DNA from: Escherichia phage A4
Sequence record: ON286972
Reading direction: 5' to 3' (one strand)
Length of the DNA stretch: 64,000 nt
In this document: positions 1 through 64,000 of the stretch, piece after piece
Layout of the letters: each line of letters starts with the position of its first letter
How positions within the stretch are numbered: the stretch's first letter is position 1
Program-made: the position numbers and the translations under genes
Notes under the pieces: model-generated
Told to the model about the DNA's origin: nothing
The model's input: only the letters and a program-made list of their open reading frames with translations
Database searches by the model: none

Positions 1-1
1 C

Positions 2-274
2 AAGAAGTACATGAATCATGAAGTACATTATGTTTTCGAGGACGGTAAAGAATATTTTGCTTATTTGAGTCCCAGGAGTTTAGGTAAGTACGAGTTGCTT
101 CAGGATCTTTCTCTTATGCAGGAAGATGAATTATTTCAGTACAGTCTAATTCATGACCCTTATATGTTTGATATAGATATTATGTGCAGTTTACAGAAGA
201 GGATGAAAGAAGTTTGGGATTCGATTAAAAGAGGTGATTGTATAGAATATGATAGTATACAAGAAGATGCCTAA
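2..274 (+). CDS. hypothetical protein, FQxS-motif paralog family (5' partial)
   Basis: Frame open from window edge; C-terminal motif DELFQYSLIHDPY shared with downstream paralogs. Confidence 0.5.
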   Translation, partial: KKYMNHEVHYVFEDGKEYFAYLSPRSLGKYELLQDLSLMQEDELFQYSLIHDPYMFDIDIMCSLQKRMKEVWDSIKRGDCIEYDSIQEDA

Positions 275-467
275 CGGATATGAATTGAAGTACAGACATT
301 TTATTCGAAATGTAGAATCAGATCCTTTTAATGTTAAAATGGCAGAGTTCGATTTATTATTTTATCTAGGAACGAGAGCACAGCCACAATTCGTTGATGC
401 ATACATAAGGGCTTTACGAACAGAGATAGTATGCACACCAAAGGAGTCTAAATGTACAAAAATGTAA
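249..467 (+). CDS. hypothetical small protein, FxLGT-motif family
   Basis: ORF-track ORF; motif LLFYLGTRAQ..YIRAL matches 452..709 and 10494..10918; start 249 or 267. Confidence 0.45.
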   Translation: MIVYKKMPNGYELKYRHFIRNVESDPFNVKMAEFDLLFYLGTRAQPQFVDAYIRALRTEIVCTPKESKCTKM

Positions 468-709
468 ACCATCATTTGTACGCATCAAAGTACAGGGATT
501 TTTGTTTACAAGGGGGCGATGAAGATTTTGCTTTGCGATTATCGGAATTTAATATGTTATTTTATCTTGGTACATCAGTACAAGAAGAAATGGTACAGAA
601 ATTTATCAAGCACCTTGAACGAAAAATTCATACGCAAATTTTGGTTGTTAAGTTACAGAATGAGATAAATGAATACAATGCAGAATCTAACAGTAGTACA
701 GGATCTTAG
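452..709 (+). CDS. hypothetical small protein, FxLGT-motif family
   Basis: Motif MLFYLGTSVQEEMVQKFIKHL, paralog of 249..467. Confidence 0.5.
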   Translation: MYKNVNHHLYASKYRDFCLQGGDEDFALRLSEFNMLFYLGTSVQEEMVQKFIKHLERKIHTQILVVKLQNEINEYNAESNSSTGS

Positions 710-1070
710 ACCAGTAATAATGATGTTAAATGCAAGACGAGATTTATGGCACGAAATGCATAACAACAAGGATTCATTTGCACAAATCAATTTAGTCTTT
801 CAGGAGTTAATCCAGAGTGCATTGGATGTTATAGTACCAAAATACAAAGATGGTATATTCTGTGTAAAGAATGCAGTTCGTCCTCATGCAATTCCAAGGA
901 AAATTAAGTTAGCCAGATTAACATTTGACGAGAGGGATTTCTTCAGTTATAATCCCAGTACAGCTTTATATTTTATTCCTGATTCAGACAAATATCATCC
1001 TATCCATTACGGATGGATTATGTCGTATGTAGTGAATGAAACGGAATACCCTATTAAATGGGAAAGATGA
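669..1070 (+). CDS. hypothetical protein
   Basis: ORF-track ORF in the + strand gene series; no recognised motif. Confidence 0.4.
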   Translation: MNTMQNLTVVQDLRPVIMMLNARRDLWHEMHNNKDSFAQINLVFQELIQSALDVIVPKYKDGIFCVKNAVRPHAIPRKIKLARLTFDERDFFSYNPSTALYFIPDSDKYHPIHYGWIMSYVVNETEYPIKWER

Positions 1071-1255
1071 TGATAGATGCAAAGACATTAAATGCATTAA
1101 ATGCATTACAGGATTCATTATTAGATAGTATTAAGCTGTATTACAATATGCATTTGAGGGGTGGTATCAATGATTACAATTATTATTTGAGTGTAATTAT
1201 ATTTGAGCATCTTTCAGTACAGGATAGAATTTTACACAAGTACAAACATTATTGA
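1058..1255 (+). CDS. hypothetical protein
   Basis: Short ORF, 4-nt overlap with upstream gene. Confidence 0.3.
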   Translation: MGKMMIDAKTLNALNALQDSLLDSIKLYYNMHLRGGINDYNYYLSVIIFEHLSVQDRILHKYKHY

Positions 1256-1266
1256 GGAAACAAAAT

Positions 1267-1617
1267 ATGTTCAATAAAATCATGTTCATTTTAACATTTG
1301 TGTTTTTATCATTTATAAACACCGCACATACAGCACAGGCATCATCGGATGTACCGTTATATGAAACATACAAATTTGATTGCAGATTACAGAATAATGA
1401 AATAATCAATATCTTTTTACACAATACAGAAGTACCTTATTTGCAGATTGAAGCAACGAAGTACATGTATTATGGTACGAATTCAGTACAGGAATTTTTA
1501 TTCAAACACACCAATCAGGATGTAATTATATCATTGCAGTACGTTGATAGTTCATTGTCTTTAATGCATTTCAAGAATGCAGAGGGATTAGTTACAGTGC
1601 TCAAATGCTATAGGTAA
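1267..1617 (+). CDS. hypothetical protein with N-terminal signal-peptide-like hydrophobic segment
   Basis: ATG at 1267 preceded by GAGG; N-terminus MFNKIMFILTFVFLSFINTAHTAQA; track start 1252 is a TTG. Confidence 0.45.
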   Translation: MFNKIMFILTFVFLSFINTAHTAQASSDVPLYETYKFDCRLQNNEIINIFLHNTEVPYLQIEATKYMYYGTNSVQEFLFKHTNQDVIISLQYVDSSLSLMHFKNAEGLVTVLKCYR

Positions 1618-1623
1618 TAATAT

Positions 1624-2139
1624 ATGAATGAAATTGAATTATTAACGCACAAGATTAGTACAATAATGCTTATGCTCAAAAATAATCATCCTATACATAA
1701 GTACATTGATATAGATGAATTACGCATAGAAGATAGGCATGGTAAATTATCGTTTATGTTTCACAATGCAAATAATGCAGGGAATGTTAACGTTTGTATT
1801 GCAGCATTTACCCAAGCCAATCCAGTACAAACATCTCCTGTTGTATACGAAAATAAAGAAGGGTATTTGTGGGTAAACACAAACGATTATTTCTTTTATG
1901 ATTTGAAACAAGATGATGAAGTAGAAGAACGAATTGATTTAATTGATATTAGTACAGATTGTAGTGCTGAATTATTTCAGAAATCGTTATTATATAGTCC
2001 TCGTCAAATGCATTATCTAAAGTTATTCAGTTCATTGTACGCGAATCCTTTAATTAAGGGTTTTAAATTTTATATAAAAGTTCCTGACATTCAAGCAGTT
2101 TATGATATTTTGATGCAAGGATATAGTTATGAAGTATAA
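1624..2139 (+). CDS. hypothetical protein, FQxS-motif paralog family
   Basis: Motif AELFQKSLLYSP. Confidence 0.55.
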   Translation: MNEIELLTHKISTIMLMLKNNHPIHKYIDIDELRIEDRHGKLSFMFHNANNAGNVNVCIAAFTQANPVQTSPVVYENKEGYLWVNTNDYFFYDLKQDDEVEERIDLIDISTDCSAELFQKSLLYSPRQMHYLKLFSSLYANPLIKGFKFYIKVPDIQAVYDILMQGYSYEV

Positions 2140-2437
2140 AATGCTTTATACAAAAGATATGATTTATGTTGAATTAGAAGGCGATGAAGACGGTTGGAAT
2201 TTGATTTATTCAAGTAGTTCAGGTTGGTACATGGCACATTTAAATGATAACGAAGTTACAGATTATTTTGTAGATTTCAATACATTATCAGACGAAGAAT
2301 TGTTTCAACAGCAATTAGTGATTGACACGGGTGGTTATGATGTGTTATTATTAAAAAAGATACAGAAAGCTGTTATGAATTTTAATGCCCAAGTATCCGA
2401 ATGGGAAAGGAAATATTATGACCTCGAAGTACAATAA
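2129..2437 (+). CDS. hypothetical protein, FQxS-like (divergent)
   Basis: Motif EELFQQQLVID. Confidence 0.5.
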   Translation: MKYKMLYTKDMIYVELEGDEDGWNLIYSSSSGWYMAHLNDNEVTDYFVDFNTLSDEELFQQQLVIDTGGYDVLLLKKIQKAVMNFNAQVSEWERKYYDLEVQ

Positions 2438-2786
2438 TACATTTGATATTAATAAGTTAACAGAATGGTTTTATAATATTGAAATTGAAGCTATTCCGTA
2501 TCACAAGTACGAACAACGTGATTTGCGTAGTATAGATATTCGTGAGTTGTACGAGTATTATCAGAGTGCATTAGAGATGCATAAGATATTTTTGAGTACA
2601 GAATACATGACACGTTGTAATGATGCGTTTGATGAATTCAAGAAGAATGATAATTTAGTACAGAAATATGTAATAGCAAAGTACATGTACCTTCAGGGAA
2701 TTACAAGTATAGTGGAATTCAATACAGTTCTTGCTTTAGTTGAGATTATTTTATTATGCAAAAATGTAAAGTGGAATTTAGTTTAG
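2385..2786 (+). CDS. hypothetical protein
   Basis: ORF-track ORF; start uncertain (alternative ATG ~2418). Confidence 0.45.
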   Translation: MPKYPNGKGNIMTSKYNNTFDINKLTEWFYNIEIEAIPYHKYEQRDLRSIDIRELYEYYQSALEMHKIFLSTEYMTRCNDAFDEFKKNDNLVQKYVIAKYMYLQGITSIVEFNTVLALVEIILLCKNVKWNLV

Positions 2787-3253
2787 AGAGTGCTGTACAG
2801 TACGTTAAGTACATTGAAGGTGTATACAATATAATGAAAGCATATGAAGGAAAAGGATATGCTTCAATAAATCACAAATATGATTACATCAACAATCAGT
2901 TAGAAGAATCAAATTCAGGTAAAGTGCTTTTTAGTTTTTTATATTTTGCTCCTGACAATGTATATCCTGATGAAGATGATCTTCGTCTGGATAGAGATGA
3001 CCTGTGGTATATGTATCCAGGACGTGATAAGCCAATGGATGATGCTTTGTTGGAAATCAAATACAGTACAGAACCATTGACACCGGAGTTGTGGTTCCAG
3101 TACAGTACAATACATGAAGAAATTGATATCTTTTTCTACGCAATATACAAGATGCTTTATGAGAATGGTGTGCTTAAGAATCATGTATATTTTTATTTCC
3201 AGCAAATGAAAAATGTATATGAGTCCTTTTACCCAACCGAGCCTGTATCGTAA
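2756..3253 (+). CDS. hypothetical protein, FQxS-motif paralog family
   Basis: Motif ELWFQYSTIHEE. Confidence 0.55.
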   Translation: MQKCKVEFSLESAVQYVKYIEGVYNIMKAYEGKGYASINHKYDYINNQLEESNSGKVLFSFLYFAPDNVYPDEDDLRLDRDDLWYMYPGRDKPMDDALLEIKYSTEPLTPELWFQYSTIHEEIDIFFYAIYKMLYENGVLKNHVYFYFQQMKNVYESFYPTEPVS

Positions 3254-3278
3254 GATATGGGCTTTTTTCGTTTTGGTA

Positions 3279-3307
3279 TTGACATAGAAGACCAAAGCTG
3301 TTATCAT
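3279..3307 (+). promoter_or_regulatory. sigma70-like promoter (TTGACA-17-TATCAT)
   Basis: Hexamers read in intergenic spacer upstream of 3334; AGGAG RBS follows. Confidence 0.4.
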
Positions 3308-3333
3308 GTGTATTCATTTTAAAGGAGACATTT

Positions 3334-3858
3334 ATGGCGAGTTTCATGATCCCAAGTACATACGAAGATGCATCAAGTGCAGTGTATAAGGTTCATTATA
3401 TTTTTAATTTAATTATTAGTGCATCAAAAAATAAAATGTATGCACCTCTTGTGAAATATGATAAAAATGAGGAAATTTTTGTTAGCACAGAACAAACGAT
3501 TTTTCCATATTTCAAAGAAGATAGATTGTGGTTCATGCATTCAGTCGTATTACAAAGATATAATATAACAAGGTCCAATGAGCATGATTATTTGGATATA
3601 CAATTAGATCAACCCGATATTGGAGAGGATGAATATTTTCAGTACAGCACAGTACACCACCATGAAGATATCTTTGCTGCTATGCTTATTGCTAAATTGA
3701 ACACCGTTGATTTGGAGCAGCACAAATACAATAATAAATCATGTAAGATCATAATCCCTGCATTCATTGCTCTTTATGATTACATTGTGCATAACAAAAA
3801 AGATGATACCTATGCTTTCAATGAAGAGTATTTGGATTTTTTTAAGGAGAACATATGA
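3334..3858 (+). CDS. hypothetical protein, FQxS-motif paralog family
   Basis: Motif EYFQYSTVHHHED; RBS AGGAG upstream. Confidence 0.6.
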   Translation: MASFMIPSTYEDASSAVYKVHYIFNLIISASKNKMYAPLVKYDKNEEIFVSTEQTIFPYFKEDRLWFMHSVVLQRYNITRSNEHDYLDIQLDQPDIGEDEYFQYSTVHHHEDIFAAMLIAKLNTVDLEQHKYNNKSCKIIIPAFIALYDYIVHNKKDDTYAFNEEYLDFFKENI

Positions 3859-4379
3859 GCAGTTCAACAATACAGAAAGCAATGACATTCAATGAAATTG
3901 GTGCATTTAAAGATAAGATTATTGATTGTATTGAATACGCGATTTGTAGTAATATCAAAAGTATAGAGGTATTTAACAAGTCAAATCGCTCTTACCATAT
4001 GATGTACATTGCAAACAATAATGGTATCATTCCATTTGTTTCGGATAGTACAATATGGTTCGCTTGCGATGTGAAAAAATACACAATAGGTTCATATGTC
4101 TTCGGTAAACATGGTGATCTAATTATTCCTGAGCATTGTATGCAAGAAGAAGAATATTTTCAAAAGCAATGTGTACATGAACCATTAGAGATGGTTGCTT
4201 TATATATGATACCTTATATCTCTAAATGTGTTCATGAGAATAAAGCTCCGTGGAATCATGAATTTGTATCGTTGAAGTTATTGTATAATGTTTTAGTACA
4301 ATATTATGATTACAGGCACAATGGTACAATCAGTGATGTATGGGATTTCGAAAATTTAAGGGTAAGTACATATGCATAA
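3855..4379 (+). CDS. hypothetical protein, FQxS-motif paralog family
   Basis: Motif EEYFQKQCVHEP; ATGA overlap with upstream gene. Confidence 0.55.
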   Translation: MSSSTIQKAMTFNEIGAFKDKIIDCIEYAICSNIKSIEVFNKSNRSYHMMYIANNNGIIPFVSDSTIWFACDVKKYTIGSYVFGKHGDLIIPEHCMQEEEYFQKQCVHEPLEMVALYMIPYISKCVHENKAPWNHEFVSLKLLYNVLVQYYDYRHNGTISDVWDFENLRVSTYA

Positions 4380-5010
4380 TTTTCCCAGAAATGCTTCACC
4401 GTATGAGGTGATGAAGTTCATGGAGCCTCATGTTCCTTATATGTTTGAAATGCTAAAGAAGTTCAATGCTATTTTCCCTGAGAATTCAAAATTGGAGATT
4501 CCATTTGATTCCGCATCCAGATACAGTGCATCCTGTGGTAAATTAGTTTTAGTTATCGGTAGTGACAGAATTGGTTTCAGGGAAGTATTTGACACGTCAT
4601 TAGCATTTGGTATATTCGATAACAACAATAACATCACATACATTGACAAGTACATTTGCGACATAGCAGGTTCCTCTAAGCCTGATTCCTTTGTGGATTC
4701 AGTTGCAGATTATGGTGTTTCAAAAGATGGTAATGTAATAAGTACAAAGACGTTCATATCATTATCGTTAGAAGATGACATATGTTACATTGCAGGTCAA
4801 GAGTACGAGGGTGTAGAGGAAGTGCTTTTTCAAATGTCCTTAGTACAGAAGGATATGGTGGACCCTACCGAAATCCTGAAGTTGTGCAAATATGCGAATG
4901 AGTACAAGAAATTGATTGAACCTGGGTTTAGTTTCAGTGCACAGAGTCCACATTTTCAGATAAAAGTATATGAAGATTTCATTTTGAAGTTAAAAGAGAT
5001 TGTGTTATAA
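4372..5010 (+). CDS. hypothetical protein, FQxS-motif paralog family
   Basis: Motif EVLFQMSLVQKD. Confidence 0.55.
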   Translation: MHNFPRNASPYEVMKFMEPHVPYMFEMLKKFNAIFPENSKLEIPFDSASRYSASCGKLVLVIGSDRIGFREVFDTSLAFGIFDNNNNITYIDKYICDIAGSSKPDSFVDSVADYGVSKDGNVISTKTFISLSLEDDICYIAGQEYEGVEEVLFQMSLVQKDMVDPTEILKLCKYANEYKKLIEPGFSFSAQSPHFQIKVYEDFILKLKEIVL

Positions 5011-5053
5011 TACGCTATAACATGCAATAACACACAATACAACAAAGACGGGA

Positions 5054-5599
5054 GTGATTGATATGATCCAGCACAAACATTTTGAGTACGAGTTCGCTGA
5101 CAATTTAGTAAAAATCGTACAGGCGTTTGAGGCTGGGGATTTTGACCACATCTATCCTAAGCACAAGGAAGGATGGCTTGAGCCTAAGAGCGATATTGAA
5201 CAGTATCCCTCTATTGTGTATTACAGGAGAGATACGGTAATGCACGCTGTAGGTGAGAAGATGCAGTTAGAGTATTGTCTTTTGTTCAATGCTATTACAT
5301 CGGCTACATCAGCATCTGAAGAGTTCGCTCCAGTGAATTGGATTCGTTATTTGGATATGAGCAAGAGAGAGGAAGAAACCTTTTTTGGTTTAACAAAGCA
5401 CGTTGATATTGCAACCTTAAATCCTAACATCCTGAGTCCTGAAGAATATTTTCAGGAGTCCTTAGTACAAGATCCTTATGTTTTACAGGTGCAGCAAGTA
5501 TATAATGTATTACGTGCTAATGTGAAAACGAATTTCTTTTTAGCTTTAACGTGGTACGATAGGTTAGTAAAAGATCTCAAAGAGATTAAGGGGGAGTAA
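5054..5599 (+). CDS. hypothetical protein, FQxS-motif paralog family
   Basis: Motif EEYFQESLVQDPY. Confidence 0.6.
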   Translation: MIDMIQHKHFEYEFADNLVKIVQAFEAGDFDHIYPKHKEGWLEPKSDIEQYPSIVYYRRDTVMHAVGEKMQLEYCLLFNAITSATSASEEFAPVNWIRYLDMSKREEETFFGLTKHVDIATLNPNILSPEEYFQESLVQDPYVLQVQQVYNVLRANVKTNFFLALTWYDRLVKDLKEIKGE

Positions 5600-6165
5600 T
5601 GCTGGACCTTCAGGACATAGAAAGTACATGCAAAGTGATAGAAGATGATTTAGAATACATCAAGGGGTTGTATTTAATTGTAGATAGGATTTACAAAAAT
5701 CCGAATGCGTTTCAGGAAACGTACCAGCATGATAAATTTCGTCACGATGCAATCATTACGCTTATGTCGGATTTATCGATTTACGAAAGAAAATCCAACA
5801 AATCACATAGTGTATTATTTGTGAGTACAGATAGATTTTACAGTACAACATCAATTTGTTCAGATGTATCATGTGCATGGTTCAGTTCAAATGAATATAT
5901 AACAGTTAAAAATAATGGCGAAAATGAGAAATTAAAAGTAAGTGAGCTTATTGATTTGATGCCATATAGTCCTGATGTAGTGTTTCAGTACAGTACATTG
6001 CACGATTATAATTCAATACGATATCGTTATTTTGTTAAGCATTATTATGATACCTTCGGGGAGTTAACGGAGAAGTTAACGTTGAGATTTGACAGAGATA
6101 TCGATCTCGTTGCATTGAATCAGTACCTTCAGGAAGTGTTTGATATAAACGCGGAAAAGGGGTAA
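5599..6165 (+). CDS. hypothetical protein, FQxS-motif paralog family
   Basis: Motif VVFQYSTLHDYN. Confidence 0.6.
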   Translation: MLDLQDIESTCKVIEDDLEYIKGLYLIVDRIYKNPNAFQETYQHDKFRHDAIITLMSDLSIYERKSNKSHSVLFVSTDRFYSTTSICSDVSCAWFSSNEYITVKNNGENEKLKVSELIDLMPYSPDVVFQYSTLHDYNSIRYRYFVKHYYDTFGELTEKLTLRFDRDIDLVALNQYLQEVFDINAEKG

Positions 6166-6379
6166 TTTTAAAATGATAAATATAGGCTTGTTTTTGGGGG
6201 CGTTTTGGGGGGTCAAAAAAATTTTCGCTGAAAAACATGTTAAGGTATATGTTTAATATAAAATTTTATATTGTGTTTTTCAGAGTACAGTTCATGTTTC
6301 CTTAAACAAAAAATACCCCCCGCCGCCGAACGTGCTCCTTATATTGGAGTTTACCTTATTAATTATAGTAGAGGTTATT

Positions 6380-6736
6380 ATGAGCAATGATTTTGCTATT
6401 CACAGTTTTTTCTACAAAAAGGTTGAGTTCTATTGTAATCTCGTTAAGGGTGATACCAATCATTCGTTGGACCAATATATTAAGTACACCTCAAATGGAT
6501 TTTCTTTTGTTGATTACGGTCGAGTTGGTGGTGGTGTTAATGAACCTATGCTGGACTATACAGAAATGGATGAGGCTACTCTATTTCAGGAATCATTAGT
6601 GTTCGATAAGAAATATATTTGTACACTAGATGAAGTTATTGGTATTCAGAATATCATGAAAGAATACTCTGCGAAGTGCATGATGGAATTAACTCAAGAT
6701 AAGCACAAGACTGTTCAGTGCTATTTCAATCTTTAG
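6380..6736 (+). CDS. hypothetical protein, FQxS-motif paralog family
   Basis: Motif ATLFQESLVFDKK; ATG at 6380 with GAGG RBS preferred over track start 6332. Confidence 0.55.
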   Translation: MSNDFAIHSFFYKKVEFYCNLVKGDTNHSLDQYIKYTSNGFSFVDYGRVGGGVNEPMLDYTEMDEATLFQESLVFDKKYICTLDEVIGIQNIMKEYSAKCMMELTQDKHKTVQCYFNL

Positions 6737-7092
6737 GGGTCTTAACTATGACATACAATGAATACCGTGAAATAGATCTTCTCCAGAATACATTATATGA
6801 AATTGAAGATTTAATGCACGGATGGACAAGTCTTTCTTTCTTTAATGAAATGTTCGAAGAAATAAAAGTAGTACTACAGAAAAAACATAATGGTACTAAA
6901 ATTAAAATAAAGACTTTCACTGGAGAAGTCTGGTGCGGAGAAATTGTGAAATACATTATAACTCGCAATAACGCATCATTCTGTTTGAATACTGGTCATT
7001 ACAGAAATCATTTCAACAATAGCAGTACTCAAGTTATTTCCGAGGAAGAATACAATGAGCACTGTAATAAACTTCTTAAGAGTAGATTCTAA
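6718..7092 (+). CDS. hypothetical protein
   Basis: ORF-track ORF; alternative start ~6748. Confidence 0.4.
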   Translation: MLFQSLGVLTMTYNEYREIDLLQNTLYEIEDLMHGWTSLSFFNEMFEEIKVVLQKKHNGTKIKIKTFTGEVWCGEIVKYIITRNNASFCLNTGHYRNHFNNSSTQVISEEEYNEHCNKLLKSRF

Positions 7093-7418
7093 TGAATACT
7101 AAAATATATGTTTCTTCAAGTACAATGGGAAGTGGTTTTACTTATACGTGCTTTTTTACTACATTGAATAAAACACCTATATTGATTATTCGTGATTTCA
7201 ATGAATGTAATATTGAGTACGTATCCAAAACAGATAAGCTTCCTAATTACATCGAATGTGAATACATGGAGAACTATGAAAGTTTTATATTTCAGGAATC
7301 ATTAGTATGGGATAAAGAAATCGATTTCTTTATGTACCTTGCATTACAAAAGTACTACAGAGATAACAAGGACAAAATAGTTCGTTCTTGCATTTATTCT
7401 ATTAATCTGGAGTACTGA
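7092..7418 (+). CDS. hypothetical protein, FQxS-motif paralog family
   Basis: Motif FIFQESLVWDKE. Confidence 0.55.
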   Translation: MNTKIYVSSSTMGSGFTYTCFFTTLNKTPILIIRDFNECNIEYVSKTDKLPNYIECEYMENYESFIFQESLVWDKEIDFFMYLALQKYYRDNKDKIVRSCIYSINLEY

Positions 7419-7589
7419 TGCTTAAAAAAGAACAAATGGAATCATTAATGAATGCAGTTATTCGTCGTTTTGTTAAAGACATTAGTCATAAAAACTGTAT
7501 TACAAATGACAGGTACGGTATAGAATTGTATATAGCTAATATTCACATGGCGTACAGAGAATATATTAAGACACGTCACAGGGGTTGAA

Positions 7590-8072
7590 ATGAGTTTAGA
7601 AAGTGCATTGAAAGAAGCAAAGAAGATTCATGAGTACATGAATATGGCAAAAGAAGGTTCAGTTTACGGTATTTTCAAAGACACAAGTACTCAATATTAT
7701 GTCTCTGATAACCTCATTGATAATGACTTCCCAGATACAGAAACGTGCGTACTAGATACCGACCCTAATGATTATGAATGTTTCATTGATATGCATAATG
7801 AGTACATGGTCTATGTTAATGATGGAGATATTACCATCTACAGTACTGTCCACGATACCGATGACATTATAATTCCGTGTGCAGTACTGGATGGTCCTTG
7901 GGATAGTGAAGAGTATTACTTCCAACAAAGTACTGTATACAATGAAGAAGAACTTGATTGTATTGTAATTATGTGGTACTTTAAAAGTATTGGTTCTGAG
8001 AACTTCTATTTCGATTACAGATACGTAAAGAAAACTGTAGATAACGGTATTAATAAACTTCACAGGGGTTGA
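7590..8072 (+). CDS. hypothetical protein, FQxS family, tandem copy 1 of 4
   Basis: N-terminus MSLESALKEAKKIHEYM, motif EYYFQQSTVYNEE..IMWYFKS; near-identical to 8984..9439. Confidence 0.65.
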   Translation: MSLESALKEAKKIHEYMNMAKEGSVYGIFKDTSTQYYVSDNLIDNDFPDTETCVLDTDPNDYECFIDMHNEYMVYVNDGDITIYSTVHDTDDIIIPCAVLDGPWDSEEYYFQQSTVYNEEELDCIVIMWYFKSIGSENFYFDYRYVKKTVDNGINKLHRG

Positions 8073-8073
8073 A

Positions 8074-8544
8074 ATGAGTTTAGAAAGAGCATTAGAGATT
8101 GCGAAGTTAATTGATTTATGCAGCAAAGAAATTGTATCAAATTGTCTCAATGGATATCTATTCAAGGAAGGTAAATCATATTGTCGAATGATATACGATG
8201 ACAGTAGTGAATATATTCATATGTATGAAGAAAATTTAGATTCTTCTGAAACAACACTCATTGGATGTGATGTTAATTTGGAAGATAATTACATGTACTT
8301 CTGTCGTGATGCTGATATTTTAATCCAAGATTCATTTATTCAAACAGGTGCACCAGAGGTATATATTCCGTATTCAGTACTGGATAATGACTGGGGAAGT
8401 GAAGAGTTCTACTTCCAGCAGAATACTATCTACGAGGAAGATGTGCTTGACAAGCTTGTCATTCTGTGGTACTTTAACAACACTGATTGTCCTAGCTTCT
8501 ATATGGACTTGGATCTATTACGAGTTATAAAAGAGGATATATGA
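8074..8544 (+). CDS. hypothetical protein, FQxS family, tandem copy 2 of 4
   Basis: MSLERALEIAK.., motif EFYFQQNTIYEED..ILWYFNN. Confidence 0.65.
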   Translation: MSLERALEIAKLIDLCSKEIVSNCLNGYLFKEGKSYCRMIYDDSSEYIHMYEENLDSSETTLIGCDVNLEDNYMYFCRDADILIQDSFIQTGAPEVYIPYSVLDNDWGSEEFYFQQNTIYEEDVLDKLVILWYFNNTDCPSFYMDLDLLRVIKEDI

Positions 8545-8984
8545 GTTTAGTAAGTGCACTTGAACTGGCACACAAAATACATCACTTCCACGATAACATA
8601 AAAAGTGGGTTCTATGGTGATAAAGTAAGTGCTTTTGGTAATGAGTATTATCTATCAGGTATAAAGACATACTCTGCTGATATTTTACTTATGGGTCATG
8701 ATAAAGACAATACTATACAGTACTCTTCATGTAGTCAATATACTAGTTTTATGGTATATATTCCAGGTACTAAGATTACTTTTGACACATCAAATTCACC
8801 TGTTGACTTCGGGGTACTTGATGGCCCGTGGGGTACTGAAGAGTATTACTTCCAACAGAGTCTCATTTTTAACCAAGAAATGCTTGATTCCTTGGTTGTG
8901 TTGTGGTACTTTAAGGAATTGAATTTTGAACCATTCTTTCTTGACTGGGGAGCATGTGAATATTTAAGTACAGGGGATTTGTAA
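8541..8984 (+). CDS. hypothetical protein, FQxS family, tandem copy 3 of 4
   Basis: MSLVSALELAHK.., motif EYYFQQSLIFNQE..VLWYFKE. Confidence 0.65.
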   Translation: MSLVSALELAHKIHHFHDNIKSGFYGDKVSAFGNEYYLSGIKTYSADILLMGHDKDNTIQYSSCSQYTSFMVYIPGTKITFDTSNSPVDFGVLDGPWGTEEYYFQQSLIFNQEMLDSLVVLWYFKELNFEPFFLDWGACEYLSTGDL

Positions 8985-9439
8985 TGTCGTTACAAAGTGC
9001 ATTGAAAGAAGCAAAGAAGATTCATGAGTACATGATTAAGGTCAAAGGTGGAGAAATTCCAGGTATCTTCAAAATGTCAGAGACTGAATATTGCACGAAG
9101 AATATTGAGGATTTTGATGGTTCTGATACATTAGTACTGCAATGTGATGATTATGATCATGATAATTGTGGTTATAACCCTTTGTACTACTTTATCAATT
9201 ACTACCCAGGGTCAGATATAACCGTATACAACCCTGATTATTATGCTAAAGATTTGACAATTCCGTTTTCAGTACTGGATGGTCCGTGGGATAGTGAAGA
9301 GTATTACTTTCAGCAAAGTACTGTATATACTGAACATGAACTCGATACTCTGGTCATTATGTGGTACTTTAAAAGTATAGATTCAACATGTTTCTATATG
9401 GATTATGAATACATAGAGACACAGAAATATAAGAGGTAA
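8984..9439 (+). CDS. hypothetical protein, FQxS family, tandem copy 4 of 4
   Basis: MSLQSALKEAKKIHEYM, motif EYYFQQSTVYTEHE..IMWYFKS. Confidence 0.65.
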   Translation: MSLQSALKEAKKIHEYMIKVKGGEIPGIFKMSETEYCTKNIEDFDGSDTLVLQCDDYDHDNCGYNPLYYFINYYPGSDITVYNPDYYAKDLTIPFSVLDGPWDSEEYYFQQSTVYTEHELDTLVIMWYFKSIDSTCFYMDYEYIETQKYKR

Positions 9440-9444
9440 TTGTA

Positions 9445-9891
9445 ATGTTTTTTTATTATTATGAAGTAAATGATAAGTTGGTTCAGGATATTGTACAAAT
9501 AATCAAGTACTTCAATGATAATCCTAACGTATTGGGTAGTGAGCTTGAATACGAGAAAGGTGGGTGTGTATATTTTACTTTCTGTGGTGGGTGCTCGGAA
9601 GAGCAATCATTTTTCAATTCTTATTCAAATTACATCTCCTATAATGCACTTGCAGACGAGTTGATTGTGGTACGTGACAGTAGTGATGACCGTACAGTGT
9701 ATACCAGAGAGACAATACAAAGTGTAGGTAATGAAGAAGGATACTTTCAATTGAGTACAGTACTGAATCATGAAGAACTACATGTATTACGTTTGTTTTA
9801 TCTTATTAGTACTATGAACTTGAAGCACGATCAGGTATACATTGATTTAGATTACTTTGAGTACTTACGTAAGATTAGTTCTAAAAAATAA
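9445..9891 (+). CDS. hypothetical protein, FQxS-motif paralog family
   Basis: Motif GYFQLSTVLNHEE; C-terminal VYIDLDYFEYL. Confidence 0.6.
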   Translation: MFFYYYEVNDKLVQDIVQIIKYFNDNPNVLGSELEYEKGGCVYFTFCGGCSEEQSFFNSYSNYISYNALADELIVVRDSSDDRTVYTRETIQSVGNEEGYFQLSTVLNHEELHVLRLFYLISTMNLKHDQVYIDLDYFEYLRKISSKK

Positions 9892-9902
9892 GTTCATGCT
9901 AT

Positions 9903-9929
9903 TGACAAGAGCCTGTACTGTGTTACAAT
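9903..9929 (+). promoter_or_regulatory. sigma70-like promoter (TTGACA-15-TACAAT)
   Basis: Hexamers in spacer upstream of 9964; spacer shorter than optimal. Confidence 0.3.
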
Positions 9930-9963
9930 GCACAGTAATATTAATTAAAAAGGTGCACATGAA

Positions 9964-10497
9964 ATGATTATTAATGCTTACAATGCTGAGGAAATGCAGG
10001 AATTATCTCGTAAAATCAACATTATAGTTCCTTTGCTTAAGGATTGCAGTACTGGTTTGATTCCATCACGAGACATTATTAAAGAAGGATACTACCTACA
10101 GGCAGTCTATAAGGGTGGTACATTTCATCGTTGTCGTGTATTACGTGATGGCCTTCCTGCACTTACACTCATTGGTATTGGTATTGCCGTATGCGGTACG
10201 AACCGTTTGTACTTGAATGAAAAAAATCAAATCATGAATTTGTTTTATACAGGAAAAAGTACTGAATTATATTTTGGTATTCAGAACTGGTGGGATACCG
10301 TAAAGAGTAGTACTATTGAAATCCCGAAATACAATTACAACTCATTTGAAGAGCAGATGTTTCAATTGTCATGTACTGATGACATGTACATGATTCTACG
10401 TCTCTATATGGAGATGCAAATGAACTTCAGAAGTAATTTATACATTGATACTTCAACATTTGAATTCGAAGATGTATTCGTTGATGGTATATTATGA
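9964..10497 (+). CDS. hypothetical protein, FQxS-motif paralog family
   Basis: Motif QMFQLSCTDDMY; C-terminal LYIDTSTFEFE. Confidence 0.55.
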   Translation: MIINAYNAEEMQELSRKINIIVPLLKDCSTGLIPSRDIIKEGYYLQAVYKGGTFHRCRVLRDGLPALTLIGIGIAVCGTNRLYLNEKNQIMNLFYTGKSTELYFGIQNWWDTVKSSTIEIPKYNYNSFEEQMFQLSCTDDMYMILRLYMEMQMNFRSNLYIDTSTFEFEDVFVDGIL

Positions 10498-10721
10498 AGT
10501 ATATTCCAAAACACCAGTACTACAGGATGTGTTCTGACATTTACACAAAATGGAATACATTTCATCCCCTTTTGAAGAAGAGGCGTCCATATCATGATTA
10601 TAAGTTGAATCATTTTCTTGGAACTAATTATCAAGAGGTTGTAATGAAAGATTACATTTTTAACCTTCAGAAATTAATTCAGAATAAAGTTCAAGGAAAG
10701 GGGGAGTCCACGTGGGTATAA
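10494..10721 (+). CDS. hypothetical small protein, FxLGT-motif family
   Basis: Motif NHFLGTNYQEVVMKDYIFNL. Confidence 0.4.
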   Translation: MKYIPKHQYYRMCSDIYTKWNTFHPLLKKRRPYHDYKLNHFLGTNYQEVVMKDYIFNLQKLIQNKVQGKGESTWV

Positions 10722-10918
10722 GACACAGAGACATGCAAGATATTCTTAACCAATACAGTGCTCAAATGTTCACTGCAATCAGGTCTTCCAATCAAAATGA
10801 CGTGTCGGAATTACAGTTACTGATGTACATAGGGACACAATACCAGGAGGCTTCAGTTGAGACGTATATTAAGTACCTATTGGGTATTATAAGGATGAAA
10901 AATGGACAATACTTTTGA
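10712..10918 (+). CDS. hypothetical small protein, FxLGT-motif family
   Basis: Motif LLMYIGTQYQEASVETYIKYL. Confidence 0.45.
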   Translation: MGIRHRDMQDILNQYSAQMFTAIRSSNQNDVSELQLLMYIGTQYQEASVETYIKYLLGIIRMKNGQYF

Positions 10919-11138
10919 ACAAGCACCAGCATCGGATTTTAGTTATGGGTTTATTATAGATATATTTTCTGGTACTGAAGCATCTGATATACCTCTTTAT
11001 ATCTTTGCTAATATGCGTTATATTTTTCGTATTGCAGAGGACAGTGATAAATCTGATATGTCTTTTATGATTAAAAAAATCATATACTTATCGTGCTATG
11101 AATATATGAATGAAATGAGCGAACACTATGACCTATGA
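10902..11138 (+). CDS. hypothetical protein
   Basis: ORF-track ORF; no motif recognised. Confidence 0.35.
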   Translation: MDNTFEQAPASDFSYGFIIDIFSGTEASDIPLYIFANMRYIFRIAEDSDKSDMSFMIKKIIYLSCYEYMNEMSEHYDL

Positions 11139-11676
11139 TGAGATAATTTCTTTTGCAAATAAGTTAAGTACACTAACCAAATTGACGGAAGTAGTACTGC
11201 AAGATGAGCGTATACTTTCTAGGAGTGAGCTAATTGTTTCACAAAACGATTCCATGACGTATATGTCTTTCAGATCGTCAGGCCGAACAATTATTAAGTT
11301 CGGTTCTGTTCCTGAAACAAATGGAAAATTATCTATGTGCACACATAATAATGGGGAATTGTATGGATTAGTGTACAGAAAAGATTCGACAGTACTGAAT
11401 ACTTTCAATGCAGGTGCGAGTGCAGTTGATGTTACATCATTGAGTGATGTTGACAAATACATAGATTTACCACACCTTGAAATTAATGAAGAAAGTGTTT
11501 TTCAGTTAAGTACAGTGCACAATGATATTGAAGTGTTTGGTATTTCTTTATGGAATATCCTTCGTTTAAGGGATGATGCTCCTGTATTTGTATATGCAAA
11601 TTATGAAGACATTGATACTTGTATTGATGAAATGGAGAAATACATTGATCAATTTAAACAAAACTTCCACATTTGA
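11128..11676 (+). CDS. hypothetical protein, FQxS-motif paralog family
   Basis: Motif SVFQLSTVHNDIE. Confidence 0.6.
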   Translation: MTYDEIISFANKLSTLTKLTEVVLQDERILSRSELIVSQNDSMTYMSFRSSGRTIIKFGSVPETNGKLSMCTHNNGELYGLVYRKDSTVLNTFNAGASAVDVTSLSDVDKYIDLPHLEINEESVFQLSTVHNDIEVFGISLWNILRLRDDAPVFVYANYEDIDTCIDEMEKYIDQFKQNFHI

Positions 11677-12223
11677 TATTCACGAGAAAGCTAAGCTACT
11701 TATCAGTACTGCTGAATATTATTACGATACAGTACTGAGTCAATCACCTTCTACATTTCGTGATTTAGTTAAATCATTTAATAAAACACAAAAAGATTGT
11801 GAGCTTTCATATAATGGTGTGAACTTTATGTATATTAAACCATATATGTCAAAGCGTGATTTGATTAAATGCAATGATGATTTCAAGATTGATCGTGATT
11901 TAAATCGTTTCTTCTACGATGTAAGAAGCAATCTGTATCAACTTACATTAAATTCCAGTACTTCTTTCATTATTGGATTGGGTAAGAATTTAGGTACTGG
12001 TACTTCATTTTATAATAAAGGTGAAGTACAAGATGTGGATCTCAATCCAAGTACTGATGTTGCATTCCAACAGGATTTGATTATGGATGTGGATTCAGCA
12101 GCTACATACAGTTCTAATGTTCTGTGCAAGGAATTTCAGAATTCCAAAATTCTTGAGTTATTGTACATTGCGGATTGCAATATACTGTACAAATTTTGTA
12201 CTCATCTGAAGGAGATTTTATGA
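11573..12223 (+). CDS. hypothetical protein, FQxS-like (divergent); start uncertain
   Basis: Motif VAFQQDLIMDVD; long overlap with upstream gene suggests a later start. Confidence 0.45.
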   Translation: MMLLYLYMQIMKTLILVLMKWRNTLINLNKTSTFDIHEKAKLLISTAEYYYDTVLSQSPSTFRDLVKSFNKTQKDCELSYNGVNFMYIKPYMSKRDLIKCNDDFKIDRDLNRFFYDVRSNLYQLTLNSSTSFIIGLGKNLGTGTSFYNKGEVQDVDLNPSTDVAFQQDLIMDVDSAATYSSNVLCKEFQNSKILELLYIADCNILYKFCTHLKEIL

Positions 12224-12588
12224 AAAAAGAAATTAGAATCCAATTCGGTATGAGGAAAAAAGAGGTCATTTGCACACTGAATCATGCGGTCGTGGAAAGG
12301 TTTGATGCATTACAAAAATTCTCCCATTTTGTTCTTGTACTATATGAAAATGGGTCTTTTAAAATCTTCACTTATGATGATTCAAAAAATTATCGTAATG
12401 ATTTTGTAAATCTTACAGTACTGTCAGAAGAGGAATTCTTTCAGGAAAGTACAGTCTGGGATTTACCAGGAGCACCAATTGAATACGTCCGTGCTACACA
12501 GGCAGAAATGATCAAAGCAATGCAGAACTATCCAGAAGATCATATGACTAAGTTTCCTGAATCTATTCATGTAGAGGTTGAGTACTGA
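12220..12588 (+). CDS. hypothetical protein, FQxS-motif paralog family
   Basis: Motif EFFQESTVWDLP; ATG at 12220 with GGAG RBS. Confidence 0.55.
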   Translation: MKKEIRIQFGMRKKEVICTLNHAVVERFDALQKFSHFVLVLYENGSFKIFTYDDSKNYRNDFVNLTVLSEEEFFQESTVWDLPGAPIEYVRATQAEMIKAMQNYPEDHMTKFPESIHVEVEY

Positions 12589-12926
12589 TGGATTTAGTAA
12601 AAGTTACTATAGCCAAACATCAGTACTATGTAATGATTGAGTTAGGTTATAACCACAAGAAAGAACATTTTTATTATCTTACATATGAAAAGAATATGTT
12701 CAAGATAATCACTAATAATTTAGCACGAGATGTATTTCATATTTTTGATTACAGTGATTATAGTGAGGAAGAGTTATTTCAGGAATCATTAGTATGGGAG
12801 TACAATAGAATTGTAGATATTGAAAAGTTAATTAAGTATCAACAACTAATGAAAGATATAATGAATAACTATCCATGTGAACTACAAAGAGAACTGGAAT
12901 TTATTGTCCAATACAAAGAGGTTTAA
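12588..12926 (+). CDS. hypothetical protein, FQxS-motif paralog family
   Basis: Motif ELFQESLVWEYN. Confidence 0.6.
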   Translation: MDLVKVTIAKHQYYVMIELGYNHKKEHFYYLTYEKNMFKIITNNLARDVFHIFDYSDYSEEELFQESLVWEYNRIVDIEKLIKYQQLMKDIMNNYPCELQRELEFIVQYKEV

Positions 12927-12928
12927 TT

Positions 12929-13465
12929 ATGTTAGATTATGACAGAATAGAGAAAGATGATTGGGACGGTACTCACCATTTAAAGGTTGACACTTTTGAA
13001 CACGCTCGCAGTACTGCTCAAGATCTTATGCAAATCCATGAGTTCATTTGTAATAACAGAGAGACTTCTATTTGGGTAAAATCTGACAGATTTATTGATT
13101 CAAGTTATGATTACTTCAGTATTCGTTCAAGAGGTCTGGATGATGACGGGTACAGTGTTGATATGTTCAATATCAACAAATTTAATGACCCTGAATATGA
13201 TCCAAAATACAGCGGTGGCTTTTTAAGTTATTCACCTGACTATGACAGAATAAAGTTCTTTTATGAAGAGGCAGACATTGTTATACCATTTATAGAAGAA
13301 GAACTTACCGAAGAACTGTTCTTTCAGATGAGTACTGTTGACGACCCGTACATAGTTGGTGTACAATTCATGTTCTCTTGGCTTAAACAGAATAACTTCC
13401 CTCCTTTTTATGTTGACCTTACTTTTTACGATCTAATTTGGAATTTTGTTCGTAATCCATCTTGA
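12929..13465 (+). CDS. hypothetical protein, FQxS-motif paralog family
   Basis: Motif LFFQMSTVDDPY; C-terminal FYVDLTFYDLI. Confidence 0.6.
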   Translation: MLDYDRIEKDDWDGTHHLKVDTFEHARSTAQDLMQIHEFICNNRETSIWVKSDRFIDSSYDYFSIRSRGLDDDGYSVDMFNINKFNDPEYDPKYSGGFLSYSPDYDRIKFFYEEADIVIPFIEEELTEELFFQMSTVDDPYIVGVQFMFSWLKQNNFPPFYVDLTFYDLIWNFVRNPS

Positions 13466-13490
13466 CACCTCCTTCTGTGCATGATATAAT
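13462..13490 (+). promoter_or_regulatory. sigma70-like promoter (TTGACA-17-TATAAT)
   Basis: Consensus hexamers with 17-nt spacer upstream of 13522. Confidence 0.5.
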
Positions 13491-13521
13491 CTTTTTCATC
13501 TAATACGAAAAGGATCATATC

Positions 13522-14019
13522 ATGCAATTCAATCCTGAACTCTCATACAGTAATGCTATAACTTTTGCAGACAATTTAATTCGCATTCATAACTTTTTAA
13601 GAGATGTTGAAACTAATTTTGACGTTACATATGTGGACCCCAAAAGTGGAGAGATGTTTACCGATACAGTACAGGTATCCAGTATTCTGTCATTTCGTAT
13701 GCATATGCTATACAGCAAAGTTGAAGCACATAATAATGTAAGAATTCTTGGTTCGTCATTCTTTGGATTCAATGCGAAAGCGAAAGGTACACTTCGTTTT
13801 TATAAAGAATTTTTGGAGTGCGAAGAGATAGATCTCATTGATATCAATGATGAGTGTGAATACTTTCAGTACTGCACAATCTATTCAGAAGATGTGGTTT
13901 TTGCATTAACTGCAATATCTGAATTGCATAAAAAATTACCACCAGATGCCCAATTTTACTTTGACCTTAGTGATTATGATATCATGTTGGATCATATTAA
14001 TCGTGTAGGAGAATTGTAA
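13522..14019 (+). CDS. hypothetical protein, FQxS-motif paralog family
   Basis: Motif EYFQYCTIYSED; C-terminal FYFDLSDYDIM. Confidence 0.6.
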   Translation: MQFNPELSYSNAITFADNLIRIHNFLRDVETNFDVTYVDPKSGEMFTDTVQVSSILSFRMHMLYSKVEAHNNVRILGSSFFGFNAKAKGTLRFYKEFLECEEIDLIDINDECEYFQYCTIYSEDVVFALTAISELHKKLPPDAQFYFDLSDYDIMLDHINRVGEL

Positions 14020-14522
14020 TGCCTGATATTAGCAAACTTAATTACGATGAGATTGAACAGTACGCAAAAGATATCTACGAAATCTATGATGAATTCAAGA
14101 ACAATACTACAGCATTTGGTTCAATGTATTCTCGAAAAAAGAGTCTTAACAGGGATAGGAAAAGTTGTTTAACATATACACAGAAATCAGGCGAAATGAT
14201 GGAAATCTTCTGTGAATCATTTGATGATAGTGAATATAGTGTAGGCATGAATTACCTATCTTACTCAAAAGAAGGTGAAGTTGTAGTAGATTTACGTGAT
14301 GAAAAGGGTCGTAATAAAAAGAGTAGTATCAAGGAAGAAGATGTAAAACTAATTTCTGAAGAAGATTACTTTCAGTTAAGTACTACTATGAATATGTTGG
14401 TATTGAATGTCATAACACTCTACGGTTTCCTCCGATATAAGCATGAAATTGAAACTGACTTCTATTTTGATTTGAATGATTTTGAAGTATGCAAGGGATA
14501 TCTAAATGGGAAAAGTAGTTGA
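14019..14522 (+). CDS. hypothetical protein, FQxS-motif paralog family
   Basis: Motif DYFQLSTTMNM; C-terminal FYFDLNDFEV. Confidence 0.6.
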   Translation: MPDISKLNYDEIEQYAKDIYEIYDEFKNNTTAFGSMYSRKKSLNRDRKSCLTYTQKSGEMMEIFCESFDDSEYSVGMNYLSYSKEGEVVVDLRDEKGRNKKSSIKEEDVKLISEEDYFQLSTTMNMLVLNVITLYGFLRYKHEIETDFYFDLNDFEVCKGYLNGKSS

Positions 14523-14844
14523 TATTGAGTACATGCACGATGGTGATGAAATTTTTATTGTCCAAAAAGAATGCAAGGCTGGACATTGGGTTATCTTCTC
14601 TGTAGAAGAGGATGAATCCATTGTATCTTTTATTTCTACTAAACATAAAGATACGAATTTGGAACTTCTTTACAATTTAAGTGAAGAAGAACTATTTCAA
14701 ATGAGCACTACATTTGAATATGATGTATACGAATTATTAGATGTACAGAATATTTTGTTGGAGTCTCTTCAGAAACTAAAACACAAAGATTTATTTCTGG
14801 TTAAATCATTTATGATGCACAAATTTACACTTGAGGTGGATTAA
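14506..14844 (+). CDS. hypothetical protein, FQxS-motif paralog family
   Basis: Motif ELFQMSTTFEYD. Confidence 0.55.
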   Translation: MGKVVDIEYMHDGDEIFIVQKECKAGHWVIFSVEEDESIVSFISTKHKDTNLELLYNLSEEELFQMSTTFEYDVYELLDVQNILLESLQKLKHKDLFLVKSFMMHKFTLEVD

Positions 14845-15275
14845 TGTATTTTGAAATTATAAAAGTTAAATCAAAGGCTTTACTTAATACAAGATTTCAA
14901 ACGTATGGTTGCACTCATAGTGTAATGCTGGATGATAATAACGAATTGTATTATTCTAAAGTAACACAACCAGTACCGGAGAATAAATTCTATATCTATT
15001 CTCACAAAGATAACTCACAATATGACATTGAGAATCTCGCTGTAATGCCACCTGACGAGCTATTTCAGTACAGCTTAGTATGTCCTTACCGTGGTGATAT
15101 TGACCTTCTCAAGAAGATTCAGGAGGGTTTAATGGACTTTGTGCCTAAGTCTAACCCTGAATATTTTTCAACTAATGTAGAGTTTTTAAAGATCGAAAGA
15201 GAAATTCCTGATTATATGCTTAGTGATGATGAGTTCTACGATAAGCATTTCCCAGGAAAAAAATGGAGAGATTAA
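14844..15275 (+). CDS. hypothetical protein, FQxS-motif paralog family
   Basis: Motif ELFQYSLVCPYRGD. Confidence 0.55.
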   Translation: MYFEIIKVKSKALLNTRFQTYGCTHSVMLDDNNELYYSKVTQPVPENKFYIYSHKDNSQYDIENLAVMPPDELFQYSLVCPYRGDIDLLKKIQEGLMDFVPKSNPEYFSTNVEFLKIEREIPDYMLSDDEFYDKHFPGKKWRD

Positions 15276-15745
15276 TGACATTCCAGGAAGATATTGATTT
15301 TGCAAAAAAGATTTACAAAATTCATCTTATAATGGAAAGTACTGAGTTCCAAAAGCGTTCATATGTCGATAAGATTAAAAGCTGTGATAAAAGTTCATTT
15401 GTCATAAAACTACCCACATTCAAATCCAAAAGAGAGGCCATCTACGCTACGATTTATGATGATTCAGAATACAATCTAATGGATTTGTACATGACCTTTA
15501 CCCCTGGGAATACACTTGTATGTTACTTCCAATGGGAGGAAGAGACAATTGTACTTGATAATATAGGTTCTTATAAGCCTACTGAAGAGACGCACTTTCA
15601 GTTATCTTTGATCTATACAGAAGAAACAGTTCGTGCTATAATGTTGTATTCATATCTCAATAGTGTAAATGCCAGTGCTTTCTATCTGGATTTAGTACAT
15701 CTTGAACTTATTGAGGAATTACTTGCAGAGGAACTTTCTCTATGA
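15275..15745 (+). CDS. hypothetical protein, FQxS-motif paralog family
   Basis: Motif THFQLSLIYTEE; ATG at 15275 overlaps upstream stop. Confidence 0.55.
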   Translation: MTFQEDIDFAKKIYKIHLIMESTEFQKRSYVDKIKSCDKSSFVIKLPTFKSKREAIYATIYDDSEYNLMDLYMTFTPGNTLVCYFQWEEETIVLDNIGSYKPTEETHFQLSLIYTEETVRAIMLYSYLNSVNASAFYLDLVHLELIEELLAEELSL

Positions 15746-16212
15746 TAGAATCCGAAGAGTTAGTACTGGATGGTCACGTTATCCGATACGATTCATATGC
15801 GGCGTGTATTGATTTTGCAAAGATTTTGATGAAGATTTATCATGCTGGTAATAATGGTAAATTTGACAAAGTGTTTGGAAAATCATTTACTCATAATGCA
15901 TGGTATTACGCTGGTACTGAAGTTTTAAACATAGGGGAATCAGTGTGTGATGATGAATCATTCATGAGCTTTGATTACTATTATATTCAGTACCATTCAT
16001 ACCTTGATAAAATTTGTGTTCATGACAGTGATTTTAAAGTATTACCTTCATATATTGAAATATGTAATGAAGAGATGTACTTTCAAAACTCATTATTATA
16101 TACAAGTAATATACTTTTACTATCTGTGATTGTGACATACTTAAGAAGCGAAGGACTTAATTCCTTTTATATTGATTTGGATTTCTTTAATACATTTTTG
16201 GAACATTTATAA
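15742..16212 (+). CDS. hypothetical protein, FQxS-motif paralog family
   Basis: Motif MYFQNSLLYTSN; C-terminal FYIDLDFFNTFL. Confidence 0.55.
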   Translation: MIESEELVLDGHVIRYDSYAACIDFAKILMKIYHAGNNGKFDKVFGKSFTHNAWYYAGTEVLNIGESVCDDESFMSFDYYYIQYHSYLDKICVHDSDFKVLPSYIEICNEEMYFQNSLLYTSNILLLSVIVTYLRSEGLNSFYIDLDFFNTFLEHL

Positions 16213-16221
16213 AGGTGCTAT

Positions 16222-16728
16222 ATGTCGAGGAAACTATCAGAACTAATAAAGTTCGCAAAGGATTGTCTTGATACAATAACTTATTTGTACGTTAATGAAG
16301 TTAATTTGCATAGATATTTCGCTATCCATCACAGTACTGAATCGTCTTTCAATATTCGTCACGGTGCTCATAGTATATATTTTCATACTAAAGCTGAAGA
16401 TCGTCTGGCTCATTCTATGTTTGAGAAAGGTAAAACAGACTATATTCTATTTCGTTCAGATGGTTCTGATATAAAATATATTTCACACCAAAGAGGAAAA
16501 GCACAATTTATTAATCATATACTTCCGTACATTACGGATTTAACGGATGAAAATTATTTCCAAAATTCATTAATTTACAATGACTCTGAACTTAAAGCTA
16601 TGTTTATTCTATCGTACTTTAAAAAATATAGTGAGTTTCAGAGAATTAGTTTTGAATTTGCTTCAATGAAGCACTTTATTAAACAGGTAAGGATTTTAAA
16701 AAATGCTGACAAACGAAACAATAGATAA
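16222..16728 (+). CDS. hypothetical protein, FQxS-motif paralog family
   Basis: Motif NYFQNSLIYNDSE. Confidence 0.55.
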   Translation: MSRKLSELIKFAKDCLDTITYLYVNEVNLHRYFAIHHSTESSFNIRHGAHSIYFHTKAEDRLAHSMFEKGKTDYILFRSDGSDIKYISHQRGKAQFINHILPYITDLTDENYFQNSLIYNDSELKAMFILSYFKKYSEFQRISFEFASMKHFIKQVRILKNADKRNNR

Positions 16729-17317
16729 AATTAGTCAGATAAGTTTAGAACTAATTCGTATTCATGAATTTGCATGGCGTCTAACAAATCGTGTTATTTC
16801 ATTTCATACCAGTACTGAACAAAATTCTACATACAAATTTGACCGTGGTGACAAATGGTTTGATTTAATGGATGAAAATGATAAATGTATCATCTGCGTA
16901 AGAACTGAATTGACCGACCGCAACAGTGCAAGAGATTTAGATATATATATGCCCGGTTCTTATATTTGTATCTCAAGAAGCGATGGTATTTTTATTAGTT
17001 CATCTGGACTTAATTATCTTAATAAAGTCTACATTGATATGGATGAAGAAGAAGAATACTATGTTACAACACATGAACCTGAATTTCTGGATATTCCAGA
17101 TGATGATGTACTCGACGAAACATTGTTTCAGTACTCATTAATTCACAATGCCTGTGTTATTGATGCTATTAAATTTTGTAAAAATCTATCCCCTAAATTA
17201 CCATTAACAAAGTATATCAAATTAGAACCTGAAATATTCAAAGAACAGGACTGGGATGGGTTATTACTTAAATTAAAAAGTATTACTGAAGAAAACATAT
17301 GTACAATTGAGGATTAA
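16703..17317 (+). CDS. hypothetical protein, FQxS-motif paralog family
   Basis: Motif TLFQYSLIHNAC. Confidence 0.55.
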   Translation: MLTNETIDKISQISLELIRIHEFAWRLTNRVISFHTSTEQNSTYKFDRGDKWFDLMDENDKCIICVRTELTDRNSARDLDIYMPGSYICISRSDGIFISSSGLNYLNKVYIDMDEEEEYYVTTHEPEFLDIPDDDVLDETLFQYSLIHNACVIDAIKFCKNLSPKLPLTKYIKLEPEIFKEQDWDGLLLKLKSITEENICTIED

Positions 17318-17321
17318 TTGA

Positions 17322-17954
17322 ATGAGTTCAAAAAGAAAACCAATTTCAAAGTACGTTTTTCATCGCCTAGAATATAAGCACTGCATTGCGTATGCACGAG
17401 CCTTAACGGACATATTACCACGTCTGAAAGATGATAAGTTCCTTGAATGTTATGACATGCGTTTTCATAACAATGTTCTTGAGTACATAGAATCAGATGA
17501 TAGTGAGTTGAATGAAGTATGGCTTGATTTCAGTCCTAGTGGTTTAGATAAAAATAGAGTTGGTAATTTGGGACCATTTTTTACGCACTGCTTGAACTTC
17601 GATTTGTCAGATAAAACATTAGTACTGGACAGTAATGAGGTACTTAGATTAAACCTCAATGATATGGATTATTCAGAAGAATCATTCTTTCAATATAGTT
17701 TATTATATGAACCGAATGATTTATTATATACTATTGTTTTCCCATATCTACATGAGCACCTTAAAGGTACTAAAGTTCAAAGAGCAGACATTGCCTTTAG
17801 TTTAGTAAATTTATTCAAGTACAGTGATGTGTTCAAAGAAATATGTATTGAAGGTGGTTACTTCGATGACCTTGCTGATTTGAATAACATGGCGTTTGAA
17901 AATGATAATTATTTTAACGATACCTATATAGGCGGTTCGAGGATAATGAAATGA
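17322..17954 (+). CDS. hypothetical protein, FQxS-motif paralog family
   Basis: Motif SFFQYSLLYEPND. Confidence 0.55.
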   Translation: MSSKRKPISKYVFHRLEYKHCIAYARALTDILPRLKDDKFLECYDMRFHNNVLEYIESDDSELNEVWLDFSPSGLDKNRVGNLGPFFTHCLNFDLSDKTLVLDSNEVLRLNLNDMDYSEESFFQYSLLYEPNDLLYTIVFPYLHEHLKGTKVQRADIAFSLVNLFKYSDVFKEICIEGGYFDDLADLNNMAFENDNYFNDTYIGGSRIMK

Positions 17955-18502
17955 GTCTCCCATTAACAATAAACCCAGTACTAAAAGATCTATCTAAAGT
18001 TATTATGAACTTTTTTCCTATTGTACTACAAGATATAAAACCTATATCAAATCTTGGTTCATGTTATATTCGACACAGTAATAATAAAAACGGTTCTATA
18101 GGTACTTTGTACATTAGTGATAGTTCATTGTTTCTTTTGCACCCTGAGTTATCAGATGAAGAAATACAAGATGGATGCTCGGAGGCACAGAATCGTGTAC
18201 TCACACGTTATCCATATGTGTACATAAGCAGCATTAAACATAAAAATCTTGCTAATAACTTTTGCCAATGCAATCACGGTGATAACTTAATAGATTTAAA
18301 TGTTGACGATGGGGTGCTTTTCCAGTACAGTACTCTATATGATCAGTTAACAATGGATATCATTGAGTTGGATAAGTTAGTGCGTGATTACATCCCTGAT
18401 GGTTTCTATCTTACAATGGATCTTAATGTACTGAATTCCGTAATGGAACAAGGCACTCTACCAAACATTCTGAGAGACTTACGAGCATTTAAAAGACCCT
18501 GA
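17951..18502 (+). CDS. hypothetical protein, FQxS-motif paralog family
   Basis: Motif VLFQYSTLYDQL. Confidence 0.55.
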   Translation: MSLPLTINPVLKDLSKVIMNFFPIVLQDIKPISNLGSCYIRHSNNKNGSIGTLYISDSSLFLLHPELSDEEIQDGCSEAQNRVLTRYPYVYISSIKHKNLANNFCQCNHGDNLIDLNVDDGVLFQYSTLYDQLTMDIIELDKLVRDYIPDGFYLTMDLNVLNSVMEQGTLPNILRDLRAFKRP

Positions 18503-18516
18503 TGGGTCTTTTTTCG
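18494..18516 (+). terminator. rho-independent terminator
   Basis: Hairpin AGACCC-tgat-GGGTCT followed by T6, overlapping stop of 17951..18502. Confidence 0.6.
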
Positions 18517-18524
18517 TTTATAGG

Positions 18525-18553
18525 TTGACATTAGTAATGTAGAATGTTAGAAT
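18525..18553 (+). promoter_or_regulatory. sigma70-like promoter (TTGACA-17-TAGAAT)
   Basis: Hexamers in intergenic region upstream of 18585. Confidence 0.4.
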
Positions 18554-18584
18554 ATTGTAACCTATTTAAAAGAGAGCGTATTTT

Positions 18585-19133
18585 ATGGACAGCATTGTAA
18601 ATATTATTGAATGCATGATTTATATTTTTAAAAACAGTCCTGATAATGAGACTGTTAATTTTGAGTTAGGTGAATTAAATATCAACCCAAAAGAATCTCC
18701 ATCAGTATATTCTAATATTACATTGTTCATTAGTGGTTTAGGTTATGTCGTAAAGATCATTAATGCAACACAACGTAGACAAGAATACAAGATGGAAATT
18801 CTACGCGGAGATAGTGAAATTCGTCTATATAATGTATCACGCTACACTAAGATACTGGTAAAACATTCTTATGAAGATGACGAGAAGTTAGCTGTAGCTA
18901 AAATTGATTCAAACACTTTCAAAGAACAAATGTTCATGGCTGCTATGTCATATGATCAATTAACTTATAATAAGCTAGAAATGGGTTATAAATTACTTAG
19001 GTTATTAGAAGATCATTATGAAATTACAATTATGGACAAATTGCTTACCAAAAGCCAAGAGGAACTAGAGAAAATGCATTTGTTATTAAAAAAATATATT
19101 GATGATAATTTAAATTATGGAGAAGTACGTTGA
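18585..19133 (+). CDS. hypothetical protein, FQxS-like (degenerate motif)
   Basis: Motif position reads [13 protein letters not shown]. Confidence 0.5.
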
Positions 19134-20542
19134 AAAGTAATTTAGAAAATATACGCAAAAAAGCCGATAATTTAGTACTATGTTGTATAGGGGCTTTATT
19201 TGCTGTTACTTTAGTTTCCGGTGTTGTTCATGGTAGTTTTATTATTGCACTTATCGGTGCAGTTTTATTATTAGTAATGCTAACTCCTTTACTATTTGTT
19301 GAAAGTAATGCATTCACTCGAACGTTATTAAGTATAAATGTGATGTGCTGGAGTGCGTTACTAATACATCTTGGCTTAGGGATGGTGGAATGGCACTTTA
19401 CAGTTTTTGTCTTTTTAAGTTTATTGATTGTATGGCGTGACTGGCGTTGTGTATTAGCAGGTTCAGTACTGATAGCAATACATCATTTATTATTTGGATT
19501 GTTGCAGGGTGCTGGAATTCCAATATTATTCGTGTTTTCTTTTCACCATATTTCGTTATGGCACATTATAGAGCACGCAATATATGTAGTAGTACAGGCA
19601 ATAGTTCTGATGTACGTTGCGTACATTATGGAGAAAGATGCAAATGAAGCAGATGAAATTCAACGAATTGCAAGATCAGTGAATTCTGAAGACGGCAATA
19701 TTACTTTAGAAATACAAAATAATCATTTCAACTCCGAATTTGCACAGACTTTTAGTAAAACAATATCAGCTATGCGTGAGGCAATTGAACAAGTACAAAT
19801 TACAGTTCAGTCAATGAAAAGCAACTCCTATCATCTCGAAAGTAAAAGTAATGATTTAGCTTTCAGAACTGAAACACAAGGACAGGCACTCACTCAAATC
19901 GCTGCTGCTATGGAAGAATTAAGTGCTACATCTGCAAATACATCTGATAACTCCAATACTGCAAAAAGTATGGTTAAAACTACAAAAGAATCCAGTACTA
20001 ATGCAATTGAAAGTATTAATAATTGCAAAGAGCAGATGAATAGAATTAAGGAAGATTCTAATGCTATAGTTGCTATACTCAAAAATATAGAAACTATTGC
20101 TTTCCAGACTAATATTCTTTCTTTAAATGCAAGCATTGAGGCTGCTAAAGCGGGTGAACATGGACGTGGATTCTCTGTTGTTGCACAGGAAGTTCGTAAC
20201 TTAGCAATGAAATGTGATACATGTAGTAAAGAAATTAAAGAAATCGTTGATAACTCCGTAAAAAACAACAACCAAGGAATTGAACAAATCAACGAGACAG
20301 CAAGTGATATTGATTCTATTGTAAAAAATGTTGATTCTCTCTTGCAGTTCATTGATGATTTAGCTATAATGGCTGAACAACAAAGTATTGCAATCCTTCA
20401 GGTCACTGAGAGTGTTAATATGATGGACCGTTCAGTACAGCAAAATGCGGAGCATGTCAAGGACACAATGCTGATGGTAGACAATCAACAGTCTGAAGTA
20501 CATGCTTTACAAAAAGCCACTTCGATTTTTAACGTGAAATAA
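19130..20542 (+). CDS. methyl-accepting chemotaxis protein-like membrane sensor
   Basis: C-terminal [37 protein letters not shown] matches the MCP signalling-domain core; N-terminal ~170 aa has 6-7 hydrophobic helices with paired His; TTG start with GGAG RBS. Confidence 0.85.
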
Positions 20543-20548
20543 TTTTAA

Positions 20549-20576
20549 AGCCAGGGTATTGACTCTGGCTTTTTTC
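20549..20576 (+). terminator. rho-independent terminator
   Basis: Hairpin AGCCAG..CTGGCT followed by TTTTTTC directly after MCP stop. Confidence 0.5.
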
Positions 20577-20615
20577 TTTGCTATTATTTTAATATTATTT
20601 AACCGAGGATATCAT

Positions 20616-21170
20616 ATGGACAATTACCTATTAATCTTACAAATTTACAACGAACTGGGAAAACTTCTTGAAACGTGTAATTCACCGGGACGTAAATTAA
20701 GAATCGGTTTCGATTATGAAATTGAATACACAGGAGAGGGTATTGCAACGCAGCAGATGTTCACAGAAGAAAATAAAACTATTCTGTGCATTTACCCACA
20801 TGAAGGTGATGAGGAAGACTGTGTTGTTGATTTTTCATATGACAGTTCTTGGGCTTTTATTTCACGTAATCCTCGAATGAAAGAGGCAGTGGATTACAAA
20901 GAACCATCATATGATCCTATTGCGTTGTTCAGTACTGAGAATTTAGAAGAACAAAATTTCCAGAGTTCTGTAACTCACGATAAATTAATCACTGATGCAC
21001 TTACGATTGAAGCTTTAGCACGTAACTATAAATTTGATTTCAATCTCAATAATTATTATATGTCATATAGTGCAACAGCATCATTACTCACTGATGATCA
21101 ATTAGTAGTATTACTCAAGGACTTGAAAAACTACGCACAAACGAGAAAAGAACATGAAAACACTAATTGA
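20616..21170 (+). CDS. hypothetical protein, FQxS-motif paralog family
   Basis: Motif QNFQSSVTHDKL; ATG 20616 downstream of terminator preferred over track start 20559. Confidence 0.55.
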   Translation: MDNYLLILQIYNELGKLLETCNSPGRKLRIGFDYEIEYTGEGIATQQMFTEENKTILCIYPHEGDEEDCVVDFSYDSSWAFISRNPRMKEAVDYKEPSYDPIALFSTENLEEQNFQSSVTHDKLITDALTIEALARNYKFDFNLNNYYMSYSATASLLTDDQLVVLLKDLKNYAQTRKEHENTN

Positions 21171-21726
21171 TATTTTTAAAGTACTAGAAGAACTTACTCA
21201 TAAGTTAGATGAACAAAAAAGAACTGAGAATATTTTTCATTACTTCAACAATCCAATGTACCGATTAGTTTTTGATTGCAGTACTTTGTATCGTTATGCT
21301 AATATCCAAATACAACACTGCATTCAACATAAAACCAAAAATATATGGTCAGTTGATGCTTCTTATGTGGCATCAGGCAGAGAGAGTAAATTTCTGGGTT
21401 CAGTTTCTGATTGTAGTCTTACGGTTAATAAACTTAAAGAAACTAACGAATTAATCGTCAGAAATTTGTACGATGATTATTATGATGATGAAGAATATCT
21501 TCATATTGCACCTGAGCTACAAAATCCAGAAGAGCGAGAAGCATATCTTTTCCAGTTGTCGTTGCTTCCTGGTTATGATATGATAGCTAAAGCTGATTTT
21601 GTATATCAACTATCAATGCAACTTGGTAGTGGGGAGTGTTCTGCTTTCAATAATCTATACAATGAAAGTACTGAAACACAAGAAGAATTATTGGAGGAAT
21701 TAAATGCATTTCTCAAATCTTTATAA
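21154..21726 (+). CDS. hypothetical protein, FQxS-motif paralog family
   Basis: Motif YLFQLSLLPGYD. Confidence 0.55.
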   Translation: MKTLIDIFKVLEELTHKLDEQKRTENIFHYFNNPMYRLVFDCSTLYRYANIQIQHCIQHKTKNIWSVDASYVASGRESKFLGSVSDCSLTVNKLKETNELIVRNLYDDYYDDEEYLHIAPELQNPEEREAYLFQLSLLPGYDMIAKADFVYQLSMQLGSGECSAFNNLYNESTETQEELLEELNAFLKSL

Positions 21727-22282
21727 TTACATGTCCGAAGAGTATCAATATTACACTAAGATGGTTTTGAAAGTGAATGCTATTCTTAATAGTGATTTAT
21801 GTAAAACTAAAAAGACATTTAATCTCCCATATATGCGTTTGGCGATTACTAAAGACCAGGAAGGTATGTATGATCATGCAGTAGTTTTGATGAATGATCT
21901 ACGTGTCTTTCTGATAATTAAGTACAATAAAGAAGATTTAACCAATAACGATGGGTACATTAACTACGATTATATTATTGGAGGAAATGCTGAAGTTCCA
22001 GGGACAAGTGAATTTGCAGGGATTGTTATTTCAGGTAAAAAAATTCCAAAGATTAATCTTAACAGTAGTACTATAGAAGAAGAACTATTCCAGTTAAGTA
22101 CTATGTACAGTACTAACGAATTGGATTTATTACTTTTCAGTACAATCGTCAATCATGAACTGGATAAGAAAGACAAATACTGTCCATTACAACAAATTGT
22201 TCATCGTTTTAAACGTAGTGAATTTAAAAGAATTCATGAAGGTCTGGACAGTCTTATCAACAATACTGGGGAGTTCTCATGA
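21704..22282 (+). CDS. hypothetical protein, FQxS-motif paralog family
   Basis: Motif ELFQLSTMYSTNE. Confidence 0.55.
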   Translation: MHFSNLYNYMSEEYQYYTKMVLKVNAILNSDLCKTKKTFNLPYMRLAITKDQEGMYDHAVVLMNDLRVFLIIKYNKEDLTNNDGYINYDYIIGGNAEVPGTSEFAGIVISGKKIPKINLNSSTIEEELFQLSTMYSTNELDLLLFSTIVNHELDKKDKYCPLQQIVHRFKRSEFKRIHEGLDSLINNTGEFS

Positions 22283-22839
22283 AATATAGTCTTTACAGTA
22301 GAGGAAAGTTTCTTGAGAAGTTCATTGAAGATTGTGTAGCTGCACTGAGTTTAATTCGTGAAGGTGAATACATTAAAGTCAATCACACTGTACTAAGAGA
22401 TCTTAATTTTTTTCTGAGTGGTGATTTGAATAATGATATGCACTTCACAATAACGTACAACCACAAAGATATCATTGAAATCAATACACAACAACGACAC
22501 ATAAAAGAATACACCCGATTACGCAATACCAAGACAAAGCGTGTAGTAATCAAAAAAGGTGATGTAGAGTTGATGTGTAAAGATAGTACTGCAATAGATA
22601 TCAGTACTTACTTCGATAATGAAGAAGATATGGATTGTGATTGCTTCCAGAAGAGTTTAATTATTGATGATCCGTATGTACTGTACGGTGCAGTACTGGC
22701 TCCGTTCTGTCAGAAGAACTTACCAGATGGATGTACGGTTGAATTGAACTTGACAGAACTCATGAATGATGATATATTTGAGTACATGAGTACTAACTCC
22801 AAGGCAATGATTGAACATATTAAGGCAATCCAATGTTAA
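22279..22839 (+). CDS. hypothetical protein, FQxS-motif paralog family
   Basis: Motif DCFQKSLIIDDPY. Confidence 0.55.
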   Translation: MKYSLYSRGKFLEKFIEDCVAALSLIREGEYIKVNHTVLRDLNFFLSGDLNNDMHFTITYNHKDIIEINTQQRHIKEYTRLRNTKTKRVVIKKGDVELMCKDSTAIDISTYFDNEEDMDCDCFQKSLIIDDPYVLYGAVLAPFCQKNLPDGCTVELNLTELMNDDIFEYMSTNSKAMIEHIKAIQC

Positions 22840-23318
22840 ATCCAGCAGACGTTATTAAATTTTGTAAAATTCTTGAGAAGTATTCTCATAAATTTGTGCA
22901 CGAAGTACAGATAATGATTGATGGCATTCCCTTTAACTTCGTGAAAAACAACGACATTATATCTGTGTTCTGTGGCTCATGGACATTTTGTGAACTCAAC
23001 TGTCAAGAATCTCAAAATGTTATTGTGAAACGAAACATGATCCTATCAAGGGAAAGTTCAGTATTCATTGAACCAAGTGGTGAAATCATATACGAGAAAA
23101 AGAACGGCGACAGAACTTTAGATGATTTTATGGCTGAATTGAGCCTTGATAATGAGTTTCATAGAAATGCAGTTCTGATACATAGTGCTATGGTGCATGA
23201 AACTAATTTAAATTCTATATCAATTAATTTCGGTGTTTATTCTTATTACAAATTTACATTTGATATGATATTTCAAACACTTAACAAACATCCTATATTC
23301 TGGAAATGCAATGAATAA
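22833..23318 (+). CDS. hypothetical protein (possible degenerate FQxS member)
   Basis: ORF in array; motif position degenerate. Confidence 0.45.
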   Translation: MLNPADVIKFCKILEKYSHKFVHEVQIMIDGIPFNFVKNNDIISVFCGSWTFCELNCQESQNVIVKRNMILSRESSVFIEPSGEIIYEKKNGDRTLDDFMAELSLDNEFHRNAVLIHSAMVHETNLNSISINFGVYSYYKFTFDMIFQTLNKHPIFWKCNE

Positions 23319-23769
23319 AGACGATTACGAATTACTGAAAAAGTTAATCCAGTACTGCCTCAATGAACTGGATAATGGTAAAGCTCGAAAATCAGGTTCA
23401 TGGTTTGATGTAAGCTATCCATCAGACGGCGATGATATGATGACATTATGGTCAAATGAAAGATACATTGATTATAGTGTAATGGATAATACTACTATAG
23501 ATTATGTCAATGACAATGTATGGTATTTCAATACACAGTTAATCATTGATATTAAAAGTATAGATTTAAGTACTGAGATTGATGAAGCAACCATATTTCA
23601 ATTAAGTACTTTGTATTCTGATGAAGTGATATATCCGTTATTACTTCTCCTACAGTTGAGAGCCATTGCAGCGGAACGTGGTTTCACATCCATATCATTT
23701 GCTCATGACATTGATGTACGAAGAGCAGAAATTACAAAATTAGTTGAGGGATATGATGGAACACTTTAG
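23311..23769 (+). CDS. hypothetical protein, FQxS-motif paralog family
   Basis: Motif TIFQLSTLYSDE. Confidence 0.55.
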   Translation: MNKDDYELLKKLIQYCLNELDNGKARKSGSWFDVSYPSDGDDMMTLWSNERYIDYSVMDNTTIDYVNDNVWYFNTQLIIDIKSIDLSTEIDEATIFQLSTLYSDEVIYPLLLLLQLRAIAAERGFTSISFAHDIDVRRAEITKLVEGYDGTL

Positions 23770-24247
23770 TACTAAAGACTTTGTGGAATTGCATAAAATT
23801 CTTGAAGAAAAATATATCAATGAACAATATGGTCGATTCGAACTGGCTCCAGATATTATTCTTAAAATACAAAAAGATGGTATGATCAGAGTTGTATTTG
23901 AGCAGAAAAGAGGTTTAGACCATGACATTTTCATGCTCTTTGATAGCAATAGTCCTATCTATGATGCACCAAGTTTCGATACAAGCACCATTGGTTCACA
24001 ATCCGCAGTCTTTCATCCAGGAACTACTGTTGTAAAAATCGATGGTGTAGATTGCAACATGCGACCTGTATCATTGGGTGAAATTGATGAAGTTGAATTT
24101 CAGAACAGTACTGTGAATAATTATAGTGCAATGTTCACCTACATGTGCTATCTTAACAGTACTTGTTGCAAATTTCTTATGTACACATCGTATGTAAATG
24201 AAGATGAAGTACTACACTATGTATTGAAAAAACTAAGAGAATTATGA
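23744..24247 (+). CDS. hypothetical protein, FQxS-motif paralog family
   Basis: Motif VEFQNSTVNNYS; start uncertain. Confidence 0.5.
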   Translation: MRDMMEHFSTKDFVELHKILEEKYINEQYGRFELAPDIILKIQKDGMIRVVFEQKRGLDHDIFMLFDSNSPIYDAPSFDTSTIGSQSAVFHPGTTVVKIDGVDCNMRPVSLGEIDEVEFQNSTVNNYSAMFTYMCYLNSTCCKFLMYTSYVNEDEVLHYVLKKLREL

Positions 24248-24248
24248 T

Positions 24249-24851
24249 ATGATCATTGACATGCCTATTCTTAATAAAATGCTTAACCCTGTCATTACGT
24301 TAGCTAAAAGTATTTCTAATAATGAAAAGTTGCATCTCCCATACTCTATGTTAACGTATGCAACTGATTTTTACAGGATTGAAATCTCGGCATGTGAACA
24401 ACGAATTACACTAGCATTCAAACGCCTTGGTGCTGGACTTGCAAATGATTTTGATATTTCACTGATACTTCATGGTGAATTAGAAGATAGTAAAATTCTG
24501 TCCTATGAAAGAATTCTTCGCAGTACAAATGAAATAAAATTATTCAAAACATTTTCACATTATAATGGTTCTGATGTTTCATATTATTTTGATAAGGATT
24601 CATTTAAGAATATCAAAAGTGTTGAAGTGAAAGATTTCAGCGAAGAATGGTATTTTCAAAATACATTAATTCATTCTTTACCTTCATATGAAGAAATGAA
24701 GATGAACATTGATCTTTATGAAAAATTAAAATCAGAACTGAAATGTAATTTTCTATTATCAATGAACTACAAAAAGATCAGTACTGATGTGGTATTAGAA
24801 GATGAACTAATGAAACGAATTTGGTCTGCTATACCAGTTATTAAGGAATAA
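24249..24851 (+). CDS. hypothetical protein, FQxS-motif paralog family
   Basis: Motif WYFQNTLIHSLP. Confidence 0.55.
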   Translation: MIIDMPILNKMLNPVITLAKSISNNEKLHLPYSMLTYATDFYRIEISACEQRITLAFKRLGAGLANDFDISLILHGELEDSKILSYERILRSTNEIKLFKTFSHYNGSDVSYYFDKDSFKNIKSVEVKDFSEEWYFQNTLIHSLPSYEEMKMNIDLYEKLKSELKCNFLLSMNYKKISTDVVLEDELMKRIWSAIPVIKE

Positions 24852-24853
24852 TA

Positions 24854-25393
24854 ATGCACATTGCAACATTATCAAATACTAAAGAATTTGAGCTATGGCC
24901 TGAGAAAGTTAACAGCTTACGTCAGCGTTATGTTAATTTCTGCCGTGGCATCAGGAAAGCCAGTAGAATGTCACATTCACTAAGCATGTCAATTGATGGT
25001 TGTGTTATGAATGCAGATAAGAACCGTTTGTACGTTGAATCATACAGTTCGCAAGCTCTGTACATTATGCTTCATGCTGGTACACAAATCCCACAGAATT
25101 CGATTGGTTGTTATTCAATTACATGGTCTGGACGAAAGTCTACTAAATTATATCCGTGCAAAAGAAACGACCAATCGTTCAGTGTTGATATTAATTACTG
25201 TGAGTACACTGAAGAAGAACACTTTCAGCACAGTACTCTTCATGATATCATTGAGTACAATGAATGCATCAATGTACTGGATAAATGTTATGATTTAGAA
25301 CATAATACTGGTATCGTTGTAGTTAATAATTGCTTTTTTGATAGTGATGTACTTGATACATTAGATTATTTTTTAGAGGGTTACAATGACTAA
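24854..25393 (+). CDS. hypothetical protein, FQxS-motif paralog family
   Basis: Motif EHFQHSTLHDII. Confidence 0.55.
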   Translation: MHIATLSNTKEFELWPEKVNSLRQRYVNFCRGIRKASRMSHSLSMSIDGCVMNADKNRLYVESYSSQALYIMLHAGTQIPQNSIGCYSITWSGRKSTKLYPCKRNDQSFSVDINYCEYTEEEHFQHSTLHDIIEYNECINVLDKCYDLEHNTGIVVVNNCFFDSDVLDTLDYFLEGYND

Positions 25394-26003
25394 CATTAGA
25401 ACAGAGTATGTTAAGTACGAGAAAGCACTACGTGATTTACTAAACATTGCACCGGATTTAATTAGAGCTAAACAAACACTATTTGACAAGTACGGTCCGA
25501 AAAGTGAACTCAAGCTATCAAAAAAGGGAAAACCCACACAATATACAACGCTGTATAATAGATATAGCGTTGGGATTTGTAATATCTATACAGATGAATT
25601 AGTACTGGAATTAACCCAAGACGATGATGAAGAAGCACATGATTTATTTCCTGAATTTGAAGAGTGCATGTTTAGTCCAGGTAATCCAGTGTTTTTAACC
25701 TTAAATGATGGAAGAAAAACGCTAAAAGAATCGTTCATCACATATGATGCCAAAACTAAAACACTAATGGATATTGAATCTGGGTATAAGACTGATCTGA
25801 AATCACTTGAAGATTGTAAGGGTGCATTGTTTCAGATGGGTGTAATCACAGAGGTTACCACTACACCAGAAGAATTATGGCTTATGGTTTCAGTACTGAA
25901 TGATTGGTACAAAGTGAAGAGTCTACGAAATATGTTCATTTATATCAAGCCTGATTGCATCAAGAAAGAAACACTAATTAACAATATGGTAATACCTGAA
26001 TGA
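25386..26003 (+). CDS. hypothetical protein, FQxS-like
   Basis: Motif ALFQMGVITEV. Confidence 0.5.
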   Translation: MTNIRTEYVKYEKALRDLLNIAPDLIRAKQTLFDKYGPKSELKLSKKGKPTQYTTLYNRYSVGICNIYTDELVLELTQDDDEEAHDLFPEFEECMFSPGNPVFLTLNDGRKTLKESFITYDAKTKTLMDIESGYKTDLKSLEDCKGALFQMGVITEVTTTPEELWLMVSVLNDWYKVKSLRNMFIYIKPDCIKKETLINNMVIPE

Positions 26004-26599
26004 AAAAAGATCCCAATGAAGACTTAATCAATTCTTTAAGTACTATCAAAGATTTGTGGTTACGATATCGTGGATTGTATAGTGTTAAAGATACAGAAAA
26101 TAACATACTCCAAAGTCTTAAAATCACGATTCGAATGCAATTCAAAAATGGAATGGCAGTTGATGTTGAGATGAACAAAACTGGAGTTTATGTATATGAT
26201 GGTTCTCGAACTGCAATCTTTATGGCAGAATTCATAGATGAAGACTGTAATCTATATTGTTCATACGACATTGAAAGTGGTGATATCGAAATGTTCGCTA
26301 ATGAACCTATCCTGCTCCGTTTCACTAAATCATGGAATGAAGATTACATTATATATCAAAATGGAGGCTTCTTAAATTCCGATGAGGAACCCATCGATAA
26401 CATAGAAGAAATGGCATTCCAGAGCAGTACTGTTAACGATGATGCATTATCTTATCAAGAAATCCTTGACACAGTGAATGGTTATGATAAAATACAGGCT
26501 GCAATGAAAGAGAACGGTATCTGTTATCTTACAGTACTGGACAAACTCTTCTACGATGAACTGTGTTCGTACCTGAACTGTATTCTCACTGAGGATTGA
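26000..26599 (+). CDS. hypothetical protein, FQxS-motif paralog family
   Basis: Motif MAFQSSTVNDDA. Confidence 0.55.
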   Translation: MKKDPNEDLINSLSTIKDLWLRYRGLYSVKDTENNILQSLKITIRMQFKNGMAVDVEMNKTGVYVYDGSRTAIFMAEFIDEDCNLYCSYDIESGDIEMFANEPILLRFTKSWNEDYIIYQNGGFLNSDEEPIDNIEEMAFQSSTVNDDALSYQEILDTVNGYDKIQAAMKENGICYLTVLDKLFYDELCSYLNCILTED

Positions 26600-27015
26600 T
26601 GATGATTCTATACCATGCAAGTACTGTTAAAATTGACAACTTCTACATTCCTTATGGTGGTTTACATATGGGAGGGAAGCATAGTGCTCTTGAGGCTGCG
26701 TTACGCAAGCTGAGAAGCCCACTGAACGTTGTTGATGCTGACATGGTGTACTTGCATACCTTAGAAGTTGACGTTGATAACGTGCTTCTGTGTGAGGATA
26801 TGGGTAGTGATGACGAATGGCGTTCACTTATTGAGTATTGTGATACTGAAGGTTACGATGCAGTTCAGTACAAGAATGAATACGAGCCGGACAATGTTCC
26901 TAGTTATATGATTTGGGATACATCTAAAGTTCGTATTGTTGAAGTTGATACTATGCATATGGATGAAGCTGAAATGATTATCGAAGATTTTCTTGATGAA
27001 TATGAAGGTGTATAA
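26596..27015 (+). CDS. hypothetical protein (not of the FQxS family)
   Basis: Acidic 139-aa ORF interrupting the array; no family motif. Confidence 0.5.
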   Translation: MMMILYHASTVKIDNFYIPYGGLHMGGKHSALEAALRKLRSPLNVVDADMVYLHTLEVDVDNVLLCEDMGSDDEWRSLIEYCDTEGYDAVQYKNEYEPDNVPSYMIWDTSKVRIVEVDTMHMDEAEMIIEDFLDEYEGV

Positions 27016-27539
27016 TGACTGATCCAATGACAGTACTGGTACGTACTAAGTTACTATTGAAGATTGGTGAGATTTTCACAGATCTTATGCACAATCAAAT
27101 TGATATTACAGAACTAGATATTAAGCAACCGTGGGAAATTACAAGGTTCTCGGCGTTCCACCGATTGTCATATAAAGGTGAAACTGTTCTTGATTTTAAT
27201 CACAAAGCACAATTCCTGGATTATGCCGCGTTGTACCGAAATAATTATTCAGGTTGTATAACCAATAACTTCAAAGAAATAAAAGTACAGATTGAATCAA
27301 TTGAATTTAACGAATTACTATATCCAGAATTTAAGTTAACTGAAGAATCTATGTTTCAGTACTCACTAATTCTAAAAGATCTAGAAACTCTAGAGTACTA
27401 CAGAGAGTTAGTAGATATTTTTATGAATGTTCGTCTTTCAAAAGATATTGTGATATTCTGGTATACAGAGCGTATTACAGAGGAAGTACTTGAAGAATTT
27501 CTCGTAAATATGACAGCTATTAAGGAGAATTTATGTTAG
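27015..27539 (+). CDS. hypothetical protein, FQxS-motif paralog family
   Basis: Motif SMFQYSLILKDLE. Confidence 0.55.
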   Translation: MTDPMTVLVRTKLLLKIGEIFTDLMHNQIDITELDIKQPWEITRFSAFHRLSYKGETVLDFNHKAQFLDYAALYRNNYSGCITNNFKEIKVQIESIEFNELLYPEFKLTEESMFQYSLILKDLETLEYYRELVDIFMNVRLSKDIVIFWYTERITEEVLEEFLVNMTAIKENLC

Positions 27540-27997
27540 ACATTTTAGGAAACATTGATACGGTAAACTTTTTTATTCAAGACGCTATTATCAATATCAC
27601 ATCAAAGCCAATCCAAGTTAGAAGTAACTTTTATAGTGGTGATGGTTATATGGTTGATATTGTTGAAGTTAAGAAAAATGTTTTCCAAATCAATATTCTC
27701 ACCCAAACGAGAACACAGATTTCTCGTATCATCATTAATAAAGATGAAGCCGTCATTCGTTATAATTCAAAATTTATGATGTTCTTTAAAAAGAAAACTG
27801 GTATGTTCAGTACTAATCTCTTTGATGAATCATTTTATTCAACCGATGTGGAATCTACCTTCTTCACACAAAGTACATTTATCAAATTTGATAGTATTGA
27901 GTTCGATTCAAATATCATGTCAGAAACATTACAATGCCTAAAGGTATTACATAATGAATTTACCAACTTTATCGATAGCCGAAACAAGATTAACTAA
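27533..27997 (+). CDS. hypothetical protein, FQxS-like (degenerate)
   Basis: Motif position reads FFTQSTFIKFD. Confidence 0.45.
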   Translation: MLDILGNIDTVNFFIQDAIINITSKPIQVRSNFYSGDGYMVDIVEVKKNVFQINILTQTRTQISRIIINKDEAVIRYNSKFMMFFKKKTGMFSTNLFDESFYSTDVESTFFTQSTFIKFDSIEFDSNIMSETLQCLKVLHNEFTNFIDSRNKIN

Positions 27998-28412
27998 TAT
28001 AAATGAATTAGTTAATGCTATCTTATCATGCAAATTAAAAATTGATACCAAATGTAAGTACAATGGTATTAATTTATACAAATTAAAATATTCACGAATA
28101 CATAATTCAGTAAAATACATTTACGGTACTAGTCAAATCATCTTTGAAACGGTTACAGTGAACAGTAAATTACTTATTGATGTTTATATCAGTAATAAGA
28201 TTAAAAATTCACAAAAAGTGTTGACAGTTTCTTCTGATAATGTTACTATGTTTGATACCAACAATAAGAAGTTAGATATTGATTTAGATGTTATTCTTGA
28301 TGGTGACTTATTCCAGTACGAGTGTATTGGTCTAAATAATCCATTTGATAAATCAGTACTAGTCAATTTAATCAAACATATTAAGGGTATTTTAGATGAA
28401 ACTAACAACTGA
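27954..28412 (+). CDS. hypothetical protein, FQxS-like
   Basis: Motif DLFQYECIGLNNP. Confidence 0.5.
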   Translation: MNLPTLSIAETRLTNINELVNAILSCKLKIDTKCKYNGINLYKLKYSRIHNSVKYIYGTSQIIFETVTVNSKLLIDVYISNKIKNSQKVLTVSSDNVTMFDTNNKKLDIDLDVILDGDLFQYECIGLNNPFDKSVLVNLIKHIKGILDETNN

Positions 28413-28896
28413 TATGAAACTTTGCATTTCTTTGATTATGCGTTCATTCGATGACAAAAGGACAAGTAAAGTTACTATCACCAATGACCATTTACAATGC
28501 AGTACACTCAATAGTACTGTAGTTTTCGGATTACATAGCCTCCGTTTGACGATAGTAAATAATATTGACAATACGGCGATGTGTATTACCCCCTGCCACG
28601 TTCAGGATGAACATGGTGTTTATCTTCACCACATGGGGACTTCGTATTTCATTTTCAATGAAGAAAAGGGAGTACAAAAAGACTTTAACACGTTGTGCGT
28701 AGACGGCGGTGAATTGTTCCAGATGGGAACTTTATATCAGTGTGATTTTACTGATACATCTGAAGTACTTCCATTATTTCTTGATCTCATTAAGAATTTA
28801 GGTTCATTTACTGGTCGCTATAACAAATCATTAAAGGCACAGGCAATTCAAAATATCTCGGAAGCAATAGAATATTACGAAAACGCTGTGTCGTAA
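28396..28896 (+). CDS. hypothetical protein, FQxS-like
   Basis: Motif ELFQMGTLYQCD. Confidence 0.5.
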   Translation: MKLTTDMKLCISLIMRSFDDKRTSKVTITNDHLQCSTLNSTVVFGLHSLRLTIVNNIDNTAMCITPCHVQDEHGVYLHHMGTSYFIFNEEKGVQKDFNTLCVDGGELFQMGTLYQCDFTDTSEVLPLFLDLIKNLGSFTGRYNKSLKAQAIQNISEAIEYYENAVS

Positions 28897-28936
28897 CACC
28901 AGCACATGGATGTGCGATGACGATCAAGGATAGATC

Positions 28937-29410
28937 ATGGAGATTAAAACTGTTGAAAACGGAAAGATTGATGACATTTTAGAGTTGGACGCTTTCAAAG
29001 TGCATGATATAATGTTTAACGTAAGAGACATTATCCAATGCCTTTTCTTGTGCAGCAAGTCAATGTATGAACATTTCCATTGCCCACGTACTAATATTTT
29101 TATACTAACTATCAGTACTGAAAACTCATTTATCATGGGTATTCCAATGAATACAAATGAAGAATATATTGATTGTGTTGTTCGTAATGATCCTTCTATC
29201 ACACCACAGAGTGAAGTGCATAAGAAGAAAAATACATATACTATTAAAGACGATAAAATTATGTTGTGCGTGACCAAGGGTTTTCTACTTGACAACTTCA
29301 TAATCAAAGATAGTTATCATGACTTTAAAGTATCTGAGAAGCAAGTCAATGTAGTTCTATATGCAAGTGATATCGAGAGCCTTACAGTGAAAGATCCAGA
29401 CCTGGAGTAA
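28937..29410 (+). CDS. hypothetical protein
   Basis: ORF-track ORF; Cys/His-containing, no motif recognised. Confidence 0.5.
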   Translation: MEIKTVENGKIDDILELDAFKVHDIMFNVRDIIQCLFLCSKSMYEHFHCPRTNIFILTISTENSFIMGIPMNTNEEYIDCVVRNDPSITPQSEVHKKKNTYTIKDDKIMLCVTKGFLLDNFIIKDSYHDFKVSEKQVNVVLYASDIESLTVKDPDLE

Positions 29411-29412
29411 TT

Positions 29413-29550
29413 ATGGCTAAGAAATCTAAAGTAAACAACTTTGTTGCAAAGCACTGTAATGAGTTTAATAAGGCTCAAGTGCACGTGGACCGCAAGAAAG
29501 CTGCAAAAAATGGAAAAATTAAACACCAGTCGAGATTTTATCTCGACTAA
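29413..29550 (+). CDS. small Lys-rich basic protein (45 aa), not in ORF track
   Basis: ATG 29413 five nt after GGAG; translates MAKKSKVNNFVAKHCNEFNKAQVHVDRKKAAKNGKIKHQSRFYLD; hairpin plus T7 at its stop. Confidence 0.45.
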   Translation: MAKKSKVNNFVAKHCNEFNKAQVHVDRKKAAKNGKIKHQSRFYLD

Positions 29551-29557
29551 TTTTTTT
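29529..29557 (+). terminator. rho-independent terminator
   Basis: Hairpin GTCGAGA-tttta-TCTCGAC followed by TAA and T7. Confidence 0.55.
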
Positions 29558-29567
29558 GAGGTAAAAT

Positions 29568-30214
29568 ATGGTATTCAATTTTGGAATAAATGATTCTAAT
29601 GGTGATTCTTCAAGAAAACATAAAGATAACAATATCTATAATTCATGGTATAATATGTTAAAACGATGCTATTCACCATCATTTCACAAAATTGAACCAT
29701 CGTATATTGATATAACCGTTTGTGATGATTGGAAACATTATTCTAATTACAAACAATGGTTCAAGGAAAATTACATACAAGGATATGAAATTGACAAAGA
29801 TATAGCACATGGATATTCAAAAATATATTCACCAAGAACTTGTTTTTTTGTTCCCAAATTAATTAACAATTGTATTTTAGAAGGTACGAAAAAATATCAA
29901 AATATCCCATTGGTGTATCGTATAAAAATAAAAGTTCAAGTATGATTAATGAATACAAAAAACCATATTCTTCACATATTACACGTTATGGTAAACTAAA
30001 AAATAATGGCTATTATCATACACCTGAAGAAGCACATAAAGTTTGGCAAATGTCAAAAAAAGAATATATAGAAGAACTTATAGATATATACAAAAATGAT
30101 GTTTCTATACAAATCATATCAGGTTTACAAAACATAGTTGATATGTTAGATTATGATATACAAAATAATTTAATCACAAAATCGTTAAAATTTAATATAT
30201 GGTGTTCAAAATGA
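29568..30214 (+). pseudogene. homing-endonuclease-associated protein, frameshifted copy
   Basis: ORFs 29568..29945 and 29870..30214 together align to intact paralog 34334..34948; frame changes at an A6 run near 29889-29894. Confidence 0.5.
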
Positions 30215-31050
30215 TGTTCTTAAACTTCAAAGAGTATTCAGTACTTGATCATATCAAGATTCTATCTGAGAATCCTGAAACATTTGGTGCAGTAAAAACA
30301 GCAAATGGAGAATCTTATGATGTTTATAACATTACAGGACATACTGTTTCTGTAAAAAACAATATCCGTCCTTCGACACTAGATATTAATATTCGTAATA
30401 ATGAAACTTATGAAACTTCACTATCATACGAATATGATTCAGATCTTAAGTCTGAAATATTCAACACACCATCAGTCCATTATTACAAGTCAGAAGATAC
30501 AATTCGTTACCGAGATACCACGATTAATGATATAGTTTTTAATCGTAGAATTAATGCCAGTGGTATAGTTTCAGTTCGTAGTACTGATAGATTTGCAAAA
30601 TATACTGTCGAAAATAATGTACGATCATTTGAAACAACTTTCCGTCTAACACAAGGTACAGAAGAAAGCAACATCACACTCCAAGAACGTTTGTCATCAG
30701 ACGGGATTATTATGCGTAGTGTTGCTTTTTTCAGATATAACACCGAAGATGGGCGTCCAGTGATGTGTGATTTGGATATCACTCGTACAGGTGATAAAAC
30801 AATCGCCACTATAACCTCTGGATACCGACATTCGTTTACATTAGAACTGGATGTACCTGATGCATCATTACTTGGTATTTTTGATCCGCTGGCAGCATTT
30901 CAAGCAGAGTTAGTGCTGAACCCTAAGCAGTACGAGATTCTTGATATCTTACGTAAAGGCATAGTTAATAAGTTGAAAACTTACCAACAGTTAGGTGGTA
31001 AGATGAGTATAGTTAATACTATTCTCGAAAATATTGAAAGAGTAAGTTAA
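30199..31050 (+). CDS. hypothetical protein
   Basis: 283-aa ORF rich in T/S/N/R; no motif recognised. Confidence 0.5.
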   Translation: MVFKMMFLNFKEYSVLDHIKILSENPETFGAVKTANGESYDVYNITGHTVSVKNNIRPSTLDINIRNNETYETSLSYEYDSDLKSEIFNTPSVHYYKSEDTIRYRDTTINDIVFNRRINASGIVSVRSTDRFAKYTVENNVRSFETTFRLTQGTEESNITLQERLSSDGIIMRSVAFFRYNTEDGRPVMCDLDITRTGDKTIATITSGYRHSFTLELDVPDASLLGIFDPLAAFQAELVLNPKQYEILDILRKGIVNKLKTYQQLGGKMSIVNTILENIERVS

Positions 31051-31070
31051 TACATGGAGATAGATTTAGT

Positions 31071-31373
31071 ATGGATACTAAATTTGAAATTAAATTCTTG
31101 ACACAACCATATACTCCTAATACTGGGAAACGTTTTATTCCTGAAGGAGCAGTAGAGGTTGTTCACCCTGATGGTACTAAATTGTATTTGAATCCATGTT
31201 CATATGAGCGTGCTGTTGAAATGCTTATCATGAACTGCAAGCACAATACAAAGACAGAGGACAGTAAGTACATCAGTTATCTATATAGCGAGCACATCCT
31301 CGACTTCCAAGACGAGAATATGTTCATTCTTGCAATTCAAGACTTTGAAAATTGGATTGAAAATATTGTCTAA
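31071..31373 (+). CDS. hypothetical protein
   Basis: ORF-track ORF. Confidence 0.45.
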   Translation: MDTKFEIKFLTQPYTPNTGKRFIPEGAVEVVHPDGTKLYLNPCSYERAVEMLIMNCKHNTKTEDSKYISYLYSEHILDFQDENMFILAIQDFENWIENIV

Positions 31374-31439
31374 AATCATCTGGACATATGACAATTCAAT
31401 GATATAATGTTCGCATCTTTTTGATAAACGGAGATAAAG

Positions 31440-31826
31440 ATGAATACAAGTTCTATTCTAAAAGCAATTGGTGGTGTACTTCTCATCGAAGTACAAGGTG
31501 AACCAAAACTATGTTGTTTAGAAGATATGAAACAAACTAAATTCTTTGGTACTGGTCAGATTTTCAATGCAATTCGCGTTTTGAATGATAAAACAGTAGG
31601 TGACTACGGTCGTGCATGGCCTAACTATCGCAATGACGAAGGTGAAATCAGTACTGACTGGAAAACAATTGAAGCTGTTCGTCAGAATTGTGATTCAGAT
31701 TGGGATTTCATTGTTGAAGTGTGTAATCAACTTCAAGAAGAAGTACCAGAGATTGTTGAACGTAAAGAAGTACTATCACAGCTAGAGAAGTTCCGTCACG
31801 GAACACTACAATACGAAGTACTGTAA
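31440..31826 (+). CDS. hypothetical protein
   Basis: ORF-track ORF with GGAG upstream. Confidence 0.5.
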   Translation: MNTSSILKAIGGVLLIEVQGEPKLCCLEDMKQTKFFGTGQIFNAIRVLNDKTVGDYGRAWPNYRNDEGEISTDWKTIEAVRQNCDSDWDFIVEVCNQLQEEVPEIVERKEVLSQLEKFRHGTLQYEVL

Positions 31827-31880
31827 TATCTCCGATTATTAAAACAAACTAATTAAACATTATATAAAAAGGAATTTAAA

Positions 31881-32189
31881 ATGGAAGACAACGGAATGAA
31901 ATTTGATATGTTTGAAGGTGTACCAGAGTTTGATTTCAACAAGCTTGAAAATGGCGAAGAAGCAGAACTCGTAAGTGTTACCTTAAAATCGGATACTAAG
32001 AAGAAATACTCTTCAGCAGTTCGTGCTCGTTCACAAGAAGAATATGAAACGTTCATTGAAAGTATTCATTATGAAACAATGACTCGTGTAGATGGAAGTA
32101 CTTATGAAGTTCGCGTTACAGTACTGAAACCTGAAGTTAATCCTCTTGAGAATTTGAAACCAGTCTACTGCTGGGGAACCTCAAACTAA
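31881..32189 (+). CDS. hypothetical protein
   Basis: ORF-track ORF with AGGAA upstream. Confidence 0.5.
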   Translation: MEDNGMKFDMFEGVPEFDFNKLENGEEAELVSVTLKSDTKKKYSSAVRARSQEEYETFIESIHYETMTRVDGSTYEVRVTVLKPEVNPLENLKPVYCWGTSN

Positions 32190-32202
32190 TACATAATAAA
32201 AA

Positions 32203-32229
32203 AGGTCGGGAATATTCTCGGCCTTTTTG
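32203..32229 (+). terminator. rho-independent terminator
   Basis: GC stem around palindrome GAATATTC followed by T5. Confidence 0.45.
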
Positions 32230-32242
32230 TCTATGAGGCACT

Positions 32243-33082
32243 ATGAAATTAAATTTTATTATCAACTTTAATGTTAAAGAAACCGATCATTACGCATCAG
32301 AAGATGACCGTGTTGCACCAGCTTCGTCTGAATACATCAGAAATGAAAATGTCCATATGCATGAAAATTATTTCGACTTTGGTAATTTTATTATCTACCG
32401 TGGATTTAAGGATGTTGTATTCCGTTCCAGATATGAAGACTTTGAACATGCACTCATTGATGTACCGGATGAATTAGTATTCCAGTTCATGTTACTTGGT
32501 ATTAAAGATTATGACTTTATAGTTTATAACCATTATACTAAGCGTATTATGATTGGTAATGATTCATATGATCTTACTTATTATTCCAGTACTGATGAAG
32601 ATTTAGAAAATATTAAACGCCGTTCTGGTGGTATACGTAATTGTTCATCTTCAAACTCCAGTAGAATGAGTGAAAGGTTTTTTGATTTCAAAAATAGCAA
32701 TAATAACGACTGTGAAGACGCGGACAATACTGAACATGTAATGTTTGAAATTGACCACAATAATGGATATAATGACTTCCTTAACGTTCTGAAGCCTTAT
32801 ATCAATCATAAATTCGTCAAAGATGTAAATCTGGTGGCACGTGACTTACAGTACAGTGATCGTACTGGTGGTATGCCTGTACCAATGGATCGTGTATGTA
32901 CGAACAATACAGTATTCAATGTCCCACGAGAAGATGTTGCATTTGTATTTCTGGCATTTTTGAATTCAGATGCACTATGGGACGATAATGAAAGACAATT
33001 TAGTTCAAGACATATTGAAATAATTCGTCAAAATACATTACTACTGTGGAAGAAATTTACTGAAAATACCCAGGACAAATAA
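32243..33082 (+). CDS. hypothetical protein
   Basis: 279-aa ORF; weak FQxS-like stretch ELVFQFMLLG. Confidence 0.5.
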   Translation: MKLNFIINFNVKETDHYASEDDRVAPASSEYIRNENVHMHENYFDFGNFIIYRGFKDVVFRSRYEDFEHALIDVPDELVFQFMLLGIKDYDFIVYNHYTKRIMIGNDSYDLTYYSSTDEDLENIKRRSGGIRNCSSSNSSRMSERFFDFKNSNNNDCEDADNTEHVMFEIDHNNGYNDFLNVLKPYINHKFVKDVNLVARDLQYSDRTGGMPVPMDRVCTNNTVFNVPREDVAFVFLAFLNSDALWDDNERQFSSRHIEIIRQNTLLLWKKFTENTQDK

Positions 33083-33103
33083 ATTCTTGGTGATATAATG
33101 ATG

Positions 33104-33137
33104 AGTGGCAATATATCTTTGTCACTCTTTTTTTTTT
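33104..33137 (+). terminator. rho-independent terminator
   Basis: Hairpin AGTGGCAA..TTGTCACT (one G-U) followed by T10. Confidence 0.55.
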
Positions 33138-33139
33138 AA

Positions 33140-33776
33140 TCCTGAAAGGTTCCATATGGAAATGATTAAGAGCCTAATCCACTCGAAAATGTAGAGGGTA
33201 GATGAGTAGTCCTTTCAGTACGAACAGCAGATGAAACCCGTCAGATGTGGGCATATTATGAACCCCTCACGGCAATGCGGCTGTATAAAGAACTCCGATA
33301 AGCACACAGAGAGTTCCTAGATAGACATATAAGGATCGCACCTTACCAGATTTGCTAAGGGAGATTTCATTAGAAATTGCGGTCAACTATTTGTACAAGA
33401 TAGTTGCGTCCAAAATTTGGTGAAATCAAATACCAGTACTGTTCATATGGTACTCGTATTATGTGTCGGGATGTTTAAGACCGACGACCGTTGCTACAAG
33501 AACCGCGATAGAGAGAAACAGAGCAACCCGCTTTCGCCTCGTTAAGAGAATTCGTGATATGAAATATGTGAAGACCACCAGCGTCAAATTTTAATTCTTT
33601 CCCCCAGTGGGGGGATGAAATATGCTCTTCCAAACCTCGTCAATATTAATTAAAACCATTTAGTACTATTAGAATTATTCAGAGCGTAGCGATGAATTAA
33701 TTCTACTGATGTTGATTGAGTGCTAACGAAATCAATATCGAGTACATTATTTGATGTTTCCTAAAAAGGAATAATA
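33140..33776. ncRNA. ORF-free, GC-enriched region with multiple stem-loops (candidate structured RNA or element remnant)
   Basis: No ORF of 60 aa or more on either strand across ~640 bp; hairpins such as CCCCC-agt-GGGGG and GTCGG..CCGAC; no tRNA T-loop consensus found. Confidence 0.25.
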
Positions 33777-34319
33777 ATGCCTGTATTTTCAAAGAACAAA
33801 ACAACAGAGATCATTTATAAATCAAAAGAATTTGAAGTACTAGAAGAATTTGATAGAGATTCATTTGATGGATATAAAATAGTAAAAGAAAAAGGAACTA
33901 TCAATCATATTGTTGAGTACATGGGAGGTGTAGAACTAGCAAAAATCACTTGTAGACCTACAAAAAACCCAGTAATTTTTTCTGTTCGCTATGGACATTA
34001 CGGAGAAGAGCGATATAATTCTAATACAGTATCAAGGAAATTCCATGTTGTAGATGGGAAATTAGAAGGGGAATCCAGACAATATAGTGTTCTTGGACTT
34101 CCTTTGTCAGTGAAGTACTTCCATCAAGGACATGATGTTACTATTGAAATTATGGATTTTATTGGGTTCAATGGTACAGTAGATGACTTCAACTTCTATG
34201 TATTAGCAGAAGATGAAGCATTCAATATAATGATGAAGTACGGTTCTAGATTTAAATTTTTATATGAGTACAACCTGGACAGTAAACTGTTCGATAATAT
34301 CTTACAGAACTGTCTATAA
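33777..34319 (+). CDS. hypothetical protein
   Basis: ORF-track ORF after the ORF-free region. Confidence 0.5.
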   Translation: MPVFSKNKTTEIIYKSKEFEVLEEFDRDSFDGYKIVKEKGTINHIVEYMGGVELAKITCRPTKNPVIFSVRYGHYGEERYNSNTVSRKFHVVDGKLEGESRQYSVLGLPLSVKYFHQGHDVTIEIMDFIGFNGTVDDFNFYVLAEDEAFNIMMKYGSRFKFLYEYNLDSKLFDNILQNCL

Positions 34320-34333
34320 TTAAAGGAAAATCA

Positions 34334-34948
34334 GTGATATATAATTTTGGTATTAATGACATTCCTGGCGACTCCATACCATCAAGTTTGGATTATCATA
34401 TATATGATAAATGGACTGGAATAATTAGGCGTTGCTATAGTCTTAAAAGAACTGATAAGAATTTATCATACATAAACACAACAGTTTGTGATGAATGGAA
34501 ATATTATTCCAATTTCAAAAAATGGTTTAAACTTCACTATATTGAGGGATATCAATTAGATAAAGATATAATTGGGGGAGATAAAGATATTTACTCACCT
34601 GAAACGTGTGCCTTTATACCTGGTTTAATTAACAGTTGTATAATTGACGGAAATAGAGGTAATAATTATATTGGTGTGTCGTATTTCAATGATGATAGGT
34701 GTTCCAAAAAATATAGACCTGCAATATGTAAATTTGGAAAACAAATACGAAACTTTGGGTTATTTCACACACCTGAAGAAGCTCATCAAGTATGGCAAAG
34801 GGAGAAAATAAAATATCTATATGAAATCATAGAAAAATACAGTTCTGTTGTCGATTTAAGAGTTATTAATGGAATAAAGCGTAGAATAGATATTTTACAA
34901 TATGATTTAGATAATGGTTTGATAACAGAAACAATAAGTAAAATTTAA
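34334..34948 (+). CDS. homing-endonuclease-associated DNA-binding protein (intact paralog)
   Basis: Motifs W..IIRRCYS, VCDEW, LDKDI..YSPETCAF typical of a phage family usually annotated as HNH/AP2 homing endonuclease; GTG start. Confidence 0.5.
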   Translation: MIYNFGINDIPGDSIPSSLDYHIYDKWTGIIRRCYSLKRTDKNLSYINTTVCDEWKYYSNFKKWFKLHYIEGYQLDKDIIGGDKDIYSPETCAFIPGLINSCIIDGNRGNNYIGVSYFNDDRCSKKYRPAICKFGKQIRNFGLFHTPEEAHQVWQREKIKYLYEIIEKYSSVVDLRVINGIKRRIDILQYDLDNGLITETISKI

Positions 34949-34964
34949 TAATGGAGAAAGTATT

Positions 34965-35486
34965 ATGTCGAAGAAGGATGCTTCGAAAAAACATTCGGTA
35001 CACTTCAGTACTGGAAAAGATAACTGGACTACTCCAAAGGAATTCTTTGAAGATTTGGATGAAGTCTGGGGATTCACACTTGATGCAGCATGTGTTAAAG
35101 AAACTGCATTATGTGACAAGTTTTTTACACCGGAAGATGATAGTCTTTCACAGGATTGGGGAAACAATATCGTCTTTCTTAACCCACCATACAGCGACCT
35201 GAAACCTTGGCTATCTAAGGCAGTTGATGCTTATAATAATGGTGCAACAGTACTGATACTTGTTCCATCACGTACTGATACAATTGCATTTCAGGAATAT
35301 GCATCTAAGCTTTGTGACTGTATTTGTTTTATTAAAGGACGTTTAAAATTTGGCATCCCTGAAGAACCAGATAAAAAGACTGATAGTGCTCCATTCCCTA
35401 GCTGTTTAATAGTACTGGATAAGTACTTAACACCAGCTAAAATCAACTATCTTAAATCTCTCGGTCAGGTGATGAAGAATATATGA
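34965..35486 (+). CDS. DNA N6-adenine methyltransferase (phage Dam-type)
   Basis: Catalytic NPPY motif plus N-terminal FSTGKDNWTTPKEFF signature. Confidence 0.7.
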   Translation: MSKKDASKKHSVHFSTGKDNWTTPKEFFEDLDEVWGFTLDAACVKETALCDKFFTPEDDSLSQDWGNNIVFLNPPYSDLKPWLSKAVDAYNNGATVLILVPSRTDTIAFQEYASKLCDCICFIKGRLKFGIPEEPDKKTDSAPFPSCLIVLDKYLTPAKINYLKSLGQVMKNI

Positions 35487-36022
35487 AAGACACTTGTATA
35501 GTAACGTATGGACGTATAAATCCAGTGCATTTGGGACATGGGTTAATTTTTGATAAAGCCGTATCGATGAAAGAACAATACAATGCTGACTTGAAAATAT
35601 ACCTTAGTACTACACAAGATTGTATTAAGAATCCATTACCACCTGAATTGAAAATGTATTACACTGAGGGTTTCTATCCAAGAATTCAACACAACATCAG
35701 TACTGAAGATAATCTTTTTGATATTATGCAGGAATTGAATGGTAAGTACAGTGATGTTCTTTTCATATGTGGTTCAGACAGGATAGAAAACTTTCAAAAT
35801 GTACTTGACAGATACAATGGAAACTTGTATAATTTTCGTAATATAAAAGCAATCCAAGCTGGTATAGACCGAACCGTTAGCAAGTACAGTTCAACTGAAA
35901 TGCGTTCTTTTGCTAAGCGTGATGATTTTGAAAGCTTCAGTTCTTATCTACCAGGTGATGATAATGACTTGAAAATAAAACTTTTTAAAGATGTAATAAA
36001 ATACATGAGGAAAGAACCATGA
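35483..36022 (+). CDS. NMN adenylyltransferase-like nucleotidyltransferase (NadM type)
   Basis: GRINPVHLGH (HxGH) and SKYSSTEMR (ISSTxxR-like) nucleotidyltransferase motifs. Confidence 0.65.
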   Translation: MKDTCIVTYGRINPVHLGHGLIFDKAVSMKEQYNADLKIYLSTTQDCIKNPLPPELKMYYTEGFYPRIQHNISTEDNLFDIMQELNGKYSDVLFICGSDRIENFQNVLDRYNGNLYNFRNIKAIQAGIDRTVSKYSSTEMRSFAKRDDFESFSSYLPGDDNDLKIKLFKDVIKYMRKEP

Positions 36023-36312
36023 CAGTACTCTTCAAAACTAACCCAGTACTATGGGAACAAAATGAAAGTTCAGGATATCGTAATATCCAAGTAGAATACA
36101 AAGGTAACACTATTGTATCGGTTGTTGCGAACAAAACCCTAGGTGAATGGACATGTCAAGTGGTTCCAATGGGTTATTCATATCGTCTGGATGAAGTTGA
36201 ATTTCTCGCTAATCTTTATTCACAAATGCAGTTCATTATGAACTTCCTTTGTACTGATACTGAACTTACACACGATGATGTAATCAACTTACTGGACAAT
36301 TTACATGTCTGA
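36019..36312 (+). CDS. hypothetical protein
   Basis: ORF-track ORF, ATGA overlap. Confidence 0.45.
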   Translation: MTVLFKTNPVLWEQNESSGYRNIQVEYKGNTIVSVVANKTLGEWTCQVVPMGYSYRLDEVEFLANLYSQMQFIMNFLCTDTELTHDDVINLLDNLHV

Positions 36313-36595
36313 AATAAATGATATCACTTCTATCATATTGGATGAGTGTATTTTAGGATCATACGAAACATTTTCAGTACTAGACGGTATAGAACTATGG
36401 CACATTAAATGCCGTGGTATCAATGGCTTCAGTACTGAATGCAAAAAACTCTTGACTTCGTACAGTACAGAAGGTAAACTGTGTACAGTGAGGTCATCAC
36501 CGAGTCTTTCATATACTGGATATATAATTTATCTTGGAAGTGATCATTTATTCTATCTCACCAAGGAGAACTATTTTGACAAATACAAACAGTAA
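36305..36595 (+). CDS. hypothetical protein
   Basis: ORF-track ORF. Confidence 0.45.
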   Translation: MSEINDITSIILDECILGSYETFSVLDGIELWHIKCRGINGFSTECKKLLTSYSTEGKLCTVRSSPSLSYTGYIIYLGSDHLFYLTKENYFDKYKQ

Positions 36596-37193
36596 TACTT
36601 ATTTTCGTTATCTACGCCTTGGGCTATCCCTTCGTCCAATTCGAGGTAAATGTGATTCTCTTGCTGATTTAGATTATGCATATTCCATTTATGATGATGG
36701 TGTACAGTATGTTCTGGGTGACTTCGGTGAGTTTGAAGAAACCAATGACAGTACTGGTATTATGGACGGCATTGAGAATCTAGATTGCATCGTAAACAGT
36801 TCAAGACATGATGTAATCAAAGAAATTCATAAATTTATTGAAACTAACACAGCAAAAACTACATGGTGTTTAGTAGGTACAGATCCACAAATGGCAATTG
36901 CTTTTGGTAATGAAGATGGATATGTAGCACAACTTATCATGGATTTTGCATCTAAAGAGAAATTTGAAGAATTCAAAGCAAAGATGGTTCAATCACTTCT
37001 TCAGATGGGTATCCCTGAAGATAAGATGCCAGAGATTCAAGATATTGAAGAATTTGTCTTAATTCCTTCAGATGAAAAATATGACGTATTATTCAGTACT
37101 CTGAACATTCCAGGTGTTATCGTTGAAAGCTTTGATGACGATGATGGTGAAATCTACATCGAACTGGATGATGATGACGACGACGATGAATAA
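36534..37193 (+). CDS. hypothetical acidic protein; start uncertain
   Basis: C-terminal poly-Asp/Glu tail DDDDGEIYIELDDDDDDDE; overlaps upstream gene. Confidence 0.45.
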   Translation: MEVIIYSISPRRTILTNTNSNTYFRYLRLGLSLRPIRGKCDSLADLDYAYSIYDDGVQYVLGDFGEFEETNDSTGIMDGIENLDCIVNSSRHDVIKEIHKFIETNTAKTTWCLVGTDPQMAIAFGNEDGYVAQLIMDFASKEKFEEFKAKMVQSLLQMGIPEDKMPEIQDIEEFVLIPSDEKYDVLFSTLNIPGVIVESFDDDDGEIYIELDDDDDDDE

Positions 37194-37198
37194 TAATT

Positions 37199-37226
37199 AT
37201 GCCCGACTTTGTTCGGGCATCTTTTT
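37199..37226 (+). terminator. rho-independent terminator
   Basis: Perfect 8-bp stem ATGCCCGA-ctttgt-TCGGGCAT followed by CTTTTT. Confidence 0.7.
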
Positions 37227-37238
37227 AAGGAAAAGTAA

Positions 37239-37511
37239 ATGGATTATCGAGTACTGAATAGAACATATAAAGCTTTATACAAAACATATATTGAAAGTAA
37301 AGTACATAATCCTATCATTTATAAAAATCCAGTTTATATTATATGGAATGAATATTTTACAATGATTCAAAATTACTTTTACGCTAACGAAATCTTTATA
37401 GATGGTGAAATGCGTAAGCTAACACGCGTTGATAGTATAGGTGGTGAAATTGTGTTATTCTATACTGATTCTATTATTGGACAACAATCTATAAATTTAG
37501 AGATATTATAA
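37239..37511 (+). CDS. hypothetical small protein, YIGK-motif paralog family
   Basis: ~90-aa paralog; MDYRVLNRTYKALY. Confidence 0.5.
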   Translation: MDYRVLNRTYKALYKTYIESKVHNPIIYKNPVYIIWNEYFTMIQNYFYANEIFIDGEMRKLTRVDSIGGEIVLFYTDSIIGQQSINLEIL

Positions 37512-37777
37512 TGAATTATAAGGATTTACATTTCACCTATAAACTAACATTTTATATGTATCGTTACGCTGATAACAACTTCATGGATAATGCATTTTAT
37601 CATCGTTTGTGGAGTGATTATATAAATTCTTTACGTGAACATTTTATAGGTACTATAATTCAATACGAAGGTAAAACAGTAAAAATATTTCAAGTTGATA
37701 GTTACAACGGGGATCTATGCTTCAAGGGTAGAGATTCTAGTGATGGATTACATGAGATTTATATCTATGAATTATAA
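37511..37777 (+). CDS. hypothetical small protein, YIGK-motif paralog family
   Basis: MNYKDLHFTYKL..EHFIGTIIQYEGKTVKIFQVDS. Confidence 0.55.
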   Translation: MNYKDLHFTYKLTFYMYRYADNNFMDNAFYHRLWSDYINSLREHFIGTIIQYEGKTVKIFQVDSYNGDLCFKGRDSSDGLHEIYIYEL

Positions 37778-38042
37778 GGATTTACAATTCACGTACAAAA
37801 TTCTTCATGAACAATATGAACGTGGTGAAGGAATATTAACTTACGATGAACGAGATTTTTTTCTTACATTGTGGTGTGAATATTTGGCAATGATTAACGA
37901 GATTTTTGTTGATAAAGAATATATGATTGACGACATGACTGTACGTATTATCAGAATTAAAAGTTATAATGGAAGTCTTGTTGGAATTTACTATAACAAT
38001 GAAAAGGCGAAAAGCGGATTTGTTGATTTGGAGTACCTATGA
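37767..38042 (+). CDS. hypothetical small protein, YIGK-motif paralog family
   Basis: MNYKDLQFTYKIL; start adjusted to ATG 37767. Confidence 0.5.
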   Translation: MNYKDLQFTYKILHEQYERGEGILTYDERDFFLTLWCEYLAMINEIFVDKEYMIDDMTVRIIRIKSYNGSLVGIYYNNEKAKSGFVDLEYL

Positions 38043-38302
38043 ACTATAATGATTTACAATTCACGTATCAACTTTTATATGATGATATGAATAACGAACT
38101 AGGTTTCTATTATGAAGCACATAATAAAATATGGTCAAATTATCTATCTGAGATACAACATCATTTTATAGGACTTCCAATACGTAGAAATAATAAAAAC
38201 TATCGTTGTACTGATGTAGTAAGTCATAGAGGTAGGTTGCGTTTAGAATTCTACCGCAGAGACGGGGACTTCATTGGTATAAATTTACTGGATTTTAAAT
38301 GA
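38039..38302 (+). CDS. hypothetical small protein, YIGK-motif paralog family
   Basis: MNYNDLQFTYQLL..HHFIGLPI. Confidence 0.55.
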   Translation: MNYNDLQFTYQLLYDDMNNELGFYYEAHNKIWSNYLSEIQHHFIGLPIRRNNKNYRCTDVVSHRGRLRLEFYRRDGDFIGINLLDFK

Positions 38303-38586
38303 TGAAAAACAACTTAAAGGAAATACAAGTATTTTATAGATTCTTATACTTGTCATATGTAACAGATGAGTACTATGAAAGTGTATATTATTTTTTATGG
38401 CAACATTACCGTACTATAGTAAGAGATTTATATATAGGAAAATCTATCATATCCAATGGTGAAAAATGTACCTGTACTGATGTCGTTAGTTTTAATGGTT
38501 CTTTAACACTGTGTTTCATATGCGATAATAATAGTGGGTCATTTTCATTAAACGTATATCAGTTAGAAGGAATAAATTTTGAATAA
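38299..38586 (+). CDS. hypothetical small protein, YIGK-motif paralog family
   Basis: ..DLYIGKSIISNGEKCTCTDVVS. Confidence 0.55.
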   Translation: MMKNNLKEIQVFYRFLYLSYVTDEYYESVYYFLWQHYRTIVRDLYIGKSIISNGEKCTCTDVVSFNGSLTLCFICDNNSGSFSLNVYQLEGINFE

Positions 38587-38779
38587 GTGTCCATATTGTA
38601 ACAGTACTCAATTAGCTCGTTTCCGCTTAGATTCAGACTGGGCCACTGGTGCTGGGGATTTCTTTCCCATCAATGATGATGCGGAATACACTGAAGAACA
38701 GCACAAAGATTTTGATAAATCATGGCGACCAGACATTGAGTGCATTTATTGCCTTAATTGTGAGCGTGTACATGACTAA
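38579..38779 (+). CDS. zinc-ribbon protein
   Basis: Two CxxC pairs (CPYC..CLNC) in 66 aa. Confidence 0.5.
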   Translation: MNKCPYCNSTQLARFRLDSDWATGAGDFFPINDDAEYTEEQHKDFDKSWRPDIECIYCLNCERVHD

Positions 38780-39035
38780 AGCTGAACTAATAGTTCATAC
38801 ATATAAAATGATAGCCAGTACTGAGTTATCCTGTGGTGCAGATAATCCAGTACTGGACTATTTTATAGAATCTTTGAAAGAACATTATATTGGTAAATCA
38901 CTGATTCTTAATAATATTAATTTCACTGTAAAGGATGTAGCACCTGGAAAAAACGTACTAATAGTATGTGTTACTTCATCTGATAACCCAGTATACCCAA
39001 TAACAATAATTTTTGAGGTATTAGGTGATTTATGA
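38772..39035 (+). CDS. hypothetical small protein, YIGK-motif paralog family
   Basis: ..LKEHYIGKSLILNN; start adjusted to ATG 38772. Confidence 0.5.
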   Translation: MTKAELIVHTYKMIASTELSCGADNPVLDYFIESLKEHYIGKSLILNNINFTVKDVAPGKNVLIVCVTSSDNPVYPITIIFEVLGDL

Positions 39036-39322
39036 ATATCATTTTAATACAGAAAACATATGCTATATTGGTGAAAGATTATTCCATTACTTTCGATTCA
39101 CAAGAAAGTGCTCTACATAACCTATACAAAAACGTATCACAAGAATACAGAAATATGTTTTCTGACTTAGTAGTAGGAAGATATTTCAGTACTAGAAAAT
39201 ATCCAAAACTTCAAGTAGAAGATGTTTCTTTTTATTTCAATGGTCATATTACTATTCATAGTTTAGACCAAAATTCACCAACGTACTTAAACTTTTCATT
39301 CGATGAGGTAACCTTTTTATGA
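39032..39322 (+). CDS. hypothetical small protein, YIGK-like
   Basis: ..FSDLVVGRYFSTRKY. Confidence 0.45.
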   Translation: MNIILIQKTYAILVKDYSITFDSQESALHNLYKNVSQEYRNMFSDLVVGRYFSTRKYPKLQVEDVSFYFNGHITIHSLDQNSPTYLNFSFDEVTFL

Positions 39323-39501
39323 GAACATTATTTTTTATCTGGAGTCTTTTTTCTCTTGCAGTACTGACAGTATGTGGGATTTGTTTCTTATCGACAATGA
39401 ATGTCTGGTACATTAATTTACTATTCCCATTCGTAGGTGTAGGTTTAGGATTTACTTTACATAGTGTATGTAAGGATTTCAATGACAAATCAAACAAATG
39501 A
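39319..39501 (+). CDS. small membrane protein (two predicted TM helices)
   Basis: 60 aa with hydrophobic segments FFIWSLFSLAVLTVCGICFL and INLLFPFVGVGLGF. Confidence 0.45.
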   Translation: MRTLFFIWSLFSLAVLTVCGICFLSTMNVWYINLLFPFVGVGLGFTLHSVCKDFNDKSNK

Positions 39502-39766
39502 AGTACTTATTGCTGAAACAATGAAGATGATTTATAGTATTACTACAGCACAGAATATGCCCTATCCCATTAAGTCTTTATTGAGGACCGTGTATCTTGT
39601 GACTGTGCAGGAATACTATAAATCCAAGCACAAAAGCATTATTAGTGTTCATCGTGATTATGAAAGGATTCGTATTTTGTACTGGAACAAGAACCGAGTA
39701 CGTTCTGAATGTGACCTTGCGGACTTCAAATTAGAGAATCTTTATTGTTATAAAGCGGGACAGTAG
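39482..39766 (+). CDS. hypothetical small protein
   Basis: ATG 39482 with AGGA upstream; ~94 aa. Confidence 0.45.
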   Translation: MTNQTNEVLIAETMKMIYSITTAQNMPYPIKSLLRTVYLVTVQEYYKSKHKSIISVHRDYERIRILYWNKNRVRSECDLADFKLENLYCYKAGQ

Positions 39767-39824
39767 TATAAGTAGTGATATAATTGTTGGTATGGAATAA
39801 TAACTAACACAAGGAGCGTGTAGA

Positions 39825-40553
39825 GTGATTGACCGTATCAGATTTGCCAGCGAGTTAGCAAACCAATTAAACATTGCAAATTTCCAAATGCTAACATCCG
39901 TAATGGCAGAACATGCAACTGCATATTCAGTAAGTGGTGTCCAATGCGGACAAGAGAATTTACTAGCTGATGTATACAGTGAAGTGCAAGGTAAACAATA
40001 TTCAGTCAAAACATACAAGGATAAGTTTGTTAGTCTGTATATGAACGGCGATATTGAAGAAGAACGTAAGTTTACCGATTTTATTATTGAACGCCGTGTA
40101 TCAGGTGTGTCAAACCCGAATGCTGCAAGTGATGTAGTATTTGATGAAGTACTGAAAGATATATACGAAAATGAAGCAAAAAGTAAGAATCATTACAATG
40201 TACGTGAAACTAACACAGTGCTCTTGGGATATGATGAAGACGAATTTTTCTATTATTTCCGTATAACTGAAGTACCTTTTGATTATAAAAAACCACATAC
40301 CACATGTGCTCGTGAATTTACTGAAAAGAGTAAAAACTACAAAAAGCACGAAGGTAATCGTTGTAGCGTAAATGGTTATGATGAGAATGGTGTACACATT
40401 TATGAATGGGTGCACCCGAACTGTCAGACTTACACACGTTGCCTTAAAAAGAGATATAATTTAGAAGAACATGAGTCTTTCTACTTCAAAGTTAAGAAGC
40501 AAGATTATAACAGACCAGACGATTCTGAATTACTTGGTATGATTTACTTCTAA
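39825..40553 (+). CDS. hypothetical protein
   Basis: GTG start with AAGGAG RBS; 242 aa; no motif recognised. Confidence 0.5.
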   Translation: MIDRIRFASELANQLNIANFQMLTSVMAEHATAYSVSGVQCGQENLLADVYSEVQGKQYSVKTYKDKFVSLYMNGDIEEERKFTDFIIERRVSGVSNPNAASDVVFDEVLKDIYENEAKSKNHYNVRETNTVLLGYDEDEFFYYFRITEVPFDYKKPHTTCAREFTEKSKNYKKHEGNRCSVNGYDENGVHIYEWVHPNCQTYTRCLKKRYNLEEHESFYFKVKKQDYNRPDDSELLGMIYF

Positions 40554-40561
40554 GGTAAGTT

Positions 40562-40840
40562 ATGAATTTACAAAGAGATGTGTGGACATATGAATATCTT
40601 TTAGAACTTTATGGTGATATGTATATTAAAAATAAACCATACATAGACGATATAAGGGCTATGATAGATGATTTTTCTTCTGAGTTTATTCCACTTTATA
40701 CTAATAAAGAAGTTACACATAAATCAATGAATAAATCAGGTATCATTGATGAAATTGATTTTGATACACATGGTGTATATTTTTATATTATTTTCTCCAA
40801 TGATACTGTTGGTATATACACGTATAAAGAATTAAAATAA
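40562..40840 (+). CDS. hypothetical protein
   Basis: ORF-track ORF followed by terminator. Confidence 0.5.
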   Translation: MNLQRDVWTYEYLLELYGDMYIKNKPYIDDIRAMIDDFSSEFIPLYTNKEVTHKSMNKSGIIDEIDFDTHGVYFYIIFSNDTVGIYTYKELK

Positions 40841-40844
40841 GTAC

Positions 40845-40872
40845 AGGCCAGCATGGATTGCTGGTCTTTTTT
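40845..40872 (+). terminator. rho-independent terminator
   Basis: Stem GGCCAGCA-tggat-TGCTGGTC followed by T6. Confidence 0.65.
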
Positions 40873-40883
40873 GTAGGTACATT

Positions 40884-41183
40884 ATGGACAAAATACAATT
40901 AGTTAGTAGTACGATAACAATGCTCGCAGATGCTGCCAGATGGAGCAGTGGTGGTTCCGTTAGTACTATGCTCAGTATACTCACGCAATACACCTATACC
41001 TGCAATGCAATGTTATATGGCAAGGAAGTTGAAATTGATGATCCCTATGGAATTCCCATATCATATGACCGAGGTGTAATAAAAAGGGTTACTATGAGAC
41101 TAACATATCATCCATATTTTGTAGTAGAACTTCCTGATGGAAAATTAAGAGAATATGTTGCTAAAAGGTTAAAACTAAAATGA
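40884..41183 (+). CDS. hypothetical protein
   Basis: ORF-track ORF. Confidence 0.45.
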   Translation: MDKIQLVSSTITMLADAARWSSGGSVSTMLSILTQYTYTCNAMLYGKEVEIDDPYGIPISYDRGVIKRVTMRLTYHPYFVVELPDGKLREYVAKRLKLK

Positions 41184-41758
41184 ATATTGTAGAATTAAGT
41201 ACTAAGCTGATTACTATGCGTAACGAGTGGTACAATTGGTATTATAACGGTACTGACATGGATTTTTCAAAATATCCATTTATGGAATCAGGATGTGATT
41301 CAAGATACCGCTGGTTGAGTAAAGATGATTCTGGTTTACATATTCGAGTTGATGATAGTGGTCAGGGAATTATAAAAGATTTACTTCAAGTTGAAGAACT
41401 CGTCCATGATGAGTGGTGTGATAATGATCCATACCTAGGAAATATAATTTATGTAACTGAAGATGATTGTATATTCGTCATTCAGCGTCATGGTGATTCT
41501 ATGTTTTATATAGCAGACAGCAGTACACCTGAAGGTGCAGCATCAGATGGTCTTATTCCTAAGATTAATATATTAGATTTTGGCTTACCTGAGCACTTCC
41601 AGATGAGTACTCTATTCGATATTCCACCGTTTGAGTTCTTTGAAGAATTTAAATTGTACTACAGTGATCTTCAGAAATTGAGTACCGAGAGTCGTATTGA
41701 AATAACTGTCAGGTACATGGACGGGGCAAAATTAACCGACACGGGGATAGAATTTTGA
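41180..41758 (+). CDS. hypothetical protein, FQxS-motif paralog family (outlying member)
   Basis: Motif EHFQMSTLFDIPPFEF. Confidence 0.55.
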   Translation: MNIVELSTKLITMRNEWYNWYYNGTDMDFSKYPFMESGCDSRYRWLSKDDSGLHIRVDDSGQGIIKDLLQVEELVHDEWCDNDPYLGNIIYVTEDDCIFVIQRHGDSMFYIADSSTPEGAASDGLIPKINILDFGLPEHFQMSTLFDIPPFEFFEEFKLYYSDLQKLSTESRIEITVRYMDGAKLTDTGIEF

Positions 41759-42444
41759 TTAAAGATTTAGATAGAATTTTATATGTACTAAGGGGTGTAA
41801 TTACTTTACAACCACAGATTAACCGCATGGAGAGAGCCTTTGAATTAAAATCAAGAGAAACTCCATATTCACATATATCAAATGTAGTTGGATCATTCTG
41901 CTCTGAAGACTCTCCTTACGATATTTGTGTATGTGAAGTACAGCCCAGTAATGATCTTGGTTTTGCAATCTTCGATAAAAATCAAGTACTGGTCAGTATG
42001 TTTCAGTGTAATAATCCTTTCTGGAAAACATGCCTGTACCCTGATTGGGCTATGCTTGACCCTACGAATAGTAAGATTAAAGTATATGACTCTAAGAATG
42101 AAGAAGTTGTTATTGATTTAGATGAATCAATGACAGAGGAAGAACACTTCCAGCTTATGATGATGCGTGCAATGCCAGACTATGAAGCAATGATTAACAC
42201 CGTACAATACATTAAGGATACGATGAGATCATTGCGTACACATGAGTTTTGTCATCCAGTATCGTATGAACATTTGGATTTAGATTTCAGTACTATCAAG
42301 TTTAAAGATAGTGTTATTGAATATATCCAAGAGAACACTAAATTTGATTTTATTAGTACTATGATTAATAATCCTGATACAAATTTCAGGCATCAGTACA
42401 ATGAATCTTTGTCTGGTGGTCGAGATACCAGTTGGTGGAAATAA
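41755..42444 (+). CDS. hypothetical protein, FQxS-like (divergent)
   Basis: Motif EEHFQLMMMRAMPDYE; TTG start. Confidence 0.45.
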   Translation: MIKDLDRILYVLRGVITLQPQINRMERAFELKSRETPYSHISNVVGSFCSEDSPYDICVCEVQPSNDLGFAIFDKNQVLVSMFQCNNPFWKTCLYPDWAMLDPTNSKIKVYDSKNEEVVIDLDESMTEEEHFQLMMMRAMPDYEAMINTVQYIKDTMRSLRTHEFCHPVSYEHLDLDFSTIKFKDSVIEYIQENTKFDFISTMINNPDTNFRHQYNESLSGGRDTSWWK

Positions 42445-42445
42445 T

Positions 42446-42709
42446 ATGAATATCCAAGATAGATTGCAATTGTTGCACACACTTGAAGAAGCTGCTTTTG
42501 AACTTGTTAATAAAATTGCACAAGAACTCCCAAAAGGAACCAACGTTCGTGTTCGTGAAATGGATTATTTAACGGGAGAAATTGAAGAAAAAGTTCTAAC
42601 AGTGATCAAAGTAACATACTATGAATCAGAGTTATCAATTCAATGTAAGTCAGATAATGGTTACGTTTCCTACTATGGCACAGATGTAGATATAGAGGTA
42701 ATTAGATGA
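42446..42709 (+). CDS. hypothetical protein
   Basis: ATG 42446 just after upstream stop; 87 aa. Confidence 0.45.
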   Translation: MNIQDRLQLLHTLEEAAFELVNKIAQELPKGTNVRVREMDYLTGEIEEKVLTVIKVTYYESELSIQCKSDNGYVSYYGTDVDIEVIR

Positions 42710-43851
42710 GTAATTTACGAGAAATATACAATGATTTAATGGAACTATGTGAATCTAATGATGCATTTTTCTATATAGATCACACAAGCCCTGGTGGTGG
42801 TTTATACCGTGTATTCACCTATCGTCTGGCATCTTATACCGATTTCACAAATAAAAATGCACTAGAAACTCGTGGTTCTATGTGGGAAATCGATTCCAAC
42901 GGAATTATGATTCGTTGTGCAGCACGTACAATGAAAAAGTTCTTCAATGCATATGAAAACCCGTACACAATGTTCAGTACTGATACGACATGTGATGATA
43001 TTGCAGTTGTAATGCCTAAACTTGATGGTTCTATCATCAGCACATTCCGTGATAACGATGGTGAAATCCGTTGCAAATCACACACTTCGTTATCTTCTGA
43101 CCATGCTATTAACAGTACTCGACTTTTGAACGAGAACCAAAATCTCTATCAATACATTGATGAAGCAGACCGTTTGGGCTATACTGTGAATCTGGAATAC
43201 ACAAGCCCAGAGTATCGAATTGTGTTACCATATCAGGTGGAACAGTTATTTGTTCTTAACGTTCGTCATCGTATTAGTGGTGAGTTGTTATGCGGTAAAG
43301 CACTACGTGATAAGTTTCCATGCCTTTCACAGTACAGTACTAATATGACAGGTAATGACATTCATCATACATTCCCGATTATGCCTACATTTAAAGAGTC
43401 AATCGATAAAGTACGTTCTATGATTGACATTGAAGGTTTTGTGTGTATAATGAAAGATGGTACAATGTGCAAAATCAAAACTGACTGGTATTGCTCTTTG
43501 CATTTAACAAAAGATTCCATTCTTATTGATTCCCATTTATATGAAGCTGTACTGACTGGTGCAAGTGATGACTTAAAACAATTGTTCAGTACTGATACAT
43601 ATGCAATGGATAAGATATTAAGAATGGAACAATTGGTATTTTCGTGCTATAATGCTTTACAAGATGAGGTAGAAAGCTTCGTCCATGCATACAAGCACTT
43701 AGAGCGAAAGGAATTCGCTCAAAAGGTTCAGCAAGATTTACCTAATGTATTGAACCGACAAGGCTTGGCCTTTGCGTTGTACAATGGCAAAAGTGTCGAT
43801 TATAAAGAGACTTTACTAAAGTACTACAAAGATGTACTAAAGGATTTTTAG
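42706..43851 (+). CDS. rnlA: RNA ligase 1
   Basis: Collinear with T4 Rnl1 as recalled: N-terminal NDLMELCE, nucleotidyltransferase KxDG motif (KLDGS), EGFVCIMKDG..KIKTDWY, GASDDLK. Confidence 0.9.
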   Translation: MSNLREIYNDLMELCESNDAFFYIDHTSPGGGLYRVFTYRLASYTDFTNKNALETRGSMWEIDSNGIMIRCAARTMKKFFNAYENPYTMFSTDTTCDDIAVVMPKLDGSIISTFRDNDGEIRCKSHTSLSSDHAINSTRLLNENQNLYQYIDEADRLGYTVNLEYTSPEYRIVLPYQVEQLFVLNVRHRISGELLCGKALRDKFPCLSQYSTNMTGNDIHHTFPIMPTFKESIDKVRSMIDIEGFVCIMKDGTMCKIKTDWYCSLHLTKDSILIDSHLYEAVLTGASDDLKQLFSTDTYAMDKILRMEQLVFSCYNALQDEVESFVHAYKHLERKEFAQKVQQDLPNVLNRQGLAFALYNGKSVDYKETLLKYYKDVLKDF

Positions 43852-43880
43852 TACTAACTAGCCCAGCACAAGGAGAAGTG

Positions 43881-44135
43881 ATGGCTAAACCTAAGTATAA
43901 AAATGATGGTTCCCTTTCTCCTACTGAGTTCAGGAAAATACAACAAGAAATCGATGATTTACAGCACAAACGCTCAATGAAAGGTGTGAAGATTAGTAAG
44001 AAGCGAATCGAGAATACTTTTGGGTGTAGTAGTACTGAATATAAGAAGAAAAGGAAACCAAAGGATGTTAAGCCGAGAATACATGATGTAACTCGCTATA
44101 CATCGAAACGTGAAAATAAATTCGATCCACTATAA
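43881..44135 (+). CDS. hypothetical basic protein
   Basis: AGGAG RBS then ATG 43881; Lys/Arg-rich 84 aa. Confidence 0.5.
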   Translation: MAKPKYKNDGSLSPTEFRKIQQEIDDLQHKRSMKGVKISKKRIENTFGCSSTEYKKKRKPKDVKPRIHDVTRYTSKRENKFDPL

Positions 44136-44144
44136 GGAGTTCAT

Positions 44145-44381
44145 ATGAAAGTTGAAGTTCAGCATAGTATTGTTCAGGATATGTCAGTGGTTAAGTTTCT
44201 TTCTCTGAAAGATTACTTCAGATGTATCAAGTTCCTTGAAGAATCTCAATTACAGTGGACCCCCTTAAAGTACAGTTCATCCAATGACACTGCTAGTATT
44301 CGTTGTGATGAAGCTGTACTTGTAAAAATCTCCAAGCGATTTGGAGTTGGGAAATACAATGAAAAACAATCATTCAAGTGA
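44145..44381 (+). CDS. hypothetical protein
   Basis: ORF-track ORF with GGAG upstream. Confidence 0.45.
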   Translation: MKVEVQHSIVQDMSVVKFLSLKDYFRCIKFLEESQLQWTPLKYSSSNDTASIRCDEAVLVKISKRFGVGKYNEKQSFK

Positions 44382-44613
44382 TTTGTTATATTATAAAGTA
44401 CTATCAGAATGTTTGACGGATATATTGTACCGTGAGAGTAATACTCTACGTGCAAAATATATTAACAAAAGAGTACGTTATAAATCATCTTATGATGGGA
44501 TGAATGTTTATGGTAAAATCACTAATGTATATGTAGATGATGATTTTACATTGAATATCATTGTCGATAATTGTATTGATATCTCAATTGATGATATTAT
44601 TGAGGTAATCTAA
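44359..44613 (+). CDS. hypothetical small protein, YIGK-like
   Basis: ..RAKYINKRVRYKSS; start adjusted. Confidence 0.45.
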   Translation: MKNNHSSDLLYYKVLSECLTDILYRESNTLRAKYINKRVRYKSSYDGMNVYGKITNVYVDDDFTLNIIVDNCIDISIDDIIEVI

Positions 44614-44924
44614 TGAATAAAGCATTAAAAGAACTTAATAATTTAATGAATGCAGAAATTGAATTAACTAATACTATTTCTGAAATTGTTCATGATATGA
44701 TTACACAATACAAGAAATCACTCATTGGTAAGAAAGTTGAATGCTGGGATTACAACACTAAAACATGGTTCGAAACTATCATTAGTGATGTTAATGTTAA
44801 ATTTCATGTAGTTACTCATCACATTTCTGACGAGTGCTATGTAGAAGTAACTATAGGACACAACACGAGACATGAACGTTTTTCGTGGTACAATCTAAAG
44901 AATGTGAAATTTATTGAGGATTAA
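44613..44924 (+). CDS. hypothetical small protein, YIGK-motif paralog family
   Basis: ..YKKSLIGKKVECWDY. Confidence 0.5.
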   Translation: MNKALKELNNLMNAEIELTNTISEIVHDMITQYKKSLIGKKVECWDYNTKTWFETIISDVNVKFHVVTHHISDECYVEVTIGHNTRHERFSWYNLKNVKFIED

Positions 44925-45857
44925 ATGCCAACTATTACACTAACAGTTGGATTGCCAGGATGTGGTAAAACCACGTGGGCAGTGCAAGAAATTAAAAAAG
45001 CAAAGTCCAAGACTATCAACATCAATCGTGATGATATTCGAGAGTCTATGGCTGGGTCACATGATGCTTATAAATTCACTGATGCGAACGAGAAGTACGT
45101 AACTAATCAACAGTTCAGTGCAGCAAACGCAGCAGCAGCGAATGGATGGAACATTATTGTGTCCGATACGAACCTGAAACAAGGTTTTCGTGATGAATGG
45201 AAACGTTGGGCTAAAGATAATGGCTACGACTACAAAGAAAAGAACTTCTACGAAGATTTTGTACCGAATGAAGACCGTGGTGCAGATGTTCATGAATTCT
45301 TTAAGATTAAGGAATTCGTGAAGCTCTGTAAGAAACGCAACCTTCTTCGTGTGCGTTCAGTACAAGATGAAATCATTGACACTATGGCAGATACGTACTA
45401 TTATAGTAAGGCGATGCACATTGGTTACTATGGTAATGCACGTGAAGCTGCTATCATTGTTGATATCGACGGTACTCTTGCTCATAAGTGGGGACGTAAC
45501 CCGTTTGATGAAAGTACTGTCCTTCAGGATACACCAGATGAAGAAGTAATTCTGTCTGTCATTGCTGAGGCTGTTTTCCATAAGCGTAAGGTAATCGTCA
45601 TGAGTGGGCGTACTGAAGGGTGTCGTGCTGATACTGAACAGTGGCTTAAGAATTGGGGCATTCCCTACGATGTATTGTTAATGCGAGCTATCGATGATAA
45701 ACGTCCTGATGATGTTGTCAAATTCGAGTTGTATATGAATAACGTTGTTAATCATTACGATGTTAAGAAAGTATTTGATGACAGGGCCGCCGTTGTATTC
45801 ATGTGGCGTAAGCTACTAGGCTTGAAAGTATTTCAGGTGGAACCTGGACTATTTTGA
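44925..45857 (+). CDS. pseT: polynucleotide 5'-kinase/3'-phosphatase
   Basis: Walker A GLPGCGKTTWA, INRDD kinase motif, phosphatase DxDGT motif (VDIDGTLA), C-terminal KVFQVEPGLF collinear with T4 Pnk as recalled. Confidence 0.9.
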   Translation: MPTITLTVGLPGCGKTTWAVQEIKKAKSKTININRDDIRESMAGSHDAYKFTDANEKYVTNQQFSAANAAAANGWNIIVSDTNLKQGFRDEWKRWAKDNGYDYKEKNFYEDFVPNEDRGADVHEFFKIKEFVKLCKKRNLLRVRSVQDEIIDTMADTYYYSKAMHIGYYGNAREAAIIVDIDGTLAHKWGRNPFDESTVLQDTPDEEVILSVIAEAVFHKRKVIVMSGRTEGCRADTEQWLKNWGIPYDVLLMRAIDDKRPDDVVKFELYMNNVVNHYDVKKVFDDRAAVVFMWRKLLGLKVFQVEPGLF

Positions 45858-45865
45858 TTATTACA

Positions 45866-45895
45866 AAGGGATCAGTACTGATCCCTTTTCTTTTA
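45866..45895 (+). terminator. rho-independent terminator
   Basis: Palindrome AAAGGGATCAGT/ACTGATCCCTTT followed by a T-run. Confidence 0.6.
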
Positions 45896-45909
45896 ATTTA
45901 GGTGATATA

Positions 45910-46170
45910 ATGGATAATAGTTATGATGTACATTTCAAACAATGCCAGTTGGTTTTACACTCCCTAATGGAAGAGTTGCGAATCAAGTACATAGGCAAAA
46001 TTGCTACATGTTTATCAACTGGAAGACGTGGGCAAATTGTAGAGATTTATTATTCTCCACTTAGTGATGAAATTAAAATAAAAGCTAAAATATTCCTAAC
46101 TGGATCTAACAATTTCTTGGGTGAACATATGGTAAAAATTATCTCTGAATTATCGATAACGGATGAATAA
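45910..46170 (+). CDS. hypothetical small protein, YIGK-motif paralog family
   Basis: ..LRIKYIGKIATCLSTGRRGQIVEIYY. Confidence 0.5.
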   Translation: MDNSYDVHFKQCQLVLHSLMEELRIKYIGKIATCLSTGRRGQIVEIYYSPLSDEIKIKAKIFLTGSNNFLGEHMVKIISELSITDE

Positions 46171-46172
46171 AC

Positions 46173-46439
46173 ATGAATATTAATATAGATTTCCAATTTG
46201 TTAATTCACATATTCAAGTACTGAAAAATTTAGTAAAGCAACTATCAGAAAAATATAAAGATACATATGTTAAATGTGTTTATGATACAAGTGACTGGGA
46301 ACGCATTATTAAAATTGATTCAGTATATCTTGATACTAACAATAATATAGTTGTATCTGGCGTTGATATGTATGGGCATAGATACCAATTCACAACGCGA
46401 GCAACAATAACTACAGTGGATGGATATGAATACGAATGA
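46173..46439 (+). CDS. hypothetical small protein, YIGK-like
   Basis: ..LSEKYKDTYVKCVYD. Confidence 0.45.
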   Translation: MNINIDFQFVNSHIQVLKNLVKQLSEKYKDTYVKCVYDTSDWERIIKIDSVYLDTNNNIVVSGVDMYGHRYQFTTRATITTVDGYEYE

Positions 46440-46725
46440 ATTCCAAGCATTATTGAAAACATTATATCTTCTTAAAGAAGAATCTCTTGCAATGTATAAT
46501 GAAAAACAATACAAGTTTGAAGAACAACTCATTCATTTTCATGATGAATATCTTGCCTTTTTGAATAAAAAATACTCAAATGTTCAGTGCAAATATCGAG
46601 GTAGTGATGTTATTATTACCGAAATAGAATCAAGTACTTACGGATATCCATACCTTTGTTGCAAATATATCCCAAGTGATATAACATTTCGCTCAAGAAT
46701 ATATTCGAGGTTTATTTTTTCATGA
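46426..46725 (+). CDS. hypothetical small protein, YIGK-like
   Basis: ..FLNKKYSNVQCKYRGSDVIITEIE; start adjusted. Confidence 0.45.
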   Translation: MNTNEFQALLKTLYLLKEESLAMYNEKQYKFEEQLIHFHDEYLAFLNKKYSNVQCKYRGSDVIITEIESSTYGYPYLCCKYIPSDITFRSRIYSRFIFS

Positions 46726-47003
46726 ATAATGATTCATTGAAGTTTTTTTATTATCATTATCGTATTTTACGCAGTTTATATTTTTCAGAATCCGATGAAA
46801 GATTACTAACATCATTATCAGTACTGATGGATAATTACGAGAACGAATTGTCTAAATTGGTTTTTGGTGTCAATGTTCTAGATGATACCGATTTAACATG
46901 GACAATTATTGAAGTGGCGACCTGGAATGGTAATATTTTGTACAGGTGCGAACGAGCAGGTTTTTTATGGGATGCCACATATGACGAAATTAGAATTGTA
47001 TGA
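46722..47003 (+). CDS. hypothetical small protein, YIGK-like
   Basis: ..LSKLVFGVNVLDD. Confidence 0.45.
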   Translation: MNNDSLKFFYYHYRILRSLYFSESDERLLTSLSVLMDNYENELSKLVFGVNVLDDTDLTWTIIEVATWNGNILYRCERAGFLWDATYDEIRIV

Positions 47004-47280
47004 CAGGCAAGTGAAATTGATAAGAGATACTCGTCGTTTCTTTCATACTCAATTAGTAGATCCATGTTATGATATTTCCGATTTCCTTGAAACCTATCTC
47101 CTTGATCTAACTACACCACTGCTTAAAAAATACGTAGGCACAAAAGCTATATATCTTGGAAGAGAAGTTGAAATTACCAACATATCATATTCTTATGGGG
47201 CATACATGTATACGGCAAAATCTGATAATGGACAAAGATATTATGCAATACGATCAAGAGAACTTACGATTATTGGATAG
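46981..47280 (+). CDS. hypothetical small protein, YIGK-like
   Basis: ..LLKKYVGTKAIYLGREVEITN; start adjusted. Confidence 0.45.
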   Translation: MTKLELYDRQVKLIRDTRRFFHTQLVDPCYDISDFLETYLLDLTTPLLKKYVGTKAIYLGREVEITNISYSYGAYMYTAKSDNGQRYYAIRSRELTIIG

Positions 47281-47572
47281 GCATCTTGCTATTCTTATCG
47301 ACCTTGTGATGGAAAGTGATGTAAAAATTTTTGAAAGTAGATTTCTTGAGGATTATAAAACTGAATTGCAAGAACTGTACAAAGGTAAAAAAGTATTACT
47401 TAGTACTGGTGACTATGGTAAAATTGAGTACGTGTATTATGAATGGAAAAAGGTTATATATTTTATAAAAACCAAAATAAAATACCAAAATAAAACAAGA
47501 ACCTATAAAGCATATTACGATTCAAATGAGATAGAGATTATATATGACCAACACGTTAATAACAAAAAGTGA
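47243..47572 (+). CDS. hypothetical small protein, YIGK-like
   Basis: ..LQELYKGKKVLLSTGDYGKIEY; start adjusted. Confidence 0.45.
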   Translation: MQYDQENLRLLDRHLAILIDLVMESDVKIFESRFLEDYKTELQELYKGKKVLLSTGDYGKIEYVYYEWKKVIYFIKTKIKYQNKTRTYKAYYDSNEIEIIYDQHVNNKK

Positions 47573-47867
47573 ATTAGATTATTTGAATTATATAAACAGA
47601 TACTTTCTGATTCTATATAATATACTTCTTGAAGAACAATGCACTAAATCAAACCATCAGTTATATAACTATATTAACTGTATAATTAGTGAAATATATG
47701 AATCATTGGAAAAGAGATTTAAGTACAGAACTATTAAGTGCGAAGATGATATTGTATATATTCATGGTGTTTTTGGTACAGGATATGGAATATTCGTTGA
47801 TTATAAAATACACCCATTTGATCCGTACATAGAAAATAGTATGTACATAGAAGAGATTGAACTATGA
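47544..47867 (+). CDS. hypothetical small protein, YIGK-like
   Basis: ..LEKRFKYRTIKCEDD. Confidence 0.45.
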   Translation: MTNTLITKSELDYLNYINRYFLILYNILLEEQCTKSNHQLYNYINCIISEIYESLEKRFKYRTIKCEDDIVYIHGVFGTGYGIFVDYKIHPFDPYIENSMYIEEIEL

Positions 47868-48181
47868 CACAAGAAGAATATAATAAATTAATAATGTACG
47901 AGAATCATTTTAATTATTGTCTGAAATGGTTATTGTACATTGATAACGTTGAGATGGATATGTACAGAAAAGAGGTGAATAAACGTGTTAAAGATTTCTA
48001 TTACGAATTGACTGATCTTTTTTATAATAATGTAGTATATGAAGCAAATACCAGTCGTGATTATGACCTTTATATCAAGCAAATATGGGGTACTGACTAC
48101 GGTCTGATGATTGATTGCAGTACTGGTCCTAATATAGACAGACCCAGTACTACATTGTATCTGGATGAGATTTTCATATGA
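47864..48181 (+). CDS. hypothetical small protein (array member)
   Basis: ORF in array, ATGA overlap. Confidence 0.45.
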   Translation: MTQEEYNKLIMYENHFNYCLKWLLYIDNVEMDMYRKEVNKRVKDFYYELTDLFYNNVVYEANTSRDYDLYIKQIWGTDYGLMIDCSTGPNIDRPSTTLYLDEIFI

Positions 48182-48480
48182 ATGAACTATTACTTTGTCA
48201 TAAAACATACATTATGCTATTCAGAACGTGCCATGATATGCGAATTGAAGGTATACTAGACTACCCAACTATGATGATTAACTTCAGGGTGTTAATGGAT
48301 TCATATTCACAATCTGTCATTGATGCATTTGAAGGTAGAGAAATAAAGTTCAAAAATGCCAGGACAAATAATGAGCTATGTGATACAATTAAATCAGTGG
48401 GGATTTCGGTTCCAAATGTGTACGTAATCCCATTGATGTACGGAAGAGTAGTATCCACTAACGAAATTATTAGTATATGA
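48178..48480 (+). CDS. hypothetical small protein (array member)
   Basis: ORF in array. Confidence 0.45.
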   Translation: MNELLLCHKTYIMLFRTCHDMRIEGILDYPTMMINFRVLMDSYSQSVIDAFEGREIKFKNARTNNELCDTIKSVGISVPNVYVIPLMYGRVVSTNEIISI

Positions 48481-48776
48481 TTAAAATATTATATGAAGCA
48501 GAAGAAACATATAAACTTCTGTGGGAAACTTTTATTTTTGACAAATACTATAATAGAACTGAATGGTTAGAGGTAAGTAAAATATATCTTCAAATTTTAA
48601 ATGATTATTTTTGTCCGTTCGTTGCTGAATGTAAAAATAATCCAATTGAAGAAATTAATATAATCGAAATAGTAGATGGGTTTGGTGCGTGGTTGATATA
48701 CCAAGACAACTATCACTTTTCTAATTATATCGAAGATATCGGTAAAATAATTGTAATTAAAGGAGTCATACTATGA
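48477..48776 (+). CDS. hypothetical small protein (array member)
   Basis: ORF in array. Confidence 0.45.
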   Translation: MIKILYEAEETYKLLWETFIFDKYYNRTEWLEVSKIYLQILNDYFCPFVAECKNNPIEEINIIEIVDGFGAWLIYQDNYHFSNYIEDIGKIIVIKGVIL

Positions 48777-49378
48777 TTTATGCACTATACGTACTATACG
48801 TACTTGGTCTGGTTATTGGTTGGTTTTTGGCAAAATCTTACAACCGTAATGCACTGGCATACACAGTATTTGGTATTATTTTTACGCCAGTACTAGAACT
48901 AGGTTTACTCATTATTATGGGTCGCCGTGACATGACACCAGTCATTGACGATAATCGTGATAAAGCAGTACATGATGTACCCGTTTTTGAAGGATATACG
49001 CCAACTTTAACAGTTGATGACGTTTACATTGATGGTGCTGAAGAAGTTAAATCAGTTCAGGAAGAAGTTGAAGAAGTTCCAGTTAAAGAAGAACCACAAC
49101 CAAAAGCACCAACAACTAAAACAAAAGCAAAAACTTCTAAGAAAACGAAAGGTCGCAAGACTAGCACTAAAAATACCAAAAAAACCAGTACAACTCGCAA
49201 AAGCACTAAAACTGATAAGGAAGCATCTTCCAGTACTGATGATGGTACAAGCACTGTTCTACTGACAGCAGCAACAACTGCCGCAATTATCAGTACTTCA
49301 TCCTATAGCGACTCATCTTCCTCTTATGATAGTGGCTCTTGTGATAGTTCAAGCTCAAGTTCAGGAAGCTGTGATTAA
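48773..49378 (+). CDS. membrane-anchored low-complexity protein (acidic, K/T-rich and S/C-rich segments)
   Basis: Two N-terminal hydrophobic helices, then EEVKSVQEEVEEVPVKEEP, TKTKAKTSKKTKGRKTSTK, and SSSYDSGSCDSSSSSSGSCD. Confidence 0.5.
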   Translation: MIYALYVLYVLGLVIGWFLAKSYNRNALAYTVFGIIFTPVLELGLLIIMGRRDMTPVIDDNRDKAVHDVPVFEGYTPTLTVDDVYIDGAEEVKSVQEEVEEVPVKEEPQPKAPTTKTKAKTSKKTKGRKTSTKNTKKTSTTRKSTKTDKEASSSTDDGTSTVLLTAATTAAIISTSSYSDSSSSYDSGSCDSSSSSSGSCD

Positions 49379-49722
49379 TGGTTCCGTTATCATCTGAACT
49401 AAGGTACTTCGAATCTCTCCTTGATCTTCAATCAGAATTCGTTAGTGCCTTAAAAAATAAATTAATAGGCAAAAAAGTAAAATTCACTCAAGAGTATATT
49501 GACCACATCAATAAGGCTAAGGAGGATGAAGTAGATTCTGACTGGATTTATTGTGATGATGAAGCTTCTCATATCAACGAAAATACAGTTATGTTTATTA
49601 CTTTGTTGCGAGTAAAGAATTCATCAATCTATGTTGATGTGGAATATGAAAATCCAAAAAGTTCTGAATGGTACGGATTCACTTACCGTTTAGATCGTTT
49701 AGAACTAATAGAAGAGGAATAA
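49378..49722 (+). CDS. hypothetical small protein, YIGK-motif paralog family
   Basis: ..LKNKLIGKKVKFTQEY. Confidence 0.5.
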   Translation: MVPLSSELRYFESLLDLQSEFVSALKNKLIGKKVKFTQEYIDHINKAKEDEVDSDWIYCDDEASHINENTVMFITLLRVKNSSIYVDVEYENPKSSEWYGFTYRLDRLELIEEE

Positions 49723-49965
49723 ATGATTTTATTTTTTGCTTTGTATGGTGTAGGAGTACTGAGTACATTTTTGAGTACTTTTCTTATCATCAATTGGGGT
49801 TCTTTTAAAGATACCCCTACCACAATGATTAATATTAGTACCTGCTCTATGTTATCAGTACTGTGGCCTGTGTCGTTGGTGTATCTTTTCATTTCAATCT
49901 GTAAAGATTTTTACGATACACTAACAAAATTCAAGAAGAAGAAACATGACAAAGACGGAAATTGA
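49723..49965 (+). CDS. small membrane protein
   Basis: 80 aa, two or three hydrophobic helices, basic C-terminus. Confidence 0.45.
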   Translation: MILFFALYGVGVLSTFLSTFLIINWGSFKDTPTTMINISTCSMLSVLWPVSLVYLFISICKDFYDTLTKFKKKKHDKDGN

Positions 49966-50200
49966 ACAGTTAAAGATGTTACAATCGTTATCTGATGATT
50001 TTGTCCAACGTGCTAAGCACAAATATATTGGTCAAGAAATTCTTCTTAAACACTCCAGAGGTTGGCAAAAAATATGCATAAGAGATATGGGAACATATCA
50101 TGGTGATGTGCGATATTACGTAGATTGCTATGTTAATGACCAAATTGCCAATACTCAAGTTGTCACCTATGATAAAATTATATGGATTAAAGAACAATGA
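49946..50200 (+). CDS. hypothetical small protein, YIGK-motif paralog family
   Basis: ..RAKHKYIGQEILLKH. Confidence 0.5.
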   Translation: MTKTEIEQLKMLQSLSDDFVQRAKHKYIGQEILLKHSRGWQKICIRDMGTYHGDVRYYVDCYVNDQIANTQVVTYDKIIWIKEQ

Positions 50201-50940
50201 AACATTTCTTAGAAGTAACAGTTCCTGATGAAAAAGATTTGTATATAGTAGGAGACATTCACGGTAATGCAAAACTATGGGAACATACCAAGAAAGAATT
50301 TGGTATTACTCCTGAAGATTATGTATTCAGTTTAGGCGATTTAATTGACAGAGGTGAGCAAAGTGCTCACCTTTTGTTTGAGTTTTTATTCGCTGAGAAT
50401 CGATATATGATCATGGGCAATCATGAATCGATGTGTATTGATTCTGCAACTCATCGTGACTGGTATCATTGCTGGACACAGAATGGGGGCGATAAGTTCC
50501 TGGAAGAAGTTGGTGTATCAGGAGTGGAATTCTTCCGTCAGTACTTGGACCAGCTACCTATGATTATCCAAATCAATCACAGAGGACTCAAGATTGGTCT
50601 TGTACATGCAGGTGTAGATCTGAAGTACAATGACTGGAATAAGTTCATTACTGGGACAAAATCAATGTCCAGTGATACAATTGAGTCATGCCTATGGGAC
50701 AGAAAGACATTTGATTTCTGTAAAGCCAACAACGTCTTTAATGCATCACGTATTACCAACGTAGATTATGTACTTAGTGGGCATACTGCCGTGTTTGATC
50801 CCCTCATTTATGGTAACCGTATCTGGATTGACAGTCAGTTTCTTACTGGTGATTTGACTATTGCTACCCCACAAGGTGGTAAGATGCGTTATTTGCGTAA
50901 AGAAAAAGACGAATATTCATTTAGTCGATTCAAAAGGTAA
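50197..50940 (+). CDS. Ser/Thr protein phosphatase-like metallophosphoesterase
   Basis: GDIHG, GDLIDRG and GNHE calcineurin-like motifs. Confidence 0.75.
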   Translation: MKHFLEVTVPDEKDLYIVGDIHGNAKLWEHTKKEFGITPEDYVFSLGDLIDRGEQSAHLLFEFLFAENRYMIMGNHESMCIDSATHRDWYHCWTQNGGDKFLEEVGVSGVEFFRQYLDQLPMIIQINHRGLKIGLVHAGVDLKYNDWNKFITGTKSMSSDTIESCLWDRKTFDFCKANNVFNASRITNVDYVLSGHTAVFDPLIYGNRIWIDSQFLTGDLTIATPQGGKMRYLRKEKDEYSFSRFKR

Positions 50941-50945
50941 TTATT

Positions 50946-51224
50946 ATGCATGACATGATTGATAGTGCATTAACCGAATTTAACTTTTTTAAAAAATCAC
51001 TCGATGCAATAATCAATGATACCAACCAACAAATGAAAGACCATTTAAGTGATAAATTGGTTGGTCGTTGGGTTGAGCTACCATATATAGATGGAACTAC
51101 TGTTGGTGTGATTCATAGAATTGTAACAATTCATGAAGTGAAGGTGTATGTTGAAATTCTGGTTGACAATGAAACTAACAAATGTTTTGTACAATTAAGT
51201 ACTGAAGATTTAACTTTTTTATAA
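50946..51224 (+). CDS. hypothetical small protein, YIGK-like
   Basis: ..LSDKLVGRWVELPYIDG. Confidence 0.45.
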   Translation: MHDMIDSALTEFNFFKKSLDAIINDTNQQMKDHLSDKLVGRWVELPYIDGTTVGVIHRIVTIHEVKVYVEILVDNETNKCFVQLSTEDLTFL

Positions 51225-51233
51225 GGATATAAA

Positions 51234-51461
51234 ATGAAAGTAATTTATGTTCAGGTTGAAAAATATCAAACTGAAGATGGTCGCATTTTTGATTCAGCTA
51301 AACAAGCTGAGCATCATGAACGTATTATTTCTGGTGTTCGTCGCATTTGTCCTAAATGTAACGGAACACAACAAGTTCCCGATGAAGAATTTCGTCGCTA
51401 TTATGCATGTCCAGATTGTGATGGTAAAGGATATGTAGAAAAACAAGAGGTATGGAAGTGA
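51234..51461 (+). CDS. DnaJ-type zinc-finger small protein
   Basis: Two CxxCxGxG motifs (CPKCNGTQ, CPDCDGKG). Confidence 0.5.
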   Translation: MKVIYVQVEKYQTEDGRIFDSAKQAEHHERIISGVRRICPKCNGTQQVPDEEFRRYYACPDCDGKGYVEKQEVWK

Positions 51462-51871
51462 AACTATATTGCTTAACAAACATGTACTGTCAGGGTGTTC
51501 AGGCTGGAGTTCAGGCATTTCATGCTGGTATTAAACTTGTCAAAGAGTATGAAGGTTCAGTATTCAGTACTCTAATCGATGAATGGTATAATGAGCACGA
51601 AACTATTGTAATCCTCAATGCTGGCAACCAAGATAAATTAACCACTCACTATGAGAATCTATCCAAACAGGGCAAGGTTCCATTTGCTAAATTCAATGAA
51701 CCAGGTTTGAACGATACCCTCACTAGTGTAGCAGTATTATGCACTGAAGAAATGATTGATGACATGGCACTGATGCGTACTAACGACCCAATGACTGATT
51801 TACAGCTATGTCACAAATACGGTCATATGTACGAAACACTAAAAGCTATGAGTACAATGAGGACTATTTGA
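51452..51871 (+). CDS. hypothetical protein
   Basis: ORF-track ORF. Confidence 0.45.
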   Translation: MEVKLYCLTNMYCQGVQAGVQAFHAGIKLVKEYEGSVFSTLIDEWYNEHETIVILNAGNQDKLTTHYENLSKQGKVPFAKFNEPGLNDTLTSVAVLCTEEMIDDMALMRTNDPMTDLQLCHKYGHMYETLKAMSTMRTI

Positions 51872-53067
51872 TGAATTTTCCTGAAAAGATTTTCGTCGCA
51901 AGACGTTTTGTTAGTGGGGATCAGGTTGACGGATATATTATCGACGCAACTAAAATGCACACTAAAGCATTTGAAACTAAGAAAGAACGTGTTGAGTACT
52001 GGGCAAGAACCAATAATATGCCGTCACTTACACTCGACAATGAACCGAAAAAAGGTTTCGCTATTGTTCAGAAATTGATTCACAGTGGTCGCGATACTTA
52101 TTTCGTTTGCCGTCACCCAGAAGGATTTGAGTTCAATATCACTGCAAACAATATGCTGGACTTAATCACACACAATGATATCGTTAATGGTGTATTCCAA
52201 GATGCTATGTTCTTTAATAATAATCTTGAACTCATTAATGGTAATACAAAAACATTTGCTAAGATGCAAGAGAAGCAAGAGAAAGCTGAAGAACGTAAAT
52301 GCGTTGTTGGTGAGTTGAAAGTTGGTGATGGATTCCTTTATAACAAAAAAGAGTACTACTATTGTGGTCGCGTTCATGCTCTTTGTTTGAAGAAAACTAA
52401 AGAATTCTCTTTACCTAACAAAAGTTCTTTCTATCATATGGTGTATTGTATCGCTGATGGTACATATGGTGTATGTGCAAGCCTTGACCGATACGAATTA
52501 ACACCCAGAGCACTCCATAACGTTAAAACAACAATGGAAGCTGAAATTGTTAAAGCAAATGCGTATTTCAATACGTACCGAATGCGAACTGAGAACGCAT
52601 TAGGTGAATGCAATAGACCAGTACTGATCAGTACTAAATCATTTAAAAGTACTGATATGAAAGTAAAATACACTGAAATCACTAAAGACGTTCTTGTTAA
52701 TGGTCGTTTCAATGAAAACGTATTATTCATGACTGAACAGAATGGTCAAAAATATCGTGTATTCTTTGGTATTTCAGATAACAACAGCAGAAATTCTTAT
52801 GGATATTATCGCCATGATTATTCTATAGCGTACAAGGGTGATTTTGAAAAATACTGCGGATACCCAGTAGAAGTTGATGCGAATGGTGTAATGTCAATGG
52901 ATGTTGATATCGATGAACATACATCTTTCAATACATGGCGTGGTTATAATTCACCTTTCTATCCACCAACCAAACGATACAGTAATAATACATCAGAATC
53001 TAATAAAAAACCTATGGTTCATATTAGCACTGACTGTCCTATTTTTTATGGAACCTATTATCTATAA
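51871..53067 (+). CDS. hypothetical protein (~398 aa)
   Basis: ATG 51871 overlapping upstream stop (ATGA); no motif recognised; directly upstream of DNA ligase. Confidence 0.55.
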   Translation: MNFPEKIFVARRFVSGDQVDGYIIDATKMHTKAFETKKERVEYWARTNNMPSLTLDNEPKKGFAIVQKLIHSGRDTYFVCRHPEGFEFNITANNMLDLITHNDIVNGVFQDAMFFNNNLELINGNTKTFAKMQEKQEKAEERKCVVGELKVGDGFLYNKKEYYYCGRVHALCLKKTKEFSLPNKSSFYHMVYCIADGTYGVCASLDRYELTPRALHNVKTTMEAEIVKANAYFNTYRMRTENALGECNRPVLISTKSFKSTDMKVKYTEITKDVLVNGRFNENVLFMTEQNGQKYRVFFGISDNNSRNSYGYYRHDYSIAYKGDFEKYCGYPVEVDANGVMSMDVDIDEHTSFNTWRGYNSPFYPPTKRYSNNTSESNKKPMVHISTDCPIFYGTYYL

Positions 53068-53076
53068 GGGAATATA

Positions 53077-54495
53077 ATGAGCATTTTAGCAATTCTGGAA
53101 CAAATCAAAAAGACTTCAAGTACACTTGGTAAGAAAGCAATCCTTGAAGAAAACAAAAACAATGAAACACTCAAAAAAGTACTGAAATATACGCTAGACC
53201 CTACTATCGTAAGTGGCTATAAGAAGCTACCAGACGCTGCTGACGTGTATCAACATATGACGTTAGATGAAGCTATTGATAAGCTAGAATGCATCTATAA
53301 GCGTGGTGTGACGGGTAATACAGGGCGTGATTTCATTGCTTCAGTACTAGGTGCTGTTCCTGAAGATGACCAGGAAGTTCTCCGTAAAATGCTCACGAAG
53401 AACCTTGATTGTGGTATTCAGGAAAAGAACTGTAATGATGTATTCGGTAAAGGCTTCATTAAAGATGAACCTTATATGCGTTGTTCATTGATTGACAAGA
53501 AAACTGCTAAGAACATCAACTTCAAAGATTATGGTTATGCCGTTGCTGAAGTTAAGATGGATGGTCAGTACTTGAACCACGTTGTTATCAATGCATCATT
53601 AACATCCACTTCCCGTAATGGTAAGATTTATGACTTCCTCGGTTGTCGTGATGCTGAAATGGCTGGTCTTGCTCATCATATCCAACGTACAGATGAACGT
53701 TTCAGTAGTGGTGTAGTCTTTATGGGCGAGGGTTTAGTACTGGATACTGATGGGGAAACTATTCTTCCACGTACAACTGGTAACGGCATCATTCAGAAAG
53801 CTGGTAAGGATACTATCACCCAAAACGAAGCAATGCGTACTGTATTTGTACTATGGGATGTAGTGCCATACGATGCATATTGTGATGGTATCTGGGATGT
53901 AAAACGTAAGGAACGACGCGAGATTCTCGAAGGTGCAATCAATGCATTAGGTAGTGAATTCGTGCGTATGGTTGGATATCGTAAGGTGAAGGATCTCAAA
54001 GAAGCCTTTGCTTACAACTCTGAACTCATGAGTTCCGGTGAAGAAGGTTCAGTACTGAAATGTGAAGATGGTATCTGGAAATCTCATACTTCTCCTAAGC
54101 AGTTGAAAATGAAATTGAAAATGCAACTGGACTTGCGTATTGTTGGTTTCAATGAAGGTGAAGGTAAGCGTAAAGGTATGCTTGGTTCTTTACAACTGGA
54201 AAGTGCTTGTGGTACACTAAAAGTAAGCGTAGGAACAGGCATTAAAGAGAAAGATGCTGAATGGACATTTAAAACCATTTGGGAAAGAATGCAAGAACTC
54301 ATTGGTAAAGTTGTTACAATTGAGTGCAATGACGTAGTATATGATAAGCGTACTGGTGAACCGTCACTATTCTTACCAGTGTTTATTGAATTTAGATTTG
54401 ACAAAAACACTTGTGACGATTATACTCGTATCTTAGAAATTCGCGATAGTGCAGTTGAGGTCTTCTCAAACAGTATTATTGAATCACTTGGCTAA
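53077..54495 (+). CDS. 30: ATP-dependent DNA ligase
   Basis: N-terminal ILEQIKKTSSTLGKKAILEENKNNETLKKV resembles T4 gp30 as recalled; adenylation KxDG motif (KMDGQ); C-terminal LFLPVFIEFRFDK. Confidence 0.9.
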   Translation: MSILAILEQIKKTSSTLGKKAILEENKNNETLKKVLKYTLDPTIVSGYKKLPDAADVYQHMTLDEAIDKLECIYKRGVTGNTGRDFIASVLGAVPEDDQEVLRKMLTKNLDCGIQEKNCNDVFGKGFIKDEPYMRCSLIDKKTAKNINFKDYGYAVAEVKMDGQYLNHVVINASLTSTSRNGKIYDFLGCRDAEMAGLAHHIQRTDERFSSGVVFMGEGLVLDTDGETILPRTTGNGIIQKAGKDTITQNEAMRTVFVLWDVVPYDAYCDGIWDVKRKERREILEGAINALGSEFVRMVGYRKVKDLKEAFAYNSELMSSGEEGSVLKCEDGIWKSHTSPKQLKMKLKMQLDLRIVGFNEGEGKRKGMLGSLQLESACGTLKVSVGTGIKEKDAEWTFKTIWERMQELIGKVVTIECNDVVYDKRTGEPSLFLPVFIEFRFDKNTCDDYTRILEIRDSAVEVFSNSIIESLG

Positions 54496-54514
54496 ACATT
54501 TATTGGAGGTAATT

Positions 54515-55306
54515 ATGAAATTTGTCGTAACATCTGATGTGCACGGTGGCACTGATTACCTCCACAGTGGTGATTACAGTGACACAGTACTGATCATTGC
54601 TGGTGACTTTGATGAAGTTAAACGCAGCCGTTATCGTACTGGTATCGAATCACTGTGTAAGCAGTTCAAGAATGTAGTACTGGTTCCTGGCAACCACGAG
54701 TACTACGGTTCGAACATTTACAAAACGCATCAAGTACTGTCCGATATACAAGATGAGTTTCCTAATTTCATCTTTTTGCAAAACAAATTTGTATGGCTGG
54801 ATGGTGTTTTGCTCGTTGGGAGTACTCTGTGGACAGACTTTGACAAAGGTAATTCCATGACGAAGTTTGATGCTCGTCAGAAGATGAACGATTACAAACA
54901 CATCCGTCATGGAACAACATCCGAGCCTTGGCGTAAGAAACTGACACCAGAAGATACTGAGTTCATGCATCACAAAGATAAACAATTTATCAAAAATTCA
55001 GTTGACACAGTACGCTTAATGCAGGATAATGATTTCAAGGTCATCGTGATTACCCATCACGCACCGAGTTTTCAAAGTGTTTCACCAAAATATAAAAACG
55101 ATTCACTGAATGGTTGTTACTGTTCAGACATGGATCAGTACATTGAAGATTTGGGTGCTGATGTTTGGATTCATGGTCATGTTCATAGTAGCTTTGATTA
55201 CCACATCGGTAAGACACGTATCATTTGTAATCCAAGAGGTTACGAATCTTATAGTGGAGCTTGTGAGAATTTCGATTACAATCCTAAATTGGTATTCGAA
55301 ATCTAA
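54515..55306 (+). CDS. calcineurin-like metallophosphoesterase
   Basis: SDVHGG, AGDFDE, GNHEYYG, ITHHAP and GHVH motifs; ATG 54515 after GGAGG RBS. Confidence 0.7.
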   Translation: MKFVVTSDVHGGTDYLHSGDYSDTVLIIAGDFDEVKRSRYRTGIESLCKQFKNVVLVPGNHEYYGSNIYKTHQVLSDIQDEFPNFIFLQNKFVWLDGVLLVGSTLWTDFDKGNSMTKFDARQKMNDYKHIRHGTTSEPWRKKLTPEDTEFMHHKDKQFIKNSVDTVRLMQDNDFKVIVITHHAPSFQSVSPKYKNDSLNGCYCSDMDQYIEDLGADVWIHGHVHSSFDYHIGKTRIICNPRGYESYSGACENFDYNPKLVFEI

Positions 55307-55315
55307 GGGATTACT

Positions 55316-55711
55316 ATGATATATACATTGCATACAAAAGACAAAATGATCGTAATCAATGGAAGTGCTCGTATGTTCCAAAGATATGGTATGCGTCTGG
55401 TGACATATTGTGATAAAGTTCAATTCTATGATGATAAGAAAGGAATCAACTCAGTACTGAAAGATAGGTATCACTATAGTCGTGATATCCAGAGAGCAGA
55501 TGATTTGGATTCTTTTAGTGGTAAAGTGTACGTTGTTGTTTGTGATGATAGTAAAGGTGATGTGTTACCTTTCAGTACTTTTGCATGTAATATGTTCTTT
55601 AGAAATGAACTCCCTGATTCATTAAGAATGATTGAGGTTGATTTTGATACCATACCATGTGGAATTCGTTTAGAATTTCTTAACGCACTGGTATCAATTA
55701 GGGAGTACTGA
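55316..55711 (+). CDS. hypothetical protein
   Basis: ORF-track ORF. Confidence 0.45.
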   Translation: MIYTLHTKDKMIVINGSARMFQRYGMRLVTYCDKVQFYDDKKGINSVLKDRYHYSRDIQRADDLDSFSGKVYVVVCDDSKGDVLPFSTFACNMFFRNELPDSLRMIEVDFDTIPCGIRLEFLNALVSIREY

Positions 55712-56094
55712 TGAAAATTATTACTGTGTACACAATTGTATATAATAACGAAATCAAGTACGTGTTAAATGCAAACTTACACCACACTAGAGGTGAAACA
55801 AAGTTACAACAGAACAGTACTGAAATCTCTCACTACTGGCTGGATGATGATTCAGTTGAAGTGTATATTGATGGTCGTGCTGAATACTATGATGCAGTTT
55901 TCTTTGAAGATTTAGATAAATCGAACGAATTCTTCATTTATGTCAGTACTGACCAATATTATACGCATTCTTTGTTTGACATTACCAACACTTCTGTGTA
56001 TGATACATGTATGGTTAGGTTACTGAAGATAGACCCAACTCTGTACAACAAAGAAACAATTTACGGTTTACTAGATTTTACAAGAAAATTGTAG
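55711..56094 (+). CDS. hypothetical protein
   Basis: ORF-track ORF. Confidence 0.45.
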   Translation: MKIITVYTIVYNNEIKYVLNANLHHTRGETKLQQNSTEISHYWLDDDSVEVYIDGRAEYYDAVFFEDLDKSNEFFIYVSTDQYYTHSLFDITNTSVYDTCMVRLLKIDPTLYNKETIYGLLDFTRKL

Positions 56095-56119
56095 ACAAAT
56101 ACGAACACTGTGATATAAT
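56092..56119 (+). promoter_or_regulatory. sigma70-like promoter with extended -10 (TAGACA-16-TGnTATAAT)
   Basis: Hexamers in spacer upstream of the ClpP-like gene. Confidence 0.4.
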
Positions 56120-56154
56120 ACTCACATCAATGAAACAATAGAGGAAAATATACA

Positions 56155-56850
56155 ATGACTCAACAATTTATGTTTGGTGGTTATGCGAATGGTGAAACAA
56201 CTAACATTTCAATTCCATATGTAGTTGAAAAAGTTAATGGCAACGAACGTACTTATGATCTAGCATCTCGTATGATGCAAGACCGTATCATTTTCCTTGA
56301 TACTGATTTCAACGACCAGATGGCACATATCATCAAGCAACAATTGGTGTGGTTGGATTCTCAAGGTTCTGAACCAATTACTCTTTATATTTCCTCGCCG
56401 GGTGGTAGTGTTCATGCAGGTTTGGGTATTTCTGATATTGCTAAATCTTGTGTATCACCAATCCGCACAGTAGTGATGGGTTATGCAGCATCAATGGGTT
56501 GCTACACACAATCAGTAGTTGGTACTAAAGGTTATCGTCTTGGTGGTAAACGCTCGTACTTTATGTGTCACCAAGTAAGTTCTGGTACACAAGGTCTGAT
56601 CACTGATCAGAAAATTGCACTAAAACACTCTGATGCATTGAACACATTGCTGACGAAAGAAATCGCTGAAGCTGTAGGTGTTTCTCATGAAAAACTACTA
56701 GAAGATGCGGACCGCGATTTGTGGTTGAGTGCAGATGAAGCACTTGAGTATGGTGAACTTGGATTTATCGATGGTATTATCCTTGGTCCACGTAATGAAA
56801 AAGGTCAATACCTAGTTAAACGTCGCGGTGGTGTGGAAGAGTGGGTATAA
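56155..56850 (+). CDS. clpP: ClpP-family serine peptidase
   Basis: RIIFL..LYISSPGG..MGYAASMG (Ser), FMCHQ (His), DADRD (Asp) collinear with ClpP catalytic triad. Confidence 0.85.
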   Translation: MTQQFMFGGYANGETTNISIPYVVEKVNGNERTYDLASRMMQDRIIFLDTDFNDQMAHIIKQQLVWLDSQGSEPITLYISSPGGSVHAGLGISDIAKSCVSPIRTVVMGYAASMGCYTQSVVGTKGYRLGGKRSYFMCHQVSSGTQGLITDQKIALKHSDALNTLLTKEIAEAVGVSHEKLLEDADRDLWLSADEALEYGELGFIDGIILGPRNEKGQYLVKRRGGVEEWV

Positions 56851-56876
56851 TTCAGTACTAAAACTTAAAATATATT

Positions 56877-56901
56877 ATGCCTCACTATGTGGGGCATTTT
56901 C
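56877..56901 (+). terminator. rho-independent terminator
   Basis: Stem ATGCCTCAC-tat-GTGGGGCAT followed by TTTTC. Confidence 0.55.
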
Positions 56902-56913
56902 TAAGGAGTTAAA

Positions 56914-57207
56914 ATGTCAAAGAAACTTGTACGAAACTCTAGCACTGAAGAAGTTGAAATTCTTGATGATTCGGAATTCATCAGTACTGCACTAGAGCAG
57001 ATCAGTACTCAAGCGTTAGCACTAAAAGACATTAAAGAATCAGAAGACCTACTGGTTGGTATGGCTGAAATTCTTGAATTGATGCAAGAAGTTCTTATGA
57101 AGAACAATATTAAACCAATTGATGCGGTGCAATATGCTGCAAATTTGCGAGCCGAACACGGTTCATTCAACGAGAAAAAAGCTGTCAGCACAGAAGATAA
57201 GGAATAA
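56914..57207 (+). CDS. hypothetical protein
   Basis: AGGAG RBS upstream; acidic 97 aa. Confidence 0.5.
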   Translation: MSKKLVRNSSTEEVEILDDSEFISTALEQISTQALALKDIKESEDLLVGMAEILELMQEVLMKNNIKPIDAVQYAANLRAEHGSFNEKKAVSTEDKE

Positions 57208-57211
57208 TACA

Positions 57212-57658
57212 ATGGCTAATGAACAATACAAAGATGGTTATGATGCGTTTAAAAATAAACTAGTATTGTCACCAGAACAACTTAAAATGCAGCATCCAAT
57301 TTTCCGTCAAGGCTATCGTGCTGCACAAGCTGACGCAATGAAGAAAAACAATGTAACCTTCCCAACTACATTGTTTGATATTCCTAAACGTCCTGAAGTG
57401 TTTAAGGCTGATTGGACTGATATTATGGCAGCAACTAAACGACCACGTTTTGCAAAACTACATACCGACGAAGGTAAATGGCTGCTAATGGGTATCATGA
57501 AAGCTGTTGAAAAACGTGCACATACTATTGTCCGTTATCGTGATGTTGTTACTATGGTAGATGAAGCATTTGATATTGTACTTCAGTACGGCTACGATGA
57601 AGGTGTATTAACTGTTGAAGATTGTCAACAATATAACTATACACCGACCGAAAAGTGA
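57212..57658 (+). CDS. hypothetical protein
   Basis: ATG 57212 after AGGAA preferred over overlapping track start 57119. Confidence 0.5.
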   Translation: MANEQYKDGYDAFKNKLVLSPEQLKMQHPIFRQGYRAAQADAMKKNNVTFPTTLFDIPKRPEVFKADWTDIMAATKRPRFAKLHTDEGKWLLMGIMKAVEKRAHTIVRYRDVVTMVDEAFDIVLQYGYDEGVLTVEDCQQYNYTPTEK

Positions 57659-57668
57659 TTAAATAAAT

Positions 57669-57691
57669 GGGAGTCATTGTACTCCCTTTTC
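57669..57691 (+). terminator. rho-independent terminator
   Basis: Stem GGGAGT-cattgt-ACTCCC followed by TTTT. Confidence 0.6.
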
Positions 57692-57706
57692 GCATAGGTA
57701 AATTAT

Positions 57707-58060
57707 ATGAGTAAAGTTTACATTTCTGTTGATATGGATTATTCATCTGATCCTATATGGACTTCTGAAACAGGAGACTATTGGATTAATGATGATCTTG
57801 ATGGATACAAAAAACTTTTTAGTGCAGGTTTAATGCATAGCTTGTATGTTTACCAGCAAATTTGGGAGGCATCCAATTGGAGTTCATATCTGTCACCATC
57901 GGATATGATAAATGTGGAAGCACCTGGGATGTTTATGATCCAACAAGCATCACATATATTAAGTCAAGCTTGTGCAGTACAAATAAAGAAGGAGTTTCCT
58001 GACTGGCACGTCTTTTATTGGTGCGACGCAAGTAACACTAGGAAGGAGGTAATACTTTAA
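57707..58060 (+). CDS. hypothetical protein
   Basis: ORF-track ORF. Confidence 0.5.
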   Translation: MSKVYISVDMDYSSDPIWTSETGDYWINDDLDGYKKLFSAGLMHSLYVYQQIWEASNWSSYLSPSDMINVEAPGMFMIQQASHILSQACAVQIKKEFPDWHVFYWCDASNTRKEVIL

Positions 58061-58569
58061 TGATCTTTAAAATCACTAAAGAAAGCAGTATTGAGTTCTC
58101 AAAAAATATGTTTTTAATAAATGAGTACGCAAAAAATATCAGTACTGAAGCAATAGAAATAACCAAGAAATGGTACGATAATTATTTGAATACAAGAAAA
58201 TGGTATCATAAAATTAATGATTACCAGTGGTTTCTTACTACTATAACTGAGGGAGATGGACTAGTATTAAGATATAATTGTATGAATTTTAATTACATTG
58301 GACTTGATTTCAATTCAACAATTGTTGGTATGGATATTAAAAAAATTAGAAAATTAACATCAATCAATACTAAGGAAATATATGAAGAATCGGGTAAAGT
58401 TTGGGAAGCTGTAACATTTATGATTAAGCACTCGTCATTTATGTATAGAAATTATGATATTAGTATGGATTTACAAAGTCGTAATATCCCATATACTTTA
58501 GATGAAAAACAATATCATCACATGAAAATGTGTGAAGAGATGGTTGAATCTTTAAAATTAAAGGAGTGA
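58060..58569 (+). CDS. hypothetical protein
   Basis: ORF-track ORF. Confidence 0.5.
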   Translation: MIFKITKESSIEFSKNMFLINEYAKNISTEAIEITKKWYDNYLNTRKWYHKINDYQWFLTTITEGDGLVLRYNCMNFNYIGLDFNSTIVGMDIKKIRKLTSINTKEIYEESGKVWEAVTFMIKHSSFMYRNYDISMDLQSRNIPYTLDEKQYHHMKMCEEMVESLKLKE

Positions 58570-58570
58570 T

Positions 58571-59092
58571 ATGAACTATAATCAATTATCACAAGAAGAT
58601 ACTGATATTTGGCTAAAGAACGTAAACAATACGTTGGAACTTGTGCGACAATGTATTTCGGAAGCTGACCGTGTATCAGACGAAGCTAAAGAAAAAACAT
58701 ACAAACACTTTCACCGTAATATCTTCATGAAAATTTATGCACTTACTATGTATAATATGTACAAACCATCTGATATTTTTATTGGGTTGTATAGTGGGGC
58801 GATGTTCACATTAGGTGGGATTTTTTCAGATACTGGTCGTACATTAGAACAAAACGAAAAAGATGTTATCGTGGCAGTTGATAAGATTATGAATAAGGAA
58901 GTGGATTTCATTCTGGAAATCGTTCGTTGCTGGAATGTTTATAGCTCAAAACCATTTGACATTACACAGAAAGATATAGTAGACTATATGCGTATTTTAC
59001 GTACACATCAGATCTGTAAAGAACTATTAACCAATTTAGGGACATATGATGAAACATACAACGTGGTTGAAGATAGCCAGTGTCGTTGCTGA
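58571..59092 (+). CDS. hypothetical protein
   Basis: ORF-track ORF; 3' end overlaps cd start. Confidence 0.45.
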   Translation: MNYNQLSQEDTDIWLKNVNNTLELVRQCISEADRVSDEAKEKTYKHFHRNIFMKIYALTMYNMYKPSDIFIGLYSGAMFTLGGIFSDTGRTLEQNEKDVIVAVDKIMNKEVDFILEIVRCWNVYSSKPFDITQKDIVDYMRILRTHQICKELLTNLGTYDETYNVVEDSQCRC

Positions 59093-59528
59093 GGAAAGTA
59101 AGTGTCTTTCCCAGAAAGTAGGTTGTGTTATTGTAAAGAATAACCGAGTATTGAGTACTGGATATAACGGTACACCATCAAAGCAACCTAACTGTTGTGA
59201 TGTTAATAAACATCTCGTAAACAATGGTCAGTTTCAGGATTGGATTGATGAAGATGCAAAACACTTACATCACGAGTGGAGCAACATTCATGAGATCCAT
59301 GCGGAAATGAATGCATTACTATATAGTTCACCACAAGAACGTCAGGGTGCAACACTTTACACCACACTCCAACCGTGCTATACTTGTTCTAAGTTAATCG
59401 CTGGTAGTGGTATTTCTCGTGTAATTTACGAAAAATCGTATCCTCGCACTCCACCAGAAGCTATTAAAGTACTGGAAGATGCTGGGATTATTGTAAATTG
59501 TATCTATGATAATGGACTCAATAAATGA
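59046..59528 (+). CDS. cd: dCMP deaminase
   Basis: Zinc-binding HAEMNAL and PCYTCSK motifs of the cytidine/dCMP deaminase family. Confidence 0.9.
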   Translation: MMKHTTWLKIASVVAEESKCLSQKVGCVIVKNNRVLSTGYNGTPSKQPNCCDVNKHLVNNGQFQDWIDEDAKHLHHEWSNIHEIHAEMNALLYSSPQERQGATLYTTLQPCYTCSKLIAGSGISRVIYEKSYPRTPPEAIKVLEDAGIIVNCIYDNGLNK

Positions 59529-59785
59529 CAATGGTATATTTGTTTCTAGGTTGTATTGTTATATTTGTATTGTTTGCTATCTATTGTTTAGTTGATACTG
59601 ATTATTCAATGCGTGGTAATAAGAATTATCAAGTACGTTTTTCCCCGCATAATAACAAGTACTACATTGTGAATGTTAGCCACACTACTGGTCGTGAAAT
59701 GAAAGTAACTGGTAGATTTGGCTTTACAATTTACTATGATAACCAAATTGATGTTGATTATGTTGTTGAAAAGTTAAATAAATGA
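59525..59785 (+). CDS. small membrane protein
   Basis: N-terminal hydrophobic helix MVYLFLGCIVIFVLFAIYCLV. Confidence 0.5.
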   Translation: MTMVYLFLGCIVIFVLFAIYCLVDTDYSMRGNKNYQVRFSPHNNKYYIVNVSHTTGREMKVTGRFGFTIYYDNQIDVDYVVEKLNK

Positions 59786-59786
59786 G

Positions 59787-59812
59787 AAAAGGAGCCTATG
59801 GCTCCTTTTTTA
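59787..59812. terminator. bidirectional rho-independent terminator at convergent gene junction
   Basis: A-run, stem GGAGCC-tat-GGCTCC, T-run; sits between + strand block and minus-strand genes. Confidence 0.65.
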
Positions 59813-60187
59813 TTATGCTTTTTTACGTAGGATGTATTGTCCATTATGTAATTTAATTTTGTGAATCATGTACATAGTGCAAAACCCTTCAATACCTGCT
59901 TCTTCATCTTTCAATTTAATGAAGAAAGTATTATCTCTTAGGCTTTCTACAAGGCTTTCATCTGAATCTTCGAAATTCATGATATATGAATCTTTATTTC
60001 TATACACCATCTGAACATATTCATAAACCTTACCGCTTTCATCGATTAGATCATAAGTATGTGCTGAACGTTGTTTTAAAATATATAGTTTACCAAGAAT
60101 AGCTGCTCCATTAATTTTAGCACCAGTAATTTCGATACCATTAATAGAAAAAGGAAGTCTTCCGGTTAATGCAATTGGTTTACCCAT
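59813..60187 (-). CDS. hypothetical protein, paralog of the N-terminal domain of the Big_2 protein
   Basis: MGKPIALTGRLPFSINGIEITGAKINGAAILGKLYILKQRS.. aligns with N-termini of 60245..62413 and 62517..63020; start at internal Met. Confidence 0.55.
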   Translation of the reverse strand: MGKPIALTGRLPFSINGIEITGAKINGAAILGKLYILKQRSAHTYDLIDESGKVYEYVQMVYRNKDSYIMNFEDSDESLVESLRDNTFFIKLKDEEAGIEGFCTMYMIHKIKLHNGQYILRKKA

Positions 60188-60244
60188 TATTATACTTCTC
60201 CAAGTAAAGTGCATGATAATTTTCATGCACTATATTATTAAAAA

Positions 60245-62413
60245 TTAAGCACTGATTGTTACAGTTGCAGTATCAGTTTTATTGCCATTCGCAGTAGTCA
60301 CTGTAATGACTACAGTACCTTCTTCTAGAGCAGTTACTAATCCATCATCACTAATAGATACTTTAGTAGGTTCATCTGCACTATAAGTTACTGATTTGTT
60401 AGTTGCGTTAGCTGGAAGAACTTCTGGAACTAGTTGAACTGTTTTAGTACCTGATAGTGAAAGATCAGTGGCTTTAGGTGTTAAACCAACGCTGGATACT
60501 GGTACTGGAATATTAACAGTTACAGCACATTTTGCAGTTTTTGCACCATCAGTAGTTTTTACAGTGATATCAGCAGTACCGTTTGCAACAGCAGTGATTA
60601 AACCACTTGCACTAACAGTTGCGACCCCAGCAGCAGAAGTACTATAAGTTACTGCTTTGTTAGTTGCATTAGCTGGTAGTACAGTTGGTGTTAGTTGTTG
60701 AGTTGCACCAACAGATGTTAAAGTTGCTGTTGTTGGAGAAACAGAAACACTAGCTACAGGAACTGGGATTGACACAGTAATGACACCTTGACCTGTTTTA
60801 CCACTTCCATCAGCGGCAGTTGCGATAATGTTTGCAGTACCGTTAGTTAACGCAGTTACAACACCAGTACTAGCATCAACTTTCGCTACAGCAGGTGCAC
60901 TAGAAGACCATGTTACAGCTTTATTAGTTGCGTTAGCTGGAAGAACTTCAGCAGCCATTGCTTGAGTTGCGTTAACAGCAGTCAATGTTTTAGTTGCTGG
61001 AGTAACATTAATAGTTGTTACTGGAACTGGAATTGCTACAGTTACTGCACAAACTTTACTAAAGCCACCATCAGCAGTAGTAGCCGTGATATTAGCAGTG
61101 CCATTCGCTACCGCAGTGATTAAACCACTTGTACTAACGGTTGCAACACCAGCAGCAGAAGTTGCGTATGTTACTGCTTTGTTACGAGCATTAGCTGGTA
61201 GAACAGTTGCAGTTAATTGCTGTGTTGCACCAACAGAAGTTAATGAAGCGGTTGCAGGTGTTAGGTTAATACCAGTTACTGGAATCGTCACATCAATAAT
61301 TGATTGTGCGGTTTTTTCACCATCAATAGTTGTTACTGTAATAGTGGCAGTACCATTATTAACAGAAGTTACTAAACCGTCATCATCAACTTCTGCTACT
61401 GTAGGTGCAGAAGATTCATAACGAACTTCCTGATTTGATGCAGTTCTTGGTAGTACCGTTGCTGTTAATGGTTCATTTGCACCAATAGTAGTGAATGTAT
61501 ATGTTTCAGGTGTTAACGTAACACCAGTTACTGCTGTTTGAACTTTAATAGAAGAAGTATCAGTAAATGAACCATCTTCAGTTGTTGCAGTAATAGTAAC
61601 ATCACCATTGGATACACCTGTTACCAACCCAGAATCTTTATCAACTGTTGCAACGGATGGAGCAGATGAAGCCCATGTAACTTTCTTGTCTGTTGCTGAG
61701 GCCGGAGTAACTTCAGCTAACAATTGTTGAGTTGCCCCAACGTTTACAGTTGCAGTTTTAGGAGAAACGGTAACACCAGTAACACCAGTACTGACAACGA
61801 TAGAACACACATCTGTGAAATCACCATCGTGAGTTGTTACGGTTACATCAGCATTGCCATTTGCAAGTGCAGTTGCTAGACCTGTTTGAGCATCAACTTC
61901 AACGATTGTAGGAGCAGATGAAGAGTAGGTTACTGCCTTGTCTTTTGCATTAGATGGAACTACTTGGGCTGATAGTTGTTTTGTTGCACCAACTTTAAGA
62001 GATGCATCTTTGGGTGTAATTACAACACCAGTTACGGGGACATCAGCATTAACATAATCGCGTTTTACGATACGACCATTATTTAATTTAATAACACGAC
62101 CCATATAAAGCATAGTATATCCCATGCTAATACCATCATCAACATAGATCATGAATGAATTGTCTTGAACCATATTAATTGCGTCTGCTGGTTCAACAGA
62201 ATTTGGAATGTCGATACCACGAGTATCATACCAACGCATGGAAACTTTGTAATAGATATCACCATTATCATTGATGAGATCATACACGTTACCGGAACGT
62301 TGACGGTTAATATATAAAGTTTCGGTTAACACCTTACCATCGATTTTAGCGACGGAAACTTTAATACCACCAATACCAAAAGGCAATTTACCTTCACTAG
62401 ATATTGCTTTCAT
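60245..62413 (-). CDS. Ig-like (Big_2) repeat protein with unique N-terminal domain, likely virion-associated
   Basis: ~125-aa N-terminal domain followed by ~7 repeats of ~80 aa (..GATQQL.A.VLPANATNKAVTY.SSA..VA.V..SGL.TAVANGTA.IT..); TATAAATA upstream. Confidence 0.75.
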   Translation of the reverse strand: MKAISSEGKLPFGIGGIKVSVAKIDGKVLTETLYINRQRSGNVYDLINDNGDIYYKVSMRWYDTRGIDIPNSVEPADAINMVQDNSFMIYVDDGISMGYTMLYMGRVIKLNNGRIVKRDYVNADVPVTGVVITPKDASLKVGATKQLSAQVVPSNAKDKAVTYSSSAPTIVEVDAQTGLATALANGNADVTVTTHDGDFTDVCSIVVSTGVTGVTVSPKTATVNVGATQQLLAEVTPASATDKKVTWASSAPSVATVDKDSGLVTGVSNGDVTITATTEDGSFTDTSSIKVQTAVTGVTLTPETYTFTTIGANEPLTATVLPRTASNQEVRYESSAPTVAEVDDDGLVTSVNNGTATITVTTIDGEKTAQSIIDVTIPVTGINLTPATASLTSVGATQQLTATVLPANARNKAVTYATSAAGVATVSTSGLITAVANGTANITATTADGGFSKVCAVTVAIPVPVTTINVTPATKTLTAVNATQAMAAEVLPANATNKAVTWSSSAPAVAKVDASTGVVTALTNGTANIIATAADGSGKTGQGVITVSIPVPVASVSVSPTTATLTSVGATQQLTPTVLPANATNKAVTYSTSAAGVATVSASGLITAVANGTADITVKTTDGAKTAKCAVTVNIPVPVSSVGLTPKATDLSLSGTKTVQLVPEVLPANATNKSVTYSADEPTKVSISDDGLVTALEEGTVVITVTTANGNKTDTATVTISA
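60250..62040 (-). repeat. tandem Ig-like domain repeats within the Big_2 gene
   Basis: Recurrent stretches such as cagcagcagaagt and tactgctttgtta in successive units. Confidence 0.6.
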
Positions 62414-62449
62414 ATACTTTCCTTTATAAATTGTATTGTAGTGTTATAT

Positions 62450-62457
62450 TATTTATA
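62450..62457 (-). promoter_or_regulatory. T4 late-promoter-like TATAAATA box
   Basis: Reverse complement of + strand TATTTATA, ~40 nt upstream of the Big_2 start. Confidence 0.35.
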
Positions 62458-62481
62458 TTATACCAAAAGTATTTTAGGATT

Positions 62482-62503
62482 AAAAAAGGAGTCCGAAGAC
62501 TCC
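62482..62503 (-). terminator. rho-independent terminator for the upstream minus-strand gene
   Basis: Stem GGAGTC-cgaa-GACTCC with A6 on + strand (T-run on minus) just 3' of the gene ending at 62517. Confidence 0.55.
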
Positions 62504-62516
62504 TTAAAATATAAAG

Positions 62517-63020
62517 TTATTGGAAACGAGCATACGGTGGAAATCTGGTTTGGTCAGGCCAATCTTTCGGAGAGAAGTAAGCAGTGAATTGCATTTTATC
62601 ATTTGAATAAAGAACAAAATCATCTGGCTTTATTATAACTTTAGACAACGAATTTGGCTCCACGTTCGTTCTTCTGAAAATTATTTCACCATTATGTAAT
62701 TTTATTTTATTACTTTGATATTGAATACCAAAACCATACTTATTATTAATAGCATCAGCTTCTTTTATGCAAAATGTATTATTTGCTAAAGATTTAGCAA
62801 TTTCAGCATCGTCATCATCATACTACAATGTTGATTTATCTTTATTTCTACCTGTGATTTTTATCTTGAAATTTTCAGATATTAAATCATATGAATCGAA
62901 TGTTCTTTGTTTTATAACATACAATTCTTTAACAAATACTTGCCCTTCTATCTTTGCAGCAGTAACCTGCAATCCACCTATAACAAATGGAAATTGATCT
63001 AAGCCAGCTATTGGTTTCAT
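62517..63020 (-). pseudogene. paralog of Big_2 N-terminal domain, interrupted by in-frame amber (TAG) codon
   Basis: Track ORF 62823..63020 stops at TAG (+ strand 62823-62825); same frame continues to TAA at 62517-62519 and stays collinear with paralog 59813..60187 across the stop. Confidence 0.55.
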
Positions 63021-63154
63021 AACATCTCCTTACCTTAAAAATGGGATTGTAAACTGCCTCCCAATATGATACCATAGTTCAAATGGTCAATTGGTAAATC
63101 AATGAACTTAACAAAAACACTTGATACTACAGTCATAATTGTTCAGTTTTGCAC

Positions 63155-63183
63155 TTGACATAATTGATCAATTATTGTACTAT
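63155..63183 (+). promoter_or_regulatory. sigma70-like promoter (TTGACA-17-TACTAT)
   Basis: Hexamers in divergent intergenic region upstream of 63219. Confidence 0.35.
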
Positions 63184-63218
63184 TATTTATGTTCCTTAAC
63201 TCAAATCCGAGGTAATCA

Positions 63219-63824
63219 ATGAAACGAATCTTGAAAGAGATTGTACAAACCGTTGTTTTAATCGCTGCATTAAACTTTCCGGCAGCGGCAGAAGTTTCAA
63301 AAAAATCATCAGTTTTTCTATTAAATGAACATGTTGTGTCAATTGATGGTGAACTAAATGATGAAACTGTACAAGAAGTGAAGAAGTTGTGGAAAGAAAC
63401 AAGATTTAAAATTTTAACAATTACATCACCTGGTGGAGATTTTGATGCAGGATTAGATTTGGGATTGTTTGTGGCTGCTAAAAAGTTAACTGTTTATGTC
63501 CCAAAGCAATGTAATTCGTCTTGTAGTCTGGTTTTTTTCTCTGCATCATCTGAACGTAGGGATATGAGTGATACCGCAGTGATGGGTTTACATAACATCT
63601 CACTAGTATCTACGAATGGTGCAGATCCAGATACGACATTCGTTTCAGTTAGACAGTTGATGGAGTTTACACATCAAGTCTCAACTAAAGTTGGGTATCT
63701 TTTTACACTGTACGCACATAACGGTATCCCCGCTGAAACACTCATTGATATCAGTACTAAACATGGTGAGGATATCGTTGTCTTACGAAGAACAGATCTA
63801 GTTAAATGGGGAATTATTCAATAA
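63219..63824 (+). CDS. secreted ClpP/SppA-fold serine-peptidase-like protein
   Basis: Signal-peptide-like N-terminus (..VVLIAALNFPAAAEV); core ILTITSPGGDFDAGLDLGLF..CNSSCSLVFFSAS resembles the ClpP/S49 fold. Confidence 0.55.
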   Translation: MKRILKEIVQTVVLIAALNFPAAAEVSKKSSVFLLNEHVVSIDGELNDETVQEVKKLWKETRFKILTITSPGGDFDAGLDLGLFVAAKKLTVYVPKQCNSSCSLVFFSASSERRDMSDTAVMGLHNISLVSTNGADPDTTFVSVRQLMEFTHQVSTKVGYLFTLYAHNGIPAETLIDISTKHGEDIVVLRRTDLVKWGIIQ

Positions 63825-63950
63825 AAGTTGTATTTTTTATGAAGCAATGATATAATCCTAATACTAATTCATGATTTTGGTTAAGGGTGGTGTACTGCCA
63901 CCCGATTTTAAGATATAATGGTTGCACATTAAACAACCAAGGAAACAAAA

Positions 63951-64000
63951 AATGACAGAATTATCACATCTTCAAGGCTGGACAGAGTTCATCTTCTATG
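63951..64000 (+). CDS. hypothetical protein (3' partial at window edge)
   Basis: ATG 63951 after AAGGAAA; frame open to window end. Confidence 0.3.

What the first reader, a model, noticed from the sequence alone, without database searches (positions are those of the whole stretch)
48773..49378. Membrane-anchored protein with acidic, histone-like K/T-rich and Ser/Cys-rich tail segments
Two N-terminal hydrophobic helices are followed by an acidic segment, a Lys/Thr-rich stretch resembling a linker-histone tail (TKTKAKTSKKTKGRKTSTKNTKKTSTTRKSTK), a short hydrophobic stretch and a Ser-rich end with Cys pairs (SGSCDSSSSSSGSCD). I do not recognise this composition as a standard holin or spanin. 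The antisense and alternative-frame ORFs here (49014..49265, 49057..49254) are probably low-complexity artefacts.
Basis: seen in the sequence. Interest (0 to 1): 0.4.

Follow-up and report, generated by a model that had tools for sequence, protein, structure and literature searches.

The report
Membrane-anchored phage protein with Mrh.1-type tail
This is a real gene of a jumbo E. coli phage that encodes a membrane-anchored, otherwise unstructured protein; its serine-rich, two-cysteine tail also occurs on the uncharacterised early protein Mrh.1 of phage T4, and nobody knows what that tail does.

Summary
**Observation: confirmed.** ORF 48773..49378 (+) encodes a 201-residue protein with five segments:
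- two N-terminal hydrophobic helices
- an acidic block (net -13)
- a Lys/Thr-rich basic block (net +15)
- a short Ala/Thr/Ile patch
- a Ser-rich tail ending ...SYDSGSCDSSSSSSGSCD*

**The gene is real.**
- Only this frame is open in all six orthologues.
- Indels against a 95%-identical relative are in frame.
- Tail Ser codons switch between AGY and TCN while the residue stays Ser.

**What it is.**
- The window comes from a relative of the Asteriusvirus jumbo coliphages (121Q/PBECO4).
- The gene is syntenic in those phages and in Rak2-like Klebsiella phages (phrog_29057).
- The protein is modular. A widespread two-helix membrane anchor, usually fused to zinc ribbons or SHOCT domains, carries about 150 disordered residues.
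- Those residues end in a portable tail also found on T4 Mrh.1 (Pfam DUF7206) and on rV5-like phage proteins.
- Of 120 such tails, 118 end in Cys-Asp, all have exactly 2 or 4 Cys, and none has Lys or Arg.

**Most likely role (inferred, not shown).** It is an early, non-virion accessory protein that holds this Cys-Asp tail at the cytoplasmic face of the inner membrane, where the tail chelates a metal, exchanges thiols or binds a conserved partner. It is not a holin, a spanin or a histone relative. Interest is moderate.

The parts
48760..48765 (+). Shine-Dalgarno-like AAGGAG, 7 nt upstream of the ATG
   Evidence: Read from the sequence.
48773..49378 (+). Coding sequence, 201 aa plus TAA stop. 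Its start overlaps the stop of the upstream ORF (ATGA) and its stop overlaps the start of the downstream ORF (TAATG).
   Evidence: Orthologues are syntenic in JNE01, PBECO4, phAPEC6, the GCA_012813795.2 contig and Klebsiella phage RCIP0023. It matches phrog_29057 at E 1e-16 over its full length.
48776..48838 (+). Helix 1 of the membrane hairpin (residues 2-22)
   Evidence: AlphaFold2 helix 2-22; hydropathy 2.18.
48851..48919 (+). Helix 2 of the membrane hairpin (residues 27-49), carrying the conserved T/S-P motif and followed by G-R-R
   Evidence: AlphaFold2 helix 27-49; phrog_9201 match over residues 6-52; A20, R25, P39 and G50 are invariant in the family.
48929..49102 (+). Acidic Val/Pro/Glu-rich linker (residues 53-110, net -13), predicted disordered
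   Evidence: An acidic block sits at the same relative position in all jumbo-phage orthologues.
49103..49213 (+). Basic Lys/Thr-rich block (residues 111-147, net +15), predicted disordered
   Evidence: A basic block of +7 to +8 per 15 aa is conserved in all orthologues, typically as KKARYTKGKNK.
49214..49306 (+). Ser/Thr/Ala-rich segment holding the hydrophobic patch TVLLTAATTAAIIST (residues 148-178). This is the first part of the module shared with the Mrh.1-type proteins. It is not a transmembrane-grade segment.
   Evidence: Maximum hydropathy is 1.05 and AlphaFold2 predicts no helix there. It aligns with the T-A-A-A-V patch of the Mrh.1 proteins.
49307..49375 (+). Ser-rich acidic tail SDSSSSYDSGSCDSSSSSSGSCD (residues 179-201). 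It has two Cys-Asp dipeptides (TGT GAT at 49340-49345 and 49370-49375) and no Lys or Arg.
   Evidence: S184-Y185-D186-S187, S189, D191, S193-S196 and S199-C200-D201 are invariant in the family. Ser codons switch between AGY and TCN among orthologues. hhalign to the Mrh.1 family gives probability 98.1% and E 1e-13. Tail statistics over 120 relatives are.
49014..49265 (+). Alternative-frame ORF (83 aa) inside the gene; not a gene
   Evidence: The open stretch in this frame varies from 49 to 84 codons among orthologues, and codon-position GC fits frame 1.
49057..49254 (-). Antisense ORF (65 aa) inside the gene; not a gene
   Evidence: Its length is not conserved among the orthologues.

Best explanation
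The gene encodes a modular accessory protein of a jumbo coliphage. Its position in the genome suggests early expression.

Shown:
- Residues 2-49 form a two-helix hairpin belonging to a widespread membrane-anchor module.
- The remaining ~150 residues are predicted to be disordered. In order, they are an acidic block, a basic Lys/Thr block, a short Ala/Thr/Ile patch, and a Ser-rich tail with two Cys-Asp dipeptides, the last at the very C-terminus.
- That tail, with the patch, is a portable module also found on proteins without any membrane span: T4 Mrh.1 (DUF7206, phrog_2031) and rV5-like phage proteins (phrog_17348).

Inferred:
- The hairpin has both ends in the cytoplasm, so the disordered chain acts as a leash of ~150 residues holding the tail at the inner face of the inner membrane.
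- The Mrh.1-type proteins probably reach the same place through a conserved N-terminal amphipathic helix (M-I-x-W-L-K-N-L-F).
- The working part is the tail. The conserved even number of Cys, each followed by Asp, in a spacer free of positive charge suggests paired thiols that either chelate a metal ion or undergo dithiol-disulfide exchange. Through them the tail would bind a partner that is conserved in Enterobacterales or in large myoviruses.
- The basic block may add affinity for anionic lipid or nucleic acid.

The protein would therefore be a host-takeover or accessory factor, not a lysis or virion protein. Its target is unknown.
For: **Real gene under protein-level selection.**

**Synteny.** The gene sits between the polynucleotide kinase and the NinI-like phosphatase in Asteriusvirus and in Rak2-like Klebsiella phages.

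**Hairpin module.**
- It matches phrog_9201.
- The exhaustive HMMER search gave 277 hits, most of them to residues 1-55 only.
- Of 140 relatives with the hairpin motif, 50 carry CxxC...CxxC zinc ribbons after it, 18 carry SHOCT-like ends, and 16 are the hairpin alone.
- K+R in the flanks exceeds K+R in the loop in 97 of 128 relatives, equals it in 27 and is lower in 4.
- Both points favour a cytoplasmic C-terminal part.

**Disorder.** pLDDT is below 50 for residues 52-111, for 130-186 and for further short segments.

**Tail module.**
- The same C-terminus occurs in T4 Mrh.1, IME08 mrh.1, GAP31_237, KLB31 and Kc304.
- hhalign gives probability 98.1%.
- The window protein matches phrog_17348 at 9.7e-8, and P0005 matches it at 2.5e-7 over residues 64-223.
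- P0149 is a full DUF7206 member at 2e-30.

**Tail statistics over 120 cluster representatives.**
- 118 end in C-D and 2 in C-N.
- 117 have exactly 2 Cys in the last 30 residues and 3 have 4.
- Asp follows Cys in 237 of 246 cases.
- None has K or R in the last 30 residues.
- 113 have no Cys elsewhere.
- None has a transmembrane-grade segment (maximum hydropathy 1.29), so the shared tail works in the cytoplasm unless these proteins are exported by unknown means.

**Cys pair kept when moved.** PBECO4-type orthologues lost the first S-C-D but gained a Cys 6 residues upstream, which keeps the count at two.

**N-terminus of the Mrh.1 type.** It is conserved and amphipathic, with median hydrophobic moment 0.64; 25 of 39 distinct N-termini beat 95% of shuffles.

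**Expression and location.**
- T4 mrh.1 RNA is classed as early (PMC9697503, supplementary file 4).
- The phAPEC6 orthologue gp366c is not among the 62 virion proteins found by mass spectrometry (PMC7247149, Table 1).

**No shared neighbour.** No neighbouring gene is common to the three phage lineages.

**Motif restricted to phages.** The pattern [SY]SSYDSGSC has only 5 unconfirmed matches in 596 Gb of bacterial and archaeal genomes.
Against: - No experiment or paper addresses any member of the family, so the function is pure inference.
- The topology argument is indirect. The hairpin loop itself carries about 1.8 positive charges. Two relatives, P0047 and P0121, have signal-peptide-like N-termini and large N-terminal parts that would place the loop inside and the C-terminus outside.
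- One uncultured relative with the same architecture, P0052, has a tail with no Cys (...SSSYDSGSSYSSSSSD), so the thiols are not indispensable everywhere.
- The amphipathic-helix test was not significant for several N-termini.
- Homology scores on Ser-rich sequence are inflated by composition. Pfam DUF7206 scores the window protein at only 11.3 bits against a cut-off of 25.6, and a tail-only profile found nothing significant in 5.8 billion proteins.
- T4 Mrh.1 protein was not detected in the T4 proteome time course.
Confidence: 0.45

Rival explanations
1. Three-span topology with a periplasmic tail. The Ala/Thr/Ile patch (residues 160-175) would be a third membrane span, with the basic block inside and the acidic, Lys/Arg-free tail outside, where the two Cys form a DsbA-made disulfide. 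The protein would then act on the envelope, for example in superinfection exclusion.
For: - The order 'basic block, hydrophobic stretch, tail without positive charge' fits the positive-inside rule for an in-to-out span.
- An even number of Cys (2 or 4) in every tail is what disulfides require.
- Early membrane proteins of T4, Imm and Sp, do exclude superinfecting phage (established knowledge).
Against: - The patch reaches a hydropathy of only 1.05 and AlphaFold2 does not predict a helix there.
- None of 120 Mrh.1-type proteins carrying the same tail has a segment above 1.29 or a signal peptide. T4, Kc304 and GAP31 have hardly any hydrophobic patch at all.
- There is no match to the Imm family.
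Confidence: 0.15
2. Membrane-DNA tether. The Lys/Thr-rich block would bind DNA non-specifically, as a linker-histone tail does, and the hairpin would fix phage or host DNA to the inner membrane. This is analogous to phi29 p16.7, which organises membrane-associated replication (analogy from established knowledge).
For: - The block has net charge +15 over 37 residues and is the strongest basic block among the window's 128 ORFs.
- A basic block is conserved in charge in all jumbo-phage orthologues.
- The gene lies among nucleic-acid enzymes: a polynucleotide kinase, and a DNA ligase in RCIP0023.
Against: - The basic block is the least conserved part in sequence and is weak or absent in the Mrh.1-type proteins; T4 Mrh.1 has 3 K+R in total.
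- The best-conserved element is the acidic tail, which this model does not explain.
- There is no DNA-binding domain.
- Lys-rich segments next to membrane anchors also occur on unrelated membrane proteins such as P0144.
Confidence: 0.12
3. Self-associating low-complexity scaffold. The opposite-charge blocks plus the S-Y-S-rich tail (SYSDSSSSYDSGS), which resembles the [G/S]-Y-[G/S] motifs of phase-separating low-complexity domains, would drive clustering or condensation at the membrane.
For: The charge pattern is blocky (-13, then +15) and is conserved in the orthologues. About 150 residues are disordered. Tyr residues embedded in Ser are conserved in the tail.
Against: The idea rests on composition alone and no tool here tests it. 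The strict conservation of the two Cys-Asp dipeptides and of the exact C-terminus points to a specific site, not to bulk composition.
Confidence: 0.08
4. Lysis protein: a class II-like holin or antiholin, with two spans and a charged cytoplasmic C-terminus.
For: The protein has two N-terminal spans followed by a highly charged C-terminal part.
Against: - No holin family matches it.
- At 201 aa with a 150-residue tail it is larger than typical holins.
- No endolysin or spanin gene lies nearby. The gene sits in a run of small genes between a polynucleotide kinase and a phosphatase.
- The hairpin module is mostly bacterial and fused to zinc ribbons or SHOCT domains.
- The tail is shared with T4 Mrh.1, an early transcript.
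Confidence: 0.04
5. Not a gene: an ORF that happens to stay open in low-complexity DNA.
For: The region is low in complexity and overlapping ORFs exist in other frames.
Against: - Orthologues are conserved and syntenic across Asteriusvirus and Rak2-like phages.
- Indels are in frame, and Ser codons switch class while the residue is kept.
- Codon-position GC is periodic, a ribosome-binding site is present, and the gene is translationally coupled to its neighbours.
Confidence: 0.01

Closest known systems
T4 Mrh.1 (NP_049642.1, UniProt P20706) and its family, Pfam DUF7206 (PF23836) / phrog_2031
   Same: The C-terminal module is the same: a short Ala/Thr/Val patch, then a Ser-rich, Lys/Arg-free acidic tail with two (in T4, four) Cys-Asp dipeptides, the last at the C-terminus. 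Both families are mostly disordered, belong to phages of Enterobacterales, and have no known function.
   Different: Mrh.1-type proteins are 100-150 aa with no membrane span. They start with a conserved amphipathic motif, M-I-x-W-L-K-N-L-F, and contain an E-Y-V-Y-M-G-D-G-M-M-E-E-V hairpin. The window protein has an integral two-helix anchor instead, plus much stronger acidic and basic blocks. It scores below the Pfam cut-off.
rV5-like (Vequintavirinae) proteins such as Cronobacter phage GAP31 gp237 and Escherichia phage 4MG X824_gp033; phrog_17348
   Same: A basic middle region, a Ser/Thr-rich stretch and the ...SYSSCDSSSSYSGSCD* tail. The curated profile matches the window protein over residues 101-201 at E 9.7e-8. 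It matches the Klebsiella orthologue P0005 over residues 64-223.
   Different: These proteins have no membrane hairpin. Their N-terminus is of the M-G-K-F-F-K-W-L-A-G type, followed by a helical region. The genomic neighbourhood is different.
Two-helix membrane-anchor module (phrog_9201, phrog_25625; for example RB49p211 and many bacterial zinc-ribbon or SHOCT proteins)
   Same: Residues 6-52 match this module: loop motif A-x-x-x-N/G-R-S/N, S/T-P in helix 2, and G-K/R after it.
   Different: Those proteins carry other C-terminal parts such as zinc ribbons, SHOCT domains or helical domains, or nothing at all. No function is established for the module itself.
phi29 p16.7, a membrane-anchored non-specific DNA-binding protein (analogy from established knowledge, not tested here)
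   Same: An N-terminal membrane anchor with a cytoplasmic part that could bind nucleic acid; a phage-encoded early protein.
   Different: p16.7 has a single span, a coiled coil and a folded dimeric DNA-binding domain. The protein here has no folded domain and only a Lys/Thr-rich block. No sequence relation was seen.
Linker histone H1 C-terminal tail
   Same: The composition of residues 111-147 is similar: Lys, Thr/Ser, Ala and Pro, with no acidic residues.
   Different: There is no winged-helix globular domain, no Pfam linker-histone match and no homology. The resemblance is compositional only.
Class II holins
   Same: Two N-terminal spans followed by a charged C-terminal part.
   Different: There is no family match, no lysis-cassette context, a far longer tail, and an anchor module that is common in non-lytic bacterial proteins.

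Membership tests
phrog_29057 (Asteriusvirus PBECO4 gp117 family) | Full-length match to the family profile | tested here: met
   E 1e-16, residues 7-201 against profile 9-209 of 209. PBECO4 gp117 itself scores 1.9e-144.
phrog_29057 (Asteriusvirus PBECO4 gp117 family) | Same genomic position: downstream of the polynucleotide kinase and a run of small ORFs, upstream of the NinI-like phosphatase | tested here: met
Pfam DUF7206 (PF23836; T4 Mrh.1) | Score at or above the curated gathering cut-off (25.6 bits) | tested here: not met
   11.3 bits, E 0.55, only profile positions 44-107. The orthologues P0002 and P0004 reach 20.7 and 18.7 bits.
Pfam DUF7206 (PF23836; T4 Mrh.1) | Conserved N-terminal motif M-[IRF]-x-[WF]-[LIF]-K-x-[LF]-[FA] | tested here: not met
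   The motif is present in 120 of 120 family representatives. The window protein starts with a membrane hairpin instead.
Pfam DUF7206 (PF23836; T4 Mrh.1) | Central E-Y-V-Y-M-G-D-G-M-M-E-E-V beta-hairpin | tested here: inconclusive
   The local Mrh.1 profile aligns window residues 84-100 (VYIDGAEEVKSVQEEVE) to this region, but with low posterior probability. hhalign aligns only the last 33 columns.
Pfam DUF7206 (PF23836; T4 Mrh.1) | C-terminal Ser-rich, Lys/Arg-free tail with two Cys-Asp dipeptides, the second at the C-terminus | tested here: met
   Window tail ...SYDSGSCDSSSSSSGSCD*. Family statistics are. hhalign gives probability 98.1% and E 1e-13.
phrog_17348 (rV5-like GAP31 gp237 family) | Match to the family profile | tested here: inconclusive
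   Only the C-terminal part matches: residues 101-201 against profile 92-164 of 164, E 9.7e-8. The N-terminal half of the profile is not matched.
Two-helix membrane-anchor module (phrog_9201) | Match over the whole ~50-residue module, including the loop Arg and the S/T-P motif of helix 2 | tested here: met
   E 3e-6, residues 6-52 against profile 6-52 of 55. R25 and P39 are invariant. AlphaFold2 predicts helices 2-22 and 27-49.
Holin | Match to a described holin family | tested here: not met
   No holin family appears in the Pfam or PHROG results.
Holin | Location in a lysis cassette next to an endolysin or spanin | tested here: not met
   The neighbours are small ORFs of unknown function, a polynucleotide kinase and a Ser/Thr phosphatase.
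Holin | Membrane permeabilisation at a programmed time | not testable with these tools
   This requires expression and lysis assays.
Spanin (i-, o- or u-spanin) | A lipobox Cys after a signal sequence, or a single N-terminal span followed by a periplasmic coiled coil | tested here: not met
   There is no Cys before residue 190, there are two spans, and no coiled coil or other helix is predicted after residue 49.
Linker histone H1 | Winged-helix globular domain (Pfam Linker_histone) | tested here: not met
   No such hit at E up to 1. No folded domain is predicted.
T4 Imm superinfection immunity protein (Pfam Imm_superinfect) | Match to the family profile | tested here: not met
   The family is not among the Pfam hits at E up to 1.

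The most novel reading that the evidence does not exclude
The 'two Cys-Asp' serine tail is a portable effector peptide that three unrelated lineages of large enterobacterial myoviruses (T4-like, rV5-like, Asteriusvirus/Rak2-like) each hold at the cytoplasmic face of the inner membrane. They do so by different means: an amphipathic helix in two lineages and an integral hairpin in the third. There the paired thiols capture a metal or a redox or membrane-proximal host factor. That would make it a new class of early host-takeover or counter-defence device, with T4 Mrh.1 as its model-phage member.
Probability: 0.25. Interest if true: 0.65.

Novelty: new variant of a known kind. Interest (0 to 1): 0.4.

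Why it matters
- **It gives a handle on an unstudied T4 early gene.** mrh.1 and its Pfam family DUF7206 have no known function. The work here identifies the conserved working part: a C-terminal tail with two Cys-Asp dipeptides, kept across about 130 sequence clusters. It also shows that jumbo phages attach the same tail to a true membrane anchor.
- **It makes a concrete hypothesis testable in T4.** The hypothesis is a membrane-tethered cytoplasmic thiol or metal tail, and T4 genetics is easy.
- **It shows that a strange-looking ORF is a selected gene.** The ORF is low in complexity but under clear protein-level selection, which is a useful caution for annotating the many unknown genes in jumbo phages (83% of predicted proteins in phAPEC6; PMC7247149).
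- **The practical impact is modest until a target is found.**

Tried and rejected
- **Megablast** of 3.5 kb around the gene against 50,697 phage records found no match. The phage itself is not in that collection at about 85% identity or more, and only protein-level relatives are.
- **A tail-only profile** (A3) against 5.8 billion proteins gave 8000 candidates and none significant. The module is too short and too low in complexity for a whole-database search.
- **The search for related loci on viral contigs** matched 360 stretches with A1 but confirmed only one by tblastn, a contig of 348,532 bp, the same length as the phage 121Q record. With A6 it matched 18 stretches and confirmed none. The low-complexity filter probably blocks confirmation.
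- **The genome-contig scan** for [SY]SSYDSGSC gave 5 unconfirmed stretches. There is thus no sign of a bacterial protein carrying that exact motif. Looser mimicry could not be tested.
- **Database searches** of Pfam, NCBIfam and PDB sequences returned only sub-threshold compositional hits such as Coilin_N, TFIIF_alpha, calnexin and fibronectin-binding protein. I rejected these as low-complexity noise.
- **Fold searches were not run.** Both AlphaFold2 models have pTM of 0.25 or less and disordered tails, so any match would be meaningless.
- **The promoter and terminator scan** found no more sites than in shuffled sequence.
- **Literature.** Nothing was found on DUF7206 or mrh.1. The AV110 'Emp' (Gp94) preprint was checked because it screened early T4-like proteins, but Gp94 lies next to motA and is a different, folded protein, and mrh is not mentioned.
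- **A link to the neighbouring Ser/Thr phosphatase** (tail as its substrate) was considered. Adjacency is direct only in Klebsiella phage RCIP0023, and no phosphatase is annotated near mrh.1 in T4 or in the GAP31 locus. I did not pursue it.
- **A shared partner gene** next to the tail-bearing gene was looked for in the three lineages and not found.
- **A second copy** of either module in the window was looked for and not found.
Full report
**1. The observation**

A hydropathy and charge scan shows five segments.
- Residues 1-52 hold two hydrophobic stretches, with 19-residue means of 2.18 and 2.20.
- Residues 53-110 are acidic (17 D+E, 4 K+R).
- Residues 111-147 are a Lys/Thr block (15 K+R, no D/E, 17 S+T).
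- Residues 148-178 are a Ser/Thr/Ala segment with the patch TVLLTAATTAAIIST (maximum hydropathy 1.05).
- Residues 179-201 are a Ser-rich tail with Cys190 and Cys200, each followed by Asp.

Among 128 + strand ORFs of the window, this one is the extreme outlier for a basic block (+15; median 3) and for serine density (16 in 25 residues; median 4; next 8).

**2. It is a real gene in this frame**

- The third codon position has GC 0.23, against 0.47 at positions 1 and 2.
- AAGGAG lies 7 nt before the ATG.
- The start overlaps the upstream stop (ATGA), and the stop overlaps the next start (TAATG).
- Frame +1 is the only frame open over the full length in all six orthologues. The alternative-frame open stretches vary in length, so the ORFs at 49014..49265 and 49057..49254 are by-products.
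- Against a 95%-identical relative the indels are 3, 9 and 9 nt.
- In the tail, Ser codons switch between the AGY and TCN classes among orthologues while the residue stays Ser. Selection therefore acts on the protein, not on a DNA repeat.

**3. Genomic setting**

- The region has no megablast match among 50,697 phage records.
- The neighbouring phosphatase (50197..50940) is 76-78% identical in protein to that of the Asteriusvirus jumbo coliphages JNE01, PBECO4, 121Q and phAPEC6.
- The closest relative of the protein (P0001, 95%) lies on a 357,761-bp contig filed under E. coli (GCA_012813795.2).
- Orthologues occupy the same position in JNE01, PBECO4, phAPEC6 and the Rak2-like Klebsiella phage RCIP0023. 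That position is after a polynucleotide kinase and a run of small ORFs, and before the NinI-like phosphatase.
- They form phrog_29057, of unknown function.
- All genes in this region are on one strand and closely packed. The consensus promoter and terminator scan was no better than shuffled sequence.

**4. The protein is modular**

An exhaustive profile search of 1.84 billion representatives returned 277 hits.
- Only about six cover the full length.
- Nearly all the rest match residues 1-55 only.
- Two (P0050, P0149) match only the C-terminal 60-70 residues.

*(a) The N-terminal module* is a two-helix hairpin. AlphaFold2 predicts helices 2-22 and 27-49 and nothing else.
- It has a conserved loop (A-x-x-x-N/G-R-S/N), an S/T-P motif in helix 2 and a G-K/R exit.
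- It corresponds to phrog_9201 and phrog_25625.
- In 140 relatives it is followed by CxxC...CxxC zinc ribbons (50), by SHOCT-like ends (18) or by nothing (16).
- Phage RB49 has it on a different C-terminal domain.

*(b) The C-terminal module*, the patch plus the tail, recurs on proteins with no membrane span.
- P0149 is a full-length member of Pfam DUF7206 (2e-30).
- tblastn places that family at gene mrh.1 of T4-like phages.
- T4 Mrh.1 ends ...VHVWAGDSCGSSCDSSCSSTSCD*.
- IME08 mrh.1 ends ...AAAVSSWTGDSSYSSYDSGSCDSSSSSCD*.
- rV5-like GAP31 gp237 ends ...SYSSCDSSSSYSGSCD*.
- Profile-profile comparison of the jumbo-phage family with the Mrh.1 family gives probability 98.1% and E 1e-13 over the last 33 columns.
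- The independent PHROG profile of the rV5-like family (phrog_17348) matches the window protein over residues 101-201 at 9.7e-8. It matches the Klebsiella orthologue over residues 64-223.
- These scores are helped by composition. Pfam's own DUF7206 model gives the window protein only 11.3 bits against a cut-off of 25.6. I therefore claim a shared module, not family membership.

**5. Anatomy of the tail across relatives**

A search with the Mrh.1 alignment found 139 clusters, on T4-like contigs of about 170 kb and rV5-like contigs of about 148 kb. Statistics over 120 representatives:

| Feature | Count |
|---|---|
| End in Cys-Asp | 118 (the other 2 end in Cys-Asn) |
| Exactly 2 Cys in the last 30 residues | 117 |
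| Exactly 4 Cys in the last 30 residues | 3 |
| Asp following Cys | 237 of 246 |
| Cys-Cys spacing | 6-10 residues |
| Lys or Arg in the last 30 residues | 0 of 120 |
| No Cys anywhere else | 113 |

- In the jumbo-phage family the same holds.
- PBECO4-type proteins have lost the first S-C-D but gained a Cys six residues upstream, which keeps two Cys.
- One uncultured relative with the same overall architecture (P0052) has no Cys in its tail.
- The peptide pattern [SY]SSYDSGSC has only five unconfirmed matches in 596 Gb of bacterial and archaeal genomes. SSYDSGSC has 18 matches in the viral contig collection.
- Hosts of the T4-like carriers are Escherichia, Klebsiella, Shigella, Enterobacter, Citrobacter, Serratia, Salmonella and Erwinia.

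**6. Where the tail sits**

Four lines of evidence favour the cytoplasm.
- None of the 120 Mrh.1-type proteins has a transmembrane-grade segment (maximum hydropathy 1.29) or a signal peptide.
- In T4, Kc304 and GAP31 the hydrophobic patch is nearly absent, so the patch is not a conserved span.
- Zinc ribbons, the commonest partner of the hairpin module, are normally cytoplasmic (established knowledge).
- K+R in the flanks exceeds K+R in the loop in 97 of 128 hairpin relatives.

The evidence is indirect. The loop itself carries about 1.8 positive charges, and two relatives with signal-peptide-like N-termini (P0047, P0121) would have the opposite orientation.

**7. A second route to the membrane?**

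- The Mrh.1-type proteins share a strikingly conserved N-terminus: M-[I/R/F]-x-[W/F]-[L/I/F]-K-x-[L/F]-[F/A].
- Its hydrophobic moment has a median of 0.64 and beats 95% of shuffles for 25 of 39 distinct N-termini. A first test on seven sequences was mixed.
- Short N-terminal amphipathic helices of this type are membrane-targeting sequences in SepF, Noc and MreB (established knowledge, recalled, not tested here).
- If that holds, two unrelated devices, a peripheral helix and an integral hairpin, deliver the same tail to the same place. That would explain why the jumbo-phage version replaced the N-terminus.
- AlphaFold2 on the Mrh.1 family gives only isolated elements and a disordered tail: helix 3-8, a beta-hairpin 28-42, helices 55-78 and 84-91, pTM 0.25. 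I therefore ran no fold searches.

**8. Timing and location in the life cycle**

- T4 mrh.1 RNA is classed as early, and its protein was not detected (PMC9697503, supplementary file 4). T4 Mrh.1 has only three Lys+Arg, which makes tryptic detection unlikely.
- The phAPEC6 orthologue gp366c is not among the 62 virion proteins found by mass spectrometry (PMC7247149, Table 1).
- No neighbouring gene is shared by the three lineages, so the tail-bearing gene seems to act without a dedicated, linked partner.

**9. Most likely mechanism**

*Shown:* a membrane hairpin, about 150 disordered residues, and a portable tail that is strongly conserved.

*Inferred:*
- The tail is held at the cytoplasmic face of the inner membrane.
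- An even number of Cys, each paired with Asp, in a spacer free of positive charge fits paired thiols that chelate a metal (Cys and Asp are both ligands) or cycle between dithiol and disulfide.
- Flexible C-terminal Cys pairs that shuttle reducing equivalents are known from class Ia ribonucleotide reductase (recalled analogy, not tested).
- Through this site the tail would bind a partner conserved in Enterobacterales or in large myoviruses.

I put 0.45 on this overall picture and much less on any specific chemistry.

Rivals:

| Rival | Confidence |
|---|---|
| Periplasmic tail, with the patch as a third span and a structural disulfide | 0.15 |
| Membrane-DNA tether through the basic block | 0.12 |
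| Self-associating low-complexity scaffold | 0.08 |
| Holin | 0.04 |
| Artefact | 0.01 |

**10. Comparison with what is known, and novelty**

- The gene is an orthologue of annotated hypothetical proteins (phrog_29057), so the sequence family is not new.
- New here is that the protein is recognised as a chimera of a generic membrane anchor and the Mrh.1/DUF7206-type tail. The tail's defining features are also described here: two Cys-Asp dipeptides, a terminal C-D and no positive charge.
- It fails three of the four DUF7206 criteria I could test or partly test: the score cut-off and the N-terminal motif are not met, and the central hairpin is inconclusive. It is therefore a new variant that shares one module, not a member.
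- It is not a holin, a spanin, an Imm-type protein or a histone relative.
- No paper in the library mentions DUF7206 or T4 mrh.1.

**11. Verdict**

This is a sound observation and a real, selected gene. The new and unexpected result is its link to a T4 gene of unknown function. The mechanism remains hypothetical. Interest 0.4.

Noticed in passing
window 45910..48776 and 49378..51224: The gene is embedded in a run of a dozen tightly packed + strand ORFs of about 85-115 aa with overlapping stops and starts. Only weak pairwise similarity links some of them: 47544 with 47864 at E about 2e-5, and 49378 with 49946 at E about 5e-3. This suggests an array of fast-diverging small paralogues. Similar arrays flank the orthologues in Asteriusvirus and in RCIP0023.
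   Followed up: partly
window 49723..49965: An 80-aa ORF two genes downstream looks like another small membrane protein, with hydrophobic stretches and a KKKKHDKD end. No gene is called at this position on the NCBI contig (L003), and a minus-strand ORF was called there on the Logan contig (L004).
   Followed up: no
window 44925..45857 and 45865..45888: A 310-aa polynucleotide kinase/phosphatase-type gene (AAA_33 plus HAD_PNKP in the orthologue) is followed directly by the best terminator-like hairpin of the region (10-bp stem, then a T run). The run of small ORFs starts just after it.
   Followed up: no
window 51234..51461: A 75-aa protein with two CxxC pairs (CPKC...CPDC). The orthologue carries a weak Pfam Anti-TRAP hit. 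It is conserved next to the phosphatase in the relatives.
   Followed up: no
L003 (GCA_012813795.2, contig AATHYQ020000001.1, 357,761 bp): The closest relative of the window (95% protein identity for this gene) is a contig of jumbo-phage size deposited as an Escherichia coli assembly. Neither it nor the window has a megablast match in the phage collection, so this may be an undescribed Asteriusvirus-like lineage.
   Followed up: partly
P0052 (199 aa, uncultured): It has the same hairpin, acidic, basic and Ser-tail architecture, but the tail has no cysteine (...DHSSSYDSGSSYSSSSSD*) and is rich in His. It is a natural Cys-less variant that any thiol-based model must explain.
   Followed up: no
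L002 3453..4082 (PBECO4 gp117) and L016 1453..2070 (phAPEC6 gp366c): In the PBECO4 group the first S-C-D of the tail is S-S-D and a new Cys appears six residues upstream (DSCSYDSSSSD...SCD*). The count of two Cys is kept even though the position moved.
   Followed up: partly
L009 2686..3027 (T4 mrh.1): T4 and two close cluster representatives carry four Cys in the tail (DSCGSSCDSSCSSTSCD*) instead of two. T4 Mrh.1 has only 3 Lys+Arg in 113 residues, which may explain why proteomics did not detect it.
   Followed up: partly
P0144 (269 aa): A multi-span membrane protein from the representative library ends in a Lys/Thr-rich stretch (KKSKTTSTTKKTSETKKTTTTKKTTKKTSS...) much like residues 111-147 here. 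Such stretches therefore recur on otherwise unrelated membrane proteins.
   Followed up: no

What the first reader, a model, noticed from the sequence alone, without database searches (positions are those of the whole stretch)
56155..63824. Two ClpP-fold peptidases, one cytoplasmic with intact triad and one with a signal peptide
56155..56850 aligns along its length with ClpP and keeps the Ser (AASMG), His (MCHQ) and Asp (DADRD) positions. It has its own promoter-like element and terminator and sits among early-type enzymes, not morphogenesis genes, so it may be a proteolytic effector rather than a prohead protease. 63219..63824 has a signal-peptide-like N-terminus and a divergent ClpP/S49-like core, which points to a periplasmic location.
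Basis: partly seen in the sequence, partly recalled or inferred. Interest (0 to 1): 0.55.

Follow-up and report, generated by a model that had tools for sequence, protein, structure and literature searches.

The report
Phage ClpP plus exported ClpP-like peptidase
A giant E. coli phage carries a genuine ClpP protease subunit, which most likely works with the phage's own ClpA-like motor rather than in head assembly, and a second, very divergent ClpP-shaped enzyme with an export signal that belongs to a large uncharacterised family of secreted proteins.

Summary
Both observations hold. The window comes from a Rak2-like jumbo coliphage, about 83% nucleotide identity to Asteriusvirus UE-S1.

**ORF1 (56155-56850)** is a real ClpP (Pfam E 7.7e-42) with Ser113, His139 and Asp188 aligned.
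- It lies among early enzymes.
- Relatives carry a separate T4 gp21-type prohead protease in the head module, so "head maturation protease" is a mis-annotation.
- Every relative checked also encodes a ClpA-like two-ring unfoldase with an IG(M/V/L/F) docking loop. The likely unit is therefore a phage-encoded ClpAP protease.
- Two docking-pocket positions differ across the phage clade (F82 to S/N, L114 to G).
- This gene is already annotated and discussed in the literature.

**ORF2 (63219-63824)** has no Pfam or NCBIfam family.
- Ser100 and His125 align with the ClpP nucleophile and histidine. No conserved Asp or Lys follows.
- The Ser sits in a C-x-S-x-C motif found in 141 of 144 relatives.
- An N-terminal signal-like segment with an AAA|E site occurs in 114 of 143 family members and in 0 of 119 ClpPs.
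- It is most likely an exported, ATP-independent Ser-His peptidase. Its substrate is unknown.

Overall interest is moderate.

The parts
56092..56119 (+). Sigma-70-like promoter upstream of ORF1 (TAGACA, 16 nt, TATAAT, with a TG extended -10)
   Evidence: (11 of 12 matches) and sequence. This is a consensus match only. Such sites are not enriched in the region.
56155..56850 (+). ORF1: phage ClpP, 231 aa. Catalytic Ser113 (56491-56493), His139 (56569-56571), Asp188 (56716-56718). An 18-19 aa N-terminal extension precedes the IPYVVE axial-loop motif. A C-terminal extension of about 20 aa runs from residue 210.
   Evidence: Pfam CLP_protease E 7.7e-42. PDB ClpP E 1.4e-37. Triad conserved in 64 of 64 members of the phage clade. 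NCBIfam ClpP models score 156-158 bits, below the equivalog cut-offs.
56446..56547 (+). Stretch of ORF1 holding the two clade-specific substitutions in the unfoldase-docking pocket: Ser98 (E. coli F82 position, 56446-56448) and Gly131 (E. coli L114 position, 56545-56547)
   Evidence: At the L114 position, 39 of 43 bacterial ClpPs have Leu and 61 of 64 phage-clade ClpPs have Gly. At the F82 position, bacteria have Y/F/L and the phage clade mostly N/S/G/C. The role of these positions in the pocket is taken from my knowledge of ClpP-ADEP and ClpX structures.
56877..56905 (+). Hairpin (AUGCCUCAC-UAU-GUGGGGCAU) followed by UUUUCU after ORF1: a possible, perhaps leaky, intrinsic terminator
   Evidence: -15.1 kcal/mol for the 53-nt stretch, z -3.75. 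Not listed by the stricter scan.
56914..57658 (+). Two conserved small genes directly after ORF1 (97 aa, phrog_16159; 146 aa at 57218-57658, phrog_16190). They hold the same positions in UE-S1, RaK2 and two metagenomic relatives. They may be co-transcribed with clpP.
   Evidence: Function unknown. A link to ClpP is inferred from conserved adjacency only.
63155..63183 (+). Sigma-70-like promoter upstream of ORF2 (TTGACA, 17 nt, TACTAT)
   Evidence: (10 of 12 matches) and sequence. Consensus match only.
63219..63290 (+). Signal-peptide-like N-terminus of ORF2 (residues 1-24: MKRILKE / IVQTVVLIAALNFP / AAA, predicted cleavage AAA|EV)
   Evidence: An N-terminal hydrophobic 12-mer is present in 114 of 143 family members and 0 of 119 ClpPs. 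AXA-type sites occur near residue 24 in close relatives. No dedicated predictor was available.
63219..63824 (+). ORF2: exported ClpP-fold protein, 201 aa. SPGG oxyanion motif (residues 70-73, from 63426). Cys98-Asn-Ser100-Ser-Cys102 (63510-63524). His125 (63591-63593).
63885..63910 (+). GC-rich hairpin (GGGUGG-UGUACU-GCCACCC) followed by GAUUUU after ORF2: terminator-like
   Evidence: Sequence. Fold (z -2.3 for the 66-nt stretch).

Best explanation
The window belongs to a Rak2-like (Asteriusvirus-type) jumbo coliphage and carries two ClpP-fold genes.

(1) ORF1 is the proteolytic subunit of a phage-encoded, ClpAP-type ATP-dependent protease.
- Shown: it is a ClpP homologue with all three catalytic residues and the axial-loop residues.
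- Shown: it is far closer to cellular ClpP than to ClpP-like prohead proteases.
- Shown: it lies among early enzymes behind a sigma-70-like promoter.
- Shown in relatives: a separate gp21-type prohead protease sits in the head module, and a 736-769 aa ClpA homologue is present. That homologue has both AAA+ modules and an IG(M/V/L/F) ClpP-docking loop.
- Inferred: ORF1 forms the usual double heptameric barrel, docks the phage ClpA, and degrades cytoplasmic host or phage proteins during infection.
- Inferred: the clade-wide pocket changes (L114 to G, F82 to S/N) and the changed loop tripeptide partly insulate the phage pair from the host Clp partners.

(2) ORF2 is an exported, ATP-independent serine peptidase of the ClpP fold.
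- Shown: ClpP is its nearest fold.
- Shown: Ser100 and His125 occupy the ClpP nucleophile and histidine positions and are invariant across phage and bacterial relatives.
- Shown: there is no conserved Asp or Lys.
- Shown: the Ser lies in a C-x-S-x-C motif, and the family carries signal-peptide or lipoprotein-type N-termini.
- Inferred: the Sec pathway exports it and leader peptidase cleaves after Ala24.
- Inferred: the two cysteines form a disulfide across the nucleophile turn in the oxidising periplasm.
- Inferred: a Ser-His dyad cleaves an envelope or periplasmic substrate early in infection. Possible purposes are remodelling the envelope or excluding other phages. The substrate is unknown.
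For: ORF1:
- Pfam CLP_protease at 143.7 bits and PDB ClpPs at E 1e-37 with the triad aligned.
- Triad, P4, V6, E8, E14, R15, S21, R22 and R170 are conserved in 60-64 of the 64 phage-clade sequences.
- TIGR00493 scores 156.6 bits against 52.4 bits for the ClpP-related head-maturation model.
- Neighbours are ligase, phosphoesterase and deaminase.
- gp21-type prohead proteases exist in RaK2 gp092, phAPEC6 gp227c, CBB_255 and Sharanji. Those of RaK2 and phAPEC6 were found by virion MS; ClpP is not in the RaK2 virion table or anywhere in the phAPEC6 text and tables.
- A ClpA homologue is present in 32 Escherichia-phage records, including UE-S1 and ph0011, and in RaK2, GAP32, CBB and others. It is 40-44% identical to E. 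coli ClpA, with Walker motifs and an IGL-type loop.
- Iyer et al. 2021 (PMC7824862) already proposed an anti-host role for jumbo-phage ClpP.

ORF2:
- The family alignment has invariant S70, G72, G73, C98, S100, C102 and H125.
- hhalign against ClpP: 92.6% probability, E 4.5e-7, with Ser and His in register.
- C-x-S-x-C in 141 of 144 relatives. A hydrophobic N-terminus in 114 of 143 against 0 of 119 ClpPs. 24 have lipobox-like sites.
- The gene order ligase, ClpP, deaminase, Ig-like gene, ORF2 is conserved out to relatives whose ORF2 homologue is only about 30% identical.
Against: ORF1:
- The ClpA gene is not in this window. Its presence in this genome is inferred from relatives.
- No interaction, assembly or activity was tested.
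- The pocket substitutions could equally mean weak or no unfoldase docking.
- One peptide of ClpP was reported in CBB virions.
- PHROG 94 labels the family 'head maturation protease'.

ORF2:
- It scores below the Pfam threshold (15 against 20.2 bits).
- No signal-peptide predictor was run.
- The N-terminal helix could be an uncleaved membrane anchor.
- Lack of the Asp could mean low or no activity.
- The disulfide is a guess from motif geometry.
- The genomic context of bacterial relatives gave no functional hint.
Confidence: 0.6

Rival explanations
1. ORF1 (and perhaps ORF2) is the head maturation protease, as several GenBank and RefSeq records and PHROG 94 label it. It would be packaged into proheads to cleave scaffold and capsid proteins.
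For: PHROG 94 'head maturation protease' E 1.2e-44 for ORF1. Records label ORF1 or ORF2 homologues this way. One ClpP peptide was found in CBB virion MS.
Against: ORF1 scores three times higher on cellular ClpP models than on the ClpP-related head-maturation model: 156.6 against 52.4 bits, with a cut-off of 120. It is not next to portal, scaffold or capsid genes. Relatives have a gp21-type prohead protease in the head module, detected in virions. ORF2 has an export signal, which does not fit cytoplasmic prohead assembly.
Confidence: 0.05
2. ORF1 works with host partners. It either docks host ClpX or ClpA, or co-assembles with host ClpP into mixed rings, and so redirects host proteolysis. The phage ClpA-like protein would act as a stand-alone chaperone.
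For: Axial-loop residues, Y62, I90/V and M92 are conserved. Heteromeric ClpP1P2 systems with one docking-incompetent ring are known and appear among the structural matches.
Against: ORF1 is only 35% identical to E. coli ClpP, whereas bacterial ClpPs share 53-63% with it. Clade-wide changes occur at two pocket positions. The phage ClpA keeps the docking loop that ClpB-type chaperones lack, which argues for a cognate ClpA-ClpP pair.
Confidence: 0.2
3. ORF2 is a catalytically dead or non-proteolytic ClpP-fold protein. It could be a binding or scaffolding protein like ClpR, or a crotonase-type enzyme acting on a small molecule. It could also be an inner-membrane-anchored protein rather than a soluble periplasmic one.
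Confidence: 0.2

Closest known systems
Bacterial ClpP / ClpAP protease (MEROPS S14; E. coli ClpP with ClpA)
   Same: ORF1 has the same domain, Ser-His-Asp triad, axial-loop residues and R170-D171 pair. The partner in relatives is a two-ring ClpA homologue with an IGL-type loop. ORF2 has the same fold, with Ser and His in the same positions.
   Different: ORF1 is only 35% identical to E. coli ClpP and below NCBIfam equivalog cut-offs. It has N- and C-terminal extensions, a 3-residue insertion (EYG-ELG-F), L114 to G and F82 to S in the docking pocket, and HQVSSGT in place of HQP(L/S)GG. ORF2 has a signal peptide, no Asp, a C-x-S-x-C motif and no possible ATPase partner in the periplasm.
ClpP-related phage head maturation proteases (NCBIfam NF045542; PHROG 94, 133, 2976) and the T4 gp21 prohead protease
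   Same: They are phage-encoded, and the ClpP-related ones share the ClpP fold. Several records give this name to ORF1 and ORF2 homologues.
   Different: ORF1 scores 52 bits against a cut-off of 120 and is not in the head module. The gp21-type enzyme does the head job in relatives.
Signal peptide peptidase SppA (S49) and the NfeD/1510-N membrane protease
   Different: They use a Ser-Lys dyad. ORF2 has an invariant His at the ClpP position and no conserved Lys. Pfam S49 matched 1 of 22 family members, at E 0.072.
Clp genes of other jumbo phages (PA5oct ClpX, ClpA and ClpP; Atu_ph07 with seven Clp-family genes)
   Same: Jumbo phages of the wider Rak2/PA5oct group encode their own Clp unfoldases and ClpP.
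   Different: PA5oct-type ClpP is only about 35% identical to ORF1, and that phage also has a true ClpX. No ClpX was seen in the Rak2-type records listed; the one listed Rak2-type match proved to be the ClpA homologue.

Membership tests
ClpP, MEROPS S14 / Pfam PF00574 (ORF1) | Sequence match above the curated Pfam threshold | tested here: met
   143.7 bits against a cut-off of 20.2, covering profile positions 2-179 of 182
ClpP, MEROPS S14 / Pfam PF00574 (ORF1) | Ser-His-Asp triad in the catalytic columns | tested here: met
   Ser113, His139 and Asp188 align with E. coli S97, H122 and D171. Conserved in 64 of 64 phage-clade sequences
ClpP, MEROPS S14 / Pfam PF00574 (ORF1) | Orthologue-level score (NCBIfam TIGR00493 / PRK00277) | tested here: not met
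   156.6 bits against 308.6, and 158.1 against 249. It is a divergent subfamily, not an equivalog of cellular ClpP.
ClpP, MEROPS S14 / Pfam PF00574 (ORF1) | Hydrophobic pocket for the IGF/IGL loop of the unfoldase | tested here: inconclusive
   Y62, I90(V) and M92 are kept. F82 is S and L114 is G in ORF1. Across the phage clade, Gly at L114 occurs in 61 of 64 sequences and F82 is mostly N/S.
ClpP, MEROPS S14 / Pfam PF00574 (ORF1) | Cognate AAA+ unfoldase with a docking loop in the same genome | tested here: inconclusive
   Not in the 64-kb window. Present in all 32 Escherichia-phage relatives and in other Rak2-like phages, with IGM, IGV, LGM or IGF loops.
ClpP, MEROPS S14 / Pfam PF00574 (ORF1) | Double heptameric barrel | not testable with these tools
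   No multimer prediction or experiment was available.
ClpP-related head maturation protease (NF045542) (ORF1) | Score above the cut-off and location in the head module | tested here: not met
   52.4 bits against 120. Neighbours are nucleic-acid enzymes. Relatives have a gp21-type protease.
ClpP, MEROPS S14 (ORF2) | Sequence match above the Pfam threshold | tested here: not met
   15.0 bits against 20.2. 11 of 22 family members give weak hits, the best at E 2.4e-7.
ClpP, MEROPS S14 (ORF2) | ClpP fold | tested here: met
ClpP, MEROPS S14 (ORF2) | Complete Ser-His-Asp triad | tested here: not met
   Ser100 and His125 align and are invariant. The Asp column has no conserved residue.
SppA (S49) / NfeD Ser-Lys peptidases (ORF2) | Ser-Lys catalytic dyad | tested here: not met
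   No invariant Lys in 22 close or 20 distant relatives. His is invariant instead.
Sec-exported proteins (ORF2) | N-terminal signal peptide (charged n-region, hydrophobic h-region, AXA cleavage site) | tested here: met
   Heuristic test only. MKR..., a hydrophobic 12-mer with mean Kyte-Doolittle score 2.1, and AAA|EV. Found in 114 of 143 family members against 0 of 119 ClpPs. No SignalP-type predictor was available.

The most novel reading that the evidence does not exclude
ORF2 and its relatives form an undescribed family of exported ClpP-fold peptidases. There are at least 1,757 cluster representatives at E<=1e-3, mostly bacterial 'hypothetical proteins', and no Pfam or NCBIfam model matched the members scanned. 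The family would use a Ser-His dyad held by a disulfide across the nucleophile turn (C-x-S-x-C). Rak2-like jumbo phages would have captured one member to cut an envelope or periplasmic target early in infection. In parallel, the phage ClpP-ClpA pair would be an orthogonal degradation machine with a rewired docking interface, insulated from the host Clp system.
Probability: 0.3. Interest if true: 0.65.

Novelty: new variant of a known kind. Interest (0 to 1): 0.42.

Why it matters
ORF1. The result corrects a widespread mis-annotation ('head maturation protease'). It also points to a complete phage-encoded ClpAP machine, annotated for over a decade, for which I found no experimental study. Its substrates could be host defence or regulatory proteins. 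The altered docking interface would be a natural example of an orthogonal protease-unfoldase pair.

ORF2. No ATP-independent ClpP-fold enzyme of this Ser-His type, made by a phage for the periplasm, turned up in the papers I searched. The wider bacterial family has no curated model and no known function. A defined motif (signal peptide, SxGG, C-x-S-x-C, His) makes that family directly testable.

Tried and rejected
- The first structure prediction of ORF2, with 7 close sequences, gave pLDDT 45 and was unusable. Adding relatives from the exhaustive profile search fixed it.
- The afdb50 fold library was not available.
- A direct sequence search of ORF2 against PDB found nothing meaningful.
- Pfam scans of distant bacterial relatives found no family. 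NCBIfam scans gave only sub-threshold ClpP-related hits.
- Source names for the ten clusters looked up were absent or only 'hypothetical protein'.
- The genomic context of one bacterial relative (Aliiglaciecola) was uninformative.
- Literature searches for COG3904, and for periplasmic ClpP-like proteases, found no description of this family.
- I considered an S49/SppA-type Ser-Lys enzyme for ORF2 and rejected it: there is no conserved Lys.
- I considered the prohead-protease role for both ORFs and rejected it.
- A search for ClpX in Rak2-type phages showed no true ClpX in the listed Rak2-type records, only a weak AAA+ match that led to the ClpA homologue.
- Model coordinates are not exposed, so the Cys98-Cys102 distance and the Ser-His geometry could not be measured.
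- No tRNA genes are in the window.
- ORF1 and ORF2 are not detectable as paralogues by BLASTP at E 1e-5.


Full report
**What the window is.** The region 55000-64000 matches jumbo coliphages of the genus Asteriusvirus, at 83.5% nucleotide identity to Escherichia phage UE-S1. It matches PBECO4/121Q-type phages and other Rak2-like phages more weakly. G+C is about 33% and almost all genes are on the + strand. Genes near the finding are:
- RNA ligase, polynucleotide kinase and a NinI-like phosphatase;
- an ATP-dependent DNA ligase, a metallophosphoesterase and a dCMP deaminase;
- on the minus strand, two Ig-like (Big_2) virion-type proteins.

**ORF1 (56155-56850, +, 231 aa): the observation.**
- It matches Pfam CLP_protease at E 7.7e-42 over nearly the whole profile. 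It matches more than 100 solved ClpP chains, the best at E 1.4e-37.
- In an alignment with E. coli ClpP and 16 other ClpPs, Ser113 (AASMG), His139 (MCHQ) and Asp188 (DADRD) fall in the invariant catalytic columns.
- A promoter-like TAGACA-16-TATAAT with an extended -10 TG lies 36 nt upstream.
- A 9-bp hairpin followed by UUUUCU lies just downstream.
- Promoter-like sites are not enriched in this A+T-rich DNA (33 found, 39.6 expected), so they are weak evidence on their own.

**ORF1: what it is.** A database search finds a tight clade of phage ClpPs, 60-91% identical to ORF1, on contigs of about 350 kb. Bacterial ClpPs follow at 47% identity or less. E. coli ClpP is only 35% identical to ORF1 but 53-63% identical to other bacterial ClpPs. 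The gene is therefore not a recent capture from the host.

In 64 clade members:
- the triad and R170-D171 are invariant;
- the axial-loop residues P4, V6, E8 and R15 are each kept in 63 of 64, E14 in 61, S21 in 64 and R22 in 60.

The clade also has its own features:
- an N-terminal extension of 18-19 residues before IPYVVE, which resembles the E. coli propeptide in position;
- a C-terminal extension of about 20 residues ending in RRGGVEEWV;
- a three-residue insertion (EYG-ELG-FIDG);
- HQVSSGT instead of HQP(L/S)GG.

Two positions that line the unfoldase-docking pocket, from my knowledge of ClpP-ADEP and ClpX structures, also differ. L114 is Leu in 39 of 43 bacterial sequences but Gly in 61 of 64 phage sequences. 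F82 is aromatic or hydrophobic in bacteria but N/S/G/C in most phage sequences.

NCBIfam places ORF1 below the equivalog cut-offs for cellular ClpP (156.6 bits against 308.6). It still scores far above the ClpP-related head-maturation model (52.4 bits against a cut-off of 120).

**ORF1 is not the prohead protease.** PHROG 94 and several records call this gene 'head maturation protease'. Rak2-like phages have a separate T4 gp21-type 'prohead core scaffold and protease' beside the capsid and portal genes:
- RaK2 gp092, detected in virions;
- phAPEC6 gp227c, next to the scaffold, major head and portal genes and detected by MS;
- CBB_255;
- Sharanji.

ClpP is not in the RaK2 virion table or in the phAPEC6 text and tables. 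The one contrary datum is a single ClpP peptide in CBB virions. Iyer et al. 2021 had already listed ClpP of group 2.2 jumbo phages among peptidases probably used against the host.

**ORF1: the likely partner.**
- A tblastn with E. coli ClpX showed no true ClpX in the listed Rak2-type records. It gave a weak AAA+ match in a RaK2-like Klebsiella phage.
- That ORF is a 769-aa protein with an N-domain and two AAA+ modules.
- Homologues occur in 101 phage records at E<=1e-100. These include all 32 Escherichia-phage relatives (UE-S1 at 283782-285992, ph0011), RaK2, GAP32, CBB and others.
- Aligned with E. coli ClpA, they are 40-44% identical over the full length. They keep both Walker A and B motifs and carry a tripeptide at the IGL position of the ClpP-docking loop: IGV (RaK2), IGM (UE-S1), LGM (GAP32) and IGF (PA5oct).
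- From my knowledge of the family, ClpB-type disaggregases lack this loop, so these look like ClpP-docking unfoldases.

The most economical reading is a phage-encoded ClpAP protease. The changed loop tripeptide together with the changed pocket suggests a co-adapted, perhaps partly orthogonal, interface. That last step is inference. The ClpA gene lies about 86 kb from clpP in UE-S1 and is outside this window.

**ORF2 (63219-63824, +, 201 aa): the observation.**
- The N-terminus (MKRILKE, then IVQTVVLIAALNFP, then AAA|EV) has the layout of a Sec signal peptide.
- A TTGACA-17-TACTAT site and a GAGG ribosome-binding site precede the gene. A GC-rich hairpin plus U-run follows it.
- PHROG 26024 ('protease') matches end to end at E 2.4e-60.
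- Pfam and NCBIfam have no family for it. There are only sub-threshold hits to CLP_protease, NfeD1b_N and ClpP models.
- A ClpP profile built here finds only ORF1 and ORF2 (E 1.3e-4) among 362 six-frame ORFs of the window.

**ORF2: fold and active site.**
- An exhaustive profile search found 1,757 cluster representatives at E<=1e-3, but only 41 at E<=1e-10.
- In the 22 nearest full-length relatives, S70, G72, G73, C98, S100, C102, H125, N126 and P171 are invariant.
- Adding 16 distant bacterial relatives leaves S70, G72, G73, C98, S100, C102 and H125 invariant.
- With the 22-sequence alignment, AlphaFold2 gives pLDDT 90.4 and pTM 0.79. A 7-sequence alignment had failed.
- Foldseek against PDB returns ClpPs first (E 6e-9, probability 1.00, TM 0.6-0.7).
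- The viral structure library returns the RaK2 orthologue first (TM 0.80), followed by mostly ClpP-like proteins.
- Profile-profile alignment with the ClpP alignment (92.6% probability, E 4.5e-7, 157 columns) puts Ser100 on the ClpP nucleophile, His125 on the catalytic His, and Arg114 on the invariant ClpP Arg. The column of the catalytic Asp has no conserved residue.
- There is no invariant Lys either, so the Ser-Lys chemistry of SppA and NfeD does not apply.
- ORF2 is thus a ClpP-fold protein with a probable Ser-His dyad and an SPGG oxyanion motif.

**ORF2: export and the cysteine motif.**
- Among the top 144 relatives shorter than 400 aa, 141 carry C-x-S-x-C around the nucleophile, commonly C(L/F/A/I)SSCAN.
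- ORF2 has exactly two cysteines, and they are these two.
- An N-terminal hydrophobic 12-mer occurs in 114 of 143 family members and in 0 of 119 ClpPs scored the same way. 24 have lipobox-like sites. Close relatives have AXA sites near residue 24 (ASA|E, AAA|E, SNA|E).
- Two invariant cysteines at positions -2 and +2 of the nucleophile in an exported protein suggest a disulfide across the nucleophile turn. I could not measure this because model coordinates are not exposed.
- The bacterial relatives looked up are unnamed or 'hypothetical protein' (Ferrimonas, Aliiglaciecola). One chromosomal neighbourhood gave no functional clue.

**Conserved linkage.** The following gene order is kept in RaK2 (a different genus) and in two metagenomic contigs whose ORF2 homologues are only 29-32% identical:
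1. DNA ligase
2. metallophosphoesterase
3. ClpP
4. a gene of about 95 aa
5. a gene of about 146 aa
6. dCMP deaminase (after a few further genes)
7. an Ig-like gene on the minus strand
8. the ORF2 homologue
9. NMN-adenylyltransferase/Nudix
10. NAMPT
11. Sir2
12. PhoH

UE-S1 has a similar order from ligase to PhoH, but no NMN-adenylyltransferase or NAMPT gene is annotated in the stretch I read. ORF2 homologues were found by tblastn in 47 phage records: Escherichia 32, Klebsiella 9, Salmonella 4, Erwinia 1 and Xanthomonas 1. This is a narrower spread than for ClpP and ClpA.

**How it most likely works.**
- ORF1 is expressed early. It assembles into a ClpP barrel, docks the phage ClpA through the IGM-type loop, and degrades selected cytoplasmic proteins. 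Catalytic competence and the partner gene in relatives are shown; assembly, docking and substrates are inferred.
- ORF2 is exported by Sec, cleaved after Ala24 and oxidised. It acts as an ATP-independent Ser-His peptidase on an envelope or periplasmic substrate. Fold, residues and N-terminal features are shown; export, disulfide, activity and target are inferred.
- Rivals are: the prohead-protease reading (about 5%); ORF1 working with host partners or mixed rings (about 20%); and an inactive, non-peptidase or merely membrane-anchored ORF2 (about 20%).

**Novelty and score.**
- ORF1 is already annotated in about 70 phage records and discussed in the literature. What this analysis adds is the explicit rejection of the head-protease label, the pairing with a loop-bearing phage ClpA, and the clade-specific pocket changes.
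- ORF2 is labelled 'protease' or 'hypothetical'. I found no description of its export signal, its Ser-His site without Asp, its C-x-S-x-C signature, or the large bacterial family it belongs to. That makes it a new variant of a known kind rather than something categorically new.
- Overall interest is moderate (0.42).

Noticed in passing
window 62518-63020 (minus strand): This is a third paralogue of the N-terminal domain shared by the two Ig-like virion-type proteins. It reads 65 aa, then an in-frame TAG at 62823-62825, then 101 more residues that are still homologous, including the start of a Big_2-like domain. It is a pseudogene or an amber-interrupted gene. UE-S1 has only about 360 bp at this place.
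   Followed up: partly
window 56914-57207 and 57218-57658 (+): Two small genes of unknown function (97 aa, phrog_16159; 146 aa, phrog_16190) follow clpP directly in this window, UE-S1, RaK2 and two distant metagenomic relatives. They may form one transcription unit with clpP and could be cofactors or regulators.
   Followed up: partly
window 59813-62413 (minus strand), terminator-like hairpin 59785-59811: A 722-aa protein with seven Big_2 Ig-like domains and a 137-aa paralogue of its N-terminal domain lie on the opposite strand, inside an otherwise + strand block of early-type enzymes. A strong two-way hairpin bounds them at 59785-59811.
   Followed up: no
L012 10697-15868; L003 (RaK2) 9685-14667: Just downstream of the ORF2 homologue, RaK2 and the metagenomic relative L012 carry an NMN-adenylyltransferase-type cytidyltransferase (fused to Nudix in L012), NAMPT (an NAD salvage pair) and Sir2. 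L012 also has an Acb1-like gene. The window ends before this block.
   Followed up: no
GenBank/RefSeq records of relatives (e.g. NC_027364.1, NC_019526.1): ClpP and the ORF2 homologue are labelled 'head maturation protease' in several records, although these phages have a gp21-type prohead protease elsewhere. This is a likely systematic mis-annotation carried over from PHROG 94.
   Followed up: yes
RaK2 protein H6X4C5 (BFVD): A further RaK2 protein of 210 aa, named 'putative peptidase', matches the ORF2 model (E 7.8e-8, TM 0.64). RaK2-type phages may therefore hold a third ClpP-fold protein.
   Followed up: no
window 5063-15745 (+): There are small paralogous gene families among the short + strand ORFs. 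One has five members (7590-9439 and 15263-15745), and there are several pairs or triplets.
   Followed up: no

What the first reader, a model, noticed from the sequence alone, without database searches (positions are those of the whole stretch)
62517..63020. In-frame amber codon interrupts a conserved domain in a minus-strand paralog
The ORF starting at 63020 (MKPIAGLDQFPFVIGGLQVTAAKIEG..RNKDKSTL) stops at TAG, but the same frame continues for another ~100 codons (YDDDDAEIAKSLANNTFCIKEADAINNKYGFGIQYQSNKIKLHNGEIIF..) to TAA at 62517-62519. The two halves align collinearly, with no gap, to paralog 59813..60187 (..RNKDSYIMNFEDSDESLVESLRDNTFFIK..IKLHNGQYIL), and a terminator follows only the downstream end. 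This is a nonsense-mutated pseudogene, an amber mutation in a laboratory stock, or a suppressed/read-through gene. The same ~120-aa domain forms the N-terminus of the Big_2 repeat protein.
Basis: seen in the sequence. Interest (0 to 1): 0.6.

Follow-up and report, generated by a model that had tools for sequence, protein, structure and literature searches.

The report
Recently inactivated phage surface-protein gene remnant
The in-frame amber codon is real, but it marks a freshly dead gene: a leftover made by an 11-kb deletion in a jumbo coliphage's surface-protein locus, then knocked out by a stop codon and a small deletion, so it is an ordinary pseudogene and not a read-through gene.

Summary
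On the minus strand, ATG 63020 is followed by TAG at 62825-62823. The frame then stays open for 101 more codons to TAA 62519-62517, and a terminator hairpin follows. Both halves match the same ~120-aa N-terminal domain as the two downstream paralogs.

The window is an Asteriusvirus-like jumbo coliphage, probably Escherichia phage A4.

- **Origin of the ORF.** Close relatives (98%) carry about 11.4 kb of large Ig-like genes (1881, 832, 629 and 567 aa) at this position. In the window these are deleted across an 11-nt repeat, CCTGACCAAAC. This fuses the 5' end of the first gene in frame to the last 13 codons of the last one, so the Ig domain is cut after about 33 residues.
- **Recent lesions.** One relative (L024) has this 171-codon chimera intact. 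Within the gene it differs from the window only by TTG (Leu) instead of TAG and by 12 nt that encode a family-invariant Tyr.
- **Further decay.** A metagenomic variant with the TAG has two further changes, both downstream of it, and one is a second TAG. UE-S1 and ph0011 have deleted the gene body.
- **No sign of suppression.** No other gene in the window is split by a TAG, and related phages have no CUA tRNA in their tRNA clusters. The context is UAG-U, and there is no RNA structure at the stop.

Verdict: a nascent pseudogene. Interest is low.

The parts
62826..63020 (-). 5' segment of the disrupted gene: 65 sense codons (MKPIAG...KDKSTL), identical to GenBank USL83542.1 'putative structural protein' of Escherichia phage A4. 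It encodes the first half of the ~120-aa N-terminal domain.
   Evidence: PHROG 33171 E=1.4e-16
62823..62825 (-). In-frame amber codon TAG, followed by T. The intact allele L024 has TTG (Leu), so this is a single T>A change at window 62824. L008 has TTA (Leu).
62559..62822 (-). Downstream continuation of the frame. It covers the second half of the N-domain, a linker and the first ~33 residues of an Ig (Big_2-like) domain. It derives from the 5' end of the first giant Ig-like gene seen in relatives (L008).
62864..62865 (-). Site of a 12-nt in-frame deletion. ATTTACAAAGAT, present in L024 and L008, was lost between AAGAT direct repeats. It removes residues IYKD, including the family-invariant Tyr in a core beta-strand.
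62548..62558 (-). 11-nt microhomology CCTGACCAAAC at the junction of a ~11.4-kb deletion. Upstream of it the sequence matches the first giant gene (L008). From it onward the sequence is identical to the 3' end of the 567-aa last gene of the array (L025, L027 and L028).
62517..62547 (-). Last 10 sense codons plus TAA (CAGATTTCC...CAATAA, i.e. (T)RFPPYARFQ*). They are inherited from the 3' end of the 567-aa array gene, which ends ...QQDEPDQTRFPPYARFQ* in L025.
62486..62505 (-). Intrinsic-terminator-like hairpin plus T-run. It is shared with the end of the array in relatives.
63023..63090 (-). Ribosome-binding site (TAAGGAGATG, 63032-63023) and a sigma-70-like promoter match (TTGACC-16-CATATT, 63090-63063). 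This upstream region is conserved in UE-S1 and, short of the RBS, in ph0011, where the gene body is deleted.
60245..62413 (-). Intact paralog of 722 aa: the same N-domain plus 7 Big_2 repeats.
59813..60187 (-). Intact paralog of 124 aa: N-domain only. It corresponds in architecture and position to 121Q gp471.

Best explanation
The ORF at 62517-63020 is a nascent pseudogene, the remnant of a dispensable virion-surface (Ig-like) protein gene.

**Step 1 (shown).** In the ancestor, this position held an array of four large Ig-like genes of about 12 kb. The first of them starts with the ~120-aa N-terminal domain. A deletion of ~11.4 kb across an 11-nt direct repeat (CCTGACCAAAC) fused codon ~161 of the first gene in frame to the last 13 codons of the last gene. 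The result is a 171-codon chimera consisting of the N-domain, a 33-residue stub of an Ig domain and a foreign C-terminal tail. It kept the original promoter, ribosome-binding site, stop codon and terminator.

**Step 2 (shown).** In the lineage of this window (phage A4 type) the chimera acquired two lesions. One is TTG>TAG at codon 66 (codon 70 of the intact 171-codon allele), in the middle of the N-domain. The other is a 12-nt slippage deletion that removes an invariant Tyr.

**Step 3 (shown in relatives).** Decay continues. One variant has a second TAG downstream. UE-S1 and ph0011 have deleted most or all of the body but keep the junction.

**Inferred.** Translation stops at the UAG. It yields at most a 65-residue half-domain with no function, and the downstream frame is open only because the mutation is very recent. 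By homology, intact family members are virion proteins. Their N-domain probably anchors a variable-length Ig array to the particle.
For: **The TAG is real and recurrent.**
- It is seen directly in the sequence and on 5 public contigs.

**An intact allele exists.**
- L024 is identical across the gene except for TTG at the TAG position and the extra 12 nt. The same 171-aa protein is P0008 in two NCBI records.

**The ORF is a deletion chimera.**
- Relatives L012, L013, L025 and L028 carry the full array.
- L025's 567-aa gene ends with DNA identical to the window tail. L008's 5' end shares CCTGACCAAAC and then continues for more than 1221 aa.
- The Ig domain is truncated. Pfam finds no Big_2 in this copy, but does find it in RaK2 gp496 and in the 722-aa paralog.

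**The 12-nt deletion is damaging.**
- The deleted IYKD contains a Tyr invariant in 11- and 26-sequence alignments. In the AlphaFold model it lies in strand 54-60 (pLDDT 84.9).

**The frame was constrained until recently.**
- Against L008 there are 13 synonymous and 3 non-synonymous changes overall, and 9 versus 2 downstream of the TAG.

**Constraint was lost after the stop.**
- L006 is 99.96% identical over 5.6 kb. Its only 2 differences both fall in the 306 nt downstream of the TAG (chance about 0.003). They are Y101>TAG and H109N.

**Relatives show later stages of decay.**
- UE-S1 and ph0011 keep the upstream region and the junction but lack the body.
- 121Q, RaK2, BF and CBB manage with a single gene at this locus.

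**There is no sign of suppression.**
- No other TAG-split gene occurs in 64 kb.
- The window has no tRNA. The Sharanji and UE-S1 tRNA clusters have no CUA anticodon (PMC11895373, PMC12805682).
- No Rfam family matches, and RNA folding at the stop gives z = -0.46.

**The family is virion-associated.**
- CBB_112 was found in virions by mass spectrometry (PMC5259590).
Against: - Apart from the TAG, the 167-codon frame is still perfectly open, and its substitutions against L008 are mostly synonymous. That pattern would also fit a gene that is still translated. It is explained here by recency, since there is only one base substitution relative to the intact allele.
- The complete genome of this phage could not be scanned for a suppressor tRNA, and the propagation host's genotype (for example supE) is unknown.
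- The evidence for relaxed constraint after the stop rests on two mutations in one low-coverage (6x) metagenome contig.
- It is not known whether the intact 171-aa chimera was ever functional.
- Both stops in L006 are amber codons, which a suppression model would also predict. However, the chance expectation for the second being TAG is about 1/2.
Confidence: 0.85

Rival explanations
1. The amber allele is expressed through suppression. The UAG is read as an amino acid by a suppressor tRNA, either phage-encoded elsewhere in the ~355-kb genome or a host supE-type tRNA. A full-length 167-aa protein is therefore still made.
For: The frame downstream stays open for 101 codons. The second stop in variant L006 is also TAG. 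TAG is a rare terminator locally, ending 2 of 33 called genes including this ORF, so a weak suppressor would be tolerable. The whole genome could not be scanned.
Against: - No tRNA is present in the 64-kb window.
- The tRNA clusters of relatives hold Thr, Asn, Met, Ser x2, Arg and Gly, plus one odd tRNA-like gene with a 4-nt tcat anticodon. None has CUA.
- No other gene in the window has an in-frame TAG.
- The stop is a one-step derivative of TTG in a 99%-identical relative.
- The same allele also lacks an invariant Tyr, so even the read-through product would probably be defective.
- From my own knowledge (Poole, Brown and Tate 1995), U as the fourth base is an efficient termination context in E. 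coli.
Confidence: 0.06
2. Programmed stop-codon read-through: a leaky UAG gives a short and a long isoform, as in Q-beta A1.
For: One promoter and ribosome-binding site lie upstream, and one terminator lies after the second stop only. Both halves are homologous to one domain.
Against: - The stop is not conserved. L024 has TTG, L008 has TTA, and all homologs have sense residues at a variable column.
- The stop lies inside a single folded domain, not at a domain boundary.
- There is no stimulatory RNA structure (z = -0.46).
- L006 has a second stop 35 codons further on.
Confidence: 0.02
3. Loss of the chimera is adaptive, not neutral. After the 11-kb deletion, an anchor-only protein would compete with the 722-aa and 124-aa paralogs for binding sites on the virion. 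Knock-outs (amber, 12-nt deletion, body deletions) would then be selected for.
For: At least three independent inactivation routes are seen: amber plus 12-nt deletion in the A4 type, and two different body deletions in UE-S1 and ph0011. N-domain-only and N-domain-plus-Ig paralogs coexist at the locus.
Confidence: 0.07

Closest known systems
Ig-domain virion proteins of RaK2-like jumbo phages (RaK2 gp496, CBB_112, Serratia BF_0105, 121Q gp471; PHROG 33171 / 10468)
   Same: - It has the same ~120-aa N-terminal domain: 44% identity to RaK2 gp496 over residues 4-158, and PHROG 33171 E=1.4e-16.
- It occupies the same position, on the opposite strand next to the dCMP deaminase gene.
- The N-domain sits at the extreme N-terminus, followed by Ig repeats.
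   Different: This copy is broken by a TAG inside the N-domain. It lacks an invariant Tyr and keeps only ~33 residues of its first Ig domain, with no Pfam Big_2 hit. It is a deletion chimera of two genes.
Phage Ig-like surface or decoration proteins such as T4 Hoc (Fraser et al. 2006; own knowledge and PMC7602432)
   Same: The architecture is a virion-attachment module plus an array of Ig-like domains. Such proteins are dispensable accessories, highly variable in copy and repeat number.
   Different: There is no sequence or fold relationship between the N-domain and any solved structure. The attachment site on the virion is unknown. Hoc's capsid-binding domain is C-terminal (own knowledge).
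Classical amber (UAG) nonsense mutants of coliphages (T4 am mutants; own knowledge)
   Same: A single-base change creates UAG inside a phage structural-type gene. A truncated N-terminal fragment is predicted unless a suppressor is present.
   Different: This allele is natural and seen in several assemblies. It lies in a non-essential and already truncated gene, and it comes with further lesions. There is no evidence of a suppressor host.

Membership tests
Pseudogene (recently disabled gene remnant) | Clear homology to functional genes | tested here: met
   Paralogs in the window and RaK2 gp496; PHROG 33171
Pseudogene (recently disabled gene remnant) | Disabling lesion(s) within the coding region | tested here: met
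   TAG at codon 66 inside the N-domain; 12-nt deletion removing an invariant Tyr; Ig domain truncated by the 11.4-kb deletion
Pseudogene (recently disabled gene remnant) | Lesions are derived, being absent from close relatives | tested here: met
   L024 has TTG and the 12 nt, with the gene otherwise identical. L008 has TTA. P0008 is the intact 171-aa protein.
Pseudogene (recently disabled gene remnant) | Relaxed constraint or further decay after the lesion | tested here: met
   L006's only 2 differences in 5.6 kb lie downstream of the TAG, and one is a second stop. UE-S1 and ph0011 have body deletions. The sample is small.
Pseudogene (recently disabled gene remnant) | No full-length product made | not testable with these tools
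   Needs proteomics of virions or infected cells
Programmed stop-codon read-through | Stop codon conserved among orthologs | tested here: not met
   Sense codons in L024 and L008 and in all homologs, at a variable column
Programmed stop-codon read-through | Leaky context or stimulatory RNA structure | tested here: not met
   UAG-U context; fold z = -0.46; no Rfam match
Amber suppression or TAG recoding by a phage tRNA | tRNA with CUA anticodon in the genome | tested here: inconclusive
   None in the window or in the tRNA clusters of Sharanji and UE-S1. The rest of this phage's genome was not available.
Amber suppression or TAG recoding by a phage tRNA | Many genes with in-frame TAG | tested here: not met
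   This is the only TAG-split coding frame in 64 kb. Treating TAG as sense adds little ORF length.
RaK2-like Ig-domain virion protein family | N-terminal ~120-aa domain (PHROG 33171/10468) | tested here: met
RaK2-like Ig-domain virion protein family | Syntenic position next to dCMP deaminase, on the opposite strand | tested here: met
RaK2-like Ig-domain virion protein family | Complete Big_2/Ig domain(s) after the N-domain (some members are N-domain only) | tested here: not met
   No Pfam hit in this copy, only a 33-residue stub
RaK2-like Ig-domain virion protein family | Presence in virions | not testable with these tools
   Shown by mass spectrometry for the ortholog CBB_112 only (PMC5259590)

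The most novel reading that the evidence does not exclude
The repeated knock-outs of this chimera could be selected, not neutral. The routes seen are amber plus 12-nt deletion here, a second amber in a metagenomic variant, and body deletions in UE-S1 and ph0011. An anchor-only N-domain protein left by the 11-kb deletion would compete with the intact Ig-array paralogs for sites on the virion, so losing it would restore particle decoration. Alternatively, the amber allele could be conditionally expressed in suppressor-carrying hosts.
Probability: 0.1. Interest if true: 0.4.

Novelty: new member of a known kind. Interest (0 to 1): 0.17.

Why it matters
As a recoding candidate it does not matter, because it is a pseudogene.

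Its modest value is as a clean, stepwise record of how a hypervariable accessory locus in jumbo phages shrinks. A microhomology-mediated 11-kb deletion makes an in-frame chimera, then point and slippage lesions follow, and finally the body is deleted. All of these stages are present in public data.

For annotation, the 65-aa and 43-aa CDSs in the phage A4 record should be treated as fragments of one pseudogene. The ~120-aa N-terminal domain shared by these proteins has no Pfam model and no solved structure, and could be worth defining.

Tried and rejected
**Searches that found nothing useful**
- Megablast of the locus against the phage collection found only UE-S1 and ph0011 at 80-85%. The source phage itself is not in that copy.
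- The E. coli complete genomes gave no match.
- IMG/VR and JGI metagenome scans for the 171-aa protein returned no relatives.
- The first protein search with the read-through sequence returned a single cluster.
- No paper on phage A4 was found.

**Look-ups that had to be worked around**
The intact allele's DNA was reached instead through the identical dCMP deaminase.
- A look-up through the neighbouring 201-aa protein only returned the same amber-allele contigs.

**Tests of alternative explanations**
- TAG recoding was tested by treating each stop codon as sense and by listing TAG-split frames, and was rejected.
- L008's +1 A frameshift was considered as an independent inactivation. The same sample also has a +1 A in an A7 run of a conserved neighbouring gene, so assembly error cannot be excluded and I did not rely on it.
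- A link between the Ig arrays and the 'hairy' appendages of phAPEC6 (PMC7247149) was considered. It was not pursued, because 121Q-type phages have only the short gene at this locus.

**Attempts to identify the N-domain**
- PDB sequence search gave no hit.
- BFVD returned only members of the same family.

Full report
**1. Observation**

On the minus strand, ATG at 63020 opens 65 sense codons that end in TAG at 62825-62823. The same frame then continues for 101 codons to TAA at 62519-62517. A G+C-rich hairpin followed by a T-run lies at 62505-62486, and there is no such site after the TAG. From base composition, the chance of 101 open codons is about 9e-4.

The downstream 101 residues on their own align with residues 72-122 of the 124-aa paralog (59813-60187; E=6e-12). 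They also align with residues 72-165 of RaK2 gp496 (E=2e-22), which continues the alignment of the upstream half. The same domain forms the N-terminus of the 722-aa, seven-Big_2 protein at 60245-62413.

The copy lacks four residues 13 codons upstream of the TAG. Its last ~45 residues correspond to the start of an Ig domain, not to anything in the 124-aa paralog.

**2. Where the window comes from, and whether the TAG is real**

The locus is 80-85% identical to the Asteriusvirus jumbo coliphages UE-S1 and ph0011. The 65-aa product is identical to USL83542.1, 'putative structural protein [Escherichia phage A4]', from a 355,528-bp genome. That record also annotates a 43-aa ORF from the downstream part.

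The same ORF is on five public contigs:
- L005 (SRR18825480) is 100% identical to the window over 11 kb.
- L007 (SRR18825437) is 100% identical.
- L006 is a 6x-coverage ENA metagenome contig, 99.96% identical.

The TAG is thus neither an assembly artefact nor confined to a single data set.

**3. The ORF is a deletion chimera**

Close relatives carry four large genes with weak Ig-like signatures between the divergent upstream region and the Big_2 gene. These relatives are L025 (GCA_011911785.2, 358,987 bp) and L028, both 98.4% identical, together with L013 and L012. In L025 the four genes encode 1881, 832, 629 and 567 aa.

In L008, which is 96% identical, the gene that starts like the window ORF runs on for more than 1221 further codons. 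L008 has a +1 A frameshift at about codon 110, which may be an assembly error.

The window follows L008 up to 62548 and then diverges. From 62558 onward it is identical to the last 42 nt of L025's 567-aa gene, which ends ...QQDEPDQTRFPPYARFQ*, and to the terminator behind it. Both parents share the 11-nt string CCTGACCAAAC (window 62558-62548).

The ORF therefore results from an in-frame deletion of about 11.4 kb across this repeat. The consequence is that the first Ig domain is cut after about 33 residues. Pfam finds no Big_2 domain in this copy, although it does find one in RaK2 gp496 and in the 722-aa paralog.

**4. The amber codon is a very recent, derived lesion, and not the only one**

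L024 (ERR7425836), 99.0% identical over 15 kb, carries the chimera as an intact 171-codon ORF. The same protein (P0008) is in two NCBI E. coli assemblies.

Across the gene, L024 and the window differ by exactly two events:
- TTG (Leu) in L024 versus TAG in the window, a T>A change at 62824.
- A 12-nt segment, ATTTACAAAGAT, present in L024 and L008 but lost from the window between AAGAT direct repeats (between 62865 and 62864).

The four lost residues (IYKD) include a Tyr that is invariant in alignments of 11 and 26 family members. In the AlphaFold2 model of the intact paralog this Tyr lies in strand 54-60 (mean pLDDT 84.9, pTM 0.79). The TAG falls between that strand and helix 76-81, in the middle of one folded domain.

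**5. Selection before and after the stop**

Against L008, the shared 473 nt show 13 synonymous and 3 non-synonymous substitutions. Downstream of the TAG the counts are 9 and 2. The frame was therefore under purifying selection for most of its history, which explains why it is still open.

After the stop the picture changes. L006 carries the TAG and differs from the window at only two positions in 5,603 nt. Both positions lie in the 306 nt downstream of the TAG, which has a chance of about 0.003. One changes Tyr101 to a second TAG and the other is H109N.

More distant relatives show later stages. UE-S1 keeps the upstream region, the ribosome-binding site and ATG, and the last ~90 nt including the CCAAACCAGATTT junction, but has lost the body. 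ph0011 keeps even less.

The same junction also occurs in phages that are otherwise only ~80-88% identical, while 96-99% relatives still have the array. This means one of two things, and I could not decide between them. Either the deletion allele moved between lineages by recombination, or the deletion recurred at the same repeat.

**6. Tests of suppression and read-through**

- ARAGORN finds no tRNA in the window.
- The tRNA clusters of Sharanji and UE-S1 encode Thr(tgt), Asn(gtt), Met(cat), Ser(act), Arg(tct), Ser(tga) and Gly(tcc). UE-S1 also has one tRNA-like gene with a 4-nt 'tcat' anticodon. None has CUA (PMC11895373, PMC12805682).
- In the whole window this is the only coding frame interrupted by a TAG. 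Treating TAG as sense adds little ORF length compared with TGA or TAA.
- The codon is followed by U. From my own knowledge (Poole, Brown and Tate 1995), that is an efficient termination context in E. coli.
- The RNA around the stop folds no better than shuffled sequence (z = -0.46), and no Rfam family matches.
- The stop is not conserved in any relative.

One limit remains: the rest of this phage's genome could not be scanned for a suppressor tRNA.

**7. What the gene family is**

A gene with this N-domain sits on the opposite strand next to the dCMP deaminase gene in every RaK2-like jumbo phage examined here. Its length varies widely:
- 121Q gp471: 125 aa, N-domain only.
- RaK2 gp496: 212 aa.
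- CBB_112: 218 aa.
- Serratia BF_0105: 301 aa.
- Two tandem genes in Yersinia phage fHe-Yen9-03.
- UE-S1: 633 aa. ph0011: 890 aa.

The domain matches PHROG 33171 and 10468 ('virion structural protein') but has no Pfam family. In a search of 1.84 billion cluster representatives it gives 89 hits. Nearly all have the domain at residues 1-120 of proteins of 102 to 1859 aa.

The ortholog CBB_112 was detected in virions by mass spectrometry, with 4 unique peptides and 24.3% coverage (PMC5259590). RaK2 gp496 was proposed to act in phage-host interaction (PMC3622015).

From this I infer that the N-domain anchors a variable-length Ig array to the particle. This is functionally like Hoc-type decoration proteins, without being related to them.

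**8. Verdict**

The amber codon is genuine, but it marks a nascent pseudogene. The ORF is an in-frame remnant of an 11-kb deletion in a dispensable, hypervariable surface-protein locus. It was recently disabled by a nonsense mutation and by a 12-nt deletion, and it is seen at later stages of decay in other phages. Read-through, recoding and suppression are not supported. It is a new instance of a familiar phenomenon, and interest is low.

Noticed in passing
window 59813-63020; L012, L013, L025, L027, L028 (array genes upstream of the Big_2 gene): The locus between the dCMP deaminase and the ClpP-like gene is hypervariable. Close relatives hold a ~12-kb array of four large genes with weak Ig-like signatures (1881, 832, 629 and 567 aa) that is absent from the window. 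The Big_2 gene itself varies by whole repeats: 633, 638, 714, 722, 808 and 890 aa in different phages.
   Followed up: partly
[not shown]
   Followed up: partly
L017:11816-11890 (Escherichia phage UE-S1, record 64,0xx region): ARAGORN reports a tRNA-like gene with a 4-base 'tcat' anticodon. This is the 'Undet' tRNA of the UE-S1 paper, and Sharanji has no counterpart. It could be a degenerate tRNA or a frameshift-suppressor-like tRNA.
   Followed up: no
L008 and L027 (both from SRR30543657): In this relative several array genes are disrupted. The 832-aa gene has E543>TAA, the 567-aa gene has a 2-nt GT insertion, and the first giant gene has a +1 A. The conserved ClpP-like 201-aa gene also has a +1 A in an A7 run. 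This is either real decay of the array or a partly error-prone assembly.
   Followed up: partly
window 62450-62457 (minus strand): A TATAAATA motif, like the T4 late-promoter consensus, lies ~40 nt upstream of the 722-aa Big_2 gene. It is conserved in UE-S1, ph0011, L012, L013 and L025. The disrupted gene has no such motif, only a sigma-70-like match at 63090-63063.
   Followed up: no
window 59785-59811: A 12-bp-stem hairpin flanked by T-runs on both strands lies between the convergent 86-aa gene (plus strand) and the 124-aa paralog (minus strand). It looks like a bidirectional terminator.
   Followed up: no
window 60187-60226: The 124-aa paralog has an in-frame upstream ATG at 60226, which would give 137 aa. 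Public gene calls and homolog alignments support the start at 60187 (MGKPIA...).
   Followed up: partly
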